Part shown: piece after piece, positions 1 to 49,352 of the stretch | Layout: each line of letters begins with the position of its first letter | Numbering within the stretch: the stretch's first letter is position 1 | Assembly (NCBI GenBank): GCA_016186435.1 | Contig: JACPLQ010000020.1 | Coordinates: 1 to 49,352 of the forward strand | Length of the DNA: 49,352 nt | Reading direction: 5' to 3' | Source: Candidatus Nomurabacteria bacterium | GTDB lineage: Bacteria > Patescibacteriota > Minisyncoccia > Phycocordibacterales > UBA9973 | The notes under the pieces: generated by a model | Seen by the model: the letters and a program-made list of their open reading frames with translations, nothing else | Told to the model about the DNA's origin: nothing | Databases searched by the model: none | Translations under genes and position numbers: made by a program

Positions 1-1023
1 TTTATCATTTAGTATTCTTTCTATTTCCGAACTCAATATATTTGCAGTCATATTCGCTTCTTCTATGACACTACAGGCTCCCGCCCGCGCATAACTGAAA
101 GCATTTTTCTTGGAATGGTTCGCGTTTGAATTTGTAAACGGAATAAGAATAGACGGCACTTCCCAAGAAGCAATCTCAAACAAAGTGGACCCTGCCCGCG
201 ATACGATAAGAGTTGCCGCTCCAGCGGCCATTTTAAGCTGTAATGAATTTAAAAAATCTATAGGTCGATATCTGGATTTATTTTTATTTCCAGAAAGTAC
301 GACTTCGGACTGCGCGGAAACCGTTTTAAAATTTTTCACGCCAGTCTGATGTATGACTTGATATTTTTCCACGAGCCGCGGCAAAGCATCTAGAATAGCA
401 TTATTAATTAGTTCCGCCCCCTGTGAGCCGCCTAGTATTACGATAGTCGGAAGATCAGATTCAAGTTTAAAATAGGAAAGCGCCTCAGCGCGGGATGCGT
501 CATGCTCTATTTCGCTTCTTATCGGCTGGCCTGTCCAAGCTGTCTTCTCTTTTGGAAAATGTTCCGCTGCTTCAGGAAATGACACGGCGATTTTTTTGGC
601 AAAACGCCCCGCCCATTTATTTACCCGTCCCGGAGCGCAGTCGGATTCATGTATGAGTACTGGAATGCGCAGCATATGAGCGGCAAAAATAGTCGGAAAC
701 GAAGCATATCCGCCCTTGCCGAAAACAACATCCGGATAAATTGAAAATAATTTATAAACCGCGTTGATAGTTCCGAAGAAAATTTTAAAAACGTCGGAAA
801 AATTCCTAAAAGAAAAATAAGTGCGCATCTTCCCGGATATTATTTCTTCATAAAAAAGTTCATTCTCTTTGAGGAGAGCTTTGTCGTATGGGCTGTCAGA
901 AATATAATAAAGCTTGGCGCCTATTATGTGTTCGTGGTCTATTATCTCGTTCACTTTTTGAACAACGGCAATAATTGGATAAAAATGTCCGCCTGTTCCT
1001 CCGCCCGTAAAAACTATTTTCAT
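1..1023 (-). CDS. murG: MurG glycosyltransferase; C-terminal end lies beyond the window start
   Basis: Minus-strand frame stays open from position 1 to the ATG at 1023. N-terminus reads MKIVFTGGGTGGHFYPIIAVVQKV (GGGTGGH motif). Downstream of mraY and ftsW in dcw-cluster order. Absent from the ORF track because no stop lies inside the window. Confidence 0.85.
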   Translation of the reverse strand, partial: MKIVFTGGGTGGHFYPIIAVVQKVNEIIDHEHIIGAKLYYISDSPYDKALLKENELFYEEIISGKMRTYFSFRNFSDVFKIFFGTINAVYKLFSIYPDVVFGKGGYASFPTIFAAHMLRIPVLIHESDCAPGRVNKWAGRFAKKIAVSFPEAAEHFPKEKTAWTGQPIRSEIEHDASRAEALSYFKLESDLPTIVILGGSQGAELINNAILDALPRLVEKYQVIHQTGVKNFKTVSAQSEVVLSGNKNKSRYRPIDFLNSLQLKMAAGAATLIVSRAGSTLFEIASWEVPSILIPFTNSNANHSKKNAFSYARAGACSVIEEANMTANILSSEIERILNDK

Positions 1024-1028
1024 AATAT

Positions 1029-2126
1029 TTAGTGTTTTTGAAATTTAGATATATTAAGCACGATGCCAATAGCCATAAGATATATCATAAGCGAAGTCCC
1101 GCCGTGGCTCATGAACACCAGCGGCACGCCGGTCAACGGAAAGACTCCGGTAATGGAAGCTATGTGCATAAACGACTGCACTGTAATGAGTATAACAATT
1201 CCGGATACCATTAGTCCACTGAATAAATCAGGAGCTCGGTTGGCTATACGGAAGCCTCGCAAAAGAAAAAGCACGTATAAAAATATCACTGAAATCGCCC
1301 CGATAAAACCAAGTTCTTCCCCTAACACAGCGTAAATAGAATCTCCCTGCGGCTCCGGCAGGTAACTGAATTTTTGAACGCTTTGCCCGAATCCCCGGCC
1401 GAATATTCCGCCCGACCCGAGCGCGATAAGTGATTGCTGGATTTGATACGAAGATCCTCGAGCATCTTGCGCAGGATTGATAAAGGTCTGAACCCGTTCT
1501 TGCAGGTACGGATTAAAATACACCAATGCGCCTAAGACGAGAGCAAAGCCAAAGCCTACCCCAAAAATGTACTTCATCGGCACTCCCGAAACAAAAAGCA
1601 TAGATACGCCGGTAATCGCGATTAAAATAAAACTTTTGGTGTCAGGCTGTTTGAATAAAACCACGGCAATGATCGCTATCATTATTCCGAAGGGCAGGAT
1701 ACCAAATCTAAAATCCTGCACGCGATGCTTTACCCAGGACAGCCACGCCGCAAAATAAATCACAAAACCGAATTTTAAAAACTCTACCGGCTGAAATCGC
1801 ATAAAACCTAAATCTATCCAACGTGTCGCTCCGCCGTGGCTCCAACCTAAAGACGGCACAAAGACCAGAGCTGTGAGAATGATTGAGCCGAGAAAAAGGA
1901 GGAAAGAATAATTGCGCCAGAATTTATAATTTATTTTTAAGCAGACGTACATGCCGACAAGACCGAGACCGAGACCGAGCACAAGCTGGCTCCAAAGCAC
2001 GGAATAAAAAGTCTGCTGATTTTTGGCTAAAATTCCGAGTGACGCGGAAACAAAAATAGCCACGCCCACAGAAAGAAGCATAAATATTATTACCAAAAAA
2101 AATCTGTCTACTTTTTTTTCTTTCAT
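1029..2126 (-). CDS. ftsW: FtsW/RodA/SpoVE-family cell-division membrane protein
   Basis: ORF 1029-2144 is a polytopic membrane protein of the FtsW/RodA type, between mraY and murG. The TTG at 2144 lies inside a palindromic element, so the ATG at 2126 (MKEKKVDRFF) is preferred. Confidence 0.85.
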   Translation of the reverse strand: MKEKKVDRFFLVIIFMLLSVGVAIFVSASLGILAKNQQTFYSVLWSQLVLGLGLGLVGMYVCLKINYKFWRNYSFLLFLGSIILTALVFVPSLGWSHGGATRWIDLGFMRFQPVEFLKFGFVIYFAAWLSWVKHRVQDFRFGILPFGIMIAIIAVVLFKQPDTKSFILIAITGVSMLFVSGVPMKYIFGVGFGFALVLGALVYFNPYLQERVQTFINPAQDARGSSYQIQQSLIALGSGGIFGRGFGQSVQKFSYLPEPQGDSIYAVLGEELGFIGAISVIFLYVLFLLRGFRIANRAPDLFSGLMVSGIVILITVQSFMHIASITGVFPLTGVPLVFMSHGGTSLMIYLMAIGIVLNISKFQKH

Positions 2127-2135
2127 AATTCTTTC

Positions 2136-2171
2136 AAGAGGCAAGGCCTAACGTGTTAGGCCTTGCCTCTT
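2136..2171. repeat. GC-rich palindromic element, family 1 (intergenic, mraY|ftsW)
   Basis: AAGAGGCAAGGCCTAAC-gt-GTTAGGCCTTGCCTCTT. Same core as 21519-21556. Confidence 0.7.
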
Positions 2172-2173
2172 AT

Positions 2174-3229
2174 TCACCTGCTAATTATTGCCAAAATTAC
2201 ACCAATAATCGCAAACATGACGGATATTACCCAGAATCGCATCGTAACTTTATAAGAAGACCAGCCTATCGCTTCAAAATGGTGATGAATAGGGGCAAGT
2301 TTGAATATTCTTTTGCCTCCGCGAAATTTTTTTGAAAGCATCTGTAGAATCACTGAACCGGAACTGATAACGAGAGGCATTGCCACCACAGGAAGGACCA
2401 AAACCGAGTCAGTCAGAAACGCCATAGTGGCGAGCGTAATAGTCAGGCCCATTATTCCCGTCTCTCCCATGTAAAACCTCGCCGGTGGAATATTGAACCA
2501 CAAAAATGCGAGAGTCACGCCCATGATAACTCCGGAAAAAGCTGCAAGATCGAGCTGATTGTTAGCCAGAGCTATAATAGAGTAGGCGCCAAAGATTGAT
2601 GCCAGCACCCCTCCTGAAAGCCCGTCTATGCCGTCTATGACTCCGCCGGAAAAAGTCGCCAGCGCAACTATTACAAAAAATGGAATAACTAAAATTCCTA
2701 GATAAATTTCTCCGCCAAATGGGATATGGATAGAAGTTAATCCTAATTTATAAAAAAACCACATACCGATAAAAACTGAAACTACACCCACTAAAAATGC
2801 TTTCCATTTGCGCCAAGACGCATCATCTCGCGCGAATATGCCGTTTCCGTAAATTTGTATAAGGTCATCCCATAAACCAATCAGAGAGCCCAAGAGAAGA
2901 GTAAAAAAAGGAATTAAAGTCTGATTCCTGCTTAAAAAATTGACTTCTTCCATAGCTGGATACGGAAACAGAACCGAAGCGAAGTAAAAAACTAACGTAG
3001 TTAGGAGCGCTGAAACCCAGATGATTATTCCTCCGACACGCGGAGTTACCAGTTCTTCCGCCTCATTGTGCACGGTGTGAAATTCTTCAGCGTGAGCGTC
3101 CAGATTCCTGGAATATTTCTTCCACATTTTATATTTGTAGAAATAATGTGTGGCGAGAGGAGTGATAGCAAGGGCAATAAAAAAAGCGAAGGCTGTCGGT
3201 ATGGAAATTTTAATTAAGTTTAAAAGCAT
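2174..3229 (-). CDS. mraY: phospho-N-acetylmuramoyl-pentapeptide transferase
   Basis: 351-aa polytopic membrane protein with MraY-type motifs (GLWDDLIQ, APIHHHFE). dcw-cluster position. Confidence 0.9.
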   Translation of the reverse strand: MLLNLIKISIPTAFAFFIALAITPLATHYFYKYKMWKKYSRNLDAHAEEFHTVHNEAEELVTPRVGGIIIWVSALLTTLVFYFASVLFPYPAMEEVNFLSRNQTLIPFFTLLLGSLIGLWDDLIQIYGNGIFARDDASWRKWKAFLVGVVSVFIGMWFFYKLGLTSIHIPFGGEIYLGILVIPFFVIVALATFSGGVIDGIDGLSGGVLASIFGAYSIIALANNQLDLAAFSGVIMGVTLAFLWFNIPPARFYMGETGIMGLTITLATMAFLTDSVLVLPVVAMPLVISSGSVILQMLSKKFRGGKRIFKLAPIHHHFEAIGWSSYKVTMRFWVISVMFAIIGVILAIISR

Positions 3230-3248
3230 AGATAAATTATAACATTTT

Positions 3249-3542
3249 TTAAATTCTTACTCCTTCTTTGATTAAAAGCGCTCGCTTGGCTTTCGTCCCG
3301 CCCCTGCCTGAATATCCGCCCAAGCTTCCGTCGCTCCTAATGACTCGATGGCAAGGTATTTCTACTATAAGAGGATTTGCGCCGACAGCATTAGCGACTG
3401 CCCGCACAGCGTCCAGCCTGCCGATTCGCCTCGCTAGCTCTTTGTAAGTAATAGTTTTTCCTTTTGGAATATGAAGGAGCGCCTTCCAGACTTTTTTCTG
3501 AAACGCAGTGCCTTTTAATTTTTCTACATTAATCTTAACCAT
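3249..3542 (-). CDS. ogt: methylated-DNA--protein-cysteine methyltransferase, active-site domain only (97 aa)
   Basis: Contains the PCHRV active-site motif ([17 protein letters not shown]). The short form lacks the N-terminal domain. Confidence 0.85.
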
Positions 3543-3545
3543 TTT

Positions 3546-3818
3546 TTATTTAAACATTTTGCAAAATGACAAAATGTTCCTTCCCCTCTTAGTAAGGCTA
3601 TGCATTACGAACCGACCTTCGTATCTTTTTTCCACTAGCCCGGCATCTGCTAATTTGCGTATGTGGTCAGAAATCGTAAAAAATCCAACATTCAAGTTCT
3701 GAGATATATCATCAACCGATAAATTTGAAATTCTTCCTAAGAGTTCCAAAATTTGAATCCTTCTGTGGTTGGCGAACCCCTTCACAATTTTCTCAACTCT
3801 TTTATATTTTATATTCAT
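3546..3818 (-). CDS. ArsR/SmtB-family winged-helix transcriptional regulator
   Basis: 90 aa with an ArsR-like HTH region (FANHRRIQILELL...ISDHIRKLADAGLVEKR). No obvious alpha-3 CXC metal site. Flanked by 29-bp perfect inverted repeats. Confidence 0.8.
   Translation of the reverse strand: MNIKYKRVEKIVKGFANHRRIQILELLGRISNLSVDDISQNLNVGFFTISDHIRKLADAGLVEKRYEGRFVMHSLTKRGRNILSFCKMFK
3548..3576. promoter_or_regulatory. 29-bp box containing the palindrome CATTTTGCAAAATG (left inverted repeat, in the arsR-like 3' end, upstream of ogt)
   Basis: ATTTAAACATTTTGCAAAATGACAAAATG is the perfect reverse complement of 3835-3863. Confidence 0.6.
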
Positions 3819-3824
3819 AAAATC

Positions 3825-3833
3825 TATTATGCA
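3825..3833 (-). promoter_or_regulatory. extended -10 box TGCATAATA, 6 nt before the ArsR-family ATG (3818)
   Basis: Read on the minus strand: TGCATAATA-gatttt-ATG. Confidence 0.45.
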
Positions 3834-3834
3834 T

Positions 3835-3863
3835 CATTTTGTCATTTTGCAAAATGTTTAAAT
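3835..3863. promoter_or_regulatory. 29-bp box containing CATTTTGCAAAATG (right inverted repeat, arsR-like promoter region)
   Basis: CATTTTGTCATTTTGCAAAATGTTTAAAT. The TTGCAA core lies 16 nt upstream of the ATAATA -10 box of the ArsR-family gene. Confidence 0.6.
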
Positions 3864-3973
3864 GTTAATACACCACTTTTTGCGATTTATATTCCATACT
3901 TTTGCAATTGTCTGCCCCGTAGCAAGCTATGCTTTGCTTCGGGGTGGCATACTTTGATTTGCGTCTCCATGCT

Positions 3974-3982
3974 TGTTATAAT
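3974..3982 (+). promoter_or_regulatory. extended -10 box TGTTATAAT, 12 nt before ATG 3995
   Basis: TGTTATAAT-accatttctgca-ATG. Confidence 0.5.
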
Positions 3983-3994
3983 ACCATTTCTGCA

Positions 3995-4822
3995 ATGGAC
4001 AAAAAAGATATGAGAAAAATCCAACTACTAGCAGTACTGATAATATTTTTAATACCAGTCATCACTTCTTCCCTGCTGGACTTGAAACAGCAGAAAGAAC
4101 AAGCGGCCGCTTATCAAGCATTGCTCTCCGCGCAGGAGATCCAAAGGATTGCCGAGAAAAAAAATTATCTCATGGGCAAATTTAACCCCGGCGGGCGAGA
4201 GGATTTTGTTTTAATTCCCAAAGAACACACCACCTTGTCTGTTCCAATGTATTTAAGGCAAGAAGCTTATGACGCATTTTTAAAAATGTCGGCCGCGGCC
4301 AAACTCGACGGCATAAAATTAAGAATCGCCTCGGCCACCCGCAACTTTGATTATCAGAAGGTCATCTGGGATAACAAATGGTCCGGCGCCACATTGGTTG
4401 ACGGCGAAAATTTAGCCGAGAGCATTACCGGCGGTCCTGAGCGGTTTCAGAAGATACTGGAATACAGCGCCGCGCCTGGCACCTCGCGGCACCACTGGGG
4501 CACGGACATAGATGTATATTACGCCATCCCTGCTTTTTTTGAAACCGGTAAGGGTAAAAAGATATATGACTGGCTGGTGGTCAACGCCCCCACATTTGGT
4601 TTTTGCCAGGTATACAACGAAAAAGGAACTGACCAGTTTGCAGGTTATCACGAAGAAAAGTGGCACTGGTCTTATCTCCCCCTCGCGCGCAATTTAACGC
4701 AAGAATATAAAACACTGATAACCTTAGAAGATCTGGACGGCGTTAGCTTCCTCGGCTCCGAATTCGTCCCAGAGAATCTAATCAACGACTACGTCTTGAG
4801 CATCAACCCCGAGTGCCTGTAG
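3995..4822 (+). CDS. M15-family (VanY-like) D-alanyl-D-alanine carboxypeptidase with N-terminal membrane anchor
   Basis: Zn-peptidase motifs SRHHWGTDIDV and EEKWHWSY. Hydrophobic N-terminus LLAVLIIFLIPVI. A TGTTATAAT box at 3974-3982 makes the ATG at 3995 the likely start rather than 3929. Confidence 0.8.
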   Translation: MDKKDMRKIQLLAVLIIFLIPVITSSLLDLKQQKEQAAAYQALLSAQEIQRIAEKKNYLMGKFNPGGREDFVLIPKEHTTLSVPMYLRQEAYDAFLKMSAAAKLDGIKLRIASATRNFDYQKVIWDNKWSGATLVDGENLAESITGGPERFQKILEYSAAPGTSRHHWGTDIDVYYAIPAFFETGKGKKIYDWLVVNAPTFGFCQVYNEKGTDQFAGYHEEKWHWSYLPLARNLTQEYKTLITLEDLDGVSFLGSEFVPENLINDYVLSINPECL

Positions 4823-4944
4823 TGAGTAAATTCCGCATATGTTGAAATTACTCACATCTACGCTATAGCGTAGATTCAATCCCTGGGGACTTCCCTAGTA
4901 ATATCTCTAGGGGTTCATTCTAATGTTCTATAGAATTTTAGAAT
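4822..4944. terminator. four consecutive hairpins in the convergent intergenic region
   Basis: - GTGAGTAA/TTACTCAC (4822-4855)
- 20-nt perfect palindrome ATCTACGCTATAGCGTAGAT (4856-4875)
- CCCTAG/CTAGGG (4893-4912)
- ATTCTAA/TTAGAAT enclosing TTCTATAGAA (4917-4944). Confidence 0.45.
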
Positions 4945-4977
4945 AACACTTTTTCGTGACCGCGAAATTCCGTTATG

Positions 4978-6750
4978 TCAGTAAACTTCCTGCTGGTAAC
5001 ACTTTTCACAGTACACTATTTCCGGCCGCTCCGGAGCATAGGTGGTCTCAAATTCCACTTTACATTTTCCTTTGCCATGAAAATGTTCTGTTGTCGCTTG
5101 TGATGAGCCAGTCGAACCGCACATGCAATCTCGGTGATATAATTTCAATTCCGGCATAATTTTGCATCTTTCATAATACCTGCAATTCGGGCAAAGGATC
5201 GGAAGAGGTATTTGATGCTTCTTATAAAAATTCAGTTCATAATTGGTGATTCGAAAGGCTTCCGTACACTGATGAGTGCAAATTCCTTTGTGTTCACATC
5301 CCAATACTTCATTTAAAATATTTTCATCAACTTCATCTAGGTCATCGGGAATTTCATCTGCTGTGATTGTAATTTCAAAATTTCTTTGTTCTGGATTCCT
5401 CCACGCATATCCTCTTTTTTGGACCTCCTCTCGAGTTAAAGGCGCGAGTTCTTGCGCCAGGGTTTCGTTGTATGACCAGGGTGAAAGTTCGATGGGGAAA
5501 AATTCGCCGTAATTGTATTTTATTCCTATCTTGTCTATGAAAGGGATGTCTTTCATCTGTTGAATAATCTTTTGTCGAATATTCTTAAAATCTTCTTTGG
5601 AATATTTTTTATTGAAAATAGCGTATTCTATACTTCGGAGTGAGATACAGCCCAAAATATTTGAGCAATTTCTGCAGGAATCAGTATAATCTGCGTCCCG
5701 CACCGAACTTATGGCGTTGTGGGTAAACTTAACATTGAAATTATCTAATGCCCCAGTGATATACTCATATAAAAGTTCTGAATCTTTTCCATAATCAAAG
5801 TCCATGGAATCTTTATAATTATAGCCTCTATAGCAATAGCGGGCATTTTCCACGTTGTATATCTCGAAACAATTCTTGCAATTTTTGACGTTTAAAAGTC
5901 TGTCTCCGGTGGCATTTACTGACTGGGTAATATTAGTAAAACGATATATCGCCTTTTTCTTGATATCTGAAAATTCTTCTTGCAAAAAATTACGCGAAGC
6001 TCTGCTCTTTAAATTAAATTTTTCCAGCTCTTTAAAATACTCATTTTTCGTATATTGTGTATTTTTAATGCAAAACTTTTTATTACGCAAATTATAGGAA
6101 AGAAAGCAATTACTGCAATTTATGCAGTCCACCAGATAATAAGAATCTAGACAATTTTTAGAAGAAAAAAGATATTGGCAATTATAATTACCCTGGCCTT
6201 CTACATTTTCATATAAAATTTCGGAACCGCTTATGATATTCAGAGAATCAACTATATCTTTCGAACCGTCTACGTTTTTGGAATAAAAAATATTTTCAGA
6301 TTCTTTCGTTACAGAATAAGACAAGTAGACACTACGAGAGTCAGTGGCCATATTTGCATAATCCGAATTGATAGCGTTTCGTTGCCATAATGCCAACCGA
6401 GGAACGACATCCTGTAGCTCTTTATATTGTTCGAAAAAATTACGGGAAAAATCATACTCACGACCATGTGAAAGAGGATCCCATGCATCGCCAAACCAAC
6501 ATTCACGGCAATAAACGGGAAAAGGAACATCAACATTGTACATGGCTATTATGTTTTTATTACAAAGATCACACGTACGGCGGTATAACGTTCTTTCGTT
6601 GCGCCAGGTAAATCTTCGTATCCGTCGACACCATGGGCAAAAGGTCGGCGGCGGGACTTTAATCTTTTCATAAAATCCAAAATCGTCCGGCTCAATGACG
6701 AAGTCCTGTTTGCAATTCTGGCATATTCGGTTTTCTGTCTTGTAGTTCAT
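4978..6750 (-). CDS. large cysteine-rich multi-CxxC protein, paralog A
   Basis: N-terminal zinc ribbons (CQNCKQDF...CPWCR, CDLC...CREC). Internal repeat ending in ...NKKFCIKNTQYTKNEYFKELEKF. C-terminal ribbon ...ERPEIVYCEKC. Start moved to the ATG at 6750 (MNYKTEN); the track start at 6765 is a TTG inside the palindromic box. Confidence 0.75.
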   Translation of the reverse strand: MNYKTENRICQNCKQDFVIEPDDFGFYEKIKVPPPTFCPWCRRIRRFTWRNERTLYRRTCDLCNKNIIAMYNVDVPFPVYCRECWFGDAWDPLSHGREYDFSRNFFEQYKELQDVVPRLALWQRNAINSDYANMATDSRSVYLSYSVTKESENIFYSKNVDGSKDIVDSLNIISGSEILYENVEGQGNYNCQYLFSSKNCLDSYYLVDCINCSNCFLSYNLRNKKFCIKNTQYTKNEYFKELEKFNLKSRASRNFLQEEFSDIKKKAIYRFTNITQSVNATGDRLLNVKNCKNCFEIYNVENARYCYRGYNYKDSMDFDYGKDSELLYEYITGALDNFNVKFTHNAISSVRDADYTDSCRNCSNILGCISLRSIEYAIFNKKYSKEDFKNIRQKIIQQMKDIPFIDKIGIKYNYGEFFPIELSPWSYNETLAQELAPLTREEVQKRGYAWRNPEQRNFEITITADEIPDDLDEVDENILNEVLGCEHKGICTHQCTEAFRITNYELNFYKKHQIPLPILCPNCRYYERCKIMPELKLYHRDCMCGSTGSSQATTEHFHGKGKCKVEFETTYAPERPEIVYCEKCYQQEVY

Positions 6751-6771
6751 TTTGTCATTTTGCAAAATGTT
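6748..6771. promoter_or_regulatory. same box overlapping the start codon of cysteine-rich paralog A
   Basis: CATTTTGTCATTTTGCAAAATGTT. The first CAT (6748-6750) is the complement of the ATG start. Confidence 0.55.
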
Positions 6772-6780
6772 ATAATTTCA

Positions 6781-6806
6781 TTCTAAAGTTCTAACGAACT
6801 TTAGAA
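6781..6806 (-). terminator. hairpin after scpB (11-bp perfect stem, 4-nt loop)
   Basis: TTCTAAAGTTC-taac-GAACTTTAGAA, directly after the scpB stop (6808). Confidence 0.5.
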
Positions 6807-6807
6807 C

Positions 6808-7377
6808 TTAATTGGGGTTGGAATTTTCTTCCGCCTTGGCGGACAGTTCTTCCAGATTTTTTGCGGCGGAGTCCAAGGATTCTCTGACTGCCGGCCACTC
6901 CGGCAATTCTTCCACGGAGCGGACACCGAGGTATGAGAGTGTATTGAAACTCGGCTTGTATATGTACCTCCGGCTGTCTTTCTCGTCCGCGGTTTTGTCC
7001 ACGAGCCCGCGGACAGACAGCGCGCGGAGGGTAAAGCTTGAATTGACCCCCCGGATATAATCGATCTCCGCGCGGCTTGCGCCGCCTTTGTAGAGGATGA
7101 TAGAGAGGGTCTCGAGAGACGCCTTGGACAGATCTTTGTTGAGTTCTTCTTTCTGTAGGTTTTCTATGAGCTGTGAAAATTCCGGCGCTGTGCCCAGCAT
7201 GACTTGGTCTCCATTCTCTACGAGTGCGACTCCCCTGCCCACGAGTTCATTTTTTAAATTAAAAACCGCGTCTTTAATTTCGTTTTGGGGAACTTTTAAG
7301 ATATCTTCCAGTTTTTTGAAAGAGACAGGCTCGCCTTTGAAAAATAATACCGCTTCAATTTTAGTTTCTAGGTTCAT
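6808..7377 (-). CDS. scpB: segregation and condensation protein B
   Basis: 189 aa with ScpB-like sequence (EAVLFFKGEPVSFKKLEDIL..., LETLSIILYKGGASRAEIDYIRGV). Directly follows scpA. Confidence 0.9.
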   Translation of the reverse strand: MNLETKIEAVLFFKGEPVSFKKLEDILKVPQNEIKDAVFNLKNELVGRGVALVENGDQVMLGTAPEFSQLIENLQKEELNKDLSKASLETLSIILYKGGASRAEIDYIRGVNSSFTLRALSVRGLVDKTADEKDSRRYIYKPSFNTLSYLGVRSVEELPEWPAVRESLDSAAKNLEELSAKAEENSNPN

Positions 7378-7392
7378 AGTTTCTAGGTTCTA
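7361..7392. repeat. tandem 16-nt duplication spanning the scpB start codon
   Basis: TAGTTTCTAGGTTC occurs at 7362-7375 (coding MNLET) and again at 7378-7391 (immediately upstream). Confidence 0.8.
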
Positions 7393-7396
7393 GAAG

Positions 7397-15586: not shown

Positions 15587-15659
15587 CCCAGTACTAAAAT
15601 TTTAAATTTTTATTTTTAATGGTTATTTATTTTACTCAAAAATTTAGTACGGGACAAGT
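15587..15659 (-). promoter_or_regulatory. leader stem-loop, copy 2 (ribH); its 5' arm lies inside the ribE 3' coding end
   Basis: Minus strand reads ACTTGTCCCGTACTAAATTTTTG...TTTAAAATTTTAGTACTGGG|ATG(15586). 73 nt. Confidence 0.6.
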
Positions 15660-16215
15660 ATTTAGCAGTTATATCAAATTCCAGATTCACCAAATCGCCT
15701 TTTGTCTTATATTTTAAATTGGTGTGTTTCAGAGTATGTGGAATGACTTTTATAACAAAAGAATCTTTTAAAACCTTGGCCACTGTCAAGCTGATGCCCT
15801 CAACCGCAACCGACCCTTTGTAAACTAAAAACTTTTTAAACTCTTTATCCGGCAACTTTATATCAAATACTTTTGAATTCCCCTCTGTCTTTATGCCAAG
15901 AATTTTACCTCTTCCGTCAACATGCCCCAGTACTATGTGACCGTGGAGCCGGTCATTCAAACGCATCGACTTCTCAACATTCACTATATCCTCTTTTTTT
16001 AAAAAGCTCAAATTGGAGAGTTTCAAGGTCTCCGGCATATACTCAAAAGAAATGTTTTTGCCGACTCCTTTTATTGTGGAGCAAACTCCGTTTACAGCAA
16101 TGCTTTCACCTTTTTTTAATTTCCCAAGATTGTTGTAAACTTCCAAGTTAAGACCACTTTTACTCAGCTTTCTGCTTTTTACTTTTGAAGTTTTGGATAT
16201 TATACCCGTGAACAT
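15616..16215 (-). CDS. ribE: riboflavin synthase
   Basis: The N-terminus MFTGII is typical. Start set at the ATG 16215, which directly follows the conserved ...AGTACTGTG arm. The track start at 16218 is a GTG one codon upstream. Confidence 0.9.
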   Translation of the reverse strand: MFTGIISKTSKVKSRKLSKSGLNLEVYNNLGKLKKGESIAVNGVCSTIKGVGKNISFEYMPETLKLSNLSFLKKEDIVNVEKSMRLNDRLHGHIVLGHVDGRGKILGIKTEGNSKVFDIKLPDKEFKKFLVYKGSVAVEGISLTVAKVLKDSFVIKVIPHTLKHTNLKYKTKGDLVNLEFDITAKYLSRTKFLSKINNH

Positions 16216-16234
16216 CACAGTACTAAAATTTTAA
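16216..16234 (-). promoter_or_regulatory. half copy (3' arm only) of the leader element, in front of ribE
   Basis: Minus strand reads TTTAAAATTTTAGTACTGTG|ATG(16215). No matching 5' arm found upstream. Confidence 0.45.
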
Positions 16235-16241
16235 ATCTTTC

Positions 16242-16538
16242 CTAATTTGCGCGAGTTTCAAATTTTTTAAACTCTCGCAAAAATTTTTTTATCGTGAGAG
16301 TTGCCTCTTTGCCGTATGCATCCCCGTCATATCCTATCAAATGCGCTTCAACTTTTTCTCCGGGACCGATTACTATTCCCGCTTTATACTCTTGATTGTC
16401 TAAAATCGCAGTCCCCGCGTATATACCCTCTTTTTCTTCACTTGGAGGCAAAACCTCCAAGTTCACCGTCGGGAATCCCAGTTTCTTGCCATACCTCTCT
16501 CCCCGCACTACTACTCCGGAAATTTTAATAGCCTTCAT
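16242..16538 (-). CDS. stand-alone riboflavin kinase domain protein
   Basis: 98 aa with the RibF C-terminal-domain pattern GVVVRGERYGKKLGFPTVNL. No FAD-synthetase domain. Confidence 0.8.
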   Translation of the reverse strand: MKAIKISGVVVRGERYGKKLGFPTVNLEVLPPSEEKEGIYAGTAILDNQEYKAGIVIGPGEKVEAHLIGYDGDAYGKEATLTIKKFLREFKKFETRAN

Positions 16539-17874
16539 CGTTTAATCTATCGTCTATTCTATTCATGTCTCGAGGAAACATGGATGCTTCGCGGATATTT
16601 TTTAATTCCAAAATTTGCATCGTGATGCGTTCAGCTCCCAAAGCAAAACCGCCTTCGGGCGGCACTCCGTATTTAAATGCTTCCAAAAACATTTTGATTT
16701 TATTCGGGTCCATTTTCCAAATTTCAACATGCTTCATAAGCTGATTGTAGTCGTTGATTCTTCTGCCGCCCGAAAGCCACTCTACGCCCCGGCATAATAA
16801 ATCCATGCCTTCGTTATACTCCGGTTCCTCTTGGCTCGGGTAAACATAAAATGGCTTTTTTCGGGTCGGGTAGCCGTAGATGAAAACAAAATCCGAACCT
16901 GTTTCTTCTTTTACGATTTCGCAAATTTGCCTCTCGTCCTCCGGATTGGTATCTTTTTCGCCTCGCACATCGCGCCCGAATTTTTCAAAAATTTTCTGTT
17001 GGATGTCTCGTAGGGACAAGGTCGGCGTTTTATCTATCATCACCGGCAGTGTTGCGTTCAAAAGTTTTAGGTGCTCAGAGTTTTTTTCCTGTACCTGTTT
17101 CAAAATATATCTGACTGTTTCTTCAGCCATGTCGCGAACATCCGTCCAGGCATCTATAAAACCCATTTCTGCGTCCAAAGAGACTATTTCCGTCAGATGT
17201 CGAGTGGTAGAGGATGGCTCCGCGCGAAAAACTTTATTCACTGAAAAAACTCTTTCAAAGGCGGACATTACTATTTGTTTATAAAGTTGGGGTGATTGGG
17301 TGAGATATGCTTTTTTATTAAAATAGTTAACTTGAAAAACTTCACTACCCCCTTCAGCAACGGCTGGCGCAATACTAGGCGCTTGAAATTCAAAAAACAT
17401 ATTTTTTTTCATAAATTCCCGAAACGAATCTATGACCGTCTCCTGAACTTTAAAAATGGCCTGAACTTTCGGCTGTCTTAGAACTAATGCTCTGTTATTT
17501 AACTCTGTGGTAATGTCTAGGTTGTAGCCTTCCAGGGACATGTCAAACGGCAAGGGTGCCGCTTGGGACAAAACTTCAATACTTAAAACTTCAAGTTCCA
17601 GCTCACCATTTAAAACTCCTGCCTTGATATTTTTTTCCGGACGTTTGTTTACTTTACCTGTCATTTTAAGCACCCATTCCAGCCTAATTTCTTTTGCTTG
17701 TTCTATAGCTTCAGCATGGCTAGGCAAGACCACACACTGCGCTTTGCCCGTCATGTCGCGCATATCAAAAAAAACCATTTTGCCTTGGTCGCGCCGCACA
17801 TCCACCCACCCTGCGATAACCACTTCTTTACCAATGTTATTTTTCAAATCCTTTATATAAATCCGATTTTTCAT
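16525..17874 (-). CDS. aspS: class IIb aminoacyl-tRNA synthetase, archaeal/eukaryal-type aspartyl-tRNA synthetase (AsnRS not excluded)
   Basis: 449 aa. N-terminal OB fold, class II motifs (FRAEPSSTTRHLTE, GFALGAERITM). Confidence 0.75.
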   Translation of the reverse strand: MKNRIYIKDLKNNIGKEVVIAGWVDVRRDQGKMVFFDMRDMTGKAQCVVLPSHAEAIEQAKEIRLEWVLKMTGKVNKRPEKNIKAGVLNGELELEVLSIEVLSQAAPLPFDMSLEGYNLDITTELNNRALVLRQPKVQAIFKVQETVIDSFREFMKKNMFFEFQAPSIAPAVAEGGSEVFQVNYFNKKAYLTQSPQLYKQIVMSAFERVFSVNKVFRAEPSSTTRHLTEIVSLDAEMGFIDAWTDVRDMAEETVRYILKQVQEKNSEHLKLLNATLPVMIDKTPTLSLRDIQQKIFEKFGRDVRGEKDTNPEDERQICEIVKEETGSDFVFIYGYPTRKKPFYVYPSQEEPEYNEGMDLLCRGVEWLSGGRRINDYNQLMKHVEIWKMDPNKIKMFLEAFKYGVPPEGGFALGAERITMQILELKNIREASMFPRDMNRIDDRLNDEGY

Positions 17875-17882
17875 ATGGAGCT

Positions 17883-17891
17883 AGTTTATCA
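17883..17891 (-). promoter_or_regulatory. extended -10 box TGATAAACT, 8 nt before the aspS ATG (17874)
   Basis: Minus strand: TGATAAACT-agctccat-ATG. Confidence 0.45.
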
Positions 17892-17938
17892 TAAAAAAAT
17901 ACAAAAAGAAAAAGGGGGCTGTCGCGATAGACCGCCCC
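17891..17938 (-). terminator. intrinsic terminator after the 97-aa ORF
   Basis: Minus strand: GGGGCGGTCTATCGCGACAGCCCCC followed by TTTTTCTTTTTGTATTTTTTT. Confidence 0.7.
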
Positions 17939-17993
17939 TCCCTTCCGATATGCTCGCCAGTTACGCCGGCAAGTTTAGCGCCTGTTCTGCGAC

Positions 17994-18287
17994 TCAGCGG
18001 CAGAAAAAGTATCCGCGGTGCCGCTCGACGGGAACTGCGCGAACAGCACTGCGGCGCTCATAGATTCTTACCTTTGGCAGATCGAGATCCACATCCTTGC
18101 AGGAAAGAACGTGGTGAATCCACGACCCTTTCGCTGTACGACTGATTCTGAACTCTTTGTCTTCGGGCTCTCGAGTACATCCACACGAGAGCTTGGTAAA
18201 TCGCGGCGGCACCGTGAGAAAATCCCGTCCACTTTTTACCGCCTCAACAAACCACTCCTCGAGAAATACTGCCAAAGATTTTTTCAT
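17994..18287 (-). CDS. hypothetical 97-aa Cys/His-containing protein in a GC-rich island
   Basis: ORF preceded by GAGAGGAtat-ATG. Followed by an intrinsic terminator (17891-17938). Visibly more GC-rich than the neighbouring DNA. The C-terminal third looks like random GC-rich translation, so coding status is uncertain. Confidence 0.4.
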   Translation of the reverse strand: MKKSLAVFLEEWFVEAVKSGRDFLTVPPRFTKLSCGCTREPEDKEFRISRTAKGSWIHHVLSCKDVDLDLPKVRIYERRSAVRAVPVERHRGYFFCR

Positions 18288-18497
18288 ATATCCTCTCTAT
18301 TCTCTTGTCGACGAACGAATGTATCTTCGTTATCTACGTAAACGAAAACACCCGCCTTAGAGGTCAGGTGTTTGAGTTGTAAGTTTTGGTTGGAGTTTTT
18401 TTTACAGCGCAAATATCTGGCCTCTAGGGTTAGGGCTAAAAAAGAAGAAATAGCTATTTGCGGAAATACTTATTTTTGGCTGTAAATTTTTCATTAC
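18288..18497 (-). promoter_or_regulatory. long structured 5' leader with internal terminator-like hairpin (riboswitch/attenuator candidate)
   Basis: Nested helices: TTTACAGC/GCTGTAAA (18401-18408 with 18479-18486) and GCAAATA/TATTTGC (18409-18415 with 18455-18461). The hairpin AAACACC/GGTGTTT (18346-18373) is followed by a U-rich tract on the minus strand. Confidence 0.4.
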
Positions 18498-18503
18498 TTA
18501 TGC

Positions 18504-18531
18504 ATTATAGCATATCCATGAAACAATGCAA
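18504..18531 (-). promoter_or_regulatory. strong sigma70-type promoter TTGCAT-16 nt-(TGc)TATAAT heading a roughly 210-nt leader
   Basis: Minus strand: -35 at 18531-18526. Extended -10 TGCTATAAT at 18512-18504. Confidence 0.55.
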
Positions 18532-18549
18532 GTACCTGTGGAAAACTTT

Positions 18550-19500
18550 CTAGTATACATTCACCCCTACCTTTTCCCGTACCTCGGCCATCTTGGCAGC
18601 TGCTATCTTTTTGGCTTTCTCGCCACCGGCTTTGAGTATTGCCAAGGCCTTTGGTATATCTTTTTCAAAAGCTTTTCTTTTTTCTCGAAGCGGAACGATA
18701 AATCTCTCTAAATCTTCAATCAGCATTTCTTTCAGTTCTTTGTACTTCCCCGCCTTTTCTTCATAAATTTTCTTCAGTTCGCCTTCAGGTCTTATTAGTT
18801 TATGAATAGCGTATACATTTTTCGGAAACCCTCCTACTGAATCAGTTACTATACTCATCACCGCTTTTTTTATTTCTTCATATTCTGCAAAAAGAGGAAT
18901 GGTGTTATTGTAGCTTTTGCTCATTTTCCTTCCATCCGTCCCAGGCACAACCGCCACATCTTTCATAATCATTGGCTCCGGCAACTTGAAGGTTTCTCCG
19001 TAGACATTGTTGAACTTCATCGCGATATCACGGCAGATTTCCACATGCTGTTTTTGGTCGGCGCCAACCGGCACCAGATCCGGGCTGTAAAGCAGTATAT
19101 CCGCCGCCATCAAAACGGGGTAGTTGAATGTGCCGACGTCTATTTCTTTGTCCTTCGCCAAGGCATCCTTGAACGCGTGCGCGCGCATGAGATACGGCAT
19201 GGTGGTGATAGTGTCAAATATCCAGGTAAGTTCCGTATGCTCGGAGATATCGCTTTGCTTGAAGATTGTAACTTTTTTCGGATCTAGGCCAATGGCTAAA
19301 AAATCCAGCAATACGGCGATAATGTTTTCCCGCATTTCTTTTGCATCCCGAAGGGAATGGAGGGCATGATAGTCCACTATAATGACGAACCCCGCATACT
19401 CTTGCTGTAGCTCCACAAACTGCTTCATCGCGCCGAAATAATTCCCTATATGGGGTCTTCCTGAGGGCTGGATGCCTGATAAAAATATCTTTTTTGACAT
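18550..19500 (-). CDS. trpS: tryptophan--tRNA ligase
   Basis: 316 aa. HIGN-type motif (GRPHIGNYFG) and KMSKS. Confidence 0.93.
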   Translation of the reverse strand: MSKKIFLSGIQPSGRPHIGNYFGAMKQFVELQQEYAGFVIIVDYHALHSLRDAKEMRENIIAVLLDFLAIGLDPKKVTIFKQSDISEHTELTWIFDTITTMPYLMRAHAFKDALAKDKEIDVGTFNYPVLMAADILLYSPDLVPVGADQKQHVEICRDIAMKFNNVYGETFKLPEPMIMKDVAVVPGTDGRKMSKSYNNTIPLFAEYEEIKKAVMSIVTDSVGGFPKNVYAIHKLIRPEGELKKIYEEKAGKYKELKEMLIEDLERFIVPLREKRKAFEKDIPKALAILKAGGEKAKKIAAAKMAEVREKVGVNVY

Positions 19501-19507
19501 ATCTATA

Positions 19508-19516
19508 ATATTAACA
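19508..19516 (-). promoter_or_regulatory. extended -10 box TGTTAATAT, 7 nt before the trpS ATG (19500)
   Basis: Minus strand: TGTTAATAT-tatagat-ATG. Confidence 0.5.
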
Positions 19517-19547
19517 TTTTAGTAACATATTTACCAACTTTACAGCT

Positions 19548-19576
19548 TTGACAATTTTGACCCTCTGTAAGAGAAT
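19548..19576 (+). promoter_or_regulatory. sigma70-type promoter TTGACA-17 nt-GAGAAT, 6 nt before the dnaB ATG (19583)
   Basis: -35 at 19548-19553, -10 at 19571-19576, then aaatct-ATG. Confidence 0.55.
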
Positions 19577-19582
19577 AAATCT

Positions 19583-20998
19583 ATGACAAAAAATATTGCA
19601 TTTAGTACGAAGGGCGCGAAAACAAACCTGCGTATTCCTCCTCAAAGCATCCCTTCCGAACAGGCAGTCTTGGGCTCCATCATGCTCCGCAAAGACGCCA
19701 TGCATGAAGTGGAAGACATGGTAACTCCGGAATCTTTTTACGTTGAAAAGCACAAGATGATATTCCGCGCGATGCTTGACTTGTCGGTAAAAAACGAACC
19801 GATAGACATGCTTTCTCTTTCCACAAAGCTCGGGGAGCAGAAAATCCTTGAAGCAGTCGGGGGCAATCAGTATTTGGCTGAAATCGTAAACCTCGTCCCC
19901 TCTTCTACAAATGTAAAACACTACGCTGACATAGTGCAGAAAAAATATGTCTTGAGAAGCTTGATAGAAGCGGCAGACTATGTTTCCGAACTTGCCTTTG
20001 AAGAAGGCGATGATCATATGGACGATATTTTGGATATGGCGGAAAAGAAAATTTTCCACGTAGTATCCAGCCCGAAAAATCAAAAATATGTAAACTTAAA
20101 AGATGCCCTGCCGGAAGCTTATGAGCGCTTGGAAAAATTGCATGAGAACAAAGGAATGCTCCGCGGGCTCCCGACCGGATTCAAAGATTTAGACACCATG
20201 CTCTCCGGCTTGCAGAAATCCGATTTGATAATTCTCGCCGCACGGCCATCTATGGGTAAGACTACTCTCGCTCTTGATATTGCCCGTATGGCTTCTACCA
20301 CGCATGAAAAATCTGTCGTTATATTCTCTCTGGAAATGTCTTCCCAGCAATTGGTGGACAGAATGCTTTCTGCGGAATCCCGAGTCAATGCCTGGAACTT
20401 GCGCACGGGACGCCTTTCTTCAGATAGAGAATTTTCCCAATTGCGCGACTCGCTGGACAAACTCGCAAAAGCTCAAATTTATATTGACGACCAGCCTGGA
20501 AACTCTATCGTTCGGATGAAAGCTCTTGCCCGCAGATTAAAAGCAGAAAAAGGAGTTGACCTTATCGTTGTGGATTACTTACAGCTTATGACCACTTCCA
20601 AAAATTATGATTCTATGGTCAACCAAGTCACCGAGATATCGCGTTCACTCAAAAGTTTGGCCAAAGAACTGGATGTCCCCGTTTTGGCGCTTTCGCAACT
20701 TTCTCGCGCAGTGGAATCGCGCGGTGGCAAGCCCCGGCTTTCCGACTTGAGAGATTCCGGCTCCATTGAGCAGGATGCCGATGTGGTCATGTTCATTCAT
20801 AGGGAAGACAAAATGAAGGGCGCAGAAGAATCCGAAAAAACCAATATCGCGGAAATTTTGATAGAAAAACACAGAAACGGCCCCACCGGAAAAATTGAAC
20901 TTTATTTTGATGAAAAGACCACTACGTTCCTAAACCTTGAAAAGAGCAACATCAGCGAATTTGCTCCAACAGTAAGAGGTGATTTAGATGAATTCTAA
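19583..20998 (+). CDS. dnaB: replicative DNA helicase
   Basis: 471 aa. Shows PPQSIPSEQAVLGSIM, Walker A AARPSMGKTT, and the DnaB C-terminal RecA fold. Confidence 0.95.
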   Translation: MTKNIAFSTKGAKTNLRIPPQSIPSEQAVLGSIMLRKDAMHEVEDMVTPESFYVEKHKMIFRAMLDLSVKNEPIDMLSLSTKLGEQKILEAVGGNQYLAEIVNLVPSSTNVKHYADIVQKKYVLRSLIEAADYVSELAFEEGDDHMDDILDMAEKKIFHVVSSPKNQKYVNLKDALPEAYERLEKLHENKGMLRGLPTGFKDLDTMLSGLQKSDLIILAARPSMGKTTLALDIARMASTTHEKSVVIFSLEMSSQQLVDRMLSAESRVNAWNLRTGRLSSDREFSQLRDSLDKLAKAQIYIDDQPGNSIVRMKALARRLKAEKGVDLIVVDYLQLMTTSKNYDSMVNQVTEISRSLKSLAKELDVPVLALSQLSRAVESRGGKPRLSDLRDSGSIEQDADVVMFIHREDKMKGAEESEKTNIAEILIEKHRNGPTGKIELYFDEKTTTFLNLEKSNISEFAPTVRGDLDEF

Positions 20999-21005
20999 AA
21001 TGGAT

Positions 21006-21116
21006 CCCGTACGAAATCGCGGACGCATATAAGTAAAATAATGAAATTCATTCAATCGATTATTAATAATAAAATAAAGGGAATAGCGTAAGTGTACGCG
21101 TCCTATTTCGTACGGG
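21006..21116 (+). promoter_or_regulatory. diverged leader stem-loop, copy 7 (recR)
   Basis: CCCGTACGAAAT-cgc-GGACGC (21006-21026) pairs with GCGTCC-t-ATTTCGTACGGG (21098-21116), which directly abuts ATG 21117. Confidence 0.55.
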
Positions 21117-21752
21117 ATGGACATTATAGACAGGCTAACCGAAGTGTTCAAAGAGTTTCCGGGAATCGGCGAACGGCAAGCAAAGCGCTTTGTATATTTT
21201 TTAATGTCCCGCAATCCTGCATATGCGGAAAATTTATCGGAACTAATTTTGGAATTAAAAAAAGAAATCGCCCAATGCAAAGAGTGCTTCAGATTTTTTA
21301 TATTGAATAAAGGAAAAGAGAAATTATGTGATATTTGCGGAAACGTGAACACCGACTCCTCTACCCTGCTGGTAGTTGAAAAAGATTCAGATTTAGAAAG
21401 CATTAGAAAAAGTAGAGTGTATAATGGGAAATATTTTATCCTTGGCGGTCTTGTGCCAATCGTAGAGAAGACTACAAAGAGCCGGGTGCGAATTGAAGAA
21501 TTGAAAAATAAAATAAGTAGCGAGGCAAGGCCTAGCTCGCTAGGCCTTGCCTCGCTGAAAGAAATTATTCTCGCATTTTCCATCAGTCCCCAGGGTGATC
21601 ACACAGATACGTACGTGCGAGCCGAACTAAAAGAAATAGTCGAAAAATCCGGCATAAAAATTTCCTCTCTAGGCAAAGGCCTCTCCACCGGCACAGAACT
21701 GGAATATTCCGATAACGACACACTCAAAAATGCCTTAAAAAATAGACAATAA
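21117..21752 (+). CDS. recR: recombination protein RecR (carries an in-frame palindromic insertion)
   Basis: HhH N-terminus (FPGIGERQAKR), C4 zinc finger (CKEC...CDIC), Toprim region. Confidence 0.9.
   Translation: MDIIDRLTEVFKEFPGIGERQAKRFVYFLMSRNPAYAENLSELILELKKEIAQCKECFRFFILNKGKEKLCDICGNVNTDSSTLLVVEKDSDLESIRKSRVYNGKYFILGGLVPIVEKTTKSRVRIEELKNKISSEARPSSLGLASLKEIILAFSISPQGDHTDTYVRAELKEIVEKSGIKISSLGKGLSTGTELEYSDNDTLKNALKNRQ
21519..21556. repeat. GC-rich palindromic element, family 1, in frame inside recR
   Basis: AGCGAGGCAAGGCCTAGC-tc-GCTAGGCCTTGCCTCGCT, encoding SEARPSSLGLASL. Confidence 0.7.
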
Positions 21753-21783
21753 AAAAACGACTAGGTCTTGCCTAGTCGTTTTT
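21751..21783. terminator. bidirectional terminator between recR and rplU
   Basis: AAAAAAACGACTAGG-tcttg-CCTAGTCGTTTTT. 9-bp stem flanked by an A-run and a T-run. Confidence 0.75.
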
Positions 21784-21786
21784 CTA

Positions 21787-22104
21787 TTATTTTATAGAAG
21801 TTATTTTTACTTTAAAGAAAGGCTGTCTGTGGCCGTTGCGGCGCAGGTAGCGGGATTTTTGCTTGTATTTTACTACTAGAATTTTTCTTGCTCGGCCGAT
21901 TTCTACGATTTCTGCATCTACTTTTGCGCCGTCGATGTACGGAGTGCCGATAGTAGTATCTTTACCGTCGTCAACCAAGAGCACTTTATCAAAAGAGAGC
22001 TTGTCCCCTTTTTTAAATTCGCCTTTAATTTTCTCAATAGAAACAAAGCTCCCTTCGGAGACTTTGTACTGCTTGCCGCCTGTTGTTATAACTGCGAATT
22101 CCAC
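21787..22104 (-). CDS. rplU: 50S ribosomal protein L21
   Basis: MEFAVITTGGKQYKV... is a typical L21 sequence. GTG start. Confidence 0.92.
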   Translation of the reverse strand: MEFAVITTGGKQYKVSEGSFVSIEKIKGEFKKGDKLSFDKVLLVDDGKDTTIGTPYIDGAKVDAEIVEIGRARKILVVKYKQKSRYLRRNGHRQPFFKVKITSIK

Positions 22105-22110
22105 CCTTGG

Positions 22111-22116
22111 ATATTA
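22111..22116 (-). promoter_or_regulatory. -10 box TAATAT, 6 nt before the rplU GTG (22104)
   Basis: Minus strand: TAATAT-ccaagg-GTG. Confidence 0.35.
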
Positions 22117-22126
22117 GCTTAAATTT

Positions 22127-22135
22127 TGTTATAAT
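22127..22135 (+). promoter_or_regulatory. extended -10 box TGTTATAAT upstream of leader copy 4
   Basis: TGTTATAAT-gcaagt-CACCTGTCCCG... Confidence 0.55.
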
Positions 22136-22141
22136 GCAAGT

Positions 22142-22214
22142 CACCTGTCCCGTACTAAATTTTTGATTACGGGACATAACGATAAATATTATTATTTAAA
22201 ATTTTAGTACTGGG
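22142..22214 (+). promoter_or_regulatory. leader stem-loop, copy 4 (AI-2E permease)
   Basis: CACCTGTCCCGTACTAAATTTTTG...TTTAAAATTTTAGTACTGGG|ATG(22215). 73 nt. TGTTATAAT box 6 nt upstream of the element. Confidence 0.6.
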
Positions 22215-23240
22215 ATGCAAACAAAAACTATTGAGCGGCTTTTCTTCTTTGGGCTATTATTCACGACGCTTATTTTTACCTTTATGATATTCCGCCCGTT
22301 TTTAATAGTGCTGATACTTGGCATATCATTTTCTATCGTGCTTCATCCCGTCTATGAATGGCTCACAAACAAGAAAATTCCGGAGTGGCTTGCTTCTCTT
22401 CTCACGGTGCTTTTGTTTATCATTCTATTATTGGGACCGCTTTTGACTATAGGGACAATTGTTTTTAACCAAAGCCAGGACGTTTACAGGACAGTAGTAA
22501 GCGAAGGAAGCGCTAAGCCATTTTTAGACAGCATTGAAACTAAGGTCAATAATATATTGCCGGATATGGTGGATATTGATGTCAACCAAAAAACGTCAGA
22601 CTTTATTTCTTACGTTTCGGATAATATTGCTAATATTTTTAGCGCGACACTTTCCGGCTTTTTCTCTTTCCTCCTTATGCTTCTCATAATATTTTATTTT
22701 TTGAAAGACGGAGTAAAATGGAAAAGGGCTTTGGTGTTAATTTCCCCTCTTGGAGACAAGGATGATGAGAAAATAATTTCCAGATTGGCGCTGTCGGTAA
22801 ATGCAGTGATAAAAGGGTCTATGTTTGTGGCTCTTATTCAAGGAACGCTTATGGGAATAGGCCTCTCTATTTTCAATGTTCCCAATCCGGCGCTTTGGGG
22901 AGTCGTAGCCGCTGTGGCGGCCTTTCTGCCGATGATAGGAACGGCTCTTGTGTCCGCTCCGGCTATTATTTATCTCTTTTACATGGGAAGCACAGGCGCA
23001 GCTATCGGCCTTTTAATCTGGGCAGTGGTGGCAGTAGGGCTCGTGGATAATTTCTTAAGTCCATTTATAGTTGGCAAGAAAATACAATTGCCATCGCTCA
23101 TGATATTGTTTTCGGTGCTGGGAGGAATTTCGCTTCTGGGACCTGTGGGAATCCTCATAGGGCCATTAACCATAAGCCTCCTTTACACTCTGATCTCAAT
23201 TTACCGAAATGAATTCTTCAAACAAAATGCAGTTTTATAA
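22215..23240 (+). CDS. AI-2E family transporter (PerM-like permease)
   Basis: 341-aa polytopic membrane protein with an AI-2E/UPF0118-like pattern. Confidence 0.8.
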   Translation: MQTKTIERLFFFGLLFTTLIFTFMIFRPFLIVLILGISFSIVLHPVYEWLTNKKIPEWLASLLTVLLFIILLLGPLLTIGTIVFNQSQDVYRTVVSEGSAKPFLDSIETKVNNILPDMVDIDVNQKTSDFISYVSDNIANIFSATLSGFFSFLLMLLIIFYFLKDGVKWKRALVLISPLGDKDDEKIISRLALSVNAVIKGSMFVALIQGTLMGIGLSIFNVPNPALWGVVAAVAAFLPMIGTALVSAPAIIYLFYMGSTGAAIGLLIWAVVAVGLVDNFLSPFIVGKKIQLPSLMILFSVLGGISLLGPVGILIGPLTISLLYTLISIYRNEFFKQNAVL

Positions 23241-24615
23241 TACTTTAACGCGAAAAAAAGAAGAGTTTTTTCCACTAAATCCCCCAGCTGTAACTTTTTA
23301 TTCCTGCGGACCGACGGTTTATGATTATGCACATATAGGAAATTTGCGAGCGTATGTTTTCGCTGATATTTTGCAAAAAACTTTAGAGCATTTTGAGTAT
23401 AAAGTTAAGCGAGTTATGAATATGACCGATGTCGGCCATCTGACGAGTGATGCAGACGAAGGAGAAGATAAAATGGTAAAAGCGCTGAAGCGCGAAGGCA
23501 AACCTTTTAATCTGGAGGCAATGAAGAAACTCGCAATATTTTACAAAGATAGATTTATGGAGGATCTTGCCAAAATAAATATTAAGAAGCCGGATATTAT
23601 TGCTTTTGCCAGCGACAATATCAAAGAAGAAGCGGAAATGGTTCAAAAACTTTTAGAAAAAGGATTTGCATACAAAACTAGCGACGGAATTTATTTTGAA
23701 ATTGCAAAATTCCCAAATTATTTTCAGTTATCTGGAAAAAAAGAATCAGAGAAAAATACAGAGTCAAGGCTTGAAGAAAATAAAGAGAAAAAAAATCCTG
23801 CTGATTTCGTCCTCTGGAAATTTTCAGATAAAGATGGTCTGGGGTTTGAATCAAAACTTGGAAAAGGATTTCCGGGATGGCATATAGAATGTTCAGCGAT
23901 GAGTATAAAATACTTGGGCGAACAGTTTGATATTCATACGGGTGGAATTGACCATATACCAGTGCATCATACAAATGAGATCGCCCAATCTGAAGCTGCC
24001 ACCGGCAAATCTCCTTTTGTAAAATATTGGCTTCACAATGATTTTCTGGATATGAGCGGCAGTAAAATGGCCAAGTCCGGAGACAGCTTTATAACTTTAC
24101 GAACAATTATTGAACAGGGTGTCGATCCACTAGCTTACAGATTTTGGCTTCTCATGGGTCATTATCGTACTAAAATGAACTTTAACTGGGAAGCCTTAGA
24201 GGGTGCCGAAACAGCTCTAAAAAGGCTCCAGGGGCTCTATGTGGCTCTAGGTAATGAGATTGGAAAAATAAGCACAGACTACCAAAATAAATTCAAGAAA
24301 TATATAGAAGATGATCTGGATACGCCTAGGGCTATTACTCTGTTATGGGACGTGATGAAAGACGAAAGTATTTCTCCTGCCGATAAAAAAGCGACAATTT
24401 TAGATTTTGACAAAGTGCTCGGGCTTGGCTTTGAGAATTTAAAAGAAGCAAAAGAAATCAGTATCCCGGAAGAAGTTAAAGAACTTATGGAAGAAAGAGG
24501 GCAAGCTAGAATAAATAAAGATTTCAAAAAGTCAGACAAACTCCGTAAAAAAATAAATTCTCTAGGTTACGAAGTAAAAGATACCGGAAATGGACAAAAA
24601 GTTTCAAAAATATAA
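23227..24615 (+). CDS. cysS: cysteine--tRNA ligase
   Basis: HIGN motif (YAHIGNLRAY) and KMAKS. The ATG at 23227 (MQFYNTLTRKKE) matches the usual CysRS N-terminus better than 23209. Confidence 0.93.
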   Translation: MQFYNTLTRKKEEFFPLNPPAVTFYSCGPTVYDYAHIGNLRAYVFADILQKTLEHFEYKVKRVMNMTDVGHLTSDADEGEDKMVKALKREGKPFNLEAMKKLAIFYKDRFMEDLAKINIKKPDIIAFASDNIKEEAEMVQKLLEKGFAYKTSDGIYFEIAKFPNYFQLSGKKESEKNTESRLEENKEKKNPADFVLWKFSDKDGLGFESKLGKGFPGWHIECSAMSIKYLGEQFDIHTGGIDHIPVHHTNEIAQSEAATGKSPFVKYWLHNDFLDMSGSKMAKSGDSFITLRTIIEQGVDPLAYRFWLLMGHYRTKMNFNWEALEGAETALKRLQGLYVALGNEIGKISTDYQNKFKKYIEDDLDTPRAITLLWDVMKDESISPADKKATILDFDKVLGLGFENLKEAKEISIPEEVKELMEERGQARINKDFKKSDKLRKKINSLGYEVKDTGNGQKVSKI

Positions 24616-24620
24616 AATGA

Positions 24621-24646
24621 CTATCTTAGACATATGTTTGAGATAG
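24621..24646. terminator. hairpin between convergent cysS and speB
   Basis: CTATCT-tagacatatgtttg-AGATAG. A related sequence occurs at 32971-32994. Confidence 0.4.
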
Positions 24647-24654
24647 TAGGAATT

Positions 24655-25536
24655 TTATTGTTTTCTGAATTTATATCCGATCAGTTTGAAAGCAAGCTTA
24701 GCGACCAGGAAGTCGTAGCCGTGGAAGCCGGACGTGGGAATCGGCGCGCATTCGGCTATGTCGGCACCTACGACATTTTTTTCTCGGGTGACCGCTTCAA
24801 AAATTTCCATCACTTGGTACCATGTGAGTCCCCCGGGTTCGGGCGTACCTGTTGCGGGCATGGTGGACACGTCAAAGACATCCACGTCAAAAGAAATGTA
24901 AACATTTTTTCCGAGCTGGTTTAAAATTTTCTTCAAATCATATTTGTTGCCATAATTTACCTGTTCTTGATTTATGTACGGCTGTTCCGAAAGAGAAGTG
25001 TTACGCACGCCGACCCAGACAATATTTTCCACTCCCCCTTCCTGTATCCGGCGGGCGGCGCAAGCGTGCGACCATTTGGTGCCGCCCCATTCTTCGCGCA
25101 TATCCGTGTGCGCATCCAAATACAAAATTGACAGGTCCGCCCCGCCGTTGGCGGGGTGAAGATATTTTTCTTGATATGCTTTGACGAGTGCTGGTGCGAT
25201 GGAGTGCTCCCCGCCCAAAGAAAGCAAAAATTTGTCCGTCCATGGTTTTGCGCTCTCTTTTATAATTTTCTGGATCTCTTCCATGTCATCGGTTTTGAAT
25301 TCGACAAAAGGCAGGGTCGCTATCTTTATCTTGTTGTCCACCTCGTAGCCCAACTCATGCTCATAGCGTTCCACCTGCTGGGAAGCGGTAATAATGGCCC
25401 GGGGGCCGTTTTTGGTGCCTTTGCCATAACTGACTGTCTTTTCAAGCGGGATCGGTAAAATAAGCGCGTCCGCGTCCTCGGGTGCGACTTCCGGAATCCC
25501 TAAAAAATTATCGGGTATCAATTCGTCATTCGTCAT
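24655..25536 (-). CDS. speB: agmatinase/ureohydrolase-family enzyme
   Basis: Arginase-fold Mn-binding motifs (GGEHS, LDAHTD, SFDVDVFD). Substrate assignment is an inference. Confidence 0.75.
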   Translation of the reverse strand: MTNDELIPDNFLGIPEVAPEDADALILPIPLEKTVSYGKGTKNGPRAIITASQQVERYEHELGYEVDNKIKIATLPFVEFKTDDMEEIQKIIKESAKPWTDKFLLSLGGEHSIAPALVKAYQEKYLHPANGGADLSILYLDAHTDMREEWGGTKWSHACAARRIQEGGVENIVWVGVRNTSLSEQPYINQEQVNYGNKYDLKKILNQLGKNVYISFDVDVFDVSTMPATGTPEPGGLTWYQVMEIFEAVTREKNVVGADIAECAPIPTSGFHGYDFLVAKLAFKLIGYKFRKQ

Positions 25537-25551
25537 TGGAAATTTGTCATT

Positions 25552-26661
25552 TTATATTCCCTCTTTTTTGAGCTCTTCTATTATTTCGCGAGCTTTGCGA
25601 GAAAGTTTCCCGGGAAGTTTTACGCTGAGTTTAATTAGGAGATCGCCGCGTTTATTTTTTGATACCGGCACGCCTTTGCCTTTCACTCGCAAGACCTCGT
25701 TCATCGTCACTCCTTCCGGAATAGTTACTTCTATTTCGCCGTCTAAGGTCTGTATCGGATATTTCGTGCCGAGAAGAGCATCTGAAAGTTTCAAATTTAA
25801 ATTCATCACCAAATCATGGCCGTCGCGCTTAAACAGAGGATGAGATGCTACATTTATTTTTATATACAAATCTCCGGTAGTTCCCTTGGAAATTGCTTCG
25901 CCAAAGCCGGTCATGCGTATCATCTCGCCGTCTCGTATTCCGGCTGGAATAACGATAGAGACTTCCTCTTCGCGTCTTAGCACTCCCTTGCCTTTGCATT
26001 TTTCACAGATTTCTTTTGGAACTTCTCCAGTCCCCAGGCAAACTTCACAGAGTTTTGTATTGGCTATAGTGCCGAAAATTGTTCTTTTCTGTTCATGAAT
26101 TTTCCCCTGCCCGTTGCAGTGTTTGCATGTTTCCATTTTAGAACCAGTTTTTGCGCCGGAACCATGGCAAATGAGACATTCAGAAGTTTTAGTAATTAAA
26201 ATTTTCCTAGTCATTCCAAAAATAGAATCTGAAAAAGAAATTTGAATTTCAGTAGAAATATCTCGCCCTCTCCGAGCCTGCGCTCTGCCTCCCCTCTGAC
26301 CTCCCATTGCCCCGCCAAAAAAATCGCTGAATATGTCATTGAGGTCAAATTCCAAGTTGCCGTTCTGGAATCCCGAAGAAAAATTACTGAAGTCAAATCC
26401 TTCAAAACCGCTACCTTGAGCCCCTCCGTAACTTCGTCCTCCCTGACCCATATTTTCAAAACCCGCGCCAAATTGATCATATTTTGAGCGTTTAGCGTCA
26501 TCGGAAAGAACCTGGTAAGCTTCGTTTACCTCTTTAAATTTTCCCTCATTCCCCCCTTTCTTGTCGGGGTGATATTTATGCGCCAGCTTATAAAAAGCCT
26601 TTTTAATTTCGTCTTTGGAGGCGCCCTTATTTATTCCTAATGTTTCGTAATAATCTTTCAT
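25552..26661 (-). CDS. dnaJ: molecular chaperone DnaJ
   Basis: J domain with HPD (KYHPDKK), G/F region, four CxxCxGxG repeats. Confidence 0.95.
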
Positions 26662-26682
26662 AGATTTTTAAAGAGTGGAACG

Positions 26683-26688
26683 ATTATA
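26683..26688 (-). promoter_or_regulatory. -10 box TATAAT, 21 nt before the dnaJ ATG (26661)
   Basis: Minus strand: TTTTATAAT-cgttccactctttaaaaatct-ATG. Confidence 0.4.
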
Positions 26689-26697
26689 AAAATCATG

Positions 26698-26742
26698 ACC
26701 CTGTTAAATGCCACTTAGGCAATAAAAATTATTTAACAGGGT
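26698..26742 (-). terminator. hairpin between ATPase-2 and dnaJ (12-bp stem)
   Basis: ACCCTGTTAAAT...ATTTAACAGGGT. The dnaJ -10 box follows. Confidence 0.45.
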
Positions 26743-26778
26743 GATGAAAACCATAGTCGCCCGCTCCTTGGTTTTCAA

Positions 26779-28278
26779 TCATATCATAGGTTCGCCTTCT
26801 TGGGAAGATTTTGGCTCATTTTTCTGCGCTTCTCTTTCTTTTCCCTCGGGCTTAGCCTCACGGGCGAGCCTTTTTGCTCTTCCTTCTATGATAGCTTTTT
26901 CTTCAGCGCTTCGGATGATAGTGGCCTCTTCTTCAGCAATAAGTTTTGCGGCATCTCCTTTCGGTATGGAGTATTTTCTTCGTGAAGCAGCTATAATTTC
27001 TTCCCTGCAAGAAGAATGCGTTGGCGGAAGAACTCGGAGGGTTTCTGCCGAAAAAGGATCGTAGGATTCGCCGTCTATAGTCATCTTTACATAAATTTCT
27101 CCGACTGCGAGATTGATCATATCTTTCACGTCAAAGAGCGGAGCAAATTCCGGCTTCATTTTTACCGCATCCTCGCCGCCGATACGAAAAGTTATGATGC
27201 TTCCGCAGTTACCGAGCACAGCCTGATGAACTTTCGGCAGAATCTGTCCCACATATTGATGCGCCATGGTAAGATTGAGACCATATTTCCTAGCCTCTGA
27301 TAAAATATTTTCAAAAGTTTGAGTCACGACATTTTGAAACTCATCCACATATAGATAGAAATCTACCCGGTCTTTTTCCGGAATAGATGCGCGCTCCATG
27401 CCGGCTTGTTTTATTTTTGTTAAAAATATAGAACCCAAAAAAGAAGAATTTTCTTCGCCGAGACGGCCTTTGGATAAATTAATTAGGATAATTTTCCCCT
27501 CATTCATTAATTTGCTAATGTCTATTTTGTTCTGCTTCTGTCCGAAAATATTTCGCAGGAGCGGATCCGAGAGAAATTGCCCGAGCTTGTTCACAAGCGG
27601 GATAATAGCGTCAGTATCAAATTTTTCAGACCAGTCGGCGAATTCAATAGCGAAGAATCTTTTCACCATGTCATCCGTAATATATTCCACGACTTTTTGC
27701 CGGTAATTTCTGTCAGTAAGCATAGAAATCATTCCGCGCATGGTCGCATGCGGATAGTCCAAGAGCGCAAGACAGGTAAAACGAAAAACGTGCTCCAACC
27801 TCGGAGTCCAGTTGGCGCCGAATTGTTTCTGAAAAACTTCTATGAGTCCCTGCGTCAGCTGAAATTTAAACATCGGGTCAACATTAGCGAGCGGATTGAA
27901 TGATGCTGGGAAATCCAAATCCGTAGGATCAATAATACATACATCTTCAATACGCTCTTTGGGAATATAATCCAGCATTGCTTCTATCTCATCCCCGTGC
28001 GGATCTATCAAGCATAGTCCATGGCCATACGAAATATCCTGACGCATAAAAAGTTCAAGCATCTTGCTCTTGCCGACACCGGATTTTCCTATAATATATA
28101 AGTGTCTGCGTCTGTCGACACGCTTGATACCGAAAACGAATTTTTTTTCTTCAAGAGATGCGACATAATTAGTGCGCCCAATAAAAGAAACCTCTTCAGG
28201 CTTGACCTTGCCAAAAACCGGCAGCTCTGGCGGCGGCGGCCCGTATTTTATTATCTGGACTCGATTAGGTTTGGGCAT
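26779..28278 (-). CDS. soluble VirD4/TraG/TraD-like P-loop ATPase, paralog 2
   Basis: Walker A IIGKSGVGKS, Walker B FYLYVDEFQN. Colinear similarity to the upstream 677-aa paralog. No TM segments seen. Confidence 0.7.
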   Translation of the reverse strand: MPKPNRVQIIKYGPPPPELPVFGKVKPEEVSFIGRTNYVASLEEKKFVFGIKRVDRRRHLYIIGKSGVGKSKMLELFMRQDISYGHGLCLIDPHGDEIEAMLDYIPKERIEDVCIIDPTDLDFPASFNPLANVDPMFKFQLTQGLIEVFQKQFGANWTPRLEHVFRFTCLALLDYPHATMRGMISMLTDRNYRQKVVEYITDDMVKRFFAIEFADWSEKFDTDAIIPLVNKLGQFLSDPLLRNIFGQKQNKIDISKLMNEGKIILINLSKGRLGEENSSFLGSIFLTKIKQAGMERASIPEKDRVDFYLYVDEFQNVVTQTFENILSEARKYGLNLTMAHQYVGQILPKVHQAVLGNCGSIITFRIGGEDAVKMKPEFAPLFDVKDMINLAVGEIYVKMTIDGESYDPFSAETLRVLPPTHSSCREEIIAASRRKYSIPKGDAAKLIAEEEATIIRSAEEKAIIEGRAKRLAREAKPEGKEREAQKNEPKSSQEGEPMI

Positions 28279-28286
28279 ATTTTAGT

Positions 28287-28295
28287 ATTATAACA
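28287..28295 (-). promoter_or_regulatory. extended -10 box TGTTATAAT, 8 nt before the ATPase-2 ATG (28278)
   Basis: Minus strand: TGTTATAAT-actaaaat-ATG. Confidence 0.55.
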
Positions 28296-28301
28296 CAGTC
28301 T

Positions 28302-28357
28302 CCTCACCCGATCTTCGGCCACCCTCTCCCTTACTAGGGAGAGGGGCTGGGGTGAGG
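28302..28357. repeat. GC-rich nested palindromic element, family 2 (intergenic, between the two ATPase genes)
   Basis: Outer stem CCTCACCC/GGGTGAGG. Inner stem CCCTCTCCC-ttacta-GGGAGAGGG. Confidence 0.65.
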
Positions 28358-30391
28358 TCATTCCAAAATTTTCCTCAAGACGTCTTCAGGCACTTCTGGT
28401 GGAACAGTTTTTTGAGACACAGGAGCAGGAGTTGGGGTCTTTTGCGCTATCAAATTTTTCAATTTATTCATGTCTTCCGGGGTCGCCGCGCGATCTTTTT
28501 GACGAGACACGGTTTCTTGTTTGACGTCCCGCATTTTGTCTTTGAGGGTATCGAGGGAAATCGGGCTGGGCGCAGAAGCAGATGGCTGCGGAGCTGATCT
28601 GGAGGTATCTTGCAGCGCCTTGCTTAAAACTTCTTTCAAAGCTGAATGGTCGCTTGGTTTGTCTTTGTGTACAACAGGAGGTTTTGAATGAAATACTTTT
28701 TTAACCGCATTAAATATGCCCGACTTGCTTGCCGGAGGTTGTTGCTGCTGCTTGTGTTCTGCTCTTTCCGGATATCTTTCTTTTTCTTCGTGAATTTTGC
28801 CTTCTTTTGGCGCAAATTCTATGCCCAAATCCGCTAAGGGTTTGTAAAATTTTGAGTCATCATACTTTATCTGATTTTCAGAGCCTTTTTCCACTTTTAC
28901 TTCTCCGGATTTTATTTTAGCAATGCATTCTTTGCAGTATACAGGTCTCCCCGGTTCTGGTTTAAAAGGCACCGTCTTTTCCAGCCCGCAAAGCGAACAA
29001 ATTATCTGGAATTTTTCCATGCTTCCTTGCCCCCCTACATAACCCGCGGAACTCACTCCACTTGGTTCCATGTCACCCAAAGACATTCCGCTCCAATTAT
29101 TTATTTCTCTTTCTACATCTTCTTTGGATTTGCAATAAAGTTTACGAGAAGATTCGATAACCTCTTGTTCAATTTTTCTGTCCCCGCCTTTGACCATCTG
29201 CGGCAGAGTTTTCGCGGAAAAAGGACGGGAGGTCACGCCGTCTATCATAAGTTTCATGTACACTTTGTAGTTCGGCAAATTTACTATATCCTGCGGGACG
29301 AATTCAGGCTCAAATTCTTTTTCCAAAAAGTCCGCATCGTCTGCGCCAACTCTAAAAACTATTATCGTACCGACGTTGCCAAAGACAGCGTCGCGCACGG
29401 CAGAACTCTTGTCAGAAATGAGCTGAGCGGTATATTGGTGCGCCACAGTTAGATTTAGTCTATATTTTCTAGCTTCAGAAAGTATTCCGGCAAATGCGTC
29501 CGTCACGAAATTTTGGAACTCGTCAACGTATAAATAAAAATCTTTGCGATGTTCTTCCGGAATGCGCACGCGCTCCATGGCCGCGAGCTGGATCTTGGTA
29601 ATGATCATGCCTCCCAAAAGCGCCGAATTGTCTTCTCCGATGCGTCCTTTGGAAACATTCACCAGAAAAATTTTCCCTTCATTCATCATGTCAAAAATAT
29701 TTATCGTGCTCCTTGTCTGACCAACGACATTTCTGATAATAGAAGTAGAAAGAAACTGCCCGACTTTGTTTTGGATCGGGGCAATAGCTTCATTTCTAAA
29801 TTTATCCTGCCACGCTTCGTACTCGTGCACCCAGAAAGCCTTGATGACCGGATCCTTCAGGTTGGAAATTATTTTCTGGCGATAGTCTTTATCTACGAGC
29901 ATCCTAGGGATGCCGAGAAGCGTGGTCCCCGGCGTATCAAGCAGAGCCAGAATAGTATTATTTAAAATATATTCCATTCTGGCGCTCCAAGCATTCGCCC
30001 AGATTTTCGTAAATATGCCCATGAGCCCCGAGGCCACTAGGTGCTTATATTGCGGATCTATGAGCTCTAGGACGTTGAAACCAATATGGTAGTCTGTATC
30101 AGCAGGATTAAAATAAACGACATCCTTTAAACGATGCCTAGGAATAGCTGATAAAATTGCTTCTACGTTTTCTCCGTGCGGATCCACCATGCAAACGCCT
30201 TCGCCATTCTGGATGTTCTGAATAATCATGTTGAACATGAGCACAGATTTACCTGTACCGGATTTTCCGAGAATATAAACATGCTGGCGCCTGTCTTTGC
30301 GCTTAATTCCAAAAAGCTGATTCTTATCCCGATAAGTAGTAATTCCCAGATAAGTAACGTCCTTATTTACGGGTATTTCCGGAAGTTCCAT
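28358..30391 (-). CDS. soluble VirD4/TraG/TraD-like P-loop ATPase, paralog 1, with C-terminal zinc ribbon and Pro/Lys-rich tail
   Basis: Walker A ILGKSGTGKS, Walker B FYLYVDEFQN. C-terminal CSLCG...VPFKPEPGRPVYCKEC ribbon. Confidence 0.7.
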   Translation of the reverse strand: MELPEIPVNKDVTYLGITTYRDKNQLFGIKRKDRRQHVYILGKSGTGKSVLMFNMIIQNIQNGEGVCMVDPHGENVEAILSAIPRHRLKDVVYFNPADTDYHIGFNVLELIDPQYKHLVASGLMGIFTKIWANAWSARMEYILNNTILALLDTPGTTLLGIPRMLVDKDYRQKIISNLKDPVIKAFWVHEYEAWQDKFRNEAIAPIQNKVGQFLSTSIIRNVVGQTRSTINIFDMMNEGKIFLVNVSKGRIGEDNSALLGGMIITKIQLAAMERVRIPEEHRKDFYLYVDEFQNFVTDAFAGILSEARKYRLNLTVAHQYTAQLISDKSSAVRDAVFGNVGTIIVFRVGADDADFLEKEFEPEFVPQDIVNLPNYKVYMKLMIDGVTSRPFSAKTLPQMVKGGDRKIEQEVIESSRKLYCKSKEDVEREINNWSGMSLGDMEPSGVSSAGYVGGQGSMEKFQIICSLCGLEKTVPFKPEPGRPVYCKECIAKIKSGEVKVEKGSENQIKYDDSKFYKPLADLGIEFAPKEGKIHEEKERYPERAEHKQQQQPPASKSGIFNAVKKVFHSKPPVVHKDKPSDHSALKEVLSKALQDTSRSAPQPSASAPSPISLDTLKDKMRDVKQETVSRQKDRAATPEDMNKLKNLIAQKTPTPAPVSQKTVPPEVPEDVLRKILE

Positions 30392-30397
30392 ACGTTA

Positions 30398-30406
30398 ATT
30401 ATAGCA
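30398..30406 (-). promoter_or_regulatory. extended -10 box TGCTATAAT, 6 nt before the ATPase-1 ATG (30391)
   Basis: Minus strand: TGCTATAAT-taacgt-ATG. Starts 8 nt after the dnaK stop. Confidence 0.55.
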
Positions 30407-30414
30407 CTCGGTTT

Positions 30415-32319
30415 CTATTTTGTCTCATCTTCACCCTCTTTCTTTTCTTTGAATTCAGCATCTTTGACTTCTGATGGCTGTTCCTCGACTTTAGTCGAGT
30501 CCTGCGAAGCTTTAGCGGAGGAGGATGCCATAGCTTCACCTATTTTAGACATTTCAGCAGACAGTTCTTCGGTAGCTTTCTTGATAGCCTCCCCGTCGGT
30601 GCCGTCTTTTACTTCTTTTACGGCAGCAATTTTTTTATTTACTTCGTCTTTTAATTCCGCTGGAATTTTTGCCTCGTTGTCTTTCAATGCTTTTTCAGCT
30701 GTGTAAATGATCATTTCTGCGGTATTTTTTACATCAACTACTTCCTTCTTTTTCTTGTCTTCTTCCGCATGAAGCTCGGCGTCGGCCTGCATTTTTTTGA
30801 TGTCTTCTTCTTTTAGGCCCGAGCTTGCTTCAATTTTTATTGACTGGGTCTTGCCGGAAGCCTTGTCTTTCGCGGTGACGTTCAATATTCCGTTCGCATC
30901 CACATCAAAAGAAACTTCAATTTGCGGCATTCCGCGAGGCGCTGGCGGAACTCCATCCAAAATGAACCGGCCGAGAGACTTGTTGTCTCCTGCCATTGGG
31001 CGCTCGCCTTGTACTATGTGTATTTCTACAGACGTCTGATTATCTGCAGCAGTAGAAAATGTTTGAGATTTATTTGAAGGGATAGTTGTATTTCTTTCAA
31101 TAAGTTTCGTAGCCACTCCGCCCAAAGTCTCAATGCCGAGCGACAGCGGTATCACATCAAGCAAGAGAACGTCGCGCACGTCGCCCTGGAGGACACCCGC
31201 CTGCACTGCAGCGCCAAGCGCCACTACCTCATCGGGGTTTATTGTCAGGTTCGGAGTCTTGCCGAAAACTTTCTTTACTTCGTCTACGATTTTTGGCATC
31301 CTAGTCTGTCCGCCCACCATTACTATTTCATTCATGTCTTCCATTTTAAAACCCGAAGCTGCCATAGCTCGCTTGGTGATCTCTATAGAACGAGTAACGT
31401 ATTCGTCTGCGATTGATTCCAGCTGGGCGCGGGTCATTTTTAAAAGCAAGTGCTGTGGCCCTTCGGCAGTAGAAGTGATGAATGGAATATTTATTTCAGT
31501 TTCAATGGCAGTAGAAAGCTCTATCTTAGCTTTTTCGGCCGCTTCATCAAGACGTTGCAAAGCAAGCTTGTCGCTTCGCACATCCACACCGGAAGTCTTT
31601 TTGAATTCCTCGGCGATCCAGCCGATAACCTTGTGGTCAATATCGCGGCCACCCAAGTGACTGTCTCCATCTGTAGATTTTACTTCTACAACATCATCAC
31701 CTATTTCAAGAATTGAAACATCAAAAGTTCCGCCTCCAAAGTCATAAACAACTATCTTTTCATTTTTCTTTTTATTAAATCCGTATGCGAGCGCTGCTGC
31801 CGTCGGCTCGTTGATGATACGCTTTACATCGAGGCCAGCAACTACTCCTGCATCTTTTGTTGCTTTTCTTTGCGCATCGTTGAAATATGCCGGTACAGTG
31901 ATGACTGCTTCATTGATTTTTTCACCTAGCTTGGCTTCCACATCAGACTTGATTTTGGATAAGATCATCGCGGAAATTTCTTCGGGGCGCATCCATTTAT
32001 CGCCAATTTTTATTTCTACTCCGCCGTTTGCAGATTTTTGAAGTTTAAAAGATGCATTTTTGAGGTCTTTCTGCACTTCCGGATCATCAAAATTATGCCC
32101 CATGAAGCGCTTAATACCATACACTGTGTTTTCCGGATTCGTAACTGCCTGTCTCTTGGCGAGAAGGCCTACGAGCCTGTCTCCGTTTTTAGCGACAGCA
32201 ACAACCGAAGGAGTCGTGCGGTTTCCTTCCGCGTTTTCAATAATTTTTGGCGCTCCGCCTTCTATGACGGCAACTGCCGAATTTGTTGTACCCAAATCTA
32301 TACCTATTATTTTACTCAT
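30415..32319 (-). CDS. dnaK: molecular chaperone DnaK (Hsp70)
   Basis: [18 protein letters not shown]..., 634 aa, canonical Hsp70. Confidence 0.97.
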
Positions 32320-32438
32320 ATTTTCTTGGCCATCCGTAGCTTTTTAGCACAGGAGGCATAAGGTTATTTTATAATTTGACTAATATTTCGCGACCACGAA
32401 TTACTTGTATAATCCAGTATATATGATAGTATATATCT

Positions 32439-32945
32439 ATGTCAAGCTATTCCAAAAAAATTCTCAAGAAACTGGCCGAAAAGCCCGCAGTTTCCGTAGA
32501 AGAACTAAAGGATTCGGACACCAAAACCTCTTACGCCCTAACTCGGGCGTTAAAAAACCTAGTGGGAGGCGGTTATGCTGAAATTCATAAATCCGAAAGA
32601 CAAAATTACGCAAAAATCACGGCTCAGGGAAAAACCAAATTAAACAGCATCACCCTAGAAAACGTTGATGCCCTCGTGCCTCAATCATGGGACGGGTTCT
32701 GGAGAATTATTTTATTGGACCTTCCCGAAAGCAGAAAAAGTGAACGCGAAAGTCTGCGCTATCTTTTGAAAAAAGCGGGTTTCGTCTGCCTCAAAAATTC
32801 CGCCTGGATCTCCCCTTTTCCGTATGAGCACTTGTTTGCGAATATAAAAAAAGATTTAGGCCTTACGACAGAAATGATGATCATTGTTACCGAACACATA
32901 GATGAGGAATCCAAAAAAGTTCTCTTCGAGACCTTCGTACAATAG
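32439..32945 (+). CDS. PaaX-like regulator: N-terminal winged helix plus Cas2-like ferredoxin-fold domain
   Basis: Pattern WDGFWRIILLDLPESRKSERESLRYLLKKAGFVCLKNSAWISPFP resembles the PaaX/Cas2-fold module. Opposite strand to its neighbours. Confidence 0.55.
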   Translation: MSSYSKKILKKLAEKPAVSVEELKDSDTKTSYALTRALKNLVGGGYAEIHKSERQNYAKITAQGKTKLNSITLENVDALVPQSWDGFWRIILLDLPESRKSERESLRYLLKKAGFVCLKNSAWISPFPYEHLFANIKKDLGLTTEMMIIVTEHIDEESKKVLFETFVQ

Positions 32946-32970
32946 GATTGTTCCATATCTTTGTTATGAT

Positions 32971-32994
32971 TATCTTAAACATATGTAAAAGATA
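32971..32994. terminator. hairpin after the PaaX-like gene, related to 24621-24646
   Basis: TATCTT-aaacatatgtaa-AAGATA. Shares ATCTTA(A/G)ACATATGT with the cysS/speB hairpin. Confidence 0.35.
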
Positions 32995-33005
32995 GTAATA
33001 TAAGT

Positions 33006-33138
33006 TTAGTAAACTTCTTTATTGTAACAGCTCTCGCAGTAAACCTTTTCTGGCCTTTCTGGCGCGTAGGGTGTTTCAAATTCGTTCTATCGTGAAATCT
33101 TTTTTACAGTTTTTGCATTGTTTAGTTTCCGGATTCAT
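33006..33138 (-). pseudogene. deletion remnant of a cysteine-rich paralog: N-terminal ribbon half and C-terminal ribbon half in different frames
   Basis: Frame 1 (33138-33076) reads MNPETKQCKNCKKDFTIERI*. The adjacent frame (33086-33006) reads NEFETPYAPERPEKVYCESCYNKEVY*, which matches the C-terminus of paralog A (EFETTYAPERPEIVYCEKCYQQEVY). Its ATG overlaps the Fic TGA (ATGA). Confidence 0.6.
33085..33129. repeat. 45-bp perfect direct repeat, left copy
   Basis: TTCTATCGTGAAATCTTTTTTACAGTTTTTGCATTGTTTAGTTTC. Identical to 35521-35565. Confidence 0.9.
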
Positions 33139-33752
33139 TTTTTAGAATTACTTTTTAATCTCTTTAAAATAAAATCCGTCATGGGTTTATTCTTGCCAAC
33201 CGCACCAGAAATGCAAGCGTTTATGTACTCACGTTTAGACGTTGAATTCCAGTTAATAATTTTATAGCCAAGACTGAAGATAAGCAAATCTATAAATAAA
33301 CGTATGGTCCGTCCGTTTCCGTCTCGAAAAGGATGAACTGCGTTAAATTCATTGTGAATAAGTGCTATTTTAGAGGCTACGGTATTTTTAGTATCTTTGT
33401 TTTTGGGTAGACTATCTTTTAAAACCTTATCAAGATATTTCATAGAAGAACCCATGTGCTTGGCGGAGGCGAACATCATACCGCCTTTTGACATGTCTAC
33501 TTCCCTTATATTTCCCGCCCAATCATATAATGTCCCGAGAAAATATTTATGTAGTATAAATAAGAATTTGACATCAAAATCACCTAGGCCAGGTCTATTT
33601 TTCGAAAGAAAAAAATCATATGCGTCTGAGAGCAGAATGGTCTCGGCATCTTCTATCTGTTTTTGGTCTGAAATACCAAGCTTATTTTTTAAAACTCCAT
33701 TTTTTATGCCAGCTTGTTCACTTGAAACATTATAGCGAGAATGCCCGGCCAT
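33135..33752 (-). CDS. fic: Fic-domain protein (AMPylase-type)
   Basis: Fic motif HPFRDGNGRTIR. 205 aa. I saw no internal (S/T)xxxE(G/N) inhibitory helix in this protein. Confidence 0.88.
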   Translation of the reverse strand: MAGHSRYNVSSEQAGIKNGVLKNKLGISDQKQIEDAETILLSDAYDFFLSKNRPGLGDFDVKFLFILHKYFLGTLYDWAGNIREVDMSKGGMMFASAKHMGSSMKYLDKVLKDSLPKNKDTKNTVASKIALIHNEFNAVHPFRDGNGRTIRLFIDLLIFSLGYKIINWNSTSKREYINACISGAVGKNKPMTDFILKRLKSNSKK

Positions 33753-33882
33753 GCTTTTGTAATTTTTTAATTATAAAGTTATTTTTCCGAGCACGAGCCA
33801 AACTCATTCCTTCTATTTTCGAAGAGGACAAAACGGCATTTTTTATATCTTTTTTATTGATGTATTTGATTGAATTTCCCAT
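33730..33882 (-). CDS. candidate Fic-inhibitory antitoxin (VbhA/YhfG-like), 50 aa
   Basis: Not in the track (<60 aa). Sequence MGNSIKYINKKDIKNAVLSSSKIEGMSLARARKNNFIIKKLQKHGRAFSL contains SSKIEG, which fits the (S/T)xxxE(G/N) motif. Overlaps the Fic start by 23 nt. TGCTATACT box 8 nt upstream of its ATG. Confidence 0.65.
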   Translation of the reverse strand: MGNSIKYINKKDIKNAVLSSSKIEGMSLARARKNNFIIKKLQKHGRAFSL

Positions 33883-33890
33883 ATACGTAC

Positions 33891-33899
33891 AGTATAGCA
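33891..33899 (-). promoter_or_regulatory. extended -10 box TGCTATACT, 8 nt before the antitoxin-candidate ATG (33882)
   Basis: Minus strand: TGCTATACT-gtacgtat-ATG. Confidence 0.5.
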
Positions 33900-33924
33900 T
33901 ATCCCAGAATTTTTTTCACTGCAT

Positions 33925-35574
33925 TTAGGCGATATGTTGCTTGTAACATTCCTCGCAGGCAATCTTTTGATATCCCCACTCTGGAGGATAATATGCCATT
34001 ATATCCTTTTTACAATAAAAACATTTATAGGGAGAACTTTTCAGAACTACCATTTTGCGTGCTGGTTCTAACATTCTCCTATCAAAATGTTCCCGAGGCA
34101 AAGCAAAATTCCTGTTTTTATGAAATTCAAACTCAGATTGAGAAATATTAAATCGATAGCGAGTTATTGGACAGATCAAGGCTTGGCCACATACAGATGA
34201 ATCAGTGTCTTTCATTTCGTCTGTCAATTCTGTAGATAATATTCCGTCTTTGGAAGAGAAATCTTCTTCCGACCAATAGCCACCTTGCTCCACTATTTCT
34301 TCTTTTGTTGTTTTTGGAAAATAAAGTACTCCTGCCGACAGATTATAGTCACAGATACCCACTGAATAAGGTAAGAATTCCCCGTATTCATCTCCCATAT
34401 CAGAAATAATTTTATTTTTCAATTTTTCATACTCTTCTTTAGTGTATTGTCTATTTAAAATGCAATATTTCTTTTTTCTCAAACCAATACATCCAAAACA
34501 GTTTTCAACATCAATGCAATTATCTAAATACTCAGAATATTTTGCCACAGAATGCGCAGAGTGTTTAATTTGATAACCACCATCTACCGTTCCATTGTTA
34601 CCAGAATTTTCCGTATTCCAAGTAAAAGCTTGATCGATAGAATCTTTGGCATTTAAGCCTCTTATACAATTAAGACAATTTTGCGAATTTTCCCAAGAAA
34701 AAACATTTTTACACTTATCACAGTTGGTCATGTAGTTCCCAGAGGAATTTGTAATTTTTATATTGAAGTTTTCTCGATGGATAGCATCATTTTTTAATAT
34801 ATTCTCAAATTCTATTTTATATGAATTTAATTTTTTATAAGAGCCAAAATTAAATTCGGCTAATTCTTTCTCGTATTCATCTTTTGTATATTGCTGGTTC
34901 CTTATACAATAGCGTTTATTGCGAAGGTTCCAAGACATTACACAATCCTGACAATTTCGACAATCAAACAAAAAATATGAGTCTATGCAATCCCGCGAGT
35001 TTTCTGAAAAATTTAAATTAAACGAACTATGGCAAAATAAACAGTTATATGATTTTTGCATATCAAAACAGTACACCAAATCAAAAGAATCTTTACTGGT
35101 TAAAACTCGATAACAATAACTCAGGTTTTCACATTTCCAAATTGCTCTGCTTAAATAAATGTTTTTTGATTCCCATGTATCCTCAGACCAATCACAAGCA
35201 TAATTTTTTCTACCTATTTGATGAGCACGCGGGACTTTTTCTTGTAACTCTTTTAGTTGAGTGAAAAATGGTTTAGTGGGATCATATTCCTGACCAAAAG
35301 ACATCGGTTCCCAATTATCTCCCCACCATTCATGAGAAGTATAAATAGGAAACCGAGCATTTTCTGGCAAAACAGTTATAAAGCTTTCTCCAGAAAGATC
35401 CGACTTCCCTTTTCTGAACTTTCCAAAAGGAGCAAATGAAAAATATTGCTACCATCTGCAGTCGCAACACTTGCGAGGAATTTTTAAGCCTATTTTTTCA
35501 TAGAAATTAAAATCTTCACTTTCTATCGTGAAATCTTTTTTACAGTTTTTGCATTGTTTAGTTTCTTCTTTCAT
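33925..35574 (-). pseudogene. cysteine-rich multi-CxxC protein, paralog B, interrupted by an in-frame TAG at 35449-35451
   Basis: ATG at 35574 gives MKEETKQCKNCKKDFTIESEDFNFYEKIGLKIPRKCCDCRW-TAG-QYFSF.... This runs in frame into track ORF 33925-35370. It is colinear with paralog A. Confidence 0.6.
35521..35565. repeat. 45-bp perfect direct repeat, right copy
   Basis: Identical to 33085-33129. Encodes ETKQCKNCKKDFTIE on the minus strand. Confidence 0.9.
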
Positions 35575-35612
35575 AATTACTCATAACACTTTATCGCGAT
35601 CGAGAAATTTTG

Positions 35613-36221
35613 TTATGTTTGGTCTGCTTCTCCGCCTTTGTATTCGTATAAATTTACTCTTGCCGGACGGATGACGCGCTCGCCCAGCTTGTATCCCCTT
35701 TGAATTACTTTTGCCACTTTGTGGTCCAATTCTTTTTTATCTGTTTCCACCATATCTATTGATTCATGTATATTCGGATCAAAAGTTTCACCCTCTACTC
35801 CTGTGGGCTTAACTCCATATTCTTCAAAAATAGTATTGAGTTGGGAATAAATATGCTGTATGCCTATTCGCCAATTTAAATCTACTTTTTCCCATACTTC
35901 TTTGTCAGAAAAAGCTATGTTGAAACTATCTATAATAGTAAGAAACCGAGTCAATATACGCTCGCGCATTGCTTCGGAAAACATCGCCTTGCGGTCATCT
36001 TCTTGCTTCCTGTAATTTGCGAATTCCGCTCGCTCTTTCTGCCAGCCGGTCAGGTATTCTTCTTTTTCTTTCTTTGCCTGCTTCAAATCTGCCCTAAATT
36101 TCTTTAGAGTTTTCTTTAAATCCTCTTCCCCGTCTTCATTAAATTCAAACTCAAGAATCTCCGATTCCTCTTCTGCTTGCTGTTCTTCTTTTTTTTCTGT
36201 TTGTTCTTCATCATCACTCAT
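35613..36221 (-). CDS. grpE: nucleotide exchange factor GrpE
   Basis: GrpE C-terminal pattern (GVKPTGVEGETFDPNIHESI, VIQRGYKLGERVIRPARV). The ATG at 36221 lies 6 nt after TGCTAAAGT. Confidence 0.9.
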   Translation of the reverse strand: MSDDEEQTEKKEEQQAEEESEILEFEFNEDGEEDLKKTLKKFRADLKQAKKEKEEYLTGWQKERAEFANYRKQEDDRKAMFSEAMRERILTRFLTIIDSFNIAFSDKEVWEKVDLNWRIGIQHIYSQLNTIFEEYGVKPTGVEGETFDPNIHESIDMVETDKKELDHKVAKVIQRGYKLGERVIRPARVNLYEYKGGEADQT

Positions 36222-36227
36222 ATACAC

Positions 36228-36236
36228 ACTTTAGCA
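36228..36236 (-). promoter_or_regulatory. extended -10 box TGCTAAAGT, 6 nt before the grpE ATG (36221)
   Basis: Minus strand: TGCTAAAGT-gtgtat-ATG. Confidence 0.5.
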
Positions 36237-36269
36237 TAAAAAAATCCCTCTTGAAAGAGGGATTTTTTT
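36237..36269. terminator. bidirectional terminator between rpsI and grpE
   Basis: AAAAAAATCCCTCTT-ga-AAGAGGGATTTTTTT. Confidence 0.75.
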
Positions 36270-36686
36270 CTAACGCTTAGACCATTTAGGAGCCTTTCTT
36301 GCTTTCTTGAGTCCGAATTTTCTTCGTTCTTTGGCTCTTGGGTCTCTTTTCAAGAATCCTAAGGTTTTCAACCCGCCGCGCAAAGCAGGATCTGATTCTA
36401 TAAGAACTCGGGAAAGTCCGTGACGAATTGCTTCTGCCTGCGAGTGCGTGCCTCCTCCGGACACGAGAACCTCTACACTCCACTTTGCGCCTTTTCCTGT
36501 AGGCAGTCCCTTGGTAATCGGATCCAATATCAAACGGCGCTCTACTTCGGTCTTCAAGTATTCCCTGGCATCCTTTCCATTTATCACAAAATGAGCTTTG
36601 GCGGATGGAGTGATGCGTACTCTTGCAGTAGAAGTCTTTCTTCGTCCTACGGCTTCAATATATTTTGTTTTTTCTGTAGTTGCCAT
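36270..36686 (-). CDS. rpsI: 30S ribosomal protein S9
   Basis: AVGRRKTSTARVRI... and a C-terminal KARKAPKWSKR. Confidence 0.95.
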   Translation of the reverse strand: MATTEKTKYIEAVGRRKTSTARVRITPSAKAHFVINGKDAREYLKTEVERRLILDPITKGLPTGKGAKWSVEVLVSGGGTHSQAEAIRHGLSRVLIESDPALRGGLKTLGFLKRDPRAKERRKFGLKKARKAPKWSKR

Positions 36687-36692
36687 ATAAGA

Positions 36693-37058
36693 TTAATCTT
36701 CAATTTTTAAATTTTTCATCATCGTTCGGCGGATTTTGTTATCAGGAAGCATGTTAAATATCGCAAGCTTGACCAATTCTTTCAGGCCTTTCTTTTCGAC
36801 TGTCTCTGTGCCTTTCAAAACTCGGAGTCCTCCCGGAATACCGGAGTATCGTGTGTGAAATATCTCATCTAATTTCTTGGCAGTGATCTTGATCTTGGAA
36901 GCGTTTACGACTTTGACCGGAAAACCTGAATATTTATTTCGTTCAAAAGTAGCCTTGGTCTTGCCCATTAGTGACATCGCGACTTCGCTCGCTATTCGGC
37001 CTAAAGTTCTTCCTGAAGCATCGATGGTAACTATTTCTTTTTTATCTGTCATTTTCAT
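36693..37058 (-). CDS. rplM: 50S ribosomal protein L13
   Basis: IDASGRTLGRIASEVAMSLMGK pattern. Upstream of rpsI. Confidence 0.93.
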   Translation of the reverse strand: MKMTDKKEIVTIDASGRTLGRIASEVAMSLMGKTKATFERNKYSGFPVKVVNASKIKITAKKLDEIFHTRYSGIPGGLRVLKGTETVEKKGLKELVKLAIFNMLPDNKIRRTMMKNLKIED

Positions 37059-37070
37059 GCAATATTAACT

Positions 37071-37424
37071 TTATATAAATTCTATAATTGCCATTTTTGT
37101 CCCGTCCGACTTGCGGGCTCCTAATTTTACGATTCTGGTGTATCCGCCTTTTTTATCTGTATACTTTGGCGCAATAACTTCAAAAAGTTTTTTCACTTCT
37201 CGTTTTCGGTTTGCCAATTTTGAAATGATGAGCCTGCGAGTAGCTGCGTCACCCTTCTTTGCGTGAGTCACAAGCTTTTCTATAAATGGTCTTAGCTCTT
37301 TTGCCTTTGGTTCGGTCGTTTTTATTTTTTCGCGCACGATCAAATTGAGCGCTAAGGAATTCATAAGCGCATTCTTTTGCTTTTTGACTCGGCCGAATTT
37401 TCTTTTTGTATTATGGTGTCGCAT
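37071..37424 (-). CDS. rplQ: 50S ribosomal protein L17
   Basis: MRHHNTKRKFGRVKKQKNALM... is a typical L17 sequence. Follows rpoA. Confidence 0.95.
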   Translation of the reverse strand: MRHHNTKRKFGRVKKQKNALMNSLALNLIVREKIKTTEPKAKELRPFIEKLVTHAKKGDAATRRLIISKLANRKREVKKLFEVIAPKYTDKKGGYTRIVKLGARKSDGTKMAIIEFI

Positions 37425-37456
37425 AAATTAGGTTCTAGTTTCTAGGTCATAATAAA

Positions 37457-38467
37457 TTATTCCTTGAGATTCAATCCAAATTTATTCAACACTTTCTTAA
37501 CCTCTGTAATTCCTTTCTCGCCGATGCCTTCTACTTCAAGCAGGTCTTCCCTTTTCTTGCGGGCAAGGCCTCCAAGCGTGCGGATATTTGCTCCGGTCAA
37601 AGCGTTCAGCGTTCTAGTAGAAAGATCAAGGCTGTCTGTGCGGGTCTTTAACACATCTGCAAAATCAGCGCCCCCGCCTGCGTCGGACTGTGAAGCATTA
37701 CGGGCAGGTTTCTTTTCTTCACCTTCGTCTTCTTTTTCTTTTCCTGCTTTCTTTTCCGGCTTTACTTCTTCTTCCGGCTCTTTAAAATCAATGATGGCTT
37801 TGAGCTGATTGATCATGATTTCGATAGACTGAGAAAGAGCTTCGCGAGGAGAAAGTGTGCCGTCTGTTTCTATGGAAATTCGCAGGCGGTTGTGGTTTGT
37901 CTTGTCGCCGACGCGCATGTTTTCCACTTCGTAAGCCACTCGGCGGATGGGAGTGAATATGGCATCTACGGCAATGGTGCCGATGTCTACTTTTTCTTTC
38001 TGGAAAACTTCTTTAGGGATAAAACCGAGACCTTTTTCAATCTTCATTTCAATATTCAAATTTACCTTGCCGGTCACTTCTGCGATATGAAGCTCCGGGT
38101 TTAAGATCTCTACTTGTCCTCCCGTTTTTATATCTGAAGCCAAAACTTCTTTTGGCCCTTTTATGGAAAGATCAATAGTCTGAGACTCGTCCGATAGCAT
38201 CTTGAATCGGGCTTTCTTCAAGTTCAGTATCATAACGATGACATCCTCTTTGATGCCGTCCATAGTTTGGAATTCATGGGTTACGCCCTCTATCTTTATA
38301 GAAGTAATGCTCGCGCCCGGCAAGGACGACAAAATAATTCGCCTTAAACTATTTCCTAATGTATGGCCGTATCCGGGATATAAGCCGTCTATTTCAAATA
38401 CTCCTTTGTTGCCAACTTCTGAAACAACGCGAGGTTTTGATGGCATAATTATTTTATATTCAGGCAT
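37457..38467 (-). CDS. rpoA: DNA-directed RNA polymerase subunit alpha
   Basis: 336 aa. N-terminal domain (GHTLGNSLRRILLSS-like GHTLGNSLRRIILSSLPG) and C-terminal HhH domain (LDLSTRTLNAL). Confidence 0.95.
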   Translation of the reverse strand: MPEYKIIMPSKPRVVSEVGNKGVFEIDGLYPGYGHTLGNSLRRIILSSLPGASITSIKIEGVTHEFQTMDGIKEDVIVMILNLKKARFKMLSDESQTIDLSIKGPKEVLASDIKTGGQVEILNPELHIAEVTGKVNLNIEMKIEKGLGFIPKEVFQKEKVDIGTIAVDAIFTPIRRVAYEVENMRVGDKTNHNRLRISIETDGTLSPREALSQSIEIMINQLKAIIDFKEPEEEVKPEKKAGKEKEDEGEEKKPARNASQSDAGGGADFADVLKTRTDSLDLSTRTLNALTGANIRTLGGLARKKREDLLEVEGIGEKGITEVKKVLNKFGLNLKE

Positions 38468-38543
38468 ATTTTTTAAAAAAGTTATCTTTTAATTTAATAA
38501 TGTTCAAAATTAATAATACTTGTCCGTCCTTTGGCGGAATATT

Positions 38544-39143
38544 TTATCTGCTATAAAATTCCAGCACGGCGTTGATATCAAGGTACGCCTCGGTATTTTT
38601 TGGTTTTGCCAATATTTTTCCTTCCATGCCGGCTATATCAAAAGAAACCCAGGTCGGCGCAATGTAATCTTTCAATTTATCTCCGAGATTTTCAAATAAT
38701 TTCTTCACCTTGCTTCCTTCGCGGATTTTTACTACATCTCCCGGCTTTAATTCATATGATGGAATAGTGACCCGGTGATTGTTTACTACGAAATGTCCGT
38801 GAGATACCATCTGTCGCGCGCCTCTTCGGCTAGGGGCGAGACCCATTCTGTAAACTGCGTTATCCAAACGAGACTCAAGATTTTCGTATAATTTTTCAGC
38901 AGTACCGGCTCCTTTTATATGGGAAGCTTTTTTTACATAATTAGAAAGCTGGCGTTCAGATATGCCGTATGAAAAGCGAATTTTTTGTTTTTCTAAAAGC
39001 TGCGCGCCGTATTCCGTAGGAGCTTTTGGGCGCTTGCCTCCTATGGGGCTCTTTACGGAAGCGGAAAACTTCGGGGTCTGGCATTTGTCGTACACTCCCG
39101 CTCCGAGTCTCCTGCCTATTTTAAATTTAGGTTTTGATATCAT
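38544..39143 (-). CDS. rpsD: 30S ribosomal protein S4
   Basis: 199 aa. S4 domain (RLDNAVYRMGLAPSRRGARQMVSHGHFVVN). Confidence 0.95.
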   Translation of the reverse strand: MISKPKFKIGRRLGAGVYDKCQTPKFSASVKSPIGGKRPKAPTEYGAQLLEKQKIRFSYGISERQLSNYVKKASHIKGAGTAEKLYENLESRLDNAVYRMGLAPSRRGARQMVSHGHFVVNNHRVTIPSYELKPGDVVKIREGSKVKKLFENLGDKLKDYIAPTWVSFDIAGMEGKILAKPKNTEAYLDINAVLEFYSR

Positions 39144-39155
39144 AATTTTAAATAT

Positions 39156-39575
39156 TTAAACTCGTCTTGGCTTCTTGGCTTTCGGTCCGTTGTGAGGCAC
39201 CGGTGTCGCATCCAATATGGATGTAATCTCTATGCCGTGAGCCATAAATGCTCTGATGGCAGGCTCGCGCCCTGACCCGACTCCGAGAACCACGACATCC
39301 GCATCTTTTACTCCAAGCACTGCCGCTTTGTCTCCGATAATATCGCCTACTTTGGAAGCTGCGAAGGGTGTGCCTTTCTTTGCTCCTCTGAAGCCCAGAC
39401 TTCCTGAGCTGGACCAAAATAATGTATTGCCAACTTTATCAGAAAAAAGCACTTTCGTATTGTTGAAAGTCGCTTCTATGTGTAAAACGCCAGAAACAAT
39501 TTTTTTCTTTGGAGTTTTTGAGGCAGCCTTTTTAGCATCAACTTTCTCTTCTGTTGTATTCTCTACATTATCCAT
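39156..39575 (-). CDS. rpsK: 30S ribosomal protein S11
   Basis: GVLHIEATFNNT... is the S11 core. The ATG at 39575 lies 4 nt after the rpsM stop and is preferred over the track start at 39629, which would overlap rpsM by 50 nt. Confidence 0.9.
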   Translation of the reverse strand: MDNVENTTEEKVDAKKAASKTPKKKIVSGVLHIEATFNNTKVLFSDKVGNTLFWSSSGSLGFRGAKKGTPFAASKVGDIIGDKAAVLGVKDADVVVLGVGSGREPAIRAFMAHGIEITSILDATPVPHNGPKAKKPRRV

Positions 39576-39579
39576 AAAT

Positions 39580-39960
39580 TTACGTCTTGCTTTCTTTTCT
39601 CTTACCGGACGCCATGGTTTTTCTGACATTGCCTCTGACTGTTCGGGAGTTTGTCTTGGTGCGCTGTCCTCGGACCGGCAGTCTTTTAATATGTCTTAAG
39701 CCCCTGTGGCTCTTTATATCTTTCAGTCTTTTTATGTTTGCGGCAATCTCTCTTTTCAAATTACCTTCTATTTGTATCTTTTCAACTATGGCTCTGATGC
39801 TGTTTTCTTCAGCTTCAGTTAAATCTTTTGCGCGCTTGCCGTGATCTATATTAACCTGATCTAAAATTTTTTTAGCGGAAGAAACACCAATGCCGTAAAG
39901 GACTGTCAAGCCAATCTCAAGTCTTTTATCATTTGGTACGGTGATTCCTAATACTCTCAT
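39580..39960 (-). CDS. rpsM: 30S ribosomal protein S13
   Basis: MRVLGITVPNDKRLEIGLTVLYGIG... is a typical S13 sequence. Confidence 0.95.
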   Translation of the reverse strand: MRVLGITVPNDKRLEIGLTVLYGIGVSSAKKILDQVNIDHGKRAKDLTEAEENSIRAIVEKIQIEGNLKREIAANIKRLKDIKSHRGLRHIKRLPVRGQRTKTNSRTVRGNVRKTMASGKRKESKT

Positions 39961-40067
39961 CCCAGTATTAAAATTTTACCTTAGCTATTAATCTTAATGT
40001 ATTTCTATGTTTCATAATTATATTTATTTTTTGTATTACTCAATCAAAAATTTAATACGGGACAGGT
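39961..40067 (-). promoter_or_regulatory. leader stem-loop, copy 5 (rpsM), long-loop variant between rpmJ and rpsM
   Basis: Minus strand reads ACCTGTCCCGTATTAAATTTTTG...GTAAAATTTTAATACTGGG|ATG(39960). Both arms carry the matching C->T / G->A change. Confidence 0.55.
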
Positions 40068-40070
40068 AAA

Positions 40071-40181
40071 TTATTGTTTTTGTTTGTGCTTTGGGTTAGA
40101 GCAAATTATTCTTAAATGCCTGGCGCGCCTTACCAGTTTGCAATTATCGCAAATTTTTTTTACAGCAGATTTGATTTTCAT
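40071..40181 (-). CDS. rpmJ: 50S ribosomal protein L36
   Basis: Not in the track. ATG 40181 to TAA 40071 gives [36 protein letters not shown], a typical zinc-ribbon L36. Sits between infA and rpsM. Confidence 0.9.
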
Positions 40182-40295
40182 AGATAATACAAGAGAAAAA
40201 CAAGGAAAAACCCTTATTTTTCAATACTTTTAACTTTTACAAATCCCAATTAAACAGTAAATACTATAATACACTATAGTTAAAAAAATTACAAG

Positions 40296-40363
40296 CCCCC
40301 ACACCTAGTTTCTAATAGTTTTATAAAAGCACCTTTGGTGTAATTAGAAACTAGGTGTGGGGG
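40296..40363 (-). terminator. very long perfect hairpin (21-bp arms) between infA and rpmJ
   Basis: CCCCCACACCTAGTTTCTAAT...ATTAGAAACTAGGTGTGGGGG. A T-run follows 8 nt downstream on the minus strand. Confidence 0.5.
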
Positions 40364-40372
40364 CAAGTCCAT

Positions 40373-40639
40373 TTATAATCTTTTAACGATTCTTCCTTTA
40401 CCTCCATAAGAGTCCAGTACGACCTCTACCGCATCTCCTATTAAAACTTTGATTCTGTGTAAGCGCATCTTTCCGCCCAGGTATGCGAGAATTTCTTTTT
40501 GTCCCCCTATGCTATCTTCCGTCTTATCTTGAATTTTAACTCTAAACAAAGTACTGGGAAGAGCCTCTGTGACAACTCCTCGCGCCGTTGTTAACTTTTC
40601 CTGCCTGCCTGCAGGCAGGTCTTTTTTTAGATCGCTCAT
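40373..40639 (-). CDS. infA: translation initiation factor IF-1 with extended N-terminus
   Basis: S1-like core GVVTEALPSTLFRV...GKMRLHRIKVLIGDAVEV. The N-terminal extension is encoded partly by a 16-nt palindrome. Confidence 0.9.
   Translation of the reverse strand: MSDLKKDLPAGRQEKLTTARGVVTEALPSTLFRVKIQDKTEDSIGGQKEILAYLGGKMRLHRIKVLIGDAVEVVLDSYGGKGRIVKRL
40604..40619. repeat. 16-nt perfect palindrome CCTGCCTGCAGGCAGG in the infA N-terminal extension
   Basis: Encodes part of LPAGRQE. Confidence 0.5.
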
Positions 40640-40695
40640 TTATATAGGCCTATTATACTAAAAATAAAATTGGACGTCAAACTCAGCAACTAAAT

Positions 40696-42018
40696 TTATT
40701 CAGGATAATTCAGAATAATTTTCACATCTTCAGTCTTCTCAGGAATAGATTTCCTCCATGGAGGATTTATTTTTAAGCTGGCAGACTCTATATTTTCATA
40801 TTCGGACAATATGCTTACAAAATCTTTTTTCGGCTTGCCGAGTAAATAATCTGTGAATTTTTTTGTGTCCAGTTTCCACACAATCTTTACGGGTCCTGAT
40901 AAATTAAAATTTATACTTTTCATATTTTCAAACGAATGATCATTCTGGCTGAAGAGAGAAAATTTCAGATTTCTTATGTTTGGAATATAAACATCATTCC
41001 CGTCGTATTTAGCGGCTGCGCTCTCAGCAATTTTCTTTGTCAGCCTATCTTCACTAAAAAGAATCCCATACAAGGTTCCCTTTAGTGTAAGTGTCATGCT
41101 TTTATCATCGTTATATTTGGAAGATATATCATTTTCGCTTGTATTTAGAAAAATCGCATCTTTAAATAAGATGAATCCGCTCGGAATCTGATCAGTAGCT
41201 TTCTTCAATAGCTTCGCGCTAAGCGCAGTCTTGAGAGATGCTGCTGCTTCTATTTTTTCCTCTTCGCCGACAACGGGCGCTCTTCCTTTAAAACCCCCTT
41301 TTATTTCCGTGCCTGTTTTCGTTCTGACTTTAAATTTATCGTATTTAGTGGTACCTTTAAAACCCGCTATTTGAAAATCAAGCGGACCGCTGTTATATTC
41401 CTCGCCTGCTTCCGCGGCATAAATAGCCGCTTCCGCCGAACCAGCGGTTCCGTCTTTAGCCATGCCGGGCACTATAAGCGGTGTTTTAGTTTTATAAAGT
41501 TTGCCATTGGATCCTTCAAGCCTGGTATCAATAGCTAGTTTTTGGGAAGCAGCGCTAAAGGAATTAAAAATTAGCACTGTGCCCGTGGCCTTTTCGACAA
41601 CTTCTTTTTCTTCCGTGGCTTGGATTATATTTTTTTCCTCTCCGGAAATAACCACTAAGTCAAAAAACAGGCTGCCATTTTGAGGCAAACTGCTCGCCCC
41701 AAAATTTTCGCTTAAAACCAAGTCTTCGGTTTTTGGATTCACACTCACTTTGGCGCTGGAGAAGAGAAAAGATAATGCAAAAATAAAAAACAATGCCGAC
41801 ATGCAGGCCACAAACCATAGCGCGCGTCTGGATTTGTTGTTTGAATTATTTTTTATTTTTTTCGGCTTGACCTCTTTAGTTTCTTCTGCCTTAAAAGTCT
41901 TTATTGTCTCCGGCTCTTCTTCAAAATAAACATTTGTTTTGATTTCTTTGCTCGTGTCTTTAACCGTTTTTCTGGCACGTTTTGTTTTCACCATGTCTTC
42001 CAGTACGTATTTTGCCAT
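40696..42018 (-). CDS. hypothetical membrane-anchored protein (single TM, large extracytoplasmic domain)
   Basis: TM segment ALWFVACMSALFFIFALSFLF. The ATG at 42018 (MAKYVLEDM) lies 4 nt after the stop of the upstream actin-like gene and is preferred over 42096. Confidence 0.6.
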   Translation of the reverse strand: MAKYVLEDMVKTKRARKTVKDTSKEIKTNVYFEEEPETIKTFKAEETKEVKPKKIKNNSNNKSRRALWFVACMSALFFIFALSFLFSSAKVSVNPKTEDLVLSENFGASSLPQNGSLFFDLVVISGEEKNIIQATEEKEVVEKATGTVLIFNSFSAASQKLAIDTRLEGSNGKLYKTKTPLIVPGMAKDGTAGSAEAAIYAAEAGEEYNSGPLDFQIAGFKGTTKYDKFKVRTKTGTEIKGGFKGRAPVVGEEEKIEAAASLKTALSAKLLKKATDQIPSGFILFKDAIFLNTSENDISSKYNDDKSMTLTLKGTLYGILFSEDRLTKKIAESAAAKYDGNDVYIPNIRNLKFSLFSQNDHSFENMKSINFNLSGPVKIVWKLDTKKFTDYLLGKPKKDFVSILSEYENIESASLKINPPWRKSIPEKTEDVKIILNYPE

Positions 42019-42022
42019 AAAT

Positions 42023-43222
42023 TTACGCTCGCCCCGCCATGGCGGGGTAAACCAAATAACGAGTAATGTAAACAGAATCCATAATAAGAAAGGCATCCCG
42101 CGCCGCTTCTTCCCCGAATGAAGCGAGGTTATGCAGGAGCTTGGTGTCCATGACGGTAATCTCGAATTTTGATTCCGCTAAAGTATATTGGCTGAATTGT
42201 TCTGACTTTATTATATCTCTAAATAACTCTGCCACCTCCTTGTCCACAACTATGAAAATAACTGCTGGAATAGATATGTCTTTTGATAAATGCGCCAGCG
42301 ACTCTTGGAAATTTTTGAGCCACTCTGTTTTAAGATCTTTTATAATTAATTCCAGTTTCTTTGCGACAGATGCTTCTGCATGACTGTCCTTAAATAGCGA
42401 TAGAAGCGAGTTTGCTTCGTCTATAGTACATCCAAGCTTGGCAGATATTCCGCGCGCCAAAAAATTCCTCCCCAGCGGGTATGAAATAGATTCCCTAAGA
42501 ACATTTTTCTTGACCATAAAAATTTCAGTGACTTCTCCGCCAATATCGACGAGTAGAAAGTTTTCTTCTTTTTTATACATATCTCTTACTACAGTAAACG
42601 AAGTCATTGCAAAAGACGAAAATTTTATTGTTTCAAATTTAAAATATTTGCTTATTGTATCTTCAATTCTTGAGAGCATTTGTTCTCCGCTCATTGATAT
42701 AAAGATGATCATTTCCAGCTCTTTGGTTTTTTGTCCGATCGGATCAGAAGATTCATACCCATTTAGTATCGTCTTTATATTTTTTAGCTCAATAGGCCTG
42801 ACCGCATTGTTACCATCAGAATATTTTAATAAATGCTCTTCTCCGAATAGCTTTATCTCTTTCTGTATAAGCTCATCTGCAAGTTTTTCTGTAAATATGA
42901 ATGGCGTGTTTTTTTTATAGTTAATTGTCCGCGTCTGAGATGCATACCACGGAGAAGACAAAACACAAAAAATTCTGCTCGGGGCGCCGAGTCCAGTTCC
43001 ATATATCCTGCCAGCAACAGATTCCAGAGCTTGTATGGTTCCCGATAAAAAACTTTCAGCATCAACTTTTTCTTTTATAGGCAAAGAAACGGTTTCAGAG
43101 AAAATAATTTTCGGGATTCCGGAACTTCGGGCCAAAAATAGAGCTCCCCCTACAGACGAAGAGTCTATATTAAACACAGCCATCAATTCATCTTTTTCCT
43201 GCGGTTTAGAAAAAATCCCCAT
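42023..43222 (-). CDS. actin-like ATPase of the FtsA/PilM superfamily
   Basis: 399 aa. Phosphate/adenosine-type motifs (FNIDSSSVGGALF, LLVDIGGEVTEI). Family-level call only. Confidence 0.6.
   Translation of the reverse strand: MGIFSKPQEKDELMAVFNIDSSSVGGALFLARSSGIPKIIFSETVSLPIKEKVDAESFLSGTIQALESVAGRIYGTGLGAPSRIFCVLSSPWYASQTRTINYKKNTPFIFTEKLADELIQKEIKLFGEEHLLKYSDGNNAVRPIELKNIKTILNGYESSDPIGQKTKELEMIIFISMSGEQMLSRIEDTISKYFKFETIKFSSFAMTSFTVVRDMYKKEENFLLVDIGGEVTEIFMVKKNVLRESISYPLGRNFLARGISAKLGCTIDEANSLLSLFKDSHAEASVAKKLELIIKDLKTEWLKNFQESLAHLSKDISIPAVIFIVVDKEVAELFRDIIKSEQFSQYTLAESKFEITVMDTKLLHNLASFGEEAARDAFLIMDSVYITRYLVYPAMAGRA
42032..42047. repeat. 16-nt perfect palindrome CCCCGCCATGGCGGGG at the 3' end of the actin-like ATPase gene
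   Basis: Encodes YPAMAGR, just before the stop. Confidence 0.5.
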
Positions 43223-43229
43223 ATTGCGT

Positions 43230-43257
43230 ATTATACCCTGAAGCGAAGTTTATTCAA
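43230..43257 (-). promoter_or_regulatory. sigma70-type promoter TTGAAT-16 nt-TATAAT, 7 nt before the ATG (43222) of the actin-like ATPase gene
   Basis: Minus strand: TTGAAT(43257-43252)...TATAAT(43235-43230)-acgcaat-ATG. Confidence 0.55.
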
Positions 43258-43275
43258 AACTTGCTGCGGGGCAGG

Positions 43276-45021
43276 TCACAAAAGCACAGCTTTTATTCTG
43301 CGTATACCCTGCGCCACTGCTTCTTCTTTTTGGATTTTAAACTTACTCAATTCCTTTGTGTTAGAAACATGCGGTCCTCCGCAGAATTCTTTGGAAAAAA
43401 TATTGCCTTCTTTGTCTTGTATAAAATATACAGAAACCATGTCTGCGTATTTGGCTCCAAATTCCATCTCGGCGCCGATACGCTTTGCTTCTTCTAGGGG
43501 CATTTCCTTGCGCACAACATCAAGACCTCGCTTTATCTTCTCGTTTACCCAATTTTCAACTTTTTTCTTTTCTTCGTCGGTTAATTTATGGTCACAGAGA
43601 AAATCTATGCGCAGGCGTTCTTCAGTTATATTGCTCCCGCGCTGTTTGATTTCAGGGCCAATCACAGTTTGAAGTCCGGCCAAAAGCAAATGATGAGCAG
43701 TGTGCAGTCTTATTGTTTTTTTGTTATGGTTTGCAAGCCCGCCTTTAAACATGCCGGCAGACGCAGTCTGTGAAAGTCTCTGATGTTCTGCCATTTTCTT
43801 ATGAAAGTCTTCAAGGTCAATTTCCTTGCCTAACTCATGAGCTAACTCAGCAGTTAACTCAATCGGAAAACCGTAGGTCGTAGCCAAAATAAACGGGTCT
43901 ATGCCTTTTTCAAATTCCTTGAGACCTTCTTTGAGAGTTTTTCTAAATTTGCTTTCTTCGTCGAAAATAACTTGTTCTGTTATTTTGTCATTTTGCAAAA
44001 TGTTTGAATATTGAGTTTTATATTTATCCACGAAAATTTCTAAAATTTTCTTTATAAATCCGGAATCAAGTCCGATCTGATCTATTTTAAATACTGCGCG
44101 GCGAATCAATCGGCGCAAAACATAACCCTGGTCCTTGTTCCCCGGAATTACTCCATCCGAAATTAAAAAAATAGAACTTCTCAAGTGGTCTGCAATTATT
44201 CTGGCTGATCTCTCGTCATAATTCTGTGAATTTTCTTTTATCATATTCATCACTGGTGCAAAAATATCAGTTTCATAAATACTTTTTTTACCCTGCGCTA
44301 CAGTCGTGACTCGCTCTAATCCTGCTCCTGTATCTACATTTTTATTAGGCAACTCGCCTGCAACTTTTCCGTCCTCTTGTTTATAAGCCATAAAAACATC
44401 GTTCCAAATTTCTACGACTTTTTGTTCGTCTTCAGCTTTTTCAAATTGCTCCTGATTCATATCACCAAGCGAACCCGTTAAGTCATAGAACATTTCGGTT
44501 GAAGGACCTGCAGGAGAATTGGTGCCTGCGCTCCACCAATTTGATTTGGAACTTTTAAAATAAATCCTGTGCTCCGGAATACCCAGTGCTTTCCAAATTT
44601 CTACTGATTCTAGATCACGAACAACTGCTTCGCTTCCCCCAAAGACAGTTACATACAAACGCGACACGTCAAGCCCTAAACCTTCATCTTTTTTTGTTAA
44701 AAATTCGTAACTCCATTTTATAGCGTCTTCTTTAAAATAGTCACCCAGGGACCAGTTGCCAAGCATCTCAAAAAAAGTTAAATGAGTACTATCTCCTACT
44801 TCCTCTAGATCAATCGTGCGAACACATTTTTGAGAATTTGCCAGACGTTTGCCCTGCGGATGTTTTAGCCCTAGGAGATGTGGCATCAATGGCTGCATAC
44901 CAGCAATATTAAAAAGTACCGAAGGATCATTTTCGGGTACAAGCGAAGCGGAAGGAATTATTTTATGCCCTCTTTTTTCAAAAAATTTTAAAAACCTTTT
45001 TCTGATCTCATTTGACTCCAT
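43276..45021 (-). CDS. alaS: alanine--tRNA ligase, short form (581 aa)
   Basis: N-terminus EIRKRFLKFFEKRGHKIIPSASLVPENDPSVLF. Editing-site motifs HTAHHLL and CGGPHV. Much shorter than typical bacterial AlaRS. Confidence 0.88.
   Translation of the reverse strand: MESNEIRKRFLKFFEKRGHKIIPSASLVPENDPSVLFNIAGMQPLMPHLLGLKHPQGKRLANSQKCVRTIDLEEVGDSTHLTFFEMLGNWSLGDYFKEDAIKWSYEFLTKKDEGLGLDVSRLYVTVFGGSEAVVRDLESVEIWKALGIPEHRIYFKSSKSNWWSAGTNSPAGPSTEMFYDLTGSLGDMNQEQFEKAEDEQKVVEIWNDVFMAYKQEDGKVAGELPNKNVDTGAGLERVTTVAQGKKSIYETDIFAPVMNMIKENSQNYDERSARIIADHLRSSIFLISDGVIPGNKDQGYVLRRLIRRAVFKIDQIGLDSGFIKKILEIFVDKYKTQYSNILQNDKITEQVIFDEESKFRKTLKEGLKEFEKGIDPFILATTYGFPIELTAELAHELGKEIDLEDFHKKMAEHQRLSQTASAGMFKGGLANHNKKTIRLHTAHHLLLAGLQTVIGPEIKQRGSNITEERLRIDFLCDHKLTDEEKKKVENWVNEKIKRGLDVVRKEMPLEEAKRIGAEMEFGAKYADMVSVYFIQDKEGNIFSKEFCGGPHVSNTKELSKFKIQKEEAVAQGIRRIKAVLL
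43982..44005. promoter_or_regulatory. same box inside the alaS coding sequence
   Basis: ATTTTGTCATTTTGCAAAATGTTT, encoding NILQNDKI in AlaRS. Confidence 0.4.
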
Positions 45022-45472
45022 TTTCTTCAGAAATTTTTCTTATCGGCTTTTCAATAATATTTACTAAAATTAGTATAAGTAAAACAAGAACAGTGACAAT
45101 GAATGCCAGACCAAAAAATCCAAAACCTGCGGCCATGCCTATGCCCGCCATCACCCAAAGCCCGCCTGCAGTGGTAAGACCTCGGAGCTGAGAGCCATAA
45201 AGCATTATGGATCCGGCGCCTAAGAATCCAATACCGACAATAATTTGCGAAGCGATTCGGGTCGGATCAAAACCGCCAATAGCCTGATATTTAAGAGCTA
45301 TCATTTCAGAAATTATAACAAATAAAGCCGAACCTAAAGATACGAGCGCGTGCGTTTTCATGCCGGCGTCTTTATGCACGAAAAGTCTCTCCAGCCCTAC
45401 TATTATTCCTAACCCCACAGCTACGGTTAATCTTAAAATAATTTCACTATTTTCTGTTAAAAATTGAGTCAT
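45008..45472 (-). CDS. mgtC: MgtC/SapB-family membrane protein
   Basis: 154 aa, 4-5 TM. MgtC-like RLTVAVGLGIIVGLER...GMKTHALVSLGSAL. Confidence 0.8.
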   Translation of the reverse strand: MTQFLTENSEIILRLTVAVGLGIIVGLERLFVHKDAGMKTHALVSLGSALFVIISEMIALKYQAIGGFDPTRIASQIIVGIGFLGAGSIMLYGSQLRGLTTAGGLWVMAGIGMAAGFGFFGLAFIVTVLVLLILILVNIIEKPIRKISEENGVK

Positions 45473-45479
45473 GAATTAA

Positions 45480-46643
45480 TTATACAACTACTCCCCCGCC
45501 TAAGCAAACATCTCTATCGTAAACCACGACAGACTGGCCGGATGCGACCAAAATTGGTTTATCAAAAATTATCTCTGCTCTGTTTTTTTCCAAAACTCTT
45601 ACTCGACATGGCAGAAATTCTCCGTGATATCGAATTTGAGCTCTATAATTTTTATTTTCTTTTGGAGTTTCCGAGATCCAATTTGTGTATGCTAAATTAA
45701 GAGAAAAATGCTGTAAATTTTTTGAGCGGAAGGTTCCGCCCGCAGGATGGAGTAAAGCCAAATAATTTACAGCATTTTTCTCTTGCGAAACTATTAACGT
45801 ATTTTTCTTTATATCTTTGCCGACAATGTAATAAGGGCTGTCTTTTGGGCTCTTTTTTGTAACTGTAAAACCATGCCGTTCGCCTAGCGTATGAAAAACG
45901 ACTCCGTCGTGAAATCCGATCTTTTCCCCTTTCTCATCCCCCGCTTCCTGCGGGGCAAGCATTACTTTTCCTTTTTTTTCTTTGATATAGTGTTTCAAAA
46001 ATTCTTTCAGATCCACGGCGCCGAGAAAGCAAATTCCCTGACTGTCTTTTTTCTCGGCTACTGGCAGTTTAAACTTTCTCGCTAACTTTCTTACTTCTGT
46101 TTTCCTTAAATTCCCCACTGGAAACAAAATTTTACTTAACTGTTTTTGATTTAGCGTCCACAAAAAATAACTTTGATCTTTAGAAGAGTCTTTGCCTTTT
46201 ATTAATTGGCAATTTTCTTGTCGGGTGTTGGACACCCAATTCGCGGGTGTCCAACACCCGACAATTCGTGAATAATGCCCTGTCGCCACAAAATCCGCCC
46301 CCATCGCAAGCGCTTTTTTTAGGAAGGCGCCGAATTTTACTTCTTTATTGCACATGACATCTGGGTTCGGCGTCCTACCGGCACGGTACTCCCGAATCAT
46401 GTAATCGGCAACTTCTTTTTTATAGACATCTTCGAGATCAAATGTAAGAAACGGAATATCCAAAAAAGCCGACACGCGCATGGCATCTCGGCGCTCTTCC
46501 TCTTCATTGCATTCCAGAAAGTCCGGATGCCAAGTCTTTATGAAGACTCCCACAACTTCATATCCTTCTTTCTTCAAAAGCGCGGCCGAAACGGCGCTAT
46601 CAACGCCTCCCGAAAGACCCACAAAAACAACTTTTTTCTCCAT
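45480..46643 (-). CDS. mnmA: tRNA 2-thiouridine(34) synthase MnmA (carries in-frame palindromic insertion)
   Basis: PP-loop GLSGGVDSAVSA, KDQSYFL, 387 aa. Confidence 0.92.
   Translation of the reverse strand: MEKKVVFVGLSGGVDSAVSAALLKKEGYEVVGVFIKTWHPDFLECNEEEERRDAMRVSAFLDIPFLTFDLEDVYKKEVADYMIREYRAGRTPNPDVMCNKEVKFGAFLKKALAMGADFVATGHYSRIVGCWTPANWVSNTRQENCQLIKGKDSSKDQSYFLWTLNQKQLSKILFPVGNLRKTEVRKLARKFKLPVAEKKDSQGICFLGAVDLKEFLKHYIKEKKGKVMLAPQEAGDEKGEKIGFHDGVVFHTLGERHGFTVTKKSPKDSPYYIVGKDIKKNTLIVSQEKNAVNYLALLHPAGGTFRSKNLQHFSLNLAYTNWISETPKENKNYRAQIRYHGEFLPCRVRVLEKNRAEIIFDKPILVASGQSVVVYDRDVCLGGGVVV
46220..46262. repeat. 18-bp-stem perfect palindrome in frame inside mnmA
   Basis: GTCGGGTGTTGGACACCC-aattcgc-GGGTGTCCAACACCCGAC, encoding part of VGCWTPANWVSNTR. 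Confidence 0.65.
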
Positions 46644-46652
46644 TTATTAAAC

Positions 46653-47183
46653 TTACAGACTCATCAGCTTTTTGTAAAGCTCAAAAGTAGCCCGCGCGTC
46701 GGACAAAGCGGTATGGGCGCGTTTGTTTACTATGCCAAAGTAGAGACACAATTCACGCAAAGAAAAATGTTCCAAGTCCGGATTGCGGTGCATTTTAGCC
46801 CAAGCGATAGATATGGTGTCCAGTTTATGATAATGAAGGGTGTTCACTATATTGGTTTTGCTAAAAGCGGATTCCAAAAACCCGGAATCAAAAGCTACAT
46901 TATGGCCAACCATAATGGAATCTTTAACTTTATCGGCAAAAATTTTTATGGCTTCTTCCAGTGAATAGGCTTCTTCCCACGCTTTTTCATCATAATGGCT
47001 TATCTTCAGAGACACCGGATCGGCATCTTCTATGCGCTCTGGTTTGATTTTTAATTCAAAGTCTTCTATGACCTCAAGTTCGGAATTGGTTAAAACACAG
47101 CCGATTTCAATAATCTCATGCCTGATAAGATTTAAACCAGTCAACTCTATATCTATGAAAGCAAAATTGTGTTTTCTCATCAC
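46653..47183 (-). CDS. DEDDh 3'-5' exonuclease (DnaQ-like)
   Basis: Exo motifs FIDIELTGL, GHNVAFD, HTALSDA. Confidence 0.8.
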   Translation of the reverse strand: MMRKHNFAFIDIELTGLNLIRHEIIEIGCVLTNSELEVIEDFELKIKPERIEDADPVSLKISHYDEKAWEEAYSLEEAIKIFADKVKDSIMVGHNVAFDSGFLESAFSKTNIVNTLHYHKLDTISIAWAKMHRNPDLEHFSLRELCLYFGIVNKRAHTALSDARATFELYKKLMSL

Positions 47184-47208
47184 CGTAATTATAGCACGCG
47201 GATGAATT

Positions 47209-48078
47209 TTATTTTAAATATTTTTCTATATTTGCTTTGTGTTCTATGAAATTTTTTGCGTAATGAATAGCGCCTTCTTTGTCATGAAGATAATATAGAT
47301 AAGGCGAATTTTGGGTATGGATCGCAGCATTAATAGCTTCTATTCCCGGATTTCCGATGGGAGACTTTGGCAATCCTCTTGTCTTATAACTATCCGGCAC
47401 TGCATCCACCTGAAGCGCCATATTGATACCAATTCTTCTCCACAAAATCCCGGAAATAACTTCTCGGTCGTCATCTCCCTTTGCTTCTCTCTCTATAATA
47501 GATGCCATTATAATAATGTCTTTCTCACTTTTACCCGAAGCTAAAATTTCCGGACGAAGCGGAACTATTTTTTTCTCAAAATTGTCGCTCATAGATTTGA
47601 GCACCACATCTTCGTCTGCATTCTTAAAGAAAAAATAAGTGTCCGGAAAAAGATACCCCTCCATATCTTTTGCCTTAAGCAAGAATTCTGTCTTGTTGAA
47701 ATTCTGGAGCTGCAGGGCAAACATATCTCCAATCTGATTGACATCAAAACCTTCGGGGATAGTAACCGATGCGGGCGCCGTACGGTGTTCCCCTCCGCCA
47801 ATGCGCCGCGCTACTTCAAAAACGGGCAGTTTTCTTTCAAATGTATAATTGGCCGATATTATATTTTTTTCTTTACCAAAAAGTATCACGAAAAATTCAA
47901 AAGCTACTTTTGATTTTATTATGTGCTCTTGTTTTAATATAGACGAGACGCTTCGCAGACTTGCTCCTTTTTCTACCTGAATTGTAACTCCTGCGGGAAA
48001 GTCTCTTGGCGCGCTTAAAAATAAAATAAAAAACACAATTGCGCTGGATATATAAATGGCAATTTTTTTATTCTCCAT
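47209..48078 (-). CDS. mltG: endolytic transglycosylase MltG (YceG-like)
   Basis: N-terminal TM and YceG-like core (ASIIEREA..., YNTY-like DSYKTRGLPKSPIGNPG). Confidence 0.88.
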   Translation of the reverse strand: MENKKIAIYISSAIVFFILFLSAPRDFPAGVTIQVEKGASLRSVSSILKQEHIIKSKVAFEFFVILFGKEKNIISANYTFERKLPVFEVARRIGGGEHRTAPASVTIPEGFDVNQIGDMFALQLQNFNKTEFLLKAKDMEGYLFPDTYFFFKNADEDVVLKSMSDNFEKKIVPLRPEILASGKSEKDIIIMASIIEREAKGDDDREVISGILWRRIGINMALQVDAVPDSYKTRGLPKSPIGNPGIEAINAAIHTQNSPYLYYLHDKEGAIHYAKNFIEHKANIEKYLK

Positions 48079-48151
48079 CCCAGTACTAAAATTTTAATTT
48101 TTTTATAATCATGGTTATTTTACGTCCTCAAAAATTTAGTACGGGACAAGT
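48079..48151 (-). promoter_or_regulatory. leader stem-loop, copy 6 (mltG)
   Basis: Minus strand reads ACTTGTCCCGTACTAAATTTTTG...TTAAAATTTTAGTACTGGG|ATG(48078). 73 nt. TATAAT at 48154-48159 just upstream. Confidence 0.6.
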
Positions 48152-48153
48152 AA

Positions 48154-48159
48154 ATTATA
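48154..48159 (-). promoter_or_regulatory. -10 box TATAAT overlapping the stop codon of the upstream ORF, just before leader copy 6
   Basis: Minus strand: cctgTATAATtt-ACTTGTCCCG. Confidence 0.45.
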
Positions 48160-49352
48160 CAGGCAAATTTGTAGGCGGTGAAGCTTCTTTGGACTCTATA
48201 CGCTCCAATGTAGGAACTTTCAATATCTGGCCCGGGAAATGCCAAAGTGTTGCCAGCTCTTCCACGTTGAGCACAAACGTAGGCGGATGCTTATAAGCCA
48301 TGAAAATACGAGACACCGGCCAGTGCATATACGTCTGATGTTCGTCAAAAATTTTGTGCCGGAGCGGAAGATGGAAAAAGTTTCTTTCCCTGTACTCATG
48401 AAGCATTCTTTCCGCCAAAATCATAACTTGCTTTTGCGAGATCATGAATATTCCTCCATACGCGTCTGCTTGTGTATTGTTTGTACGCTCTAATTCATTA
48501 CTGTCAGGTTTTGCATATTGGCGCCAGATAAGACGAATATTTCTCCTGCTATTCATACTAAAGACTTCCTTTTTCGCAACATACATAACGCGAATTCCGG
48601 TATCAAAACCAACCTTGCTAGTTTTAGCTGCCATGCCAATTAAGATGTTCCTTAAGAAATCAGGGGAGCGGATTTCTTTTGTAAATGTTCCGGGATGAAT
48701 TTTACTCTCATTATATTTAGTATAAGGCTCCAGATACTTATCCATCTGAAATCGGGCTTCGGCAACCCAGTTGCGTCTGCCAAACCAACTTCCGGCAATC
48801 TTGTATTCTTTCTTTGAGGGAGTAACCACTATTTGCATCCAAGCTTGTTCTCCTTTTTGCAGTGAACCGAAAAATTCCACTATAGGCGAAATAGGATCAA
48901 CTTTGTATTCTTCTTTCGGATCTTTATCCAAGCCAAAATCAACATACGTTTTTATGGGAAATACCTCGTGCTTTGCAAGCTTTAGTTCACAGCCCCATCC
49001 CATCCAGGCGCTTTCCGGAGTGATCTTATCCACAGCCAAAGTATAATCCTCCACCGCTTTTACCTGCGCCTGCGGATATTGAGCGTACATTTGTGTTTCA
49101 ACCAGTCCGCGCAAGCGCGTCGGCGTGCGTATGTAAAAATGCACCATTCCATCAATTGAAGCAATCTCAAGAGAAAACCAAAACCACACAGCTCCCTGCC
49201 AAAACTCTTCTCTGCCCCCTTTCAAACTCCAGTGATAAAGGGCATTGGTAAAAAAGAGCTCCATGGCTTTTGGGCTGCGCAAGACTTCGCGCGGAGGAAC
49301 TATTTCAAGCAGCACGAAATCTATTCCGGAAATAAAATCCTGCTGGATATAG
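48155..49352 (-). CDS. hypothetical protein; frame remains open to the window end (5' partial possible)
   Basis: Track ORF starts at a GTG at 49315, but the frame has no stop up to 49352. Ends ...LATLWHFPGQILKVPTLERIESKEASPPTNLPV. No family recognised with certainty. Confidence 0.6.
   Translation of the reverse strand, partial: YIQQDFISGIDFVLLEIVPPREVLRSPKAMELFFTNALYHWSLKGGREEFWQGAVWFWFSLEIASIDGMVHFYIRTPTRLRGLVETQMYAQYPQAQVKAVEDYTLAVDKITPESAWMGWGCELKLAKHEVFPIKTYVDFGLDKDPKEEYKVDPISPIVEFFGSLQKGEQAWMQIVVTPSKKEYKIAGSWFGRRNWVAEARFQMDKYLEPYTKYNESKIHPGTFTKEIRSPDFLRNILIGMAAKTSKVGFDTGIRVMYVAKKEVFSMNSRRNIRLIWRQYAKPDSNELERTNNTQADAYGGIFMISQKQVMILAERMLHEYRERNFFHLPLRHKIFDEHQTYMHWPVSRIFMAYKHPPTFVLNVEELATLWHFPGQILKVPTLERIESKEASPPTNLPV

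Follow-up and report, generated by a model that had tools for sequence, protein, structure and literature searches.

A palindromic, MITE-like insertion at the recR start codon of a Candidatus Nomurabacteria genome and the two-type repeat family to which it belongs

Results

A stable hairpin separates dnaB from the recR start codon

The window (the whole 49,352-nucleotide stretch of DNA that was analyzed) was assigned by its RecR homologues to Candidatus Nomurabacteria (Parcubacteria, CPR). An open reading frame at 19583-20998 is dnaB (DnaB and DnaB_C domains), and an intact recR gene follows it after an inverted repeat. The features of this junction are as follows.

20996-20998, + strand: TAA stop of dnaB, followed by a single base (A, 20999) and then the upstream ATG copy
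21000 and 21001-21004, + strand: original A of the recR start and 5' copy of the duplication, TGGA (from the L001 empty site, BLAST)
21000-21032, + strand: upstream ORF MDPVRNRGRI*, which begins at the retained ATG copy, crosses the 5' strands of the two helices and terminates within the loop
21005-21117, + strand: type-2 palindromic insert, 113 nt, T·CCCGTACGAAAT … ATTTCGTACGGG·A (from filled/empty site comparison)
21006-21017, + strand: outer helix 5' arm A', CCCGTACGAAAT (sequence, motif scan, fold)
21021-21026, + strand: inner helix 5' side, GGACGC (sequence, fold)
21027-21097, + strand: A/T-rich loop, 71 nt (sequence)
21098-21103, + strand: inner helix 3' side, GCGTCC (sequence, fold)
21105-21116, + strand: outer helix 3' arm B', ATTTCGTACGGG, the exact reverse complement of CCCGTACGAAAT
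21117-21752, + strand: recR, 211 aa, with its ATG starting at 21117
21118-21121, + strand: 3' copy of the duplication, TGGA, which with the terminal A (21117) rebuilds ATGGA, the recR start

The positions of the arms and inner helix given in the sequence-only reading were all correct, as was their perfect complementarity, and the helix has no bulge, the bulged T of the window consensus being absent at recR. An asymmetric internal loop (5' CGC, 3' T) separates the outer and inner helices. When the leader was folded with RNAfold and compared with shuffled controls, as that reading had proposed, the helix was reproduced with an energy of -34.9 kcal/mol versus -19.8 ± 3.5 kcal/mol for dinucleotide shuffles (z = -4.3), and a fold of this stability was obtained in 0 of 200 shuffles. 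The prediction lengthens the helix by an A-U and a U-A pair, formed by the AU of GGAU (21004-21005) with the A and U of AUG. The loop is indeed 71 nt long, but the AATGAA/TTCATT hairpin said to lie within it is weak, with 1 nt between its arms; it forms at best five A/U-rich pairs with a 3-nt loop and is absent from the minimum-energy fold.

Inverted repeats of at least 11 nt number 131 in the window, and a 12-nt inverted repeat alone is not rare, as would suit a chance repeat in an A/T-rich spacer. The motif of the repeat family, with up to 2 mismatches allowed, matched the window 10 times versus 3.6 expected, and 10 matches were reached in 0 of 100 shuffles. At about 50 gene starts we also looked for an upstream partner of the 12 nt that precede the gene; recR received the top score (12/12), and a score of at least 11 together with the family sequence was found only at the six family copies. 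The recR repeat is thus non-random because of its family membership, not because of the 12-nt repeat itself. Given this recurrence above shuffles, the z-score of the fold, the identical arms at other loci and in other genomes, and the precise insertion boundaries described below, we attach practically no weight to chance.

An extended -10 element of the type used by the host (TGnTAnnnT) is absent from the 71-nt recR loop, and a generic promoter scan of the recR leader returned only a weak 9/12 site without TG. A promoter composed of TTGTCC (-35) and TAAAAT (-10) was rejected: where the two hexamers occur they are 28-50 nt apart, and both are missing from the recR copy. We also rejected an intrinsic terminator for dnaB, which would need a G+C-rich stem and then a U run; what follows the helix is ATGGACATT, and the scan yielded no more than a small inner stem lacking a true T tract. 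The window contains no tRNAs, and Rfam 15 gave no match at gathering thresholds and none over any copy of the repeat at E ≤ 1.

The repeat is an insertion that rebuilt the start codon it split

The closest syntenic relative, L001 (82% identical to the window in the DNA that the two share), possesses an empty recR site, dnaB-TAA-A-ATG-recR (TCTAAA-ATGGAT-ATT), with zero spacer. The BLAST alignment between the window and L001 is broken exactly at the element borders, and ATGGAT of L001 (10001-10006) matches both 21000-21005 and 21117-21122 of the window. The occupied site reads A[TGGA]-T·CCCG…CGGG·A-[TGGA]C, and the insert has perfect 13-nt termini, T·CCCGTACGAAAT and ATTTCGTACGGG·A, the last base of which is the A of the present start codon. 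The N-terminus of RecR, MDIID, is the same as in orthologs without the insert.

The recR repeat is best explained as a MITE-like, non-coding insertion that rebuilt the start codon it had split. The element entered between the A and TG of the recR start codon, at what had been a tightly coupled dnaB-recR junction, with duplication of the 4-bp target TGGA; its terminal A and the duplicated TG supply an intact ATGGA start. The helix does end at the base before ATG, as the sequence-only reading had observed, but the cause is mechanical: the A is the element's own and the TG comes from the duplicated target, so the helix abuts the start codon because these bases rebuild ATG.

Several properties of MITEs were found. 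The insert is short, non-coding and bounded by terminal inverted repeats, its sole internal ORF being the 10-codon frame that reads in from upstream; the recR, ribH and AI-2E transporter sites are empty in L001; and the copies are multiple and fall into subfamilies (6 in the window and more than 115 in metagenome loci). A target duplication of fixed length is present in the type of element found at recR (type 2, below) and absent from the other (type 1). In 2.1 Mb of related loci we found no autonomous insertion sequence with the same termini, only paired separate small copies.

The recR copy is present in a minority of related genomes

A survey of the dnaB-recR junction revealed a gap of 0-19 nt in 41 of 81 loci, and many of the other junctions surveyed carry a leaderless recR promoter, TGnTAnAAT-N6-ATG. 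The hairpin occurs at recR in seven of the loci examined (the window, L002, L036, L040, L041, L065, and L173), L069 retains a decayed copy, and the recR copy is absent from most of 80 related genomes. The recR arms vary among genomes, but within a copy the two always match each other (CCCGTACGAAAT, CCCGTTAGAGAT, CCCGTTAGAAGC, and CCCGTTAAAAAT); those of L002 and L036 (CCCGTTAGAGAT/ATCTCTAACGGG) and of L040 (CCCGTTAGAAGC/GCTTCTAACGGG) are perfectly complementary. The exact arms of the window recR copy also precede unrelated genes elsewhere, for example a peptidase M29 gene in L002.

These comparisons alter how the divergence of the recR copy is to be read. The T-to-G change in one arm and the matching A-to-C change in the other, earlier taken as compensation, are a real difference, but the pair is a subfamily trait and not an in-place compensation because the exact recR arms recur before unrelated genes in other genomes. 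Similarly, the argument from sequence drift with retained architecture holds as far as the relatedness of the copies and their pairing despite differing sequence are concerned, but the recR copy is a distinct subtype rather than a drifted version of the other leaders in the window. The alignment of orthologous recR regions proposed in the sequence-only reading, for which absence of the inverted repeat was named as the contrary outcome, showed compensated arms in other copies, but most of the orthologous regions lack the repeat, and a conserved regulatory leader is for this reason disfavored at recR. Conservation at orthologous genes, as expected of a cis-regulatory element, is wanting at recR and partly seen at the aspS and TrpR-family sites.

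Five further copies and a remnant in the window

Five other copies in the window belong to type 1 and precede a TrpR-family gene, ribH, an AI-2E transporter gene, yceG, and rpsM. They share the consensus ACYTGT-CCCGTACTAAATTTTTGA…TTAAAATTTTAGTAC(T)GGG-ATG, and all five fold as a hairpin closing on AUG.

11445-11516, + strand: type-1 copy of loop subfamily A with an ACTTGT flank and a bulge in the 3' arm; abuts the ATG of the TrpR-family gene
15587-15659, - strand: type-1 copy, loop subfamily B; abuts the ribH ATG; site empty in L001
16216-16240, - strand: remnant of a type-1 3' arm, GATTTAAAATTTTAGTACTGTG, before the ribE ATG; a full element occupies the same site in L024
22143-22214, + strand: type-1 copy, subfamily A; flanked upstream by promoter TGTTATAAT and 7 nt, downstream by the AI-2E transporter ATG
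39961-40067, - strand: type-1 copy, long class (~101 nt); 5' of rpsM
48079-48151, - strand: type-1 copy, subfamily B-like; 5' of yceG/mltG

In L001, ribE and ribH overlap and the AI-2E gene is leaderless. The ribH copy changes the C-terminus encoded by ribE from KYANQK* to KYLSRTKFLSKINNH*. The AI-2E site is empty in L001, L002, and L003, with a BLAST break at 22140/22215, and the rpsM copy has the compensated arm variant GTATTAAA/TTTAATAC (C to T and G to A). A separate palindrome, GGCAAGGCC, sits in frame inside recR. The window copies missing from L001 (ribH, recR, and AI-2E), the decayed copy in L069, and the ribE remnant are, judging from these comparisons, signs of mobility.

The TrpR-family gene (11517-11933) lies directly behind its own copy, which raised the possibility that the arms are DNA operator half-sites for the encoded protein. 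The arms, GTACTAAAT/ATTTAGTAC, also appear to resemble the Escherichia coli trp operator, GTACTAGTT/AACTAGTAC. As operator half-sites, however, the arms would be 40-90 bp apart with variable spacing and would serve more than 100 unrelated target genes, compensated arm changes would weaken both half-sites, and neither the strict orientation toward ATG nor the target duplications in the family would be expected. This reading is highly improbable and was dropped on account of the compensated arm changes, the variable spacing, and the number of unrelated targets.

The family comprises two types

Elements with CCCGT…ACGGG termini form a family that is abundant in Candidatus Nomurabacteria and consists of two types. 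Type 2, to which the recR copy belongs, has perfect arms and a flanking 4-bp direct repeat at about 20 sites. The duplicated sequence is TGGA at recR and in L175 and L004, TGAA in L053, L174, L183, and L152, TGTA in L002, and TGAG in L188; away from start codons it is TCAA (L195), TTTA (L188), or TCTA and TATG (both L111). Because of the cases not involving ATG, the duplication can be set at 4 bp and the terminal N/N' pair assigned to the element; and since these sites fix the length of the repeat, the A of an abutting ATG is the element's last base. The termini are C…G in 3 of 3 copies at GTG starts and T…A in 57 rows with ATG starts. Start codons account for about 14 of the 21 type-2 sites. 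Another site is located upstream of a promoter, and a 50-nt class with a G+C-rich loop resides in frame within ORFs, where 50 + 4 = 54 nt are added (L004, L195, and L188); this class is a further sign of mobility. In viral contigs, the type-2 pattern detected two type-2-like elements, neither at a start codon, and the type-1 pattern gave only chance matches to the 5' arm.

Type 1 has a constant 5' flank, ACYTGT (ACTTGT in 57 copies and ACCTGT in 47), and, close to the foot of its 3' arm, a base that is additional or wobble-paired. Type-1 copies show no duplication, and their empty sites indicate a clean insertion between A and TG. These sites contradict the idea that the ACYTGT flank conceals a duplication of 2-6 bp, and the flank falls outside the type-2 mechanism. 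There are two length classes (~66 and ~101 nt), and the short class has two loop subfamilies, A and B, that are well conserved across genes and genomes; this conservation within subfamilies resembles that of recently amplified repeats.

The metagenome loci were scanned with the 5' arm only, so that the search was blind to downstream sequence, and a matching 3' arm was then required. Among the 115 elements recovered, ATG follows directly in 107, always in the orientation of the gene; a start codon adjoins approximately 93% of type-1 copies, and 3' intergenic regions contained none. The genes behind type-1 copies encode ribosomal proteins, aminoacyl-tRNA synthetases, DnaB, FolA, ClpP, and membrane proteins, with no common theme. 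Four exceptions, in which ATT follows, represent one orthologous gene whose ORF begins in the loop and whose 3' arm encodes part of a membrane segment. A non-coding RNA behind these four copies was rejected; Rfam returned no match there, and the ORF from the loop runs through the 3' arm.

Leaderless genes and the position of the elements

Many genes of the window are preceded by TGnTAnAAT, a spacer of 6-7 nt, and ATG, with no Shine-Dalgarno sequence, and across 84 related loci the spacer between the extended -10 element and ATG peaks at 6 nt (192 of 1075 ORFs). Where type-1 copies have an extended -10 element, 6 nt separate it from the first A of the repeat, which is the predicted +1. Such an element at start-site distance accompanies about 27% of type-1 copies, approximately the share found for ordinary genes. 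This equality with the gene background rules out targeting to transcription start sites, and because the promoter share is that of genes in general, the specificity of type 1 is for start codons and not for transcription starts.

In compact leaderless genomes a start codon that the element itself rebuilds would be nearly the only tolerated site, and this may explain why the copies are found there. The bias goes beyond what a plain filtering of "survivors" might produce, and active targeting or a real function could contribute. One doubtful proposal of this sort is that type-1 elements are start-codon-homing cassettes for leaderless genes, inserted precisely between A and TG, in gene orientation and without duplication, and that they remain harmless or turn regulatory because their hairpin is either removed or bypassed, with translation still beginning at the rebuilt AUG, or acts as a genus-wide translational switch.

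The position of the elements also suits a processing signal. An endonuclease such as RNase III would cut at or near the 3' base of the helix and restore a leaderless mRNA beginning at the AUG or a few nucleotides before it, so that a single cut would make the element nearly invisible to its host, much like an intron. The host is overwhelmingly leaderless, the element spans the predicted +1 to the base before AUG, and conservation within the repeat is highest at the foot of the helix (CCCGU / ACNGGG-A). A precedent is provided by Neisseria Correia elements, whose co-transcribed hairpins are bound by RNase III and either cut or protected (PMC2649163). Self-cleavage by a ribozyme is opposed by loops that are too variable and by the lack of any Rfam ribozyme match. 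Processing is, in our estimate, decidedly unlikely; we know of no nuclease with an established cleavage site precisely at the 3' foot of a helix like this one.

Pairing and signs of selection on the RNA

We assessed covariation in 60 distinct arm sets that were trimmed of their loops and joined by an AAAAAA linker, since full-length alignment with MAFFT misaligned the recR 3' arm. In this set 91.7% of cells pair, and changes on both sides occur in 9 of 17 pairs (124 cells). The covariation score was 0.359, compared with 0.152 in shuffles (0/500 reached 0.359) and at most 0.10 in slid registers; the rows had been pre-selected for pairing within the 12-nt arms. Compensatory changes of the kind expected of a cis-regulatory RNA are thus present, subject to that preselection, but a mobile element with inverted termini would produce this signal as well, and symmetry alone is no proof of RNA-level selection.

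Other observations, made by inspection of the sequences and folds, point to the transcript. Each chromosomal strand of the window carries copies, within one monotonic GC-skew trend, and their orientation follows the gene. Some pairs exist on the sense strand only: UGU faces AUG through U-A, G·U, and U·G, and arms with UAAUGGG contain G·U. For type 1, this sense-strand-only pairing suggests selection on the transcript. Copies have been kept across species at the orthologous sites of aspS, the TrpR-family gene, and recR, and the aspS lineage contains one compensated change, AAAT/ATTT to AAAA/TTTT; these retained copies and the compensated change point to host-level constraint on the pairing. Subfamily A has, in addition, a conserved alternative 5' hairpin, TGTCCCGTA/TACGGGRCA, of -12 to -13 kcal/mol by itself versus -18 to -22 kcal/mol for the full fold, which covaries between subfamilies (GTA/TAC versus GTTA/TAAC). 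On the nascent RNA, the predicted alternative hairpin would leave the AUG free.

These features could be accommodated if the hairpin were primarily a selected cis-regulatory RNA leader, with mobility being only the way in which it spreads. As a translational operator common to many genes, the leader would hide the AUG, and a trans-acting factor would bind or open it, or kinetic refolding would open it. The strong covariation of pairing, the strict orientation to the gene in approximately 115 type-1 copies, the wobble pairs, the type-1 arms of ~20 nt that are nearly invariant across species, the alternative hairpin of subfamily A, and the copies retained at orthologous sites all favor such a leader. 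Against it, the downstream genes have no common theme and are without the element in close relatives, copies are decayed or partly deleted, type-2 copies carry duplications and occur also within ORFs and upstream of promoters, no Rfam family matches, and the alternative hairpin is missing from subfamily B and the long class. We regard a regulatory leader as a tenable possibility that falls short of being probable, and RNA-level selection is only partly supported.

Expression of recR behind the hairpin

If transcribed, the MITE-like insert would form a very stable 5' hairpin that buries the recR AUG. The insertion has left an upstream copy of the ATG 1 nt after the dnaB stop codon (UAA-A-AUG), where ribosomes that finish dnaB could re-initiate; translation of the short upstream ORF (10 codons) would carry them across the 5' strand of each helix, melting the hairpin and freeing the recR AUG. 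Judged by this arrangement, expression of recR would most likely depend on the ribosomes terminating at dnaB and on the upstream ORF. Two recR copies (L040 and L041) have lost the upstream ATG, which counts against such coupling.

Discussion

We consider it reasonably probable that the account is correct as a whole, i.e., that a MITE-kind element inserted at recR, that it belongs to a two-type family whose members are survivors at start codons, and that its hairpin is opened by way of the upstream ORF. As with bacterial MITEs, the elements are short and non-coding, possess terminal inverted repeats, and create a duplication of fixed length (4 bp, type 2); they are also present in many copies with subfamilies, empty sites in relatives, and decayed copies. 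They differ in that no parent insertion sequence was found in the 2.1 Mb of related loci, in the extreme association with start codons, where the last base of the element completes the codon, and in the major type 1, which has no duplication and an orientation fixed to the gene.

Correia elements (CREE) of Neisseria duplicate TA, whereas four base pairs (TGGA and others) are duplicated here; moreover, the helix foot of the present elements is the start codon, and CREE are not placed there. In other respects the two are similar, as CREE are palindromic repeats of ~100-150 bp with more than 100 copies per genome, often 5' of genes, that form co-transcribed mRNA hairpins able to alter expression and vary in presence or absence among strains (PMC2649163). 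Promoter and IHF sites are present in CREE, to which RNase III binds (PMC2649163). The closest counterparts of the Nomurabacteria repeats are co-transcribed bacterial MITEs, above all the Correia elements, and for the in-frame copies the palindromic elements of Rickettsia (RPE). RPE are defined by in-frame insertion within ORFs. Palindromes are similarly tolerated in frame here, as shown by the 50-nt class with the G+C-rich loop and by the palindrome inside recR, but the present family is mainly located at the 5' boundary of ORFs.

Like REP/REPIN sequences and elements derived from IS200/IS605, the repeats form hairpins, and type 1 resembles them further in its lack of duplication, its fixed orientation, and the left sub-terminal hairpin of subfamily A. 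In contrast to those elements, there is no conserved flanking tetranucleotide except ATG itself, the orientation follows the gene rather than one strand, and no RAYT/TnpA gene was seen. The sequences 5' of type-1 copies are unconserved, both strands are used, and the recR copy duplicated its target, none of which fits the IS200/IS605 pattern. Unfolding of a start-codon hairpin by ribosomes is known from the coat-replicase coupling of MS2 and from erm leader peptides; here too an upstream frame covers the 5' side of the helix in which the downstream start is buried, but this frame arose by accident when the target was duplicated, and its use by ribosomes is putative. The family is distinctive in its 4-bp duplication, in the completion of the start codon by its own last base, and in its near-exclusive, orientation-specific placement at start codons. 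No description of the family was found in Rfam or in the searchable literature on MITEs, leaderless genes, CPR, and Nomurabacteria, and this large repeat family in Nomurabacteria is apparently undescribed so far.

The repeats are of practical use in annotation, for they predict true start codons and explain "spacers" of 70-120 nt, altered C-termini (ribE), and in-frame inserts (recR). They also constitute a natural experiment, in that more than 100 genes carry the same stable hairpin burying the AUG, by which the response of leaderless, Shine-Dalgarno-independent translation to 5' structure can be approached. More broadly, a streamlined CPR lineage is host to a prolific repeat family; where genomes are dense and leaderless, small mobile elements may find their main niche at the start codon, an idea that ties the architecture of a genome to the places where mobile DNA persists.

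Start codons and inverted repeats in the window

The promoters of the window are leaderless almost throughout: at many gene starts, of which four examples are listed, the motif TGnTAnAAT is followed after 6-7 nt by ATG, and Shine-Dalgarno sequences are lacking. For several window ORFs, the true start is an ATG located 3-6 nt downstream of the listed GTG or TTG.

2174-3229, leaderless gene start
12661-12999, leaderless gene start
28358-30391, leaderless gene start
45008-45472, leaderless gene start
46653-47183, ORF with corrected ATG start
35613-36227, ORF with corrected ATG start
15616-16218, ORF with corrected ATG start

Two other inverted repeats were observed. The perfect 29-nt repeat ATTTAAACATTTTGCAAAATGACAAAATG flanks a 90-aa ORF (3546-3818) on both sides and is also found ahead of the adjacent ORF (3249-3542); these repeats could represent a promoter/operator that has been duplicated or a segment that can invert. 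Within ORF 45480-46643 is the palindrome TTGTCGGGTGTTGGACACCC/GGGTGTCCAACACCCGACAA, which is perfect over 20 nt and has a 7-nt spacer.

3548-3576 and 3835-3863, 29-nt inverted repeat
46218-46264, 20-nt palindrome

An element remnant upstream of ribE

Upstream of ribE, only the 3' arm of the MITE-like element persists, and this arm overlaps the terminal part of the flavokinase gene.

16216-16240, minus strand, element remnant, TTTTAGTACTGTG-ATG

At the corresponding site, the element is complete in the related locus L024, and L001, the closest syntenic relative, has the same remnant as the window, which suggests that the remnant arose by internal deletion between short TAAAA repeats.

A palindrome within recR and inserts beside it

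A second palindrome family, AGCGAGGCAAGGCCTAGC/GCTAGGCCTTGCCTCGCT, is unrelated to the MITE-like element.

Window 21519-21556, copy within recR
Window 2136-2171, further copy
L003 about 9940-9985, further copy in a related locus

The recR copy keeps the frame and translates to SEARPSSLGLASL. Because comparison of RecR orthologs revealed this segment in some and not in others (one ortholog possesses it together with an additional repeat), the palindrome looks like an in-frame insertion resembling the Rickettsia palindromic elements.

In other genomes, at least three further insert families, unrelated to the MITE-like element, occupy the dnaB-recR junction, immediately 5' of about position 10001 in the locus, and this junction looks like an insertion hotspot.

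CCCCCACCC…GGGGGAGG palindrome, in L010, L020, L026 and L058
AGTTCTTGAGAAAAGCC…GCTTTTCGAGAGAAGCTA, block of roughly 100 nt that is conserved and structured, in L005, L030, L044, L074, L075 and L081
Third insert family, common to L013 and L066

MITE-like elements in reading frames

Copies of a 50-nt class of the MITE-like element, with a G+C-rich loop (CCGCGAGGGCTCGC…), and one type-2 copy (perfect arms, 4-bp target duplication) meet reading frames in related loci.

L004 4732-4779, 50-nt class, within a long ORF
L195 3098-3145, 50-nt class, within a long ORF
L188 969-1016, 50-nt class, overlapping an ORF start
L184 1150-1268, minus strand, type-2 copy

The frames in L004 and L195 are unbroken because 50 nt plus the 4-bp duplication amount to 54 nt. 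In L184, the upstream ORF now stops at a TAG within the 5' arm; on the upstream side the direct repeat has CTGAA in place of ATGAA, so the adjoining ATG may have been newly created from the element's terminal A and the duplicated TG. In one orthologous gene (L128, L167, L177 and L178), where ATTAATA directly follows the element, the ORF starts at an ATG within the loop and crosses the 3' arm as AAA ATT TTA GTA CTG GGA, encoding KILVLG, a portion of the N-terminal hydrophobic segment. In this gene, the repeat is recruited as coding sequence.

Follow-up and report, generated by a model that had tools for sequence, protein, structure and literature searches.

What is a long, perfect palindrome doing inside the coding sequence of a repair gene, and what kind of element is it? 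The question arises from a stretch of 49,352 nucleotides (hereafter, the window), for which RecR homologs indicated Candidatus Nomurabacteria / Paceibacteria, members of the CPR, as the source organism. The ORF at 21117–21752 (plus strand, 211 aa) matched the Pfam families RecR HhH, Toprim_4, and RecR_C, and also solved RecR structures. A first description of the window, made without database searches (hereafter, the sequence-only reading), had reported a 38-nt perfect palindrome inside this recR gene, and re-reading of the sequence bore this out. The element (21519–21556) is AGCGAGGCAAGGCCTAGC-tc-GCTAGGCCTTGCCTCGCT, i.e., 18 + 2 + 18 nt with 100% complementary arms, and consists of two inverted hairpin units (21519–21536 and 21539–21556) with TC at the center. 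It is read in frame as SEARPSSLGLASL, directly before KEIILA. By chance, a window of this size would contain a perfect 18-bp inverted repeat of fixed, short spacer length about 49352 × 4^-18 (~7e-7) times. The palindrome was unchanged in contigs assembled independently from four groundwater runs, with no variants visible, and is thus no assembly artefact.

Insertion in the RecR linker

The sequence-only reading had also proposed that the palindrome-encoded segment was inserted into RecR, and had suggested an ortholog alignment as the check. Most of 120 close RecR homologs (76–89% identical over the whole protein) were 203 aa long and lacked the segment. The number of residues between KKI and KEI was 6 in most homologs and 14 in the window (8 more). 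The nearest RecR relatives of the window, 93% identical outside the insert, had no insert, and the alignment to the RecR of T. tengcongensis (3VDP) had a 9-residue gap at the insert site. By these alignments, the segment was confirmed to be inserted when compared with most orthologs and with solved RecR structures. The sequence-only reading had described the linker of E. coli RecR as only about half as long, and a shorter linker of this kind is indeed seen in T. tengcongensis RecR and in the 203-aa orthologs. Several linker variants were detected among the 120 homologs, including EARPxxLGLAS (n = 19), EARP-type short forms (n = 7), and GGPASGGK-type linkers (n = 4).

The insert comprises residues 135–147, between a helix (~126–136) and the Toprim strand KEIIL (149–152). 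An AF2 model based on 75 close homologs, with low confidence (pLDDT 54) and used for secondary-structure context only, placed it in the loop from helix 126–136 to strand 149–152, in agreement with the 3VDP alignment. The sequence-only reading had expected a surface loop, and both the alignment and the low-confidence model put the insert between the helix and the next Toprim strand. A RecR tree was built without the insert columns, and 12 of its 117 branches were strongly supported. The doublet state changed 14 times on the best tree, with only 2 changes forced by strongly supported branches, and gains were inseparable from losses on this tree given the small number of strongly supported branches.

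Hairpin units and related elements in the window

Each arm of the recR palindrome is itself a small hairpin, GAGGC-AAG-GCCT(C/A), extended by 3–4 pairs at its "feet". The full element thus forms an inverted doublet of ~17–23-nt units, similar to a REPIN. The units of the window type (GCGAGGC/GCCTAGC) share a conserved G.A mismatch. A position table of 84 distinct, aligned unit instances revealed no conserved tetranucleotide outside the stem, i.e., no tag of the GTAG/CGTC kind. A GTAG at 21517–21520 was considered as a REP tag and rejected, as it was absent from the other recR copies.

The sister element reported for the mraY-ftsW spacer is indeed present at 2136–2171, as a perfect 17 + 2 + 17 doublet (AAGAGGCAAGGCCTAAC-gt-GTTAGGCCTTGCCTCTT). 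It fills the spacer, beginning 2 nt past the stop codon (2174–2176) of the MraY-type gene (2174–3229, minus strand, PF00953) and ending 9 nt before the ATG (2124–2126) of ftsW (1029–2126, minus strand, PF01098). Within the window, exact copies of the 13-nt core GAGGCAAGGCCTA are confined to these two elements; when two mismatches or fewer were allowed, the core had 5 matches, a count reached by 0 of 100 shuffles. Predicted RNA folding energies were -36.6 kcal/mol (z = -7.7) for the recR element and -28.9 kcal/mol (z = -6.4) for the sister element.

Two further hairpins of the window resemble single units. The first is the bidirectional terminator between recR and rplU (21758–21778; CGACTAGG-tcttg-CCTAGTCG), flanked by an A-run and a T-run. 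Read on the opposite strand, its loop and closing bases are AGG-CAAGA-CCT, as in the solo units of the recR genes of loci L050 and L057, and the hairpin is possibly a solo member of the family. The second is a solo unit at 16440–16462 (minus strand; ACTTGGAGG-caaaa-CCTCCAAGT) in a riboflavin-kinase gene (16242–16538, minus strand), which is 21/23 identical to a RAYT-associated unit of locus L013. This unit is translated in frame as LEVLPPS and adds no length relative to riboflavin-kinase orthologs. Separately, GGCAAGGCC at 37562, in the alpha-CTD region of rpoA, encodes TLGGLA, which is presumably native alpha-CTD sequence, and was taken as a chance match and not as an insert.

The window also contains hairpins of the CCCTCTCCC...GGGAGAGGG type (28322–28345 and 8804–8827), which would fit the BoxC/PIT/"triplex motif" class of repeats, partnered with DUF559 nucleases, as an alternative identity of the recR element. 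The recR element misses the TMECO consensus CCCTCNCCC-N3-6-GGGNGAGGG-N3-GGGNGAGGG (PMC4666352), which had 0 matches in the window, and it has two blocks and no third, with the purine-rich arm 5' and not 3'. In addition, the gene found beside hairpins with the core of the recR element is of the Y1/RAYT type (see below), and no DUF559 gene was noticed in passing. The assignment to BoxC/TMECO and DUF559 was therefore dropped for failing the defining consensus, and we regard membership in this class as highly improbable.

recR alleles and arm symmetry

To the extent that recR alleles could be read as DNA (n = 12), the site was found in several states. Five alleles had perfect doublets (window, L048, L004, L022, and L052), two had a solo unit (L050, and L057 with CCCCTGAGG-caaga-CCTCAGGGG), and two had clear hairpins of other families (L051, and L055 with TCCCCTAAGT-ccg-ACTTAGGGGA). 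Of the remaining alleles, L056 showed a weak fold only (-8.5 kcal/mol), and L047 and L049 had no structure at the site. Depending on the lineage, hairpins of several families thus occupy the same recR codons. The sequence-only reading had stated that the same peptide encoded by non-palindromic DNA in distant orthologs would speak against it; every recR copy readable as DNA was a perfect palindrome. The flanking direct duplication expected of a MITE was seen neither at the two window copies nor in comparisons of empty and filled alleles. The alleles compared also did not define a clean empty/filled junction.

In locus L022, identical feet (AGCGAGG...CCTCGCT) are shared by two doublets, of which one lies in recR and the other in the trpS-dnaB spacer. 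The window, L049, L050, and L052 have an empty spacer there, and L047 holds a different palindrome at the same spot. That unrelated sites carry near-identical 38-nt elements with shared feet favours the copying of a defined element. The dinucleotide at the center is found either way round, as TC in the window and as GA in L022 and L048.

A comparison of 8 doublets from 5 sites showed that 99.3% of the pair cells were Watson-Crick. Five pair changes affected both sides and none was one-sided, and accordingly no G.U pair was present. In recR, the coupled substitutions by which the palindrome is preserved are synonymous (AGG>AGA together with GGC>GGT). Given this strict, DNA-type symmetry and the synonymous paired changes, the sequences point to a constraint or process acting on the doublet arms at the DNA level rather than to selection for the peptide or for RNA pairing.

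These observations bear on two explanations in which the element is kept for what it does in place. In one, EARPxxLGLAS is a useful RecR linker and the palindromic nature of the DNA is incidental. The peptide is kept in 19 of the 120 orthologs, as this would predict, yet the same DNA is found in non-coding spacers, the palindrome-keeping changes are silent at the protein level, and other lineages have an unrelated peptide or none at the recR site. Selection on the protein is therefore very hard to reconcile with the data, and we give it little credence.

In the other, the element was selected as an RNA or DNA signal, either an intercistronic or intragenic mRNA hairpin (stabiliser, processing site, translational pause, or terminator) or a palindrome that is bound by a protein and controls recR and mraY-ftsW. 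In favour of this, hairpin stability is very high, the sister copy occupies precisely the gap from the mraY stop to the ftsW start, a related hairpin forms the recR/rplU terminator, and REPs elsewhere affect mRNA stability and termination (PMC3733652). However, orthologs with identities of up to 93% alternate between having and lacking the element, unrelated hairpins occupy the same recR codons in other lineages, and copies are found in many unrelated genes. The lack of G.U pairs argues against selection for RNA pairing, and the recR copy, inside the ORF and followed by GAAAGAAATT without a T-run, does not have the form of an intrinsic terminator. Selection for such a signal is thus improbable.

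Distribution and host genes

Public collections were scanned for the exact pattern GAGGCAAGGCCT-N2-20-AGGCCTTGCCTC. Among 185,579 species (one genome each), 12 loci were detected, 9–10 of them in CPR (Saccharibacteria, Nomura-, Campbell-, and Kaiserbacteria). Another 34 loci were detected in metagenome contigs, for ~33 distinct loci overall. The scan of IMG/VR returned 0 matches, and there was thus no sign of a phage origin. The identical 13-nt core was shared by CPR lineages that are distant at the level of phyla, though its conservation is partly circular given that the loci were ascertained by an exact 12-nt core.

About half of the distinct loci were intragenic. In-frame copies in other genomes were found in ligA, recG, ruvA, der, bipA, purD, tgt, tpiA, and atpC, as well as in genes for a PrmC-like methyltransferase and a transketolase subunit, and copies were also present in spacers. 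Close variants of the 38-nt element likewise occurred at unrelated sites (spacers and ruvA). The interpretation of the palindrome as similar to Rickettsia palindromic elements (RPE-like), i.e., as a dispersed palindrome that lands in frame in genes, is thus supported by in-frame copies in ligA, recG, ruvA, and others. The copy number was low, with 2 sure copies in the 49 kb, 1–2 exact copies per representative genome, and 5–6 in the 14.5 kb of L013, where five copies of the solo unit ACTTGGAGGC-(CTT/AAG)-GCCTCCAAGT were found. The high copy number and predominantly extragenic location used to define REPs were therefore not observed.

RAYT-like genes beside related hairpins

The 9-mer recurred within fetched loci, in pairs ~700–850 nt apart that enclosed ORFs of 222–236 aa. 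These ORFs matched Pfam Y1_Tnp (PF01797, IS200-like; E = 1e-7 to 1e-11). The NCBIfam RAYT equivalog was the best match of the Y1 proteins but below its cut-off (45 vs 80 bits). A profile search detected the Y1 gene in 7 of the ~33 distinct loci (L001, L002, L003, L013, L030, L045, and L021). In six of the seven (all but L021), hairpins were located 20–55 nt upstream of the start of the gene, overlapping its stop codon, or in frame within it; in L013 they are twice in frame within the Y1 gene, as LGGLASK and LGGKASK. RAYT genes are usually single-copy per genome and the loci were fetched by the palindrome pattern alone, making adjacency by chance unlikely; by a rough estimate, ~0.1 loci would be expected, and we consider this explanation negligible.

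The Y1 family is large, with >4000 and >7900 homologs for two clades, and is annotated as "transposase" or "RayT" in CPR MAGs. N84-H85-x-H87 (HUH) and Y145 were invariant in 105 homologs. The best Foldseek match of the AF2 model of the Y1 protein (pLDDT 89.5) was 4ER8 (E = 1.5e-6), which is E. coli TnpA-REP bound to a REP hairpin, while ISDra2 and IS608 matched at ~3e-4. A search of the RAYT protein sequence against the PDB gave nothing significant, and the match came from the fold comparison alone. The predicted structure thus places the partner protein closer to TnpA-REP (RAYT) than to the TnpA of IS200/IS605.

A profile search of the 49-kb window detected no Y1/RAYT gene. Two RAYT loci from Nomurabacteria (L053 and L054) are flanked by other, private hairpins, and a link between the window element and the fetched Nomurabacteria RAYTs was accordingly dropped.

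An origin without any enzyme was also considered, in which template switching or fold-back synthesis (inverted duplication, quasipalindrome correction) generated each palindrome locally and the shared core reflects convergence on stable GC hairpins. Strictly Watson-Crick arms without one-sided changes are compatible with this, as is the extra flank complementarity of many copies, which differs at each locus. Also, the left foot of the riboflavin-kinase unit is made of reused native codons (N-L-E-V = AAC TTG GAG GT), and the unit does not lengthen the gene; in the unstructured recR allele of L047, CGCGAG is already present at the position of the left foot GCGAGG. Against it are the near-identical 38-nt elements with the same feet in recR and the trpS-dnaB spacer of L022, the identical 13-nt core in distant CPR lineages, and the tight physical linkage to RAYT-like genes. 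We consider a purely local origin unlikely, but even if it is wrong, fold-back copying may be how a unit became a doublet.

A probable REP-type element tolerated in RecR

Given the hairpin family that brackets a single gene for a RAYT-like HUH/Y1 nuclease (RAYT, REP-associated tyrosine transposase) in other CPR genomes, we consider it likely that the recR palindrome is an element of the REP/REPIN type, belonging to a CPR variant of the RAYT system and tolerated in a surface linker of RecR. The element is best read not as an orphan RPE-like repeat, but as a REP-type hairpin doublet with relatives that flank RAYT-like Y1 genes. An enzyme of the RAYT type would bind the hairpin where the DNA is single-stranded, such as at replication forks, and nick its foot, whereupon hairpin units would be copied or replaced. 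Genic copies would survive only where the frame is kept (+8 codons in recR) and the insert falls in a permissive surface loop, which in recR would be the linker before the Toprim strand KEIILA. The inserted peptide would be a passenger without a role in RecR, and the strong mRNA hairpin would merely be tolerated. To our knowledge, no RAYT has ever been shown experimentally to move a REP.

A more specific possibility is that the recR linker, the riboflavin-kinase loop, and the trpS-dnaB spacer are fixed "slots" that are written repeatedly by RAYT-type enzymes of CPR. The reuse of the same sites gives a hint that hairpins are written or exchanged at directed sites, and not inserted at random and then filtered by selection, though we consider the slot reading itself doubtful. 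Under it, hairpin cassettes would be inserted or exchanged site-specifically, guided by microhomology between foot and target (GCGAG in recR and ACTTGGAG in the kinase gene), and each arm would be re-templated from the other, accounting for the absent G.U pairs and the flipped centers. If true, this would mean that surface loops of essential proteins, notably those of DNA repair, are continually remodelled by an enzyme in ultra-small bacteria.

REPs are among the oldest unexplained repeats of bacteria, and the CPR form is compact and low-copy. In CPR, the hairpins adjoin the enzyme gene, sometimes sit inside it, and are also translated within essential proteins. Orthologous sites that are empty, solo, doublet, or occupied by a foreign hairpin across relatives provide a natural before/after allele series for the rules of insertion, and the units are small, well-defined substrates for biochemistry. 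In reduced genomes, such elements inflate and vary housekeeping proteins and place hairpins of -35 kcal/mol in mRNAs. They can also mislead alignments and gene calls in metagenome-assembled genomes.

Comparison with known systems

The BoxC/PIT/TMECO repeats form intrastrand triplexes, and in E. coli TMECO is reported from intergenic sites without exception (Holder et al. 2015, PMC4666352). The CPR elements likewise are GC-rich, purine/pyrimidine-biased hairpin repeats, palindromic pairs of which are prone to small central deletions, but the recR element fails the three-block consensus.

With the RPEs, the CPR element shares in-frame insertion into functional protein genes, in a segment placed at the surface by the 3VDP alignment and the pLDDT 54 model. 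RPEs were reportedly described by Ogata and colleagues in 2000 as palindromic repeats in frame in essential genes of a reduced genome, at surface loops. RPE-1 is ~100–150 bp in length, and the 38-nt CPR element is set apart from it by size and by host phylum. We know of no dedicated transposase for RPEs, whereas the CPR hairpin family is linked to RAYT-like genes.

The sequence-only reading was not aware of an equivalent description for this kind of genome. This held for CPR, for which no paper on REP/RAYT systems or in-frame palindromes was found, but not in general, as intragenic REPs have been published (Di Nocera et al. 2013, PMC3733652). That study reported intragenic GTAG/CGTC REPs in Opitutus terrae, Thauera, Stenotrophomonas, and others, with REP singles and dimers translated in known proteins and replication/repair genes over-represented, and it equated RPE-4/6 with CGTC REPs, indicating a kinship of REPs and RPEs (PMC3733652). 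The CPR elements are likewise translated, with recR, ruvA, recG, and ligA as hosts involved in repair. They differ in belonging to a distinct, tagless sequence family of another phylum (CPR/Patescibacteria), and in that several unrelated hairpin families reuse one codon position of recR.

The closest counterparts are the REP/BIME elements of E. coli with TnpA-REP (RAYT, YafM; the "REPtron", 4ER8) and the REPIN-RAYT systems of Pseudomonas (Nunvar 2010; Bertels & Rainey 2011, PMC3116915; Ton-Hoang 2012). Shared features include short GC-rich, imperfect hairpin units (~20–40 nt in REPs), and inverted unit pairs that fold into one long hairpin, as in both window copies. Also shared are units that flank a single Y1/HUH gene, here in other CPR genomes, and a predicted fold of its product that is closest to 4ER8. 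In contrast, the CPR family has no GTAG tag, its proteins score under the NCBIfam RAYT cut-off, and the 49-kb window holds no RAYT. The spacer between units is only 0–6 nt in CPR (2 nt in the window), much shorter than in Pseudomonas REPINs, which makes the CPR doublet a near-perfect palindrome. Compared with classical REPs, the CPR copies are few, with many intragenic and translated, and one CPR clade has hairpins in frame inside its own RAYT gene. The new aspects are the occurrence in CPR and the repeated use of the recR linker as a hairpin "slot".

Palindromes within genes and at the recR terminator

Beyond the recR doublet, a solo hairpin (ACTTGGAGG-caaaa-CCTCCAAGT, 16440-16462) lies within the riboflavin-kinase gene (16242-16538, minus strand), where it is translated in frame as LEVLPPS and adds no extra length to the gene. 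Its left foot consists of the native conserved N-L-E-V codons. At the matching codons, the ortholog of one relative (locus L047) carries a different hairpin, CACAGGG-gaa-CCCTGTG, and that of another (L049) has none.

Between recR and rplU is a bidirectional terminator hairpin (CGACTAGG-tcttg-CCTAGTCG, 21758-21778), which shares the loop and closing bases AGG-CAAGA-CCT with the solo recR units of two relatives (L050 and L057). This terminator may be a member of the hairpin family that was recruited to its role.

The M1 aminopeptidase gene (8119-10692, plus strand) harbours a pair of perfect, GC-rich hairpins: CTCTCCCCCT-tcgc-AGGGGGAGAG at 8804-8827 and CAGCAAGG-actcc-CCTTGCTG at 9941-9961. A palindrome of a different family, with a perfect 20-bp stem and a 7-nt loop (TTGTCGGGTGTTGGACACCC...GGGTGTCCAACACCCGACAA, 46218-46264), falls within the mnmA-type tRNA methyltransferase gene (45480-46643, minus strand) and is apparently translated too. 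By approximate placement, it is near a protein stretch that exceeds the Pfam PRC-barrel model (75 vs 66 residues).

Apparent inserts and duplicated ends at other loci

The LigA gene of comparison locus L008 (5036-7261), which encodes EARPLSRGLAS, has additional Gly/Pro-rich segments (e.g., KEGGGGGNSKNHHPALKGTPPPQGGEVPK) that look like more translated GC-rich inserts. In L004, a 9-nt tandem duplication (GCCTCGCTG x2, 4522-4530) at the recR doublet's right-hand end gives LASLASL, and in L052 the left end is duplicated over 15 nt, giving ESEARESEAR; the palindrome ends seem to be slippage-prone.

The window also holds the palindrome CCTGCCTGCCTGCAGGCAGG (40600-40619), to which CCTGCCTGTCGGCAGGCAGG in the trpS|dnaB spacer of L047 (~8494-8513) is related. 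The latter occupies the same spacer position as a recR-type doublet in L022.

RAYT-like genes and known repeats

The RAYT-like (REP-associated Y1/HUH transposase) gene of L013 (3800-4515) is preceded by a hairpin of its own, 25 nt before the ATG, and contains two in-frame internal copies encoding LGGLASK and LGGKASK; across 120 homologs, the residues at both internal sites usually co-vary. A second RAYT-like gene (L030, 600-1460) is split into two overlapping frames, likely reflecting a frameshift, and fragments of the unit (GGCCTCCGTAGTTA...) are repeated as an array upstream of it.

One further hairpin in the window (CCCTCTCCC-ttacta-GGGAGAGGG, 28322-28345), which is not within any open frame of at least 150 aa, matched blocks 1 and 2 of the three blocks of the TMECO/BoxC triplex-motif repeat consensus (PMC4666352).

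Follow-up and report, generated by a model that had tools for sequence, protein, structure and literature searches.

The window, a stretch of 49,352 nt that was analyzed over its whole length, contains 49 genes, of which seven (~14%, about one in seven) have a hairpin repeat at their start. There are five full copies, one copy of arm B only, and one diverged copy, and in every one the ATG lies directly 3′ of arm B. The features are as follows, with covariance model scores in bits:

11445–11519, + strand: type I copy, TrpR-like gene; 84 bits
15584–15659, − strand: type II copy, ribH (lumazine synthase); 92.8 bits
16213–16236, − strand: arm-B-only leader, ribE (riboflavin synthase), UUUAAAAUUUUAGUACUGUG-AUG; 19.4 bits
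21004–21119, + strand: diverged copy with a long loop, recR; −31.8 kcal/mol, z = −4.0
22127–22135, + strand: extended −10 (TGnTATAAT) of the 22143 copy; TG at 22127–22128, TATAAT at 22130–22135
22143–22217, + strand: type I copy, AI-2E transporter gene; ATG at 22215–22217; 98.9 bits
22147–22166 and 22196–22216, + strand: arm A and arm B, respectively, of the 22143 copy
39958–40067, − strand: long-class copy, rpsM (S13); arm A CCCGUAUUAAA, arm B UUUUAAUAC
48076–48151, − strand: type II copy, YceG/mltG gene; 89.3 bits

The first-pass annotation had placed the repeat at these seven loci, and its coordinates hold for all of them, with each arm B adjoining the ATG of a real gene. Arm A (TGTCCCGTACTAAATTTTTG, allowing up to three mismatches) has 5 matches in the window against 0.00 expected. 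Arm B (AAAATTTTAGTACTGGG) has 10 against 0.26 expected, comprising 6 instances of arm B proper and 4 of arm A on the opposite strand. Pairwise identity among the window copies is 57 to 89%, with none identical, and their predicted folds range from −16 to −32 kcal/mol (z-scores −1.9 to −4.7). The covariance model missed the recR copy, whose loop is long and whose arms differ; the helix of this copy (AUCCCGUACGAAAU/AUUUCGUACGGGAU) is perfect and runs into the AUG, and the ORF upstream of it stops at 20998. The same model also matched a terminator-like hairpin at 40294–40368, which we regard as either a relative or a chance match.

Rfam 15 gave no match at the gathering score anywhere in the window, and a permissive threshold applied to 22050–22300 returned chance hits only (E = 7.7 to 9.9). 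Searches for tRNA and tmRNA genes found none. We also found no description of the element in the literature on leaderless genes, Shine-Dalgarno (SD) sequences, or translation initiation in Nomurabacteria, Patescibacteria, and CPR bacteria. The first-pass annotation had likewise not recognized a described RNA family.

The element extends well beyond this window. A search for further copies, as proposed at the outset, showed that more than 115 stretches from MAGs of Candidatus Nomurabacteria/Paceibacterota (CPR) carry it, the loci being examined as 8-kb segments; orthologues of the 11445 copy, for example, occur in two of them (L044 and L049). Copies are either 73 to 77 nt or 108 to 114 nt long. 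All full copies are in sense orientation, and an ATG adjoins 127 of 128 copies of arm B. This also applies to 11 of the 12 copies that had not been preselected by an ATG-containing pattern. The downstream ORFs are nearly all long (median 181 codons) and include core genes (S2, S13, S14, L11, NusG, SecY, FtsA, Obg, GatA-type amidase, PurA, and T2SS-F). They share no function, as was noted early on for the window, and neither the window nor the MAG genes show any regulon logic. We read the family as cis-acting RNA modules that are confined to the Candidatus Nomurabacteria/Paceibacterota clade.

The 5′ bases of the element (ACYUGUCCCGUAC...) pair with its 3′ bases (...GUAC(U)GGG-AUG), forming an AU-rich helix of 19 to 20 bp with a conserved bulged U and a U·U mismatch. 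This helix had been thought to reach position −1, but the predicted fold runs on into the AUG through G5·U(+2) and U6-A(+1). Furthermore, G(+3) is faced by U4 in 89 of 90 copies. Thus, the whole AUG can be paired in the predicted structure, if weakly (U·G, G·U, U-A), at the base of the helix.

Several lines of evidence argue for a family of sense-strand RNA hairpins under selection for pairing. In a 90-copy alignment, 98.8% of cells hold standard pairs, three pairs have changed on both sides, and in 500 shuffles the covariation score never attains the observed value. In the lower stem, changes on one side only (C to U opposite G, A to G opposite U, and G to A opposite U) all retain pairing, and they are wobble-compatible on the sense strand only: 1766 of 1788 cells are paired on the sense strand, against 1506 on the antisense strand. 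One sub-family whose arms differ (GUUAGAAAAUU/AAUUUUCUAAU; L007, L032, L054, and L057, with one more copy in L103) retains ACUUGUCCCG...UGGGAUG and a helix that reaches into the AUG, here perfect, without bulge or mismatch. The compensatory substitutions reported in the first-pass annotation are present as well, namely a C-G to U-A change in the rpsM copy and the pairing of CCCGUACGAAAU with AUUUCGUACGGG in the recR copy. Its claim of selection on pairing is therefore borne out by compensatory changes, by wobble-only one-sided changes, and by a sub-family with different arms. The arm sequences are conserved far beyond what pairing needs, which suggests either that something reads them (a protein, an RNase, the ribosome, or a transposase) or that the copies have been homogenized.

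We find that the element fills the entire gap between the preceding gene or promoter and the ATG. A co-directional ORF lies upstream of 77 of 119 copies, and in 12 more the upstream ORF stops inside the element. Thus, in 89 of 119 copies the upstream ORF ends inside the structure or close enough for a ribosome to reach it; the other 30 (~25%) have no upstream ORF. The stop codon ends 1 to 7 nt before A1 in 63 of the 83 copies counted as ORF-preceded prior to the reassignment of 12 copies. The intercistronic copies (~75%) begin 1 to 6 nt past the upstream stop or contain it. Within the window, the ribE stop codon (15616–15618) lies inside the loop of the ribH copy, and ORF 48155–49315 ends 3 nt ahead of the YceG/mltG copy.

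Copies that no ORF precedes start at, or close to, a predicted transcription start. A −10 box lies 6 to 9 nt before A1 in ~14 of 35 no-ORF copies scanned (35 being the count before 12 copies were reassigned), and 9 of these boxes have TGn. Upstream of the 22143 copy, where rplU is divergent, 7 nt separate the extended −10 from A22143, the first base of the element. A22143 or the base preceding it is the predicted transcription start, in agreement with an earlier remark that a −10 box sits just upstream of arm A here. Upstream of the 11445 copy, TTGACT-N17-TAAAGT is separated from A11445 by 6 nt. The first-pass annotation had taken the element to be probably transcribed as a 5′ untranslated region. 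That description suits about a quarter of copies; the other three-quarters are intercistronic spacers.

None of the 49 window genes has an SD-like motif, so the lack of SD sequences first noticed at the element-bearing genes extends to the whole window. A −10 hexamer lies 4 to 9 nt (mostly 6) before the start codon of 22 of the 49 genes, and the window thus looks rich in leaderless genes. A subgroup of Parcubacteria is known to be without the anti-SD motif (PMC9297842).

The loops are modular: they carry a competing 5′ hairpin (type I), a 10-codon mini-ORF that ends in arm B, or a promoter-like insert of ~35 nt. In the 22143 copy, UGUCCCGUA (22146–22154) pairs with UACGGGACA (22168–22176). Across type I copies, 98% of this competing hairpin is paired, and R/Y polymorphism is limited to wobble-neutral positions. 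Its predicted energy is −12 to −13 kcal/mol, against −17 to −20 kcal/mol for the full helix, which supports two mutually exclusive folds in type I copies. Such folds had been proposed for the first and fourth window copies; the proposal stands, but the copies concerned are the first and second (11445 and 22143). Type I is more common in copies without an upstream ORF (21 of 30) than in those with one (30 of 89; odds ratio 4.6, P = 0.0006).

In 27 of 40 type II copies and in 7 long copies, the loop holds a mini-ORF of exactly 10 codons whose stop, UAG or UAA, lies within arm B. The two short type II copies of the window are without it: the ribH copy has ATA, not ATG, at the start position, and the mini-ORF of the YceG/mltG copy has 8 codons and stops at the arm-B UAG. 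Long copies resemble short ones with an additional ~35 nt that carry, as read by eye, TATAAT or TAGACA-N17-TAGATT; the rpsM loop has TATAAT and a 15-codon ORF that stops at the arm-B UAA. The ATGACC found in type II loops might be taken for a −35 box, but long copies keep the ATG and not the GAC, which identifies the ATG as the conserved feature.

We tentatively favor the reading that the element is a start-codon-masking module for translational coupling or gating. The proposal rests on the lack of SD sites and on the apparently wide use of leaderless starts. The module would span the gap between the AUG and the point to which a ribosome or RNA polymerase is delivered, and its helix would mask the AUG, with initiation only once the helix base opens or where the helix never forms. 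First, a ribosome terminating on the previous gene could open the helix. The stop lies 1 to 6 nt before the module (5 to 10 nt before the first pair) or inside it, and the helix would place stop and start codons side by side, an arrangement that suits coupling by unfolding or by re-initiation. Second, in type II and some long copies, opening may come from translation of the 10-codon mini-ORF, whose stop in arm B lies 7 nt before the AUG. Third, in type I copies, the usual type at promoter-proximal sites, the competing 9-bp 5′ hairpin could capture arm A during RNA synthesis. Fourth, transcription might start within the loop of long copies and yield an mRNA with arm B alone as its leader. As one-quarter of copies have no upstream ORF, coupling cannot be the sole route. 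It counts against this reading that a masking helix in need of four unmasking routes leaves the retention of the helix unexplained. The excess conservation of the arms, the dispensability of the element at single genes, the swapping of types, the missing 10-codon mini-ORF in both short type II copies of the window, and the short hairpins that share the stem base but lie in both orientations weigh against it as well.

Translational coupling through masking hairpins that an upstream ribosome opens is an accepted model (PMC12548453). In the known cases (phage f1 VII-IX, MS2 coat-lysis, and E. coli rpmI-rplT; PMC12548453), the helix likewise encloses the downstream start region, and the upstream ORF ends near or inside a helix that is opened by a translating or terminating ribosome. 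Those hairpins are individual and gene-specific, and they usually mask an SD sequence. In contrast, the Nomurabacteria element is one conserved family reused at ~14% of genes and in many species; it is SD-free, its helix ends in the AUG, its loops are interchangeable, and ~25% of its copies have no upstream ORF. The mini-ORF has a parallel in class 1 integrons, where attI ORF-11 is a small leader ORF that delivers ribosomes to an SD-less gene. Both are very short and end a few nucleotides before an SD-less start codon, although the Nomurabacteria mini-ORF lies in a conserved hairpin loop and has its stop within the arm that would mask the AUG.

Comparison of orthologous sites reveals both constraint and turnover. 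Identity at these sites is 39% for fourfold-degenerate positions, 91% for arm A, and 66% for the loops, and type I loops are about as alike at orthologous sites (0.826) as at unrelated ones (0.815). Some orthologous sites are empty (pilC-like, rplK, nusG, rpsN, and others) and carry instead a stop-4 nt-ATG arrangement or a leaderless-type promoter. Because orthologues in related MAGs have these other arrangements, the element can be dispensed with at any one gene. It precedes nusG or rplK, never both in one locus. Element types also swap at orthologous sites, which looks like repeat turnover. Miniature inverted-repeat transposable element (MITE) traits are present, including terminal inverted arms of ~20 bp, dispersed similar copies, and presence/absence polymorphism. 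Another trait, insertion in either orientation at varied intergenic positions, does not apply, as all full copies are in sense orientation and nearly all adjoin an ATG. By eye, the flanks show no variable direct repeat, only a conserved ...TG[TCCC...GGGA]TG; the genomes with empty sites are too diverged for the junction to be placed. A palindromic repeat was probably the form in which the family spread, or its source.

The element could be above all a selfish repeat, palindromic and non-autonomous (MITE- or REP-like), that survives only where it is harmless; we consider this unlikely. The harmless site would be exactly between a stop codon or promoter and the ATG; the hairpin would hold stop and start together, the element contains stops in every frame, and the arms would be transposase recognition sites. 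Discrete sub-families, many dispersed copies with inverted arms, presence/absence variation, replacement of one type by another, and loops without phylogenetic signal all agree with such an origin. So do relatives of 40 nt that share the stem base (L071, L075, L064, and L082) and lie in both orientations, and a partial deletion derivative in L074. A primarily selfish repeat sits poorly with 100% sense orientation, with 99% of copies adjoining an ATG, and with flanks in which only a conserved TG...TG, and no variable target-site duplication, is seen by eye. Nor does it account for a helix lengthened by G·U and U·G pairs, which only the sense RNA can form, or for an arm A that is 91% identical where synonymous sites are near saturation; the lack of identical copies in the window indicates that there was no recent burst.

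Correia elements of Neisseria and ERIC/IRU elements are likewise dispersed, short, transcribed repeats with inverted terminal arms that fold in mRNA, and they can carry promoters, be RNase III targets, and show insertion polymorphism (PMC2649163, PMC10969869). Correia elements target TA, with duplication, lie in either orientation and at varying distances from genes, and are bound by IHF, whereas the Nomurabacteria element is strictly sense, has a start codon as its 3′ end, and shows no recognizable target duplication. REP/BIME sequences are imperfect palindromes of 20 to 40 nt that lie in either orientation, mostly at gene 3′ ends, unlike the full elements (73 to 114 nt, sense-only, at gene starts); the 40-nt relatives fit that description in part.

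About as unlikely, in our judgment, is a processing site at which RNase III or another double-strand-specific RNase would cut the ~20-bp helix in read-through or primary transcripts. The cut would separate the cistrons, leave a protective hairpin on the upstream RNA, and place the 5′ end of the downstream mRNA at or a few bases before the AUG, where leaderless-tuned translation could use it. Such trimming was one hypothesis of the first-pass annotation, next to a translational gate that might depend on a helicase or a protein. A helix of about two turns (19 to 20 bp) with a bulge and a mismatch resembles known RNase III signals, and AUG-proximal 5′ ends should be translatable in a window that is SD-free and apparently rich in leaderless genes. 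The RNase III signals of the phage T7 early region (R1.1 type) are likewise recurrent intercistronic hairpins of about two turns with imperfections. They do not adjoin the start codon, however, and each downstream cistron retains its own SD sequence. CPR bacteria retain RNase III and RNase J (PMC12641178), and in Neisseria mRNAs, RNase III cleaves at the inverted repeats of Correia elements (PMC2649163, PMC10969869). Processing leaves unexplained the tight stop-to-helix distance, the link between type I and promoter proximity, and the mini-ORF. RNase III has little sequence specificity, so near-invariant arms are unexplained too, and the perfect helix of the GUUAGAAAAUU/AAUUUUCUAAU sub-family offers neither bulge nor mismatch. 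For promoter-proximal genes, a plain leaderless promoter, as used by orthologues, would be simpler.

We give somewhat less credence to the idea that the element is a general SD-independent initiation device of CPR bacteria, in either of two versions. In one, the helix would bridge a loaded ribosome, at the 5′ end or at the previous stop, to the AUG, with re-initiation across the hairpin base. This would be a bacterial counterpart of shunting or of hairpin-bridged termination-reinitiation. In the CaMV 35S leader, a short ORF ends a few nucleotides before a stable stem. The layout is similar, with a stop 5 to 10 nt before the stem and the start at the landing side, but the CaMV system is eukaryotic, depends on scanning, and comprises one viral leader only, and the likeness is an analogy of layout only. 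We know of no established bacterial equivalent of CaMV-type shunting. In the other version, arm B (UUAAAAUUUUAGUACUGGG) would be a new ribosome-binding leader for ribosomes without an anti-SD, and arm A an anti-leader. The 16S rRNA 3′ end, which was sought for complementarity to arm B, is absent from the fetched loci.

More doubtful again is a promoter or insulator cassette, in which the loop would hold the promoter of the downstream gene, arm B would be its normal leader, and arm A would only silence, by masking, or end read-through from the upstream gene. The promoter-like inserts of long copies and TGATATAAT in the loop of one short sub-type would suit this arrangement. Furthermore, copies in L080, L090, L054, and L057 directly follow terminator-like hairpins, with no space for another promoter, and arm-B-only leaders lie downstream of TGnTATAAT promoters in L051 and L067. 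The element also stands at classical operon starts (rplK, rpsM, rpsB, and nusG), and its placement before either nusG or rplK in a locus, not both, fits as well. However, the −10-like hexamers of type I and most type II loops are weak, and AT-rich loops give such matches by chance; a consensus promoter scan of the rpsM loop found no promoter; and in many copies a good promoter is already present immediately before arm A. Arm B itself was considered as a leaderless promoter, but its TAAAAT lies 12 nt before the ATG, against 6 to 8 nt at leaderless-type window genes. This would give a 5-nt leader at best, and the idea was not adopted. An intrinsic terminator was rejected, as the helix is followed by GGGAUG and coding sequence with no U-run.

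Highly improbable are an RNA thermometer, which the first-pass annotation had suggested and which would suit an AU-rich, mismatched, and bulged helix over the AUG, and a DNA-level site (dimeric-regulator operator, invertible promoter, or cruciform), which the inverted arms might bring to mind: the helix is too stable (at 37°C, −17 to −20 kcal/mol; at 10 to 20°C, a habitat range suggested by the groundwater or aquifer source names of many MAGs, −27 to −35 kcal/mol), an operator does not fit a variable inter-arm spacer of two length classes, wobble-only variation points to sense-strand RNA, the downstream genes are unrelated and without regulon logic, and an invertible promoter does not fit loops of only 30 to 65 nt that are never seen inverted and arms that differ consistently by the bulged U.

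CPR/Patescibacteria make up a large uncultured part of bacterial diversity, and some have no anti-SD sequence. The element probably controls translation start in these Nomurabacteria, which are without ribosome-binding sites, and a conserved, abundant module at the start codons of core genes provides a handle that makes start-codon selection on leadered or internal cistrons a testable question. A palindromic repeat family confined to one functional position also bears on how selfish repeats become regulatory parts. The family supplies a covariance model for cross-genome censuses, and it marks true start codons, which aids gene calling. At ribE, for example, the true start is likely the ATG at 16215–16213 and not the GTG three bases upstream.

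The seven loci that the first-pass annotation described are all found in the window. The element is a hairpin-forming repeat whose 5' arm (A) pairs with a 3' arm (B); positions are counted from its first base, A1, and +1 to +3 are the AUG. Arm A (TGTCCCGTACTAAATTTTTG, up to three mismatches) has five matches, versus 0.00 expected from shuffles, and arm B (AAAATTTTAGTACTGGG) has 10, versus 0.26 expected; six of these are arm B proper and four are opposite-strand arm A. In each copy, arm B directly abuts an ATG and a genuine gene, as that annotation had claimed.

Copies of the element and associated features in the window
11445, + strand: before the Trp-repressor-like gene
before A11445, + strand: TTGACT-N17-TAAAGT-N6, promoter-like
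22127-22135, + strand: TGnTATAAT, before A22143
22143, + strand: before the AI-2E transporter gene
15659, - strand: before ribH (lumazine synthase)
15616-15618, - strand: ribE stop codon, inside the loop of the ribH element
48151, - strand: before mltG (YceG/MltG)
40067, - strand: before rpsM (S13)
21004, + strand: before recR (RecR), arms CCCGUACGAAAU/AUUUCGUACGGG
16236, - strand: before ribE (riboflavin synthase), leader with arm B only

Because all other copies end at ATG, ribE probably starts at the ATG 16215-16213 and not at the mechanically called GTG three bases upstream (16213-16218). The full copies are predicted to fold into the proposed long helix (-16 to -32 kcal/mol; z-scores -1.9 to -4.7 against dinucleotide shuffles). 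This helix had been thought to stop at -1 of the AUG, but it extends further: G5·U(+2) and U6-A(+1) are present in the predicted fold of the window copies, and U4 lies opposite G(+3) in 89 of 90 aligned copies. Thus, the whole AUG appears to sit, weakly paired, at the helix base.

The element pattern AAATTTTARTACTGGGATG occurs in at least 115 stretches in an exact-pattern scan of representative genomes. Nearly all of those listed belong to MAGs labelled Candidatus Nomurabacteria, Paceibacterota or Patescibacteria, and some Saccharibacteria-labelled MAGs among the listed matches carry the same element. A single Bacteroidota match is without arm A and looks like chance. Orthologues of window genes in the matching loci are 49-89% identical, which suggests a Nomurabacteria-like CPR bacterium as the source of the window. 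We assembled a family data set of 913 kb from the window and 115 fetched loci (8-kb stretches of related MAGs), in which ATG directly follows arm B (up to two mismatches) in 127 of 128 cases; among copies not preselected by the ATG-containing pattern, ATG follows in 11 of 12 and ATA in one. Both arms are present in 119 copies. Their lengths, counted from the first base (the A of ACYTG) through the G of ATG, cluster narrowly at 73-77 nt (91 copies) or at 108-114 nt (27 copies), with one copy of 81 nt.

Two stretches are invariant, 5'-ACYUGUCCCGUACUAAAUUUUUG and UUAAAAUUUUAGUAC(U)GGG-AUG; one bulged U and one U·U mismatch are conserved in the helix, and the loops are modular. Type I accounts for 50 of the 90 short copies in the alignment (51 by the context/mini-ORF classification rule); its loop reads GAUUACGGGRYAUAAMGAUAAAGAUUAUUAAU, of which ACGGGRYA pairs with the 5' UGUCCCGU. 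In type II, a loop ATG opens, in 27 copies, a mini-ORF of exactly 10 codons (peptide pattern M-T/V/K-x-I/F/K-I/N-N/K-N-L-K-F) that stops at UAG or UAA within arm B, 7 nt upstream of the main AUG. A small sub-type of short copies is marked by TGATATAAT in its loop. In long copies, the short form is extended by ~35 nt containing TATAAT or TAGACA-N17-TAGATT; seven of them also have the 10-codon mini-ORF. Besides the ribE copy, arm-B-only leaders include a deletion derivative in locus L074 and some directly behind TGnTATAAT promoters (loci L051 and L067). Hairpins of ~40 nt (GUCCCGUAGUGAGC-UUUG-CUCUACUACUGGGAU; L071:4004-4017, L075:6381-6394, L064:2286-2299, L082:1754-1767) have a stem base in common with the element; they are intergenic and occur in both orientations, and one abuts an ATG.

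We find that the helix is maintained as sense-strand RNA. Covariation was judged on the 90-copy alignment by pair counts with shuffle and shift controls. Standard pairs occupy 98.8% of cells, and both-side changes occur at three pairs, in line with the compensatory substitutions noted earlier. The main double change, C-G to U-A, occurs before different genes in three copies of the alignment, and also in the window's long rpsM copy, outside the alignment. None of 500 shuffles reached the observed covariation score, and shifting the 3' partner by one column lowers pairing to 52-55%. Because the search pattern fixed arm B and so censored its variation, arm A carries the informative changes: opposite G, C becomes U; opposite U, either A becomes G or G becomes A. 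Within columns 5-17, the lower stem, no one-sided change breaks the pair, and this is true only of sense-strand RNA. On the sense strand, 1766 of 1788 cells are paired, versus 1506 for the complementary strand.

A covariance-model search of the related loci, with a 5'-core search, recovered copies beyond the pattern's reach. One sub-family (loci L007, L032, L054, and L057) has the arms GUUAGAAAAUU/AAUUUUCUAAU and retains ACUUGUCCCG...UGGGAUG; its copies are predicted to form an uninterrupted or near-uninterrupted helix ending in AUG, and one more, in L103, is assigned from its sequence. Compared across copies, the arm changes in this sub-family and in the recR copy read as genuine covariation. 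Never changing across arm variants are the CCC/GGG base and the AUG. The two alternative folds proposed earlier are likewise upheld: the type I hairpin competes for the 5' arm and is 98% paired, and its sole frequent polymorphisms, C/U opposite G5 (32:16) and A/G opposite U6 (23:26), are both wobble-neutral. It is predicted at -12 to -13 kcal/mol, versus -17 to -20 for the full helix, and would be formable once 40 nt are transcribed.

Of the 119 copies, 77 closely follow the end of a co-directional ORF of 80 codons or more (40 or more where the locus end truncates it). In an earlier count of upstream-ORF copies, the stop codon ended 1-7 nt before A1 in 63 of 83, which is about 5-11 nt from where base pairing begins. 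The upstream ORF enters the element and stops inside in 12 more copies, including the window's ribE/ribH, and 30 of the 119 have no upstream ORF. An earlier count had 35 no-ORF copies, of which about 14 show a -10 hexamer at 6-9 nt upstream of A1 (with the TGn extension in nine), which predicts transcription start at the element's first base; promoters were judged by consensus. A few copies sit after terminator-like hairpins, without room for a promoter. The suggestion that the element is transcribed as a 5' UTR thus suits some copies, but most follow or contain an upstream ORF stop. Type I is commoner where no ORF precedes (21/30 versus 30/89; odds ratio 4.6, p = 0.0006).

The downstream genes are mostly core (S2, S13, S14, L11, NusG, SecY, FtsA, Obg, a GatA-type amidase, PurA, and a T2SS-F protein). 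The window has a G+C content of 41%. All 49 of its genes lack a Shine-Dalgarno (SD)-like motif, which extends to the whole set what had been said of the element-bearing genes. A -10-type hexamer lies 4-9 nt (mostly 6) before the start codon in 22 of the 49, a leaderless-mRNA layout whose commonest form is TATAAT + 6 nt + ATG. The genome appears to be SD-less, with many leaderless genes; a Parcubacteria subgroup without the anti-SD motif is known (PMC9297842).

The established layout places the helix base within reach of the previous gene's terminating ribosome or at the transcript's 5' end. Our comparisons and predicted folds show a sense-strand RNA helix that contains the AUG, and loops of which each kind offers a different way to keep arm B unpaired. 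The full helix is predicted at -27 to -35 kcal/mol at 10-20 C, so spontaneous breathing is unlikely, and we infer that the helix masks the AUG. An upstream terminating ribosome might open it, through unfolding and/or re-initiation coupling, both models of translational coupling (PMC12548453). Alternatively, mini-ORF translation might permit initiation, the competing 5' hairpin might capture arm A co-transcriptionally, or transcription might start within the loop. An SD-less host would seemingly load ribosomes at 5'-terminal AUGs or by coupling. We tentatively propose that the module ties a gene's expression to its upstream neighbor or to a folding decision, all functional statements here being drawn from sequence. 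This masking and coupling model leaves the near-invariance of the arm sequences and the retention of a masking helix unexplained.

Processing of the helix by RNase III into AUG-proximal 5' ends would suit a two-turn helix and a leaderless-type genome. The retention of RNase III, alongside RNase J and PNPase, in CPR bacteria (PMC12641178) is also in keeping with it. Among known systems, T7 RNase III signals come near the element in their intercistronic position. Such processing accounts for neither the stop-codon distance nor the link between type and context, however, and we consider it unlikely as the main explanation.

Arm A is strongly conserved at orthologous sites.

Identity across 52 orthologous pairs
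downstream protein: 68%
fourfold-degenerate sites: 39% (near saturation)
arm A: 91%
loops: 66%

The similarity of type I loops is practically the same at orthologous sites (0.826) as at unrelated ones (0.815), which suggests that they are held near consensus rather than drifting by descent. Types are swapped between orthologous sites: long, long, I before the GatA-type amidase gene; I, long, I, I before nusG; and long versus I before rpsN, a DHFR-like (folA) gene, and an atpB-like gene (the last two named from N-terminal sequence). Empty orthologous sites in related genomes have stop-4 nt-ATG or a leaderless-type promoter (e.g., TATAGT-8 nt-ATG at rplK). In the secE-nusG-rplK loci seen (L030, L036, L056, L057 versus L059, L089, L094), the element precedes nusG or rplK, never both, and in its place the other gene shows either a leaderless-type promoter or a short spacer rich in A and U.

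This turnover, the sub-families, and the short relatives in two orientations would suit a MITE/REP-like repeat that is mainly selfish. Such a reading is countered by the strict sense orientation, the abutment on ATG, wobble pairs that exist in RNA only, and the conservation of arm A at orthologous sites; no target duplication is visible. We regard it as a doubtful primary explanation. Correia/ERIC repeats are the same kind of object but, unlike the element, are unoriented and have no ATG tie; the phrase "start codon" is absent from the MITE review text. A promoter/insulator cassette would suit the long copies and arm-B-only leaders, but most short copies do not fit; we judge it improbable. A thermometer or a DNA-level site is, taken jointly, very improbable, and the AU-rich thermosensor suggested earlier fails on a helix far too stable to breathe at groundwater temperatures. 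These explanations and the masking and coupling model are compatible with one another: all observations would be accounted for by a palindromic repeat, since domesticated, that serves both for coupling and as an RNase III target.

The element has no match in Rfam, and full-text literature searches found no paper describing it, consistent with its first being reported as unlike any described RNA family. Gene-specific coupling hairpins follow the same logic but are not a reused family. What is new is that one conserved module has the start codon as its 3' end in about 99% of copies, that its loop devices are interchangeable, and that the CPR lineage in which it occurs is SD-less.

The window holds other repeats. 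A long hairpin at 40294-40368 (- strand), just after an 88-aa gene, starts ACUUGCCCC like the element's 5' end, is followed by a U-run, and scores 34.9 bits with the element covariance model; either a terminator-like relative or a match by chance could explain it. A 29-nt repeat with a perfect 14-bp palindrome CATTTTGCAAAATG (3548-3576, 3835-3863, 6748-6776, 43982-44010) adjoins start codons of small genes and a Zn-ribbon paralogue (4978-6765), and resembles the operator of a dimeric regulator. Two copies of a GC-rich 32-nt palindrome (GAGGCAAGGCCTA...TAGGCCTTGCCTC) are present (2138-2169, 21522-21553): one is intergenic, and the other, in frame within recR, encodes ..SEARPSSLGLASL.. and lengthens the Toprim domain, resembling Rickettsia-type in-frame palindromic insertions. 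Three adjacent genes (26779-28278, 28358-30391, 30415-32319) look like paralogues because they have repeats in common at 2179-nt spacing. Different repeats, 36-76 nt long, connect the ends of the Zn-ribbon gene family (4943-5055, 33008-33157, 35521-35618).

Follow-up and report, generated by a model that had tools for sequence, protein, structure and literature searches.

A predicted class I Fic toxin-antitoxin-type gene pair with a short overlapping upstream gene in a Patescibacteria genome

Results

A short gene overlapping the start of fic

On the minus strand of the window (the whole stretch of 49,352 nucleotides analyzed here, from a Candidatus Nomurabacteria bacterium), a fic gene (33135..33752) encoding a protein of 205 aa starts 172 nt downstream of the stop of the preceding gene (33925). 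An open reading frame (ORF) of 50 aa begins in this gap (33730..33882, minus strand), with an ATG at 33882, a TAA at 33732..33730 and, by direct reading, the product MGNSIKYINKKDIKNAVLSSSKIEGMSLARARKNNFIIKKLQKHGRAFSL. Residues S20-S-K-I-E24-G25 (nt 33825..33808) match the pattern [ST]xxxE[GN], i.e., the (S/T)xxxE(G/N) motif of Fic-inhibitory helices, for which the six-frame frequency in the window gives a chance expectation of about 0.023 per 50-aa ORF. The last 23 nt of the ORF (33730..33752) lie within fic. An earlier note on this DNA had pointed out the ORF, its SSKIEG motif, the gap and the overlap, and re-reading of the sequence confirmed the coordinates, the lengths and the motif. Based on its sequence and its homologs, we annotate the ORF as a ficA-like small gene for a predicted antitoxin, or inhibitory partner, of Fic.

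The longest reading of the ORF would begin at an in-frame ATG further upstream (33900) and give 56 aa. This start was rejected, and the ATG at 33882 is preferred, because the upstream ATG lies inside the conserved extended -10 box described below and the longer protein would exceed the length of its homologs (48-53 aa). The product is basic and rich in Lys/Arg, and the only source name that we saw for it was "hypothetical protein". According to the note, the gene is missed by length-filtered ORF calling; this is true of several related contigs (L090-L093, L095, L097, and L101) but is not universal, as about two thirds of the related contigs have the small gene called.

A Fic protein with a complete active site and no internal inhibitory motif

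The fic product is a predicted AMP-transferase of the class I FicT type, an assignment drawn from Pfam, NCBIfam, PDB, and AlphaFold2 (AF2) results. Its residues 140-151, HPFRDGNGRTIR (H140 to R151, codons at 33300..33335 on the minus strand), fit the complete Fic catalytic motif HxFx(D/E)GNGRxxR in a regular-expression search, and no [ST]xxxE[GN] was found within its 205 residues, which bears out what had been claimed for this protein. The same picture was obtained for its relatives: the catalytic motif is complete in all 120 Fic relatives, and an internal [ST]xxxE[GN] is present in only nine of the 120, at scattered and non-homologous positions. The complete motif in the relatives and the lack of a conserved internal motif suggest that the active site of this Fic lineage is competent for AMPylation and has no built-in inhibitory helix. 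To the extent that the source names of its relatives can be relied on (Pacebacteria, Nomurabacteria, Yonathbacteria, Komeilibacteria, and Peregrinibacteria), the lineage belongs to Patescibacteria (CPR).

The window Fic matches the Pfam Fic family with an E-value of 5.6e-16, and its best NCBIfam model is VbhT (3.8e-32). Its score against the VbhT equivalog NF045983 is 111.9 bits, far under the cut-off of 800 bits, because the Fic domain alone of the 419-residue model is matched (model positions 13-195), and the cut-off implies the full-length FIC plus BID architecture. The closest solved relatives are VbhT (PDB 3zcb, 9e-22) and Fic-1 of Pseudomonas (4.9e-19). An AF2 model built from 25 relatives (pLDDT 84.6, pTM 0.84) consists entirely of the Fic fold, with no BID-like or other extra domain, and in Foldseek it is closest to VbhT (TM 0.81-0.85), to EcFicT and Fic-1, and to Fic domains of Bartonella Bep proteins. 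A small antitoxin was present in the crystals of most of these matches, and in the structures of VbhT, EcFicT, and Fic-1 alike. In the classification of Engel et al., as cited in PMC5033356 and PMC13327609, class I combines the Fic fold and catalytic motif with the absence of an inhibitory helix from the Fic polypeptide and with a separate small upstream protein that carries (S/T)xxxE(G/N). Each of these features was found here, the last one in ORF 33730..33882.

Conservation of the small gene and selection acting on it

At all 21 close-relative loci (10 distinct pairs, with Fic proteins 50-70% identical), an ORF that bears the motif lies upstream of fic and ends inside it. These upstream ORFs encode 48-53 aa with the sequence S(S/L)(K/Q)(I/M/L/V)EG, and their overlap with fic measures 23 nt in eight of the distinct pairs and 35 nt in the other two. 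Loss of the motif from orthologous upstream ORFs had been named as an observation that would speak against the proposal, and the motif is instead retained at every close locus. Upstream motif ORFs are also present at two more distant loci, namely L104, where the overlap is again 23 nt, and L001, a MAG labelled gammaproteobacterial whose Fic is 47% identical to that of the window. Over close and distant loci together, the upstream ORFs encode 48-55 aa, and in one case 103 aa, with an overlap of 8 nt in the most distant locus. When the opposite strand of the same upstream regions was used as a control, a motif ORF was detected in only one of 10. A crude upstream search identified motif ORFs at 22 of 80 distant class I loci; as the positions of the fic starts were estimates at these loci, the other 58 are not taken to lack such an ORF.

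Outside the overlap with fic, the ORF has a dN/dS of 0.10-0.21 when the closer relatives are compared, and across all pairs the mean pN is 0.34 and the mean pS 0.71; in the two shifted frames, pN equals or exceeds pS. The small gene is thus real, conserved, and under purifying selection.

Beyond these loci, a search of 5.8 billion proteins retrieved three independently called homologs of the small protein, each with SSKIEG and with HGRAFS(L/I) at its end. When 1.84e9 representative proteins were searched exhaustively with a profile, 36 clusters of the small-protein family were returned; the family comprises at least 36 clusters at 50% identity, mostly from Patescibacteria. A GRAFS tail at the C-terminus is conserved in the family. 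The only invariant columns in an alignment of 30 members are S20, E24, G25, and A31, and the first three are invariant in an alignment of 13 members as well. With regard to how the loci were collected, scanning genome contigs with a single protein yielded no relatives, an alignment-based scan of genome contigs yielded only distant Fic genes (30-47% identity), and a metagenome scan yielded one close locus; the other close loci were obtained by exact-protein look-up.

Relation to known antitoxin families

Scans of the small protein against Pfam (including YhfG), NCBIfam, and PADLOC gave no match, and it does not reach the gathering score of PF10832 YhfG (DUF2559). Weak matches to Pfam YhfG were obtained for two of 30 family members (best E-value 0.0024), and YhfG is the sole Pfam family matched by more than one of the 30. 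PDB searches, whether started from the single small protein or from the A2 and A7 profiles, gave chance matches only (e.g., histone H2B and PSIP1), with none of VbhA, YhfG, and AntF among them. VbhA (3SHG_B-like) was missed by both phmmer and profile searches, which places the protein outside that family as well.

For control profiles, small ORFs that precede distant class I Fic genes were gathered into a YhfG-like set and a VbhA-like set. The YhfG-like profile retrieves AntF (8wt0_B, 3.6e-12) and YhfG (5jff_B), and the VbhA-like profile retrieves VbhA (3zc7_B, 4e-6) and BiaA. When the CPR family was compared with these sets by hhalign, probabilities of 85.6% and 81.4% (E-values 6e-6 and 1e-5) were obtained for the YhfG-like set and 45-47% for the VbhA-like set; SxxxEG is in register in every one of these profile-profile alignments, the likeness to known antitoxins spanning about 29-39 aligned columns around the motif. 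The check by VbhA/YhfG profiles that the earlier note had suggested was thus negative at curated thresholds, and it is only the profile-profile alignments that connect the families. The alignment to the YhfG-like set is consistent with remote homology, not with membership, and we read the small protein as belonging to a divergent FicA-type family, predicted to act as YhfG and VbhA do but lying outside both of these curated families.

In one family member, P0151 (103 aa), the motif module is preceded by a fused RelB-antitoxin-like RHH domain, whose Pfam match (E-value 6.6e-4) narrowly misses the cut-off; the Fic encoded downstream of P0151 shares 51% identity with the window Fic, and the overlap is again 23 nt. 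This RelB-like fusion provides independent support for an antitoxin role of the family. An AF2 model of the small protein alone is of low confidence (pLDDT 67.6), with helices at residues 10-20 and 28-43 and the motif directly after helix 1 rather than within it, and a Foldseek search with this model gave no structural matches; we do not count this outcome against an antitoxin role.

Promoter, leaderless start, and translational coupling

Directly upstream of the small gene is a promoter-like element (33891..33919, minus strand), which consists of GTGAAA (33919..33914), a 17-nt spacer, and an extended -10 box, TGCTATACT (33899..33891). A consensus scan describes it as GTGAAA-17-TATACT with an upstream TG, and the box ends 8 nt before the ATG at 33882, at the distance reported previously. 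By itself the scan does not rise above chance for the region (four sites versus 4.3 expected), so it is only conservation across loci that speaks for the box. TGnTATA(A/C)T occurs 6-8 nt before the ATG in the window and at L081, L088, L090, and L094, a variant occurs at L102, and a similar box is located 10-26 nt upstream in the remaining relatives; the upstream DNA of the relatives is otherwise unrelated in sequence. Within the window, Shine-Dalgarno sequences are almost absent, and the same box precedes by 6-8 nt the ATG of both VirD4-like genes, of a 399-aa ORF, and of a PaaX-like gene. That several genes share the box and that Shine-Dalgarno sequences are nearly absent suggests that a leaderless transcript is the normal design in this organism, and we infer that the small-gene transcript is leaderless and starts at or next to the ATG at 33882.

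The 23 nt shared by the two genes (33730..33752, minus strand) are dual-coding, with the small gene ending ...HGRAFSL and fic beginning MAGHSRYN... as read directly, and the relatives show almost no nucleotide variation in the sequence of the overlap, ATGGCAGGGCATTCTCG.TATAA. No Shine-Dalgarno sequence was found before the fic ATG. Given that this ATG lies 23 nt inside the small gene, that it has no Shine-Dalgarno sequence, and that the overlap is nearly invariant, the overlap is predicted to be the site at which fic translation is coupled to that of the small gene.

Genomic context and distribution

The genes follow one another on the minus strand in the order rpsD, rpoA, rplQ, rplM, rpsI, grpE, a gene for a Cys-rich protein, the pair, a gene remnant, the PaaX-like gene (which is on the plus strand), dnaK, two VirD4/TrwB-like ATPases, and dnaJ. 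GC content is 30-37% over 32600-35600 versus 41-48% in the flanks, and perfect 45-nt direct repeats (33085-33129 and 35521-35565) bracket this block, which suggests that the Cys-rich gene and the pair entered together, as one block, by recombination with a resident paralog. Lying in a low-GC, repeat-bracketed block between grpE and dnaK, the pair is probably accessory DNA.

Genomic contexts of the 10 distinct relatives differ widely; L090 has partial synteny with the window (Cys-rich gene, pair, VirD4-like gene, and dnaJ). Plasmids commonly carry distant relatives of the Fic (2117 records, none of which reaches 60% identity), and some phages carry them too. The Cys-rich neighbor was considered as a possible third component of the module, and this proposal was weakened by two findings: its family has multiple copies, another one being located at about 4981-6741 of the window, and half of the distinct relatives have no such neighbor beside the pair. 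In PADLOC, the window Fic matches PDLC04839 over its full length (E-value 1e-52), the model of the candidate single-gene defence system PDC-S04. PDC-S04, which is not experimentally validated, gave no defence in the only native-host test that we found (10.1101/2024.12.20.629700).

Comparison with known Fic pairs

The best match of the window Fic in both sequence and structure is VbhT of the VbhA/VbhT pair of Bartonella schoenbuchensis (PDB 3SHG, 3ZC7, and 3ZCB). The two systems have in common a complete catalytic motif and a separate SxxxEG-bearing protein encoded upstream (about 50-60 aa), and the Glu of the window small protein is at residue 24, as in VbhA according to the title of 3zcb. Unlike VbhT, the window Fic has no C-terminal BID domain (205 aa versus 419 in the NCBIfam model), and unlike VbhA, the small protein appears to have two predicted helices and the conserved GRAFS tail; its homology to VbhA is not detectable by HMM, with only the 45-47% of hhalign to connect them.

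Gene order, motif, and similar sizes are also shared with EcFicA (YhfG)/EcFicT of E. coli and AntF/Fic-1 of Pseudomonas bijieensis (PDB 5JFF, 5JFZ, and 8WT0), and in the profile-profile comparisons the small-protein family scores highest against the YhfG/AntF type (Pfam YhfG/DUF2559; 81-86%). However, the window small protein is under every curated YhfG threshold and has its Glu at residue 24 instead of 28, the catalytic motif of the window Fic is not degenerate as it is in EcFicT, and the window pair, unlike the YhfG/AntF systems, is predicted to be leaderless and has the 23-nt overlap. In an alignment with Fic-1, H135 corresponds to H140 of the window Fic, R146 to R151, and the I160/W162 strand to I165/W168, whereas S40, one of the contacts with AntF, is replaced by L41 and is not conserved.

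Classical type II toxin-antitoxin systems with RelB/RHH antitoxins resemble the pair in being bicistronic with the antitoxin first and the genes overlapping, and P0151 has a RelB-like domain fused to a Fic-inhibitory module. The window small protein differs from RelB/RHH antitoxins in having no DNA-binding domain, so autoregulation, if any, must work in another way.

Discussion

Based on the class and fold of the Fic protein, the conserved upstream motif ORF with its overlap, and the purifying selection on that ORF, we consider it highly likely that the small ORF and fic together make up a class I Fic operon of the toxin-antitoxin type, with two genes (FicA/FicT type), in a genome of the Patescibacteria, which agrees with the reading first put forward for this locus. 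The small ORF is predicted to encode a FicA-type antitoxin, the separate inhibitory partner of the class I Fic AMP-transferase. In class I Fic systems, a small protein encoded immediately upstream brings the inhibitory helix, and its Glu is joined by a salt bridge to the Fic motif's R2 (PMC5033356). Within the complex of Fic-1 and AntF, R146 of Fic-1 binds S24 and E28 of AntF, and E28 is required both for inhibition and for the deAMPylase activity that the complex shows toward GyrB (PMC13327609). Gyrase and topoisomerase IV are AMPylated by FicT toxins (PMC5675462), and for EcFicT, the founding class I member, no toxic or AMPylating activity has been demonstrated (PMC5033356).

The following mechanism may be proposed, largely by analogy with these systems. 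Transcription would start from the extended -10 promoter that ends 8 nt before the ATG and give a leaderless mRNA, and synthesis of Fic would be coupled to translation of its inhibitor. The small protein would wrap the Fic core, as the solved VbhTA, EcFicTA, and Fic-1/AntF complexes suggest. S20 and E24 would then bind R151, the R2 of the Fic motif and the predicted salt-bridge partner of E24, so that ATP could not bind productively and AMP transfer would be blocked. E24, which is predicted to be both the inhibitory and the deAMPylation glutamate, may in addition make the complex a deAMPylase that reverses the modification, as in Fic-1/AntF. If the small protein were depleted, free Fic would AMPylate its target and growth would stop; the example of FicT toxins makes GyrB and/or ParE the probable target.

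Other explanations concern either the role of the pair or the nature of its small gene. The pair could be a stable, regulated enzyme complex, e.g., a constitutive AMPylase/deAMPylase switch on a housekeeping target, in which the small protein is a regulatory subunit and has no addiction role; vertical inheritance of EcFicT/EcFicA without shown toxicity (PMC5033356), the location of the pair among chaperone and ribosomal genes, and the partial synteny with L090 are in favor of such a complex. We consider it unlikely, because the pair otherwise has different surroundings in the 10 distinct relatives, the low-GC block is bracketed by repeats, a family member bears a RelB-type antitoxin domain, the catalytic motif is complete (unlike that of EcFicT), and distant relatives are abundant on plasmids. 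It seems highly unlikely that the small protein binds Fic or its operator but acts otherwise than through the active-site Glu, as only a transcriptional autoregulator, a chaperone, or a targeting adaptor in which SxxxEG is incidental. This would fit with the failure to detect known FicA families at curated thresholds, with the position of the motif in a loop after helix 1 in the isolated AF2 model, and with a basic, Lys/Arg-rich composition that could suit nucleic-acid binding. However, no more than four columns are invariant among the 30 diverged members, and S20, E24, and G25 are three of these; the motif is in register when the family profile is aligned with those of both known antitoxin types, the Fic lineage has no other inhibitory helix despite its complete active site, and any DNA-binding function of P0151 comes from its added RelB-like domain. 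As for the small ORF having arisen by chance, or being an N-terminus that a frameshift or assembly error split from a class II Fic, its short length, the several assemblies in which it is not called, and a database entry (P0156) that is a frameshift-type fusion of both genes might suggest so, but this is refuted by the same out-of-frame overlap (23 or 35 nt) in independent assemblies from many samples, by the conserved promoter box directly upstream, and by dN/dS values of 0.10-0.21 that are confined to the ORF frame.

The same molecular mechanism might also serve with another trigger or another destination of the toxin, the pair being an effector-immunity or anti-phage (abortive infection) module. 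The Fic match to PDC-S04, the VirD4/TrwB-like ATPases nearby in the window and at L090 and L094, and the repeated conversion of FicT toxins into type IV secretion substrates (PMC5675462) could be taken as hints of this; yet PDC-S04 is an unvalidated candidate that failed to protect in one test, the Fic protein is only 205 aa of pure Fic fold without a BID-like or other additional domain, the VirD4-like and Cys-rich neighbors belong to families with multiple copies in these genomes, and half of the distinct relatives have no such neighbors within 2.5 kb, all of which makes such a module extremely unlikely. A more specific proposal for these episymbiotic CPR bacteria, in which the pair is no selfish addiction module, Fic is exported to the host bacterium to AMPylate its gyrase or topoisomerase IV, the small protein protects the producer, and zinc-ribbon Cys-rich proteins together with VirD4-like coupling ATPases accompany the pair as it moves, is in our view very unlikely. 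Compared with this exported effector-immunity proposal, it is more likely that the small proteins constitute a third, CPR-centred family of FicA antitoxins, characterized by leaderless mRNAs and a near-invariant dual-coding overlap of 23 nt.

The class I toxin-antitoxin-type operon, which we prefer, does not involve a new mechanism, and the toxin-antitoxin design is well known. In our literature searches, no description of Fic toxin-antitoxin pairs in CPR bacteria was found, and the FicA/FicT design would be extended here to these bacteria with reduced genomes. The locus would also be an example of a toxin-antitoxin operon in which predicted leaderless transcription is combined with translation that appears to be coupled through an overlap. 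A function may be assigned to a family of small proteins that is labelled "hypothetical" and missed by gene callers in about one third of the related assemblies, and the apparently "orphan" Fic genes of this lineage would be class I pairs, which changes their annotation. The design of toxicity or defence screens would be affected too, since Fic would have to be cloned with or without the 50-codon gene. Although not surprising, the result should be useful for annotation and for work on Fic proteins and toxin-antitoxin systems in CPR bacteria.

Genomic context of the small ORF/Fic pair

The gene directly upstream of the pair, which consists of fic and a small ORF predicted to encode a FicA-type antitoxin, occupies 33925-35574 on the minus strand as a single 549-codon reading frame, and its Cys-rich product contains 31 Cys residues and 9 CxxC pairs, with no match in Pfam, NCBIfam, or the PADLOC defence-system models. 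The frame is interrupted only by an in-frame TAG (35449-35451, minus strand; context …CCDCRW*QYFSF…), and the corresponding column in homologs is Gln (CRAQRRFAF). This TAG could be a CAG-to-TAG nonsense mutation that makes the gene a pseudogene, a sequencing error, or a site of readthrough.

Cys-rich homologs of 530-590 aa, sharing 28-41% identity with one another, adjoin the small-ORF/Fic pair at half of the 10 distinct loci from CPR relatives (L087, L088, L090/91, L094/95, and L102). These loci differ otherwise in context and show the same adjacency as the window. However, the family is multi-copy, with a second full-length copy in the window itself (about 4981-6741, minus strand), and adjacency to the pair therefore does not prove a functional link. 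In some relatives a second, larger Fic-family gene was also observed within 1-2 kb of the pair; in L084/L085 (3757-5100) it encodes 447 aa, and in L096 (1-1037) its 360-aa product includes a Fic_N domain.

Direct repeats and a gutted paralog around the pair

The Cys-rich gene and the pair are bracketed by two copies of a perfect 45-nt direct repeat (33085-33129 and 35521-35565), which lie 2436 nt apart and extend to 73 nt at 82%. The downstream copy falls within the remnant of a gutted Cys-rich paralog just beyond fic (about 32990-33137, minus strand), which keeps the N-terminal 18 aa (MNPETKQCKNCKKDFTIE) and a C-terminal stretch of ~25 aa (…YCESCYNKEVY) that is out of frame with the N-terminal part. 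GC content is low, 30-37%, throughout 32600-35600. Judged from the bracketing repeat, the gutted paralog, and the low GC content, the region looks like an accessory block that recombined into a resident gene.

Between the remnant and dnaK, convergent with fic, lies a PaaX-like gene (32439-32945, plus strand), whose 168-aa product combines a winged-helix N-terminus with the PaaX central Cas2-like domain (PF20803, 2.6e-20). Two tandem genes for VirD4/TrwB/TraD-like coupling ATPases (26779-28278 and 28358-30391, minus strand) are located between dnaK and dnaJ. The 677-aa VirD4-like protein has a CxxC-x17-CxxC treble-clef zinc finger (zf_Tbcl_2/TIGR04272) and also hits PADLOC mad8 (3.4e-15). Genes similar to these two are found alongside the pair at loci L090 and L094.

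Dual-coding overlap and translation starts

The nucleotides of the overlap between the small ORF and fic (33730-33752), and of homologous overlaps, are nearly invariant and are read in two frames, encoding both the GRAFS(L/V/I) C-terminus of the small protein and the M-A-G/E-H-S-R-Y N-terminus of Fic. The 'N-terminal lock' tyrosine, which PMC5033356 discusses for EcFicT and VbhT, may have its counterpart in this Fic N-terminus.

Almost all genes of the window between 23 and 45 kb lack a Shine-Dalgarno sequence, and in several of them TGnTATAAT ends 6-8 nt upstream of the ATG (starts showing this pattern include 30391, 28278, 43222, and 32439, among others). This layout suggests that leaderless mRNAs are common across the genes of this organism.
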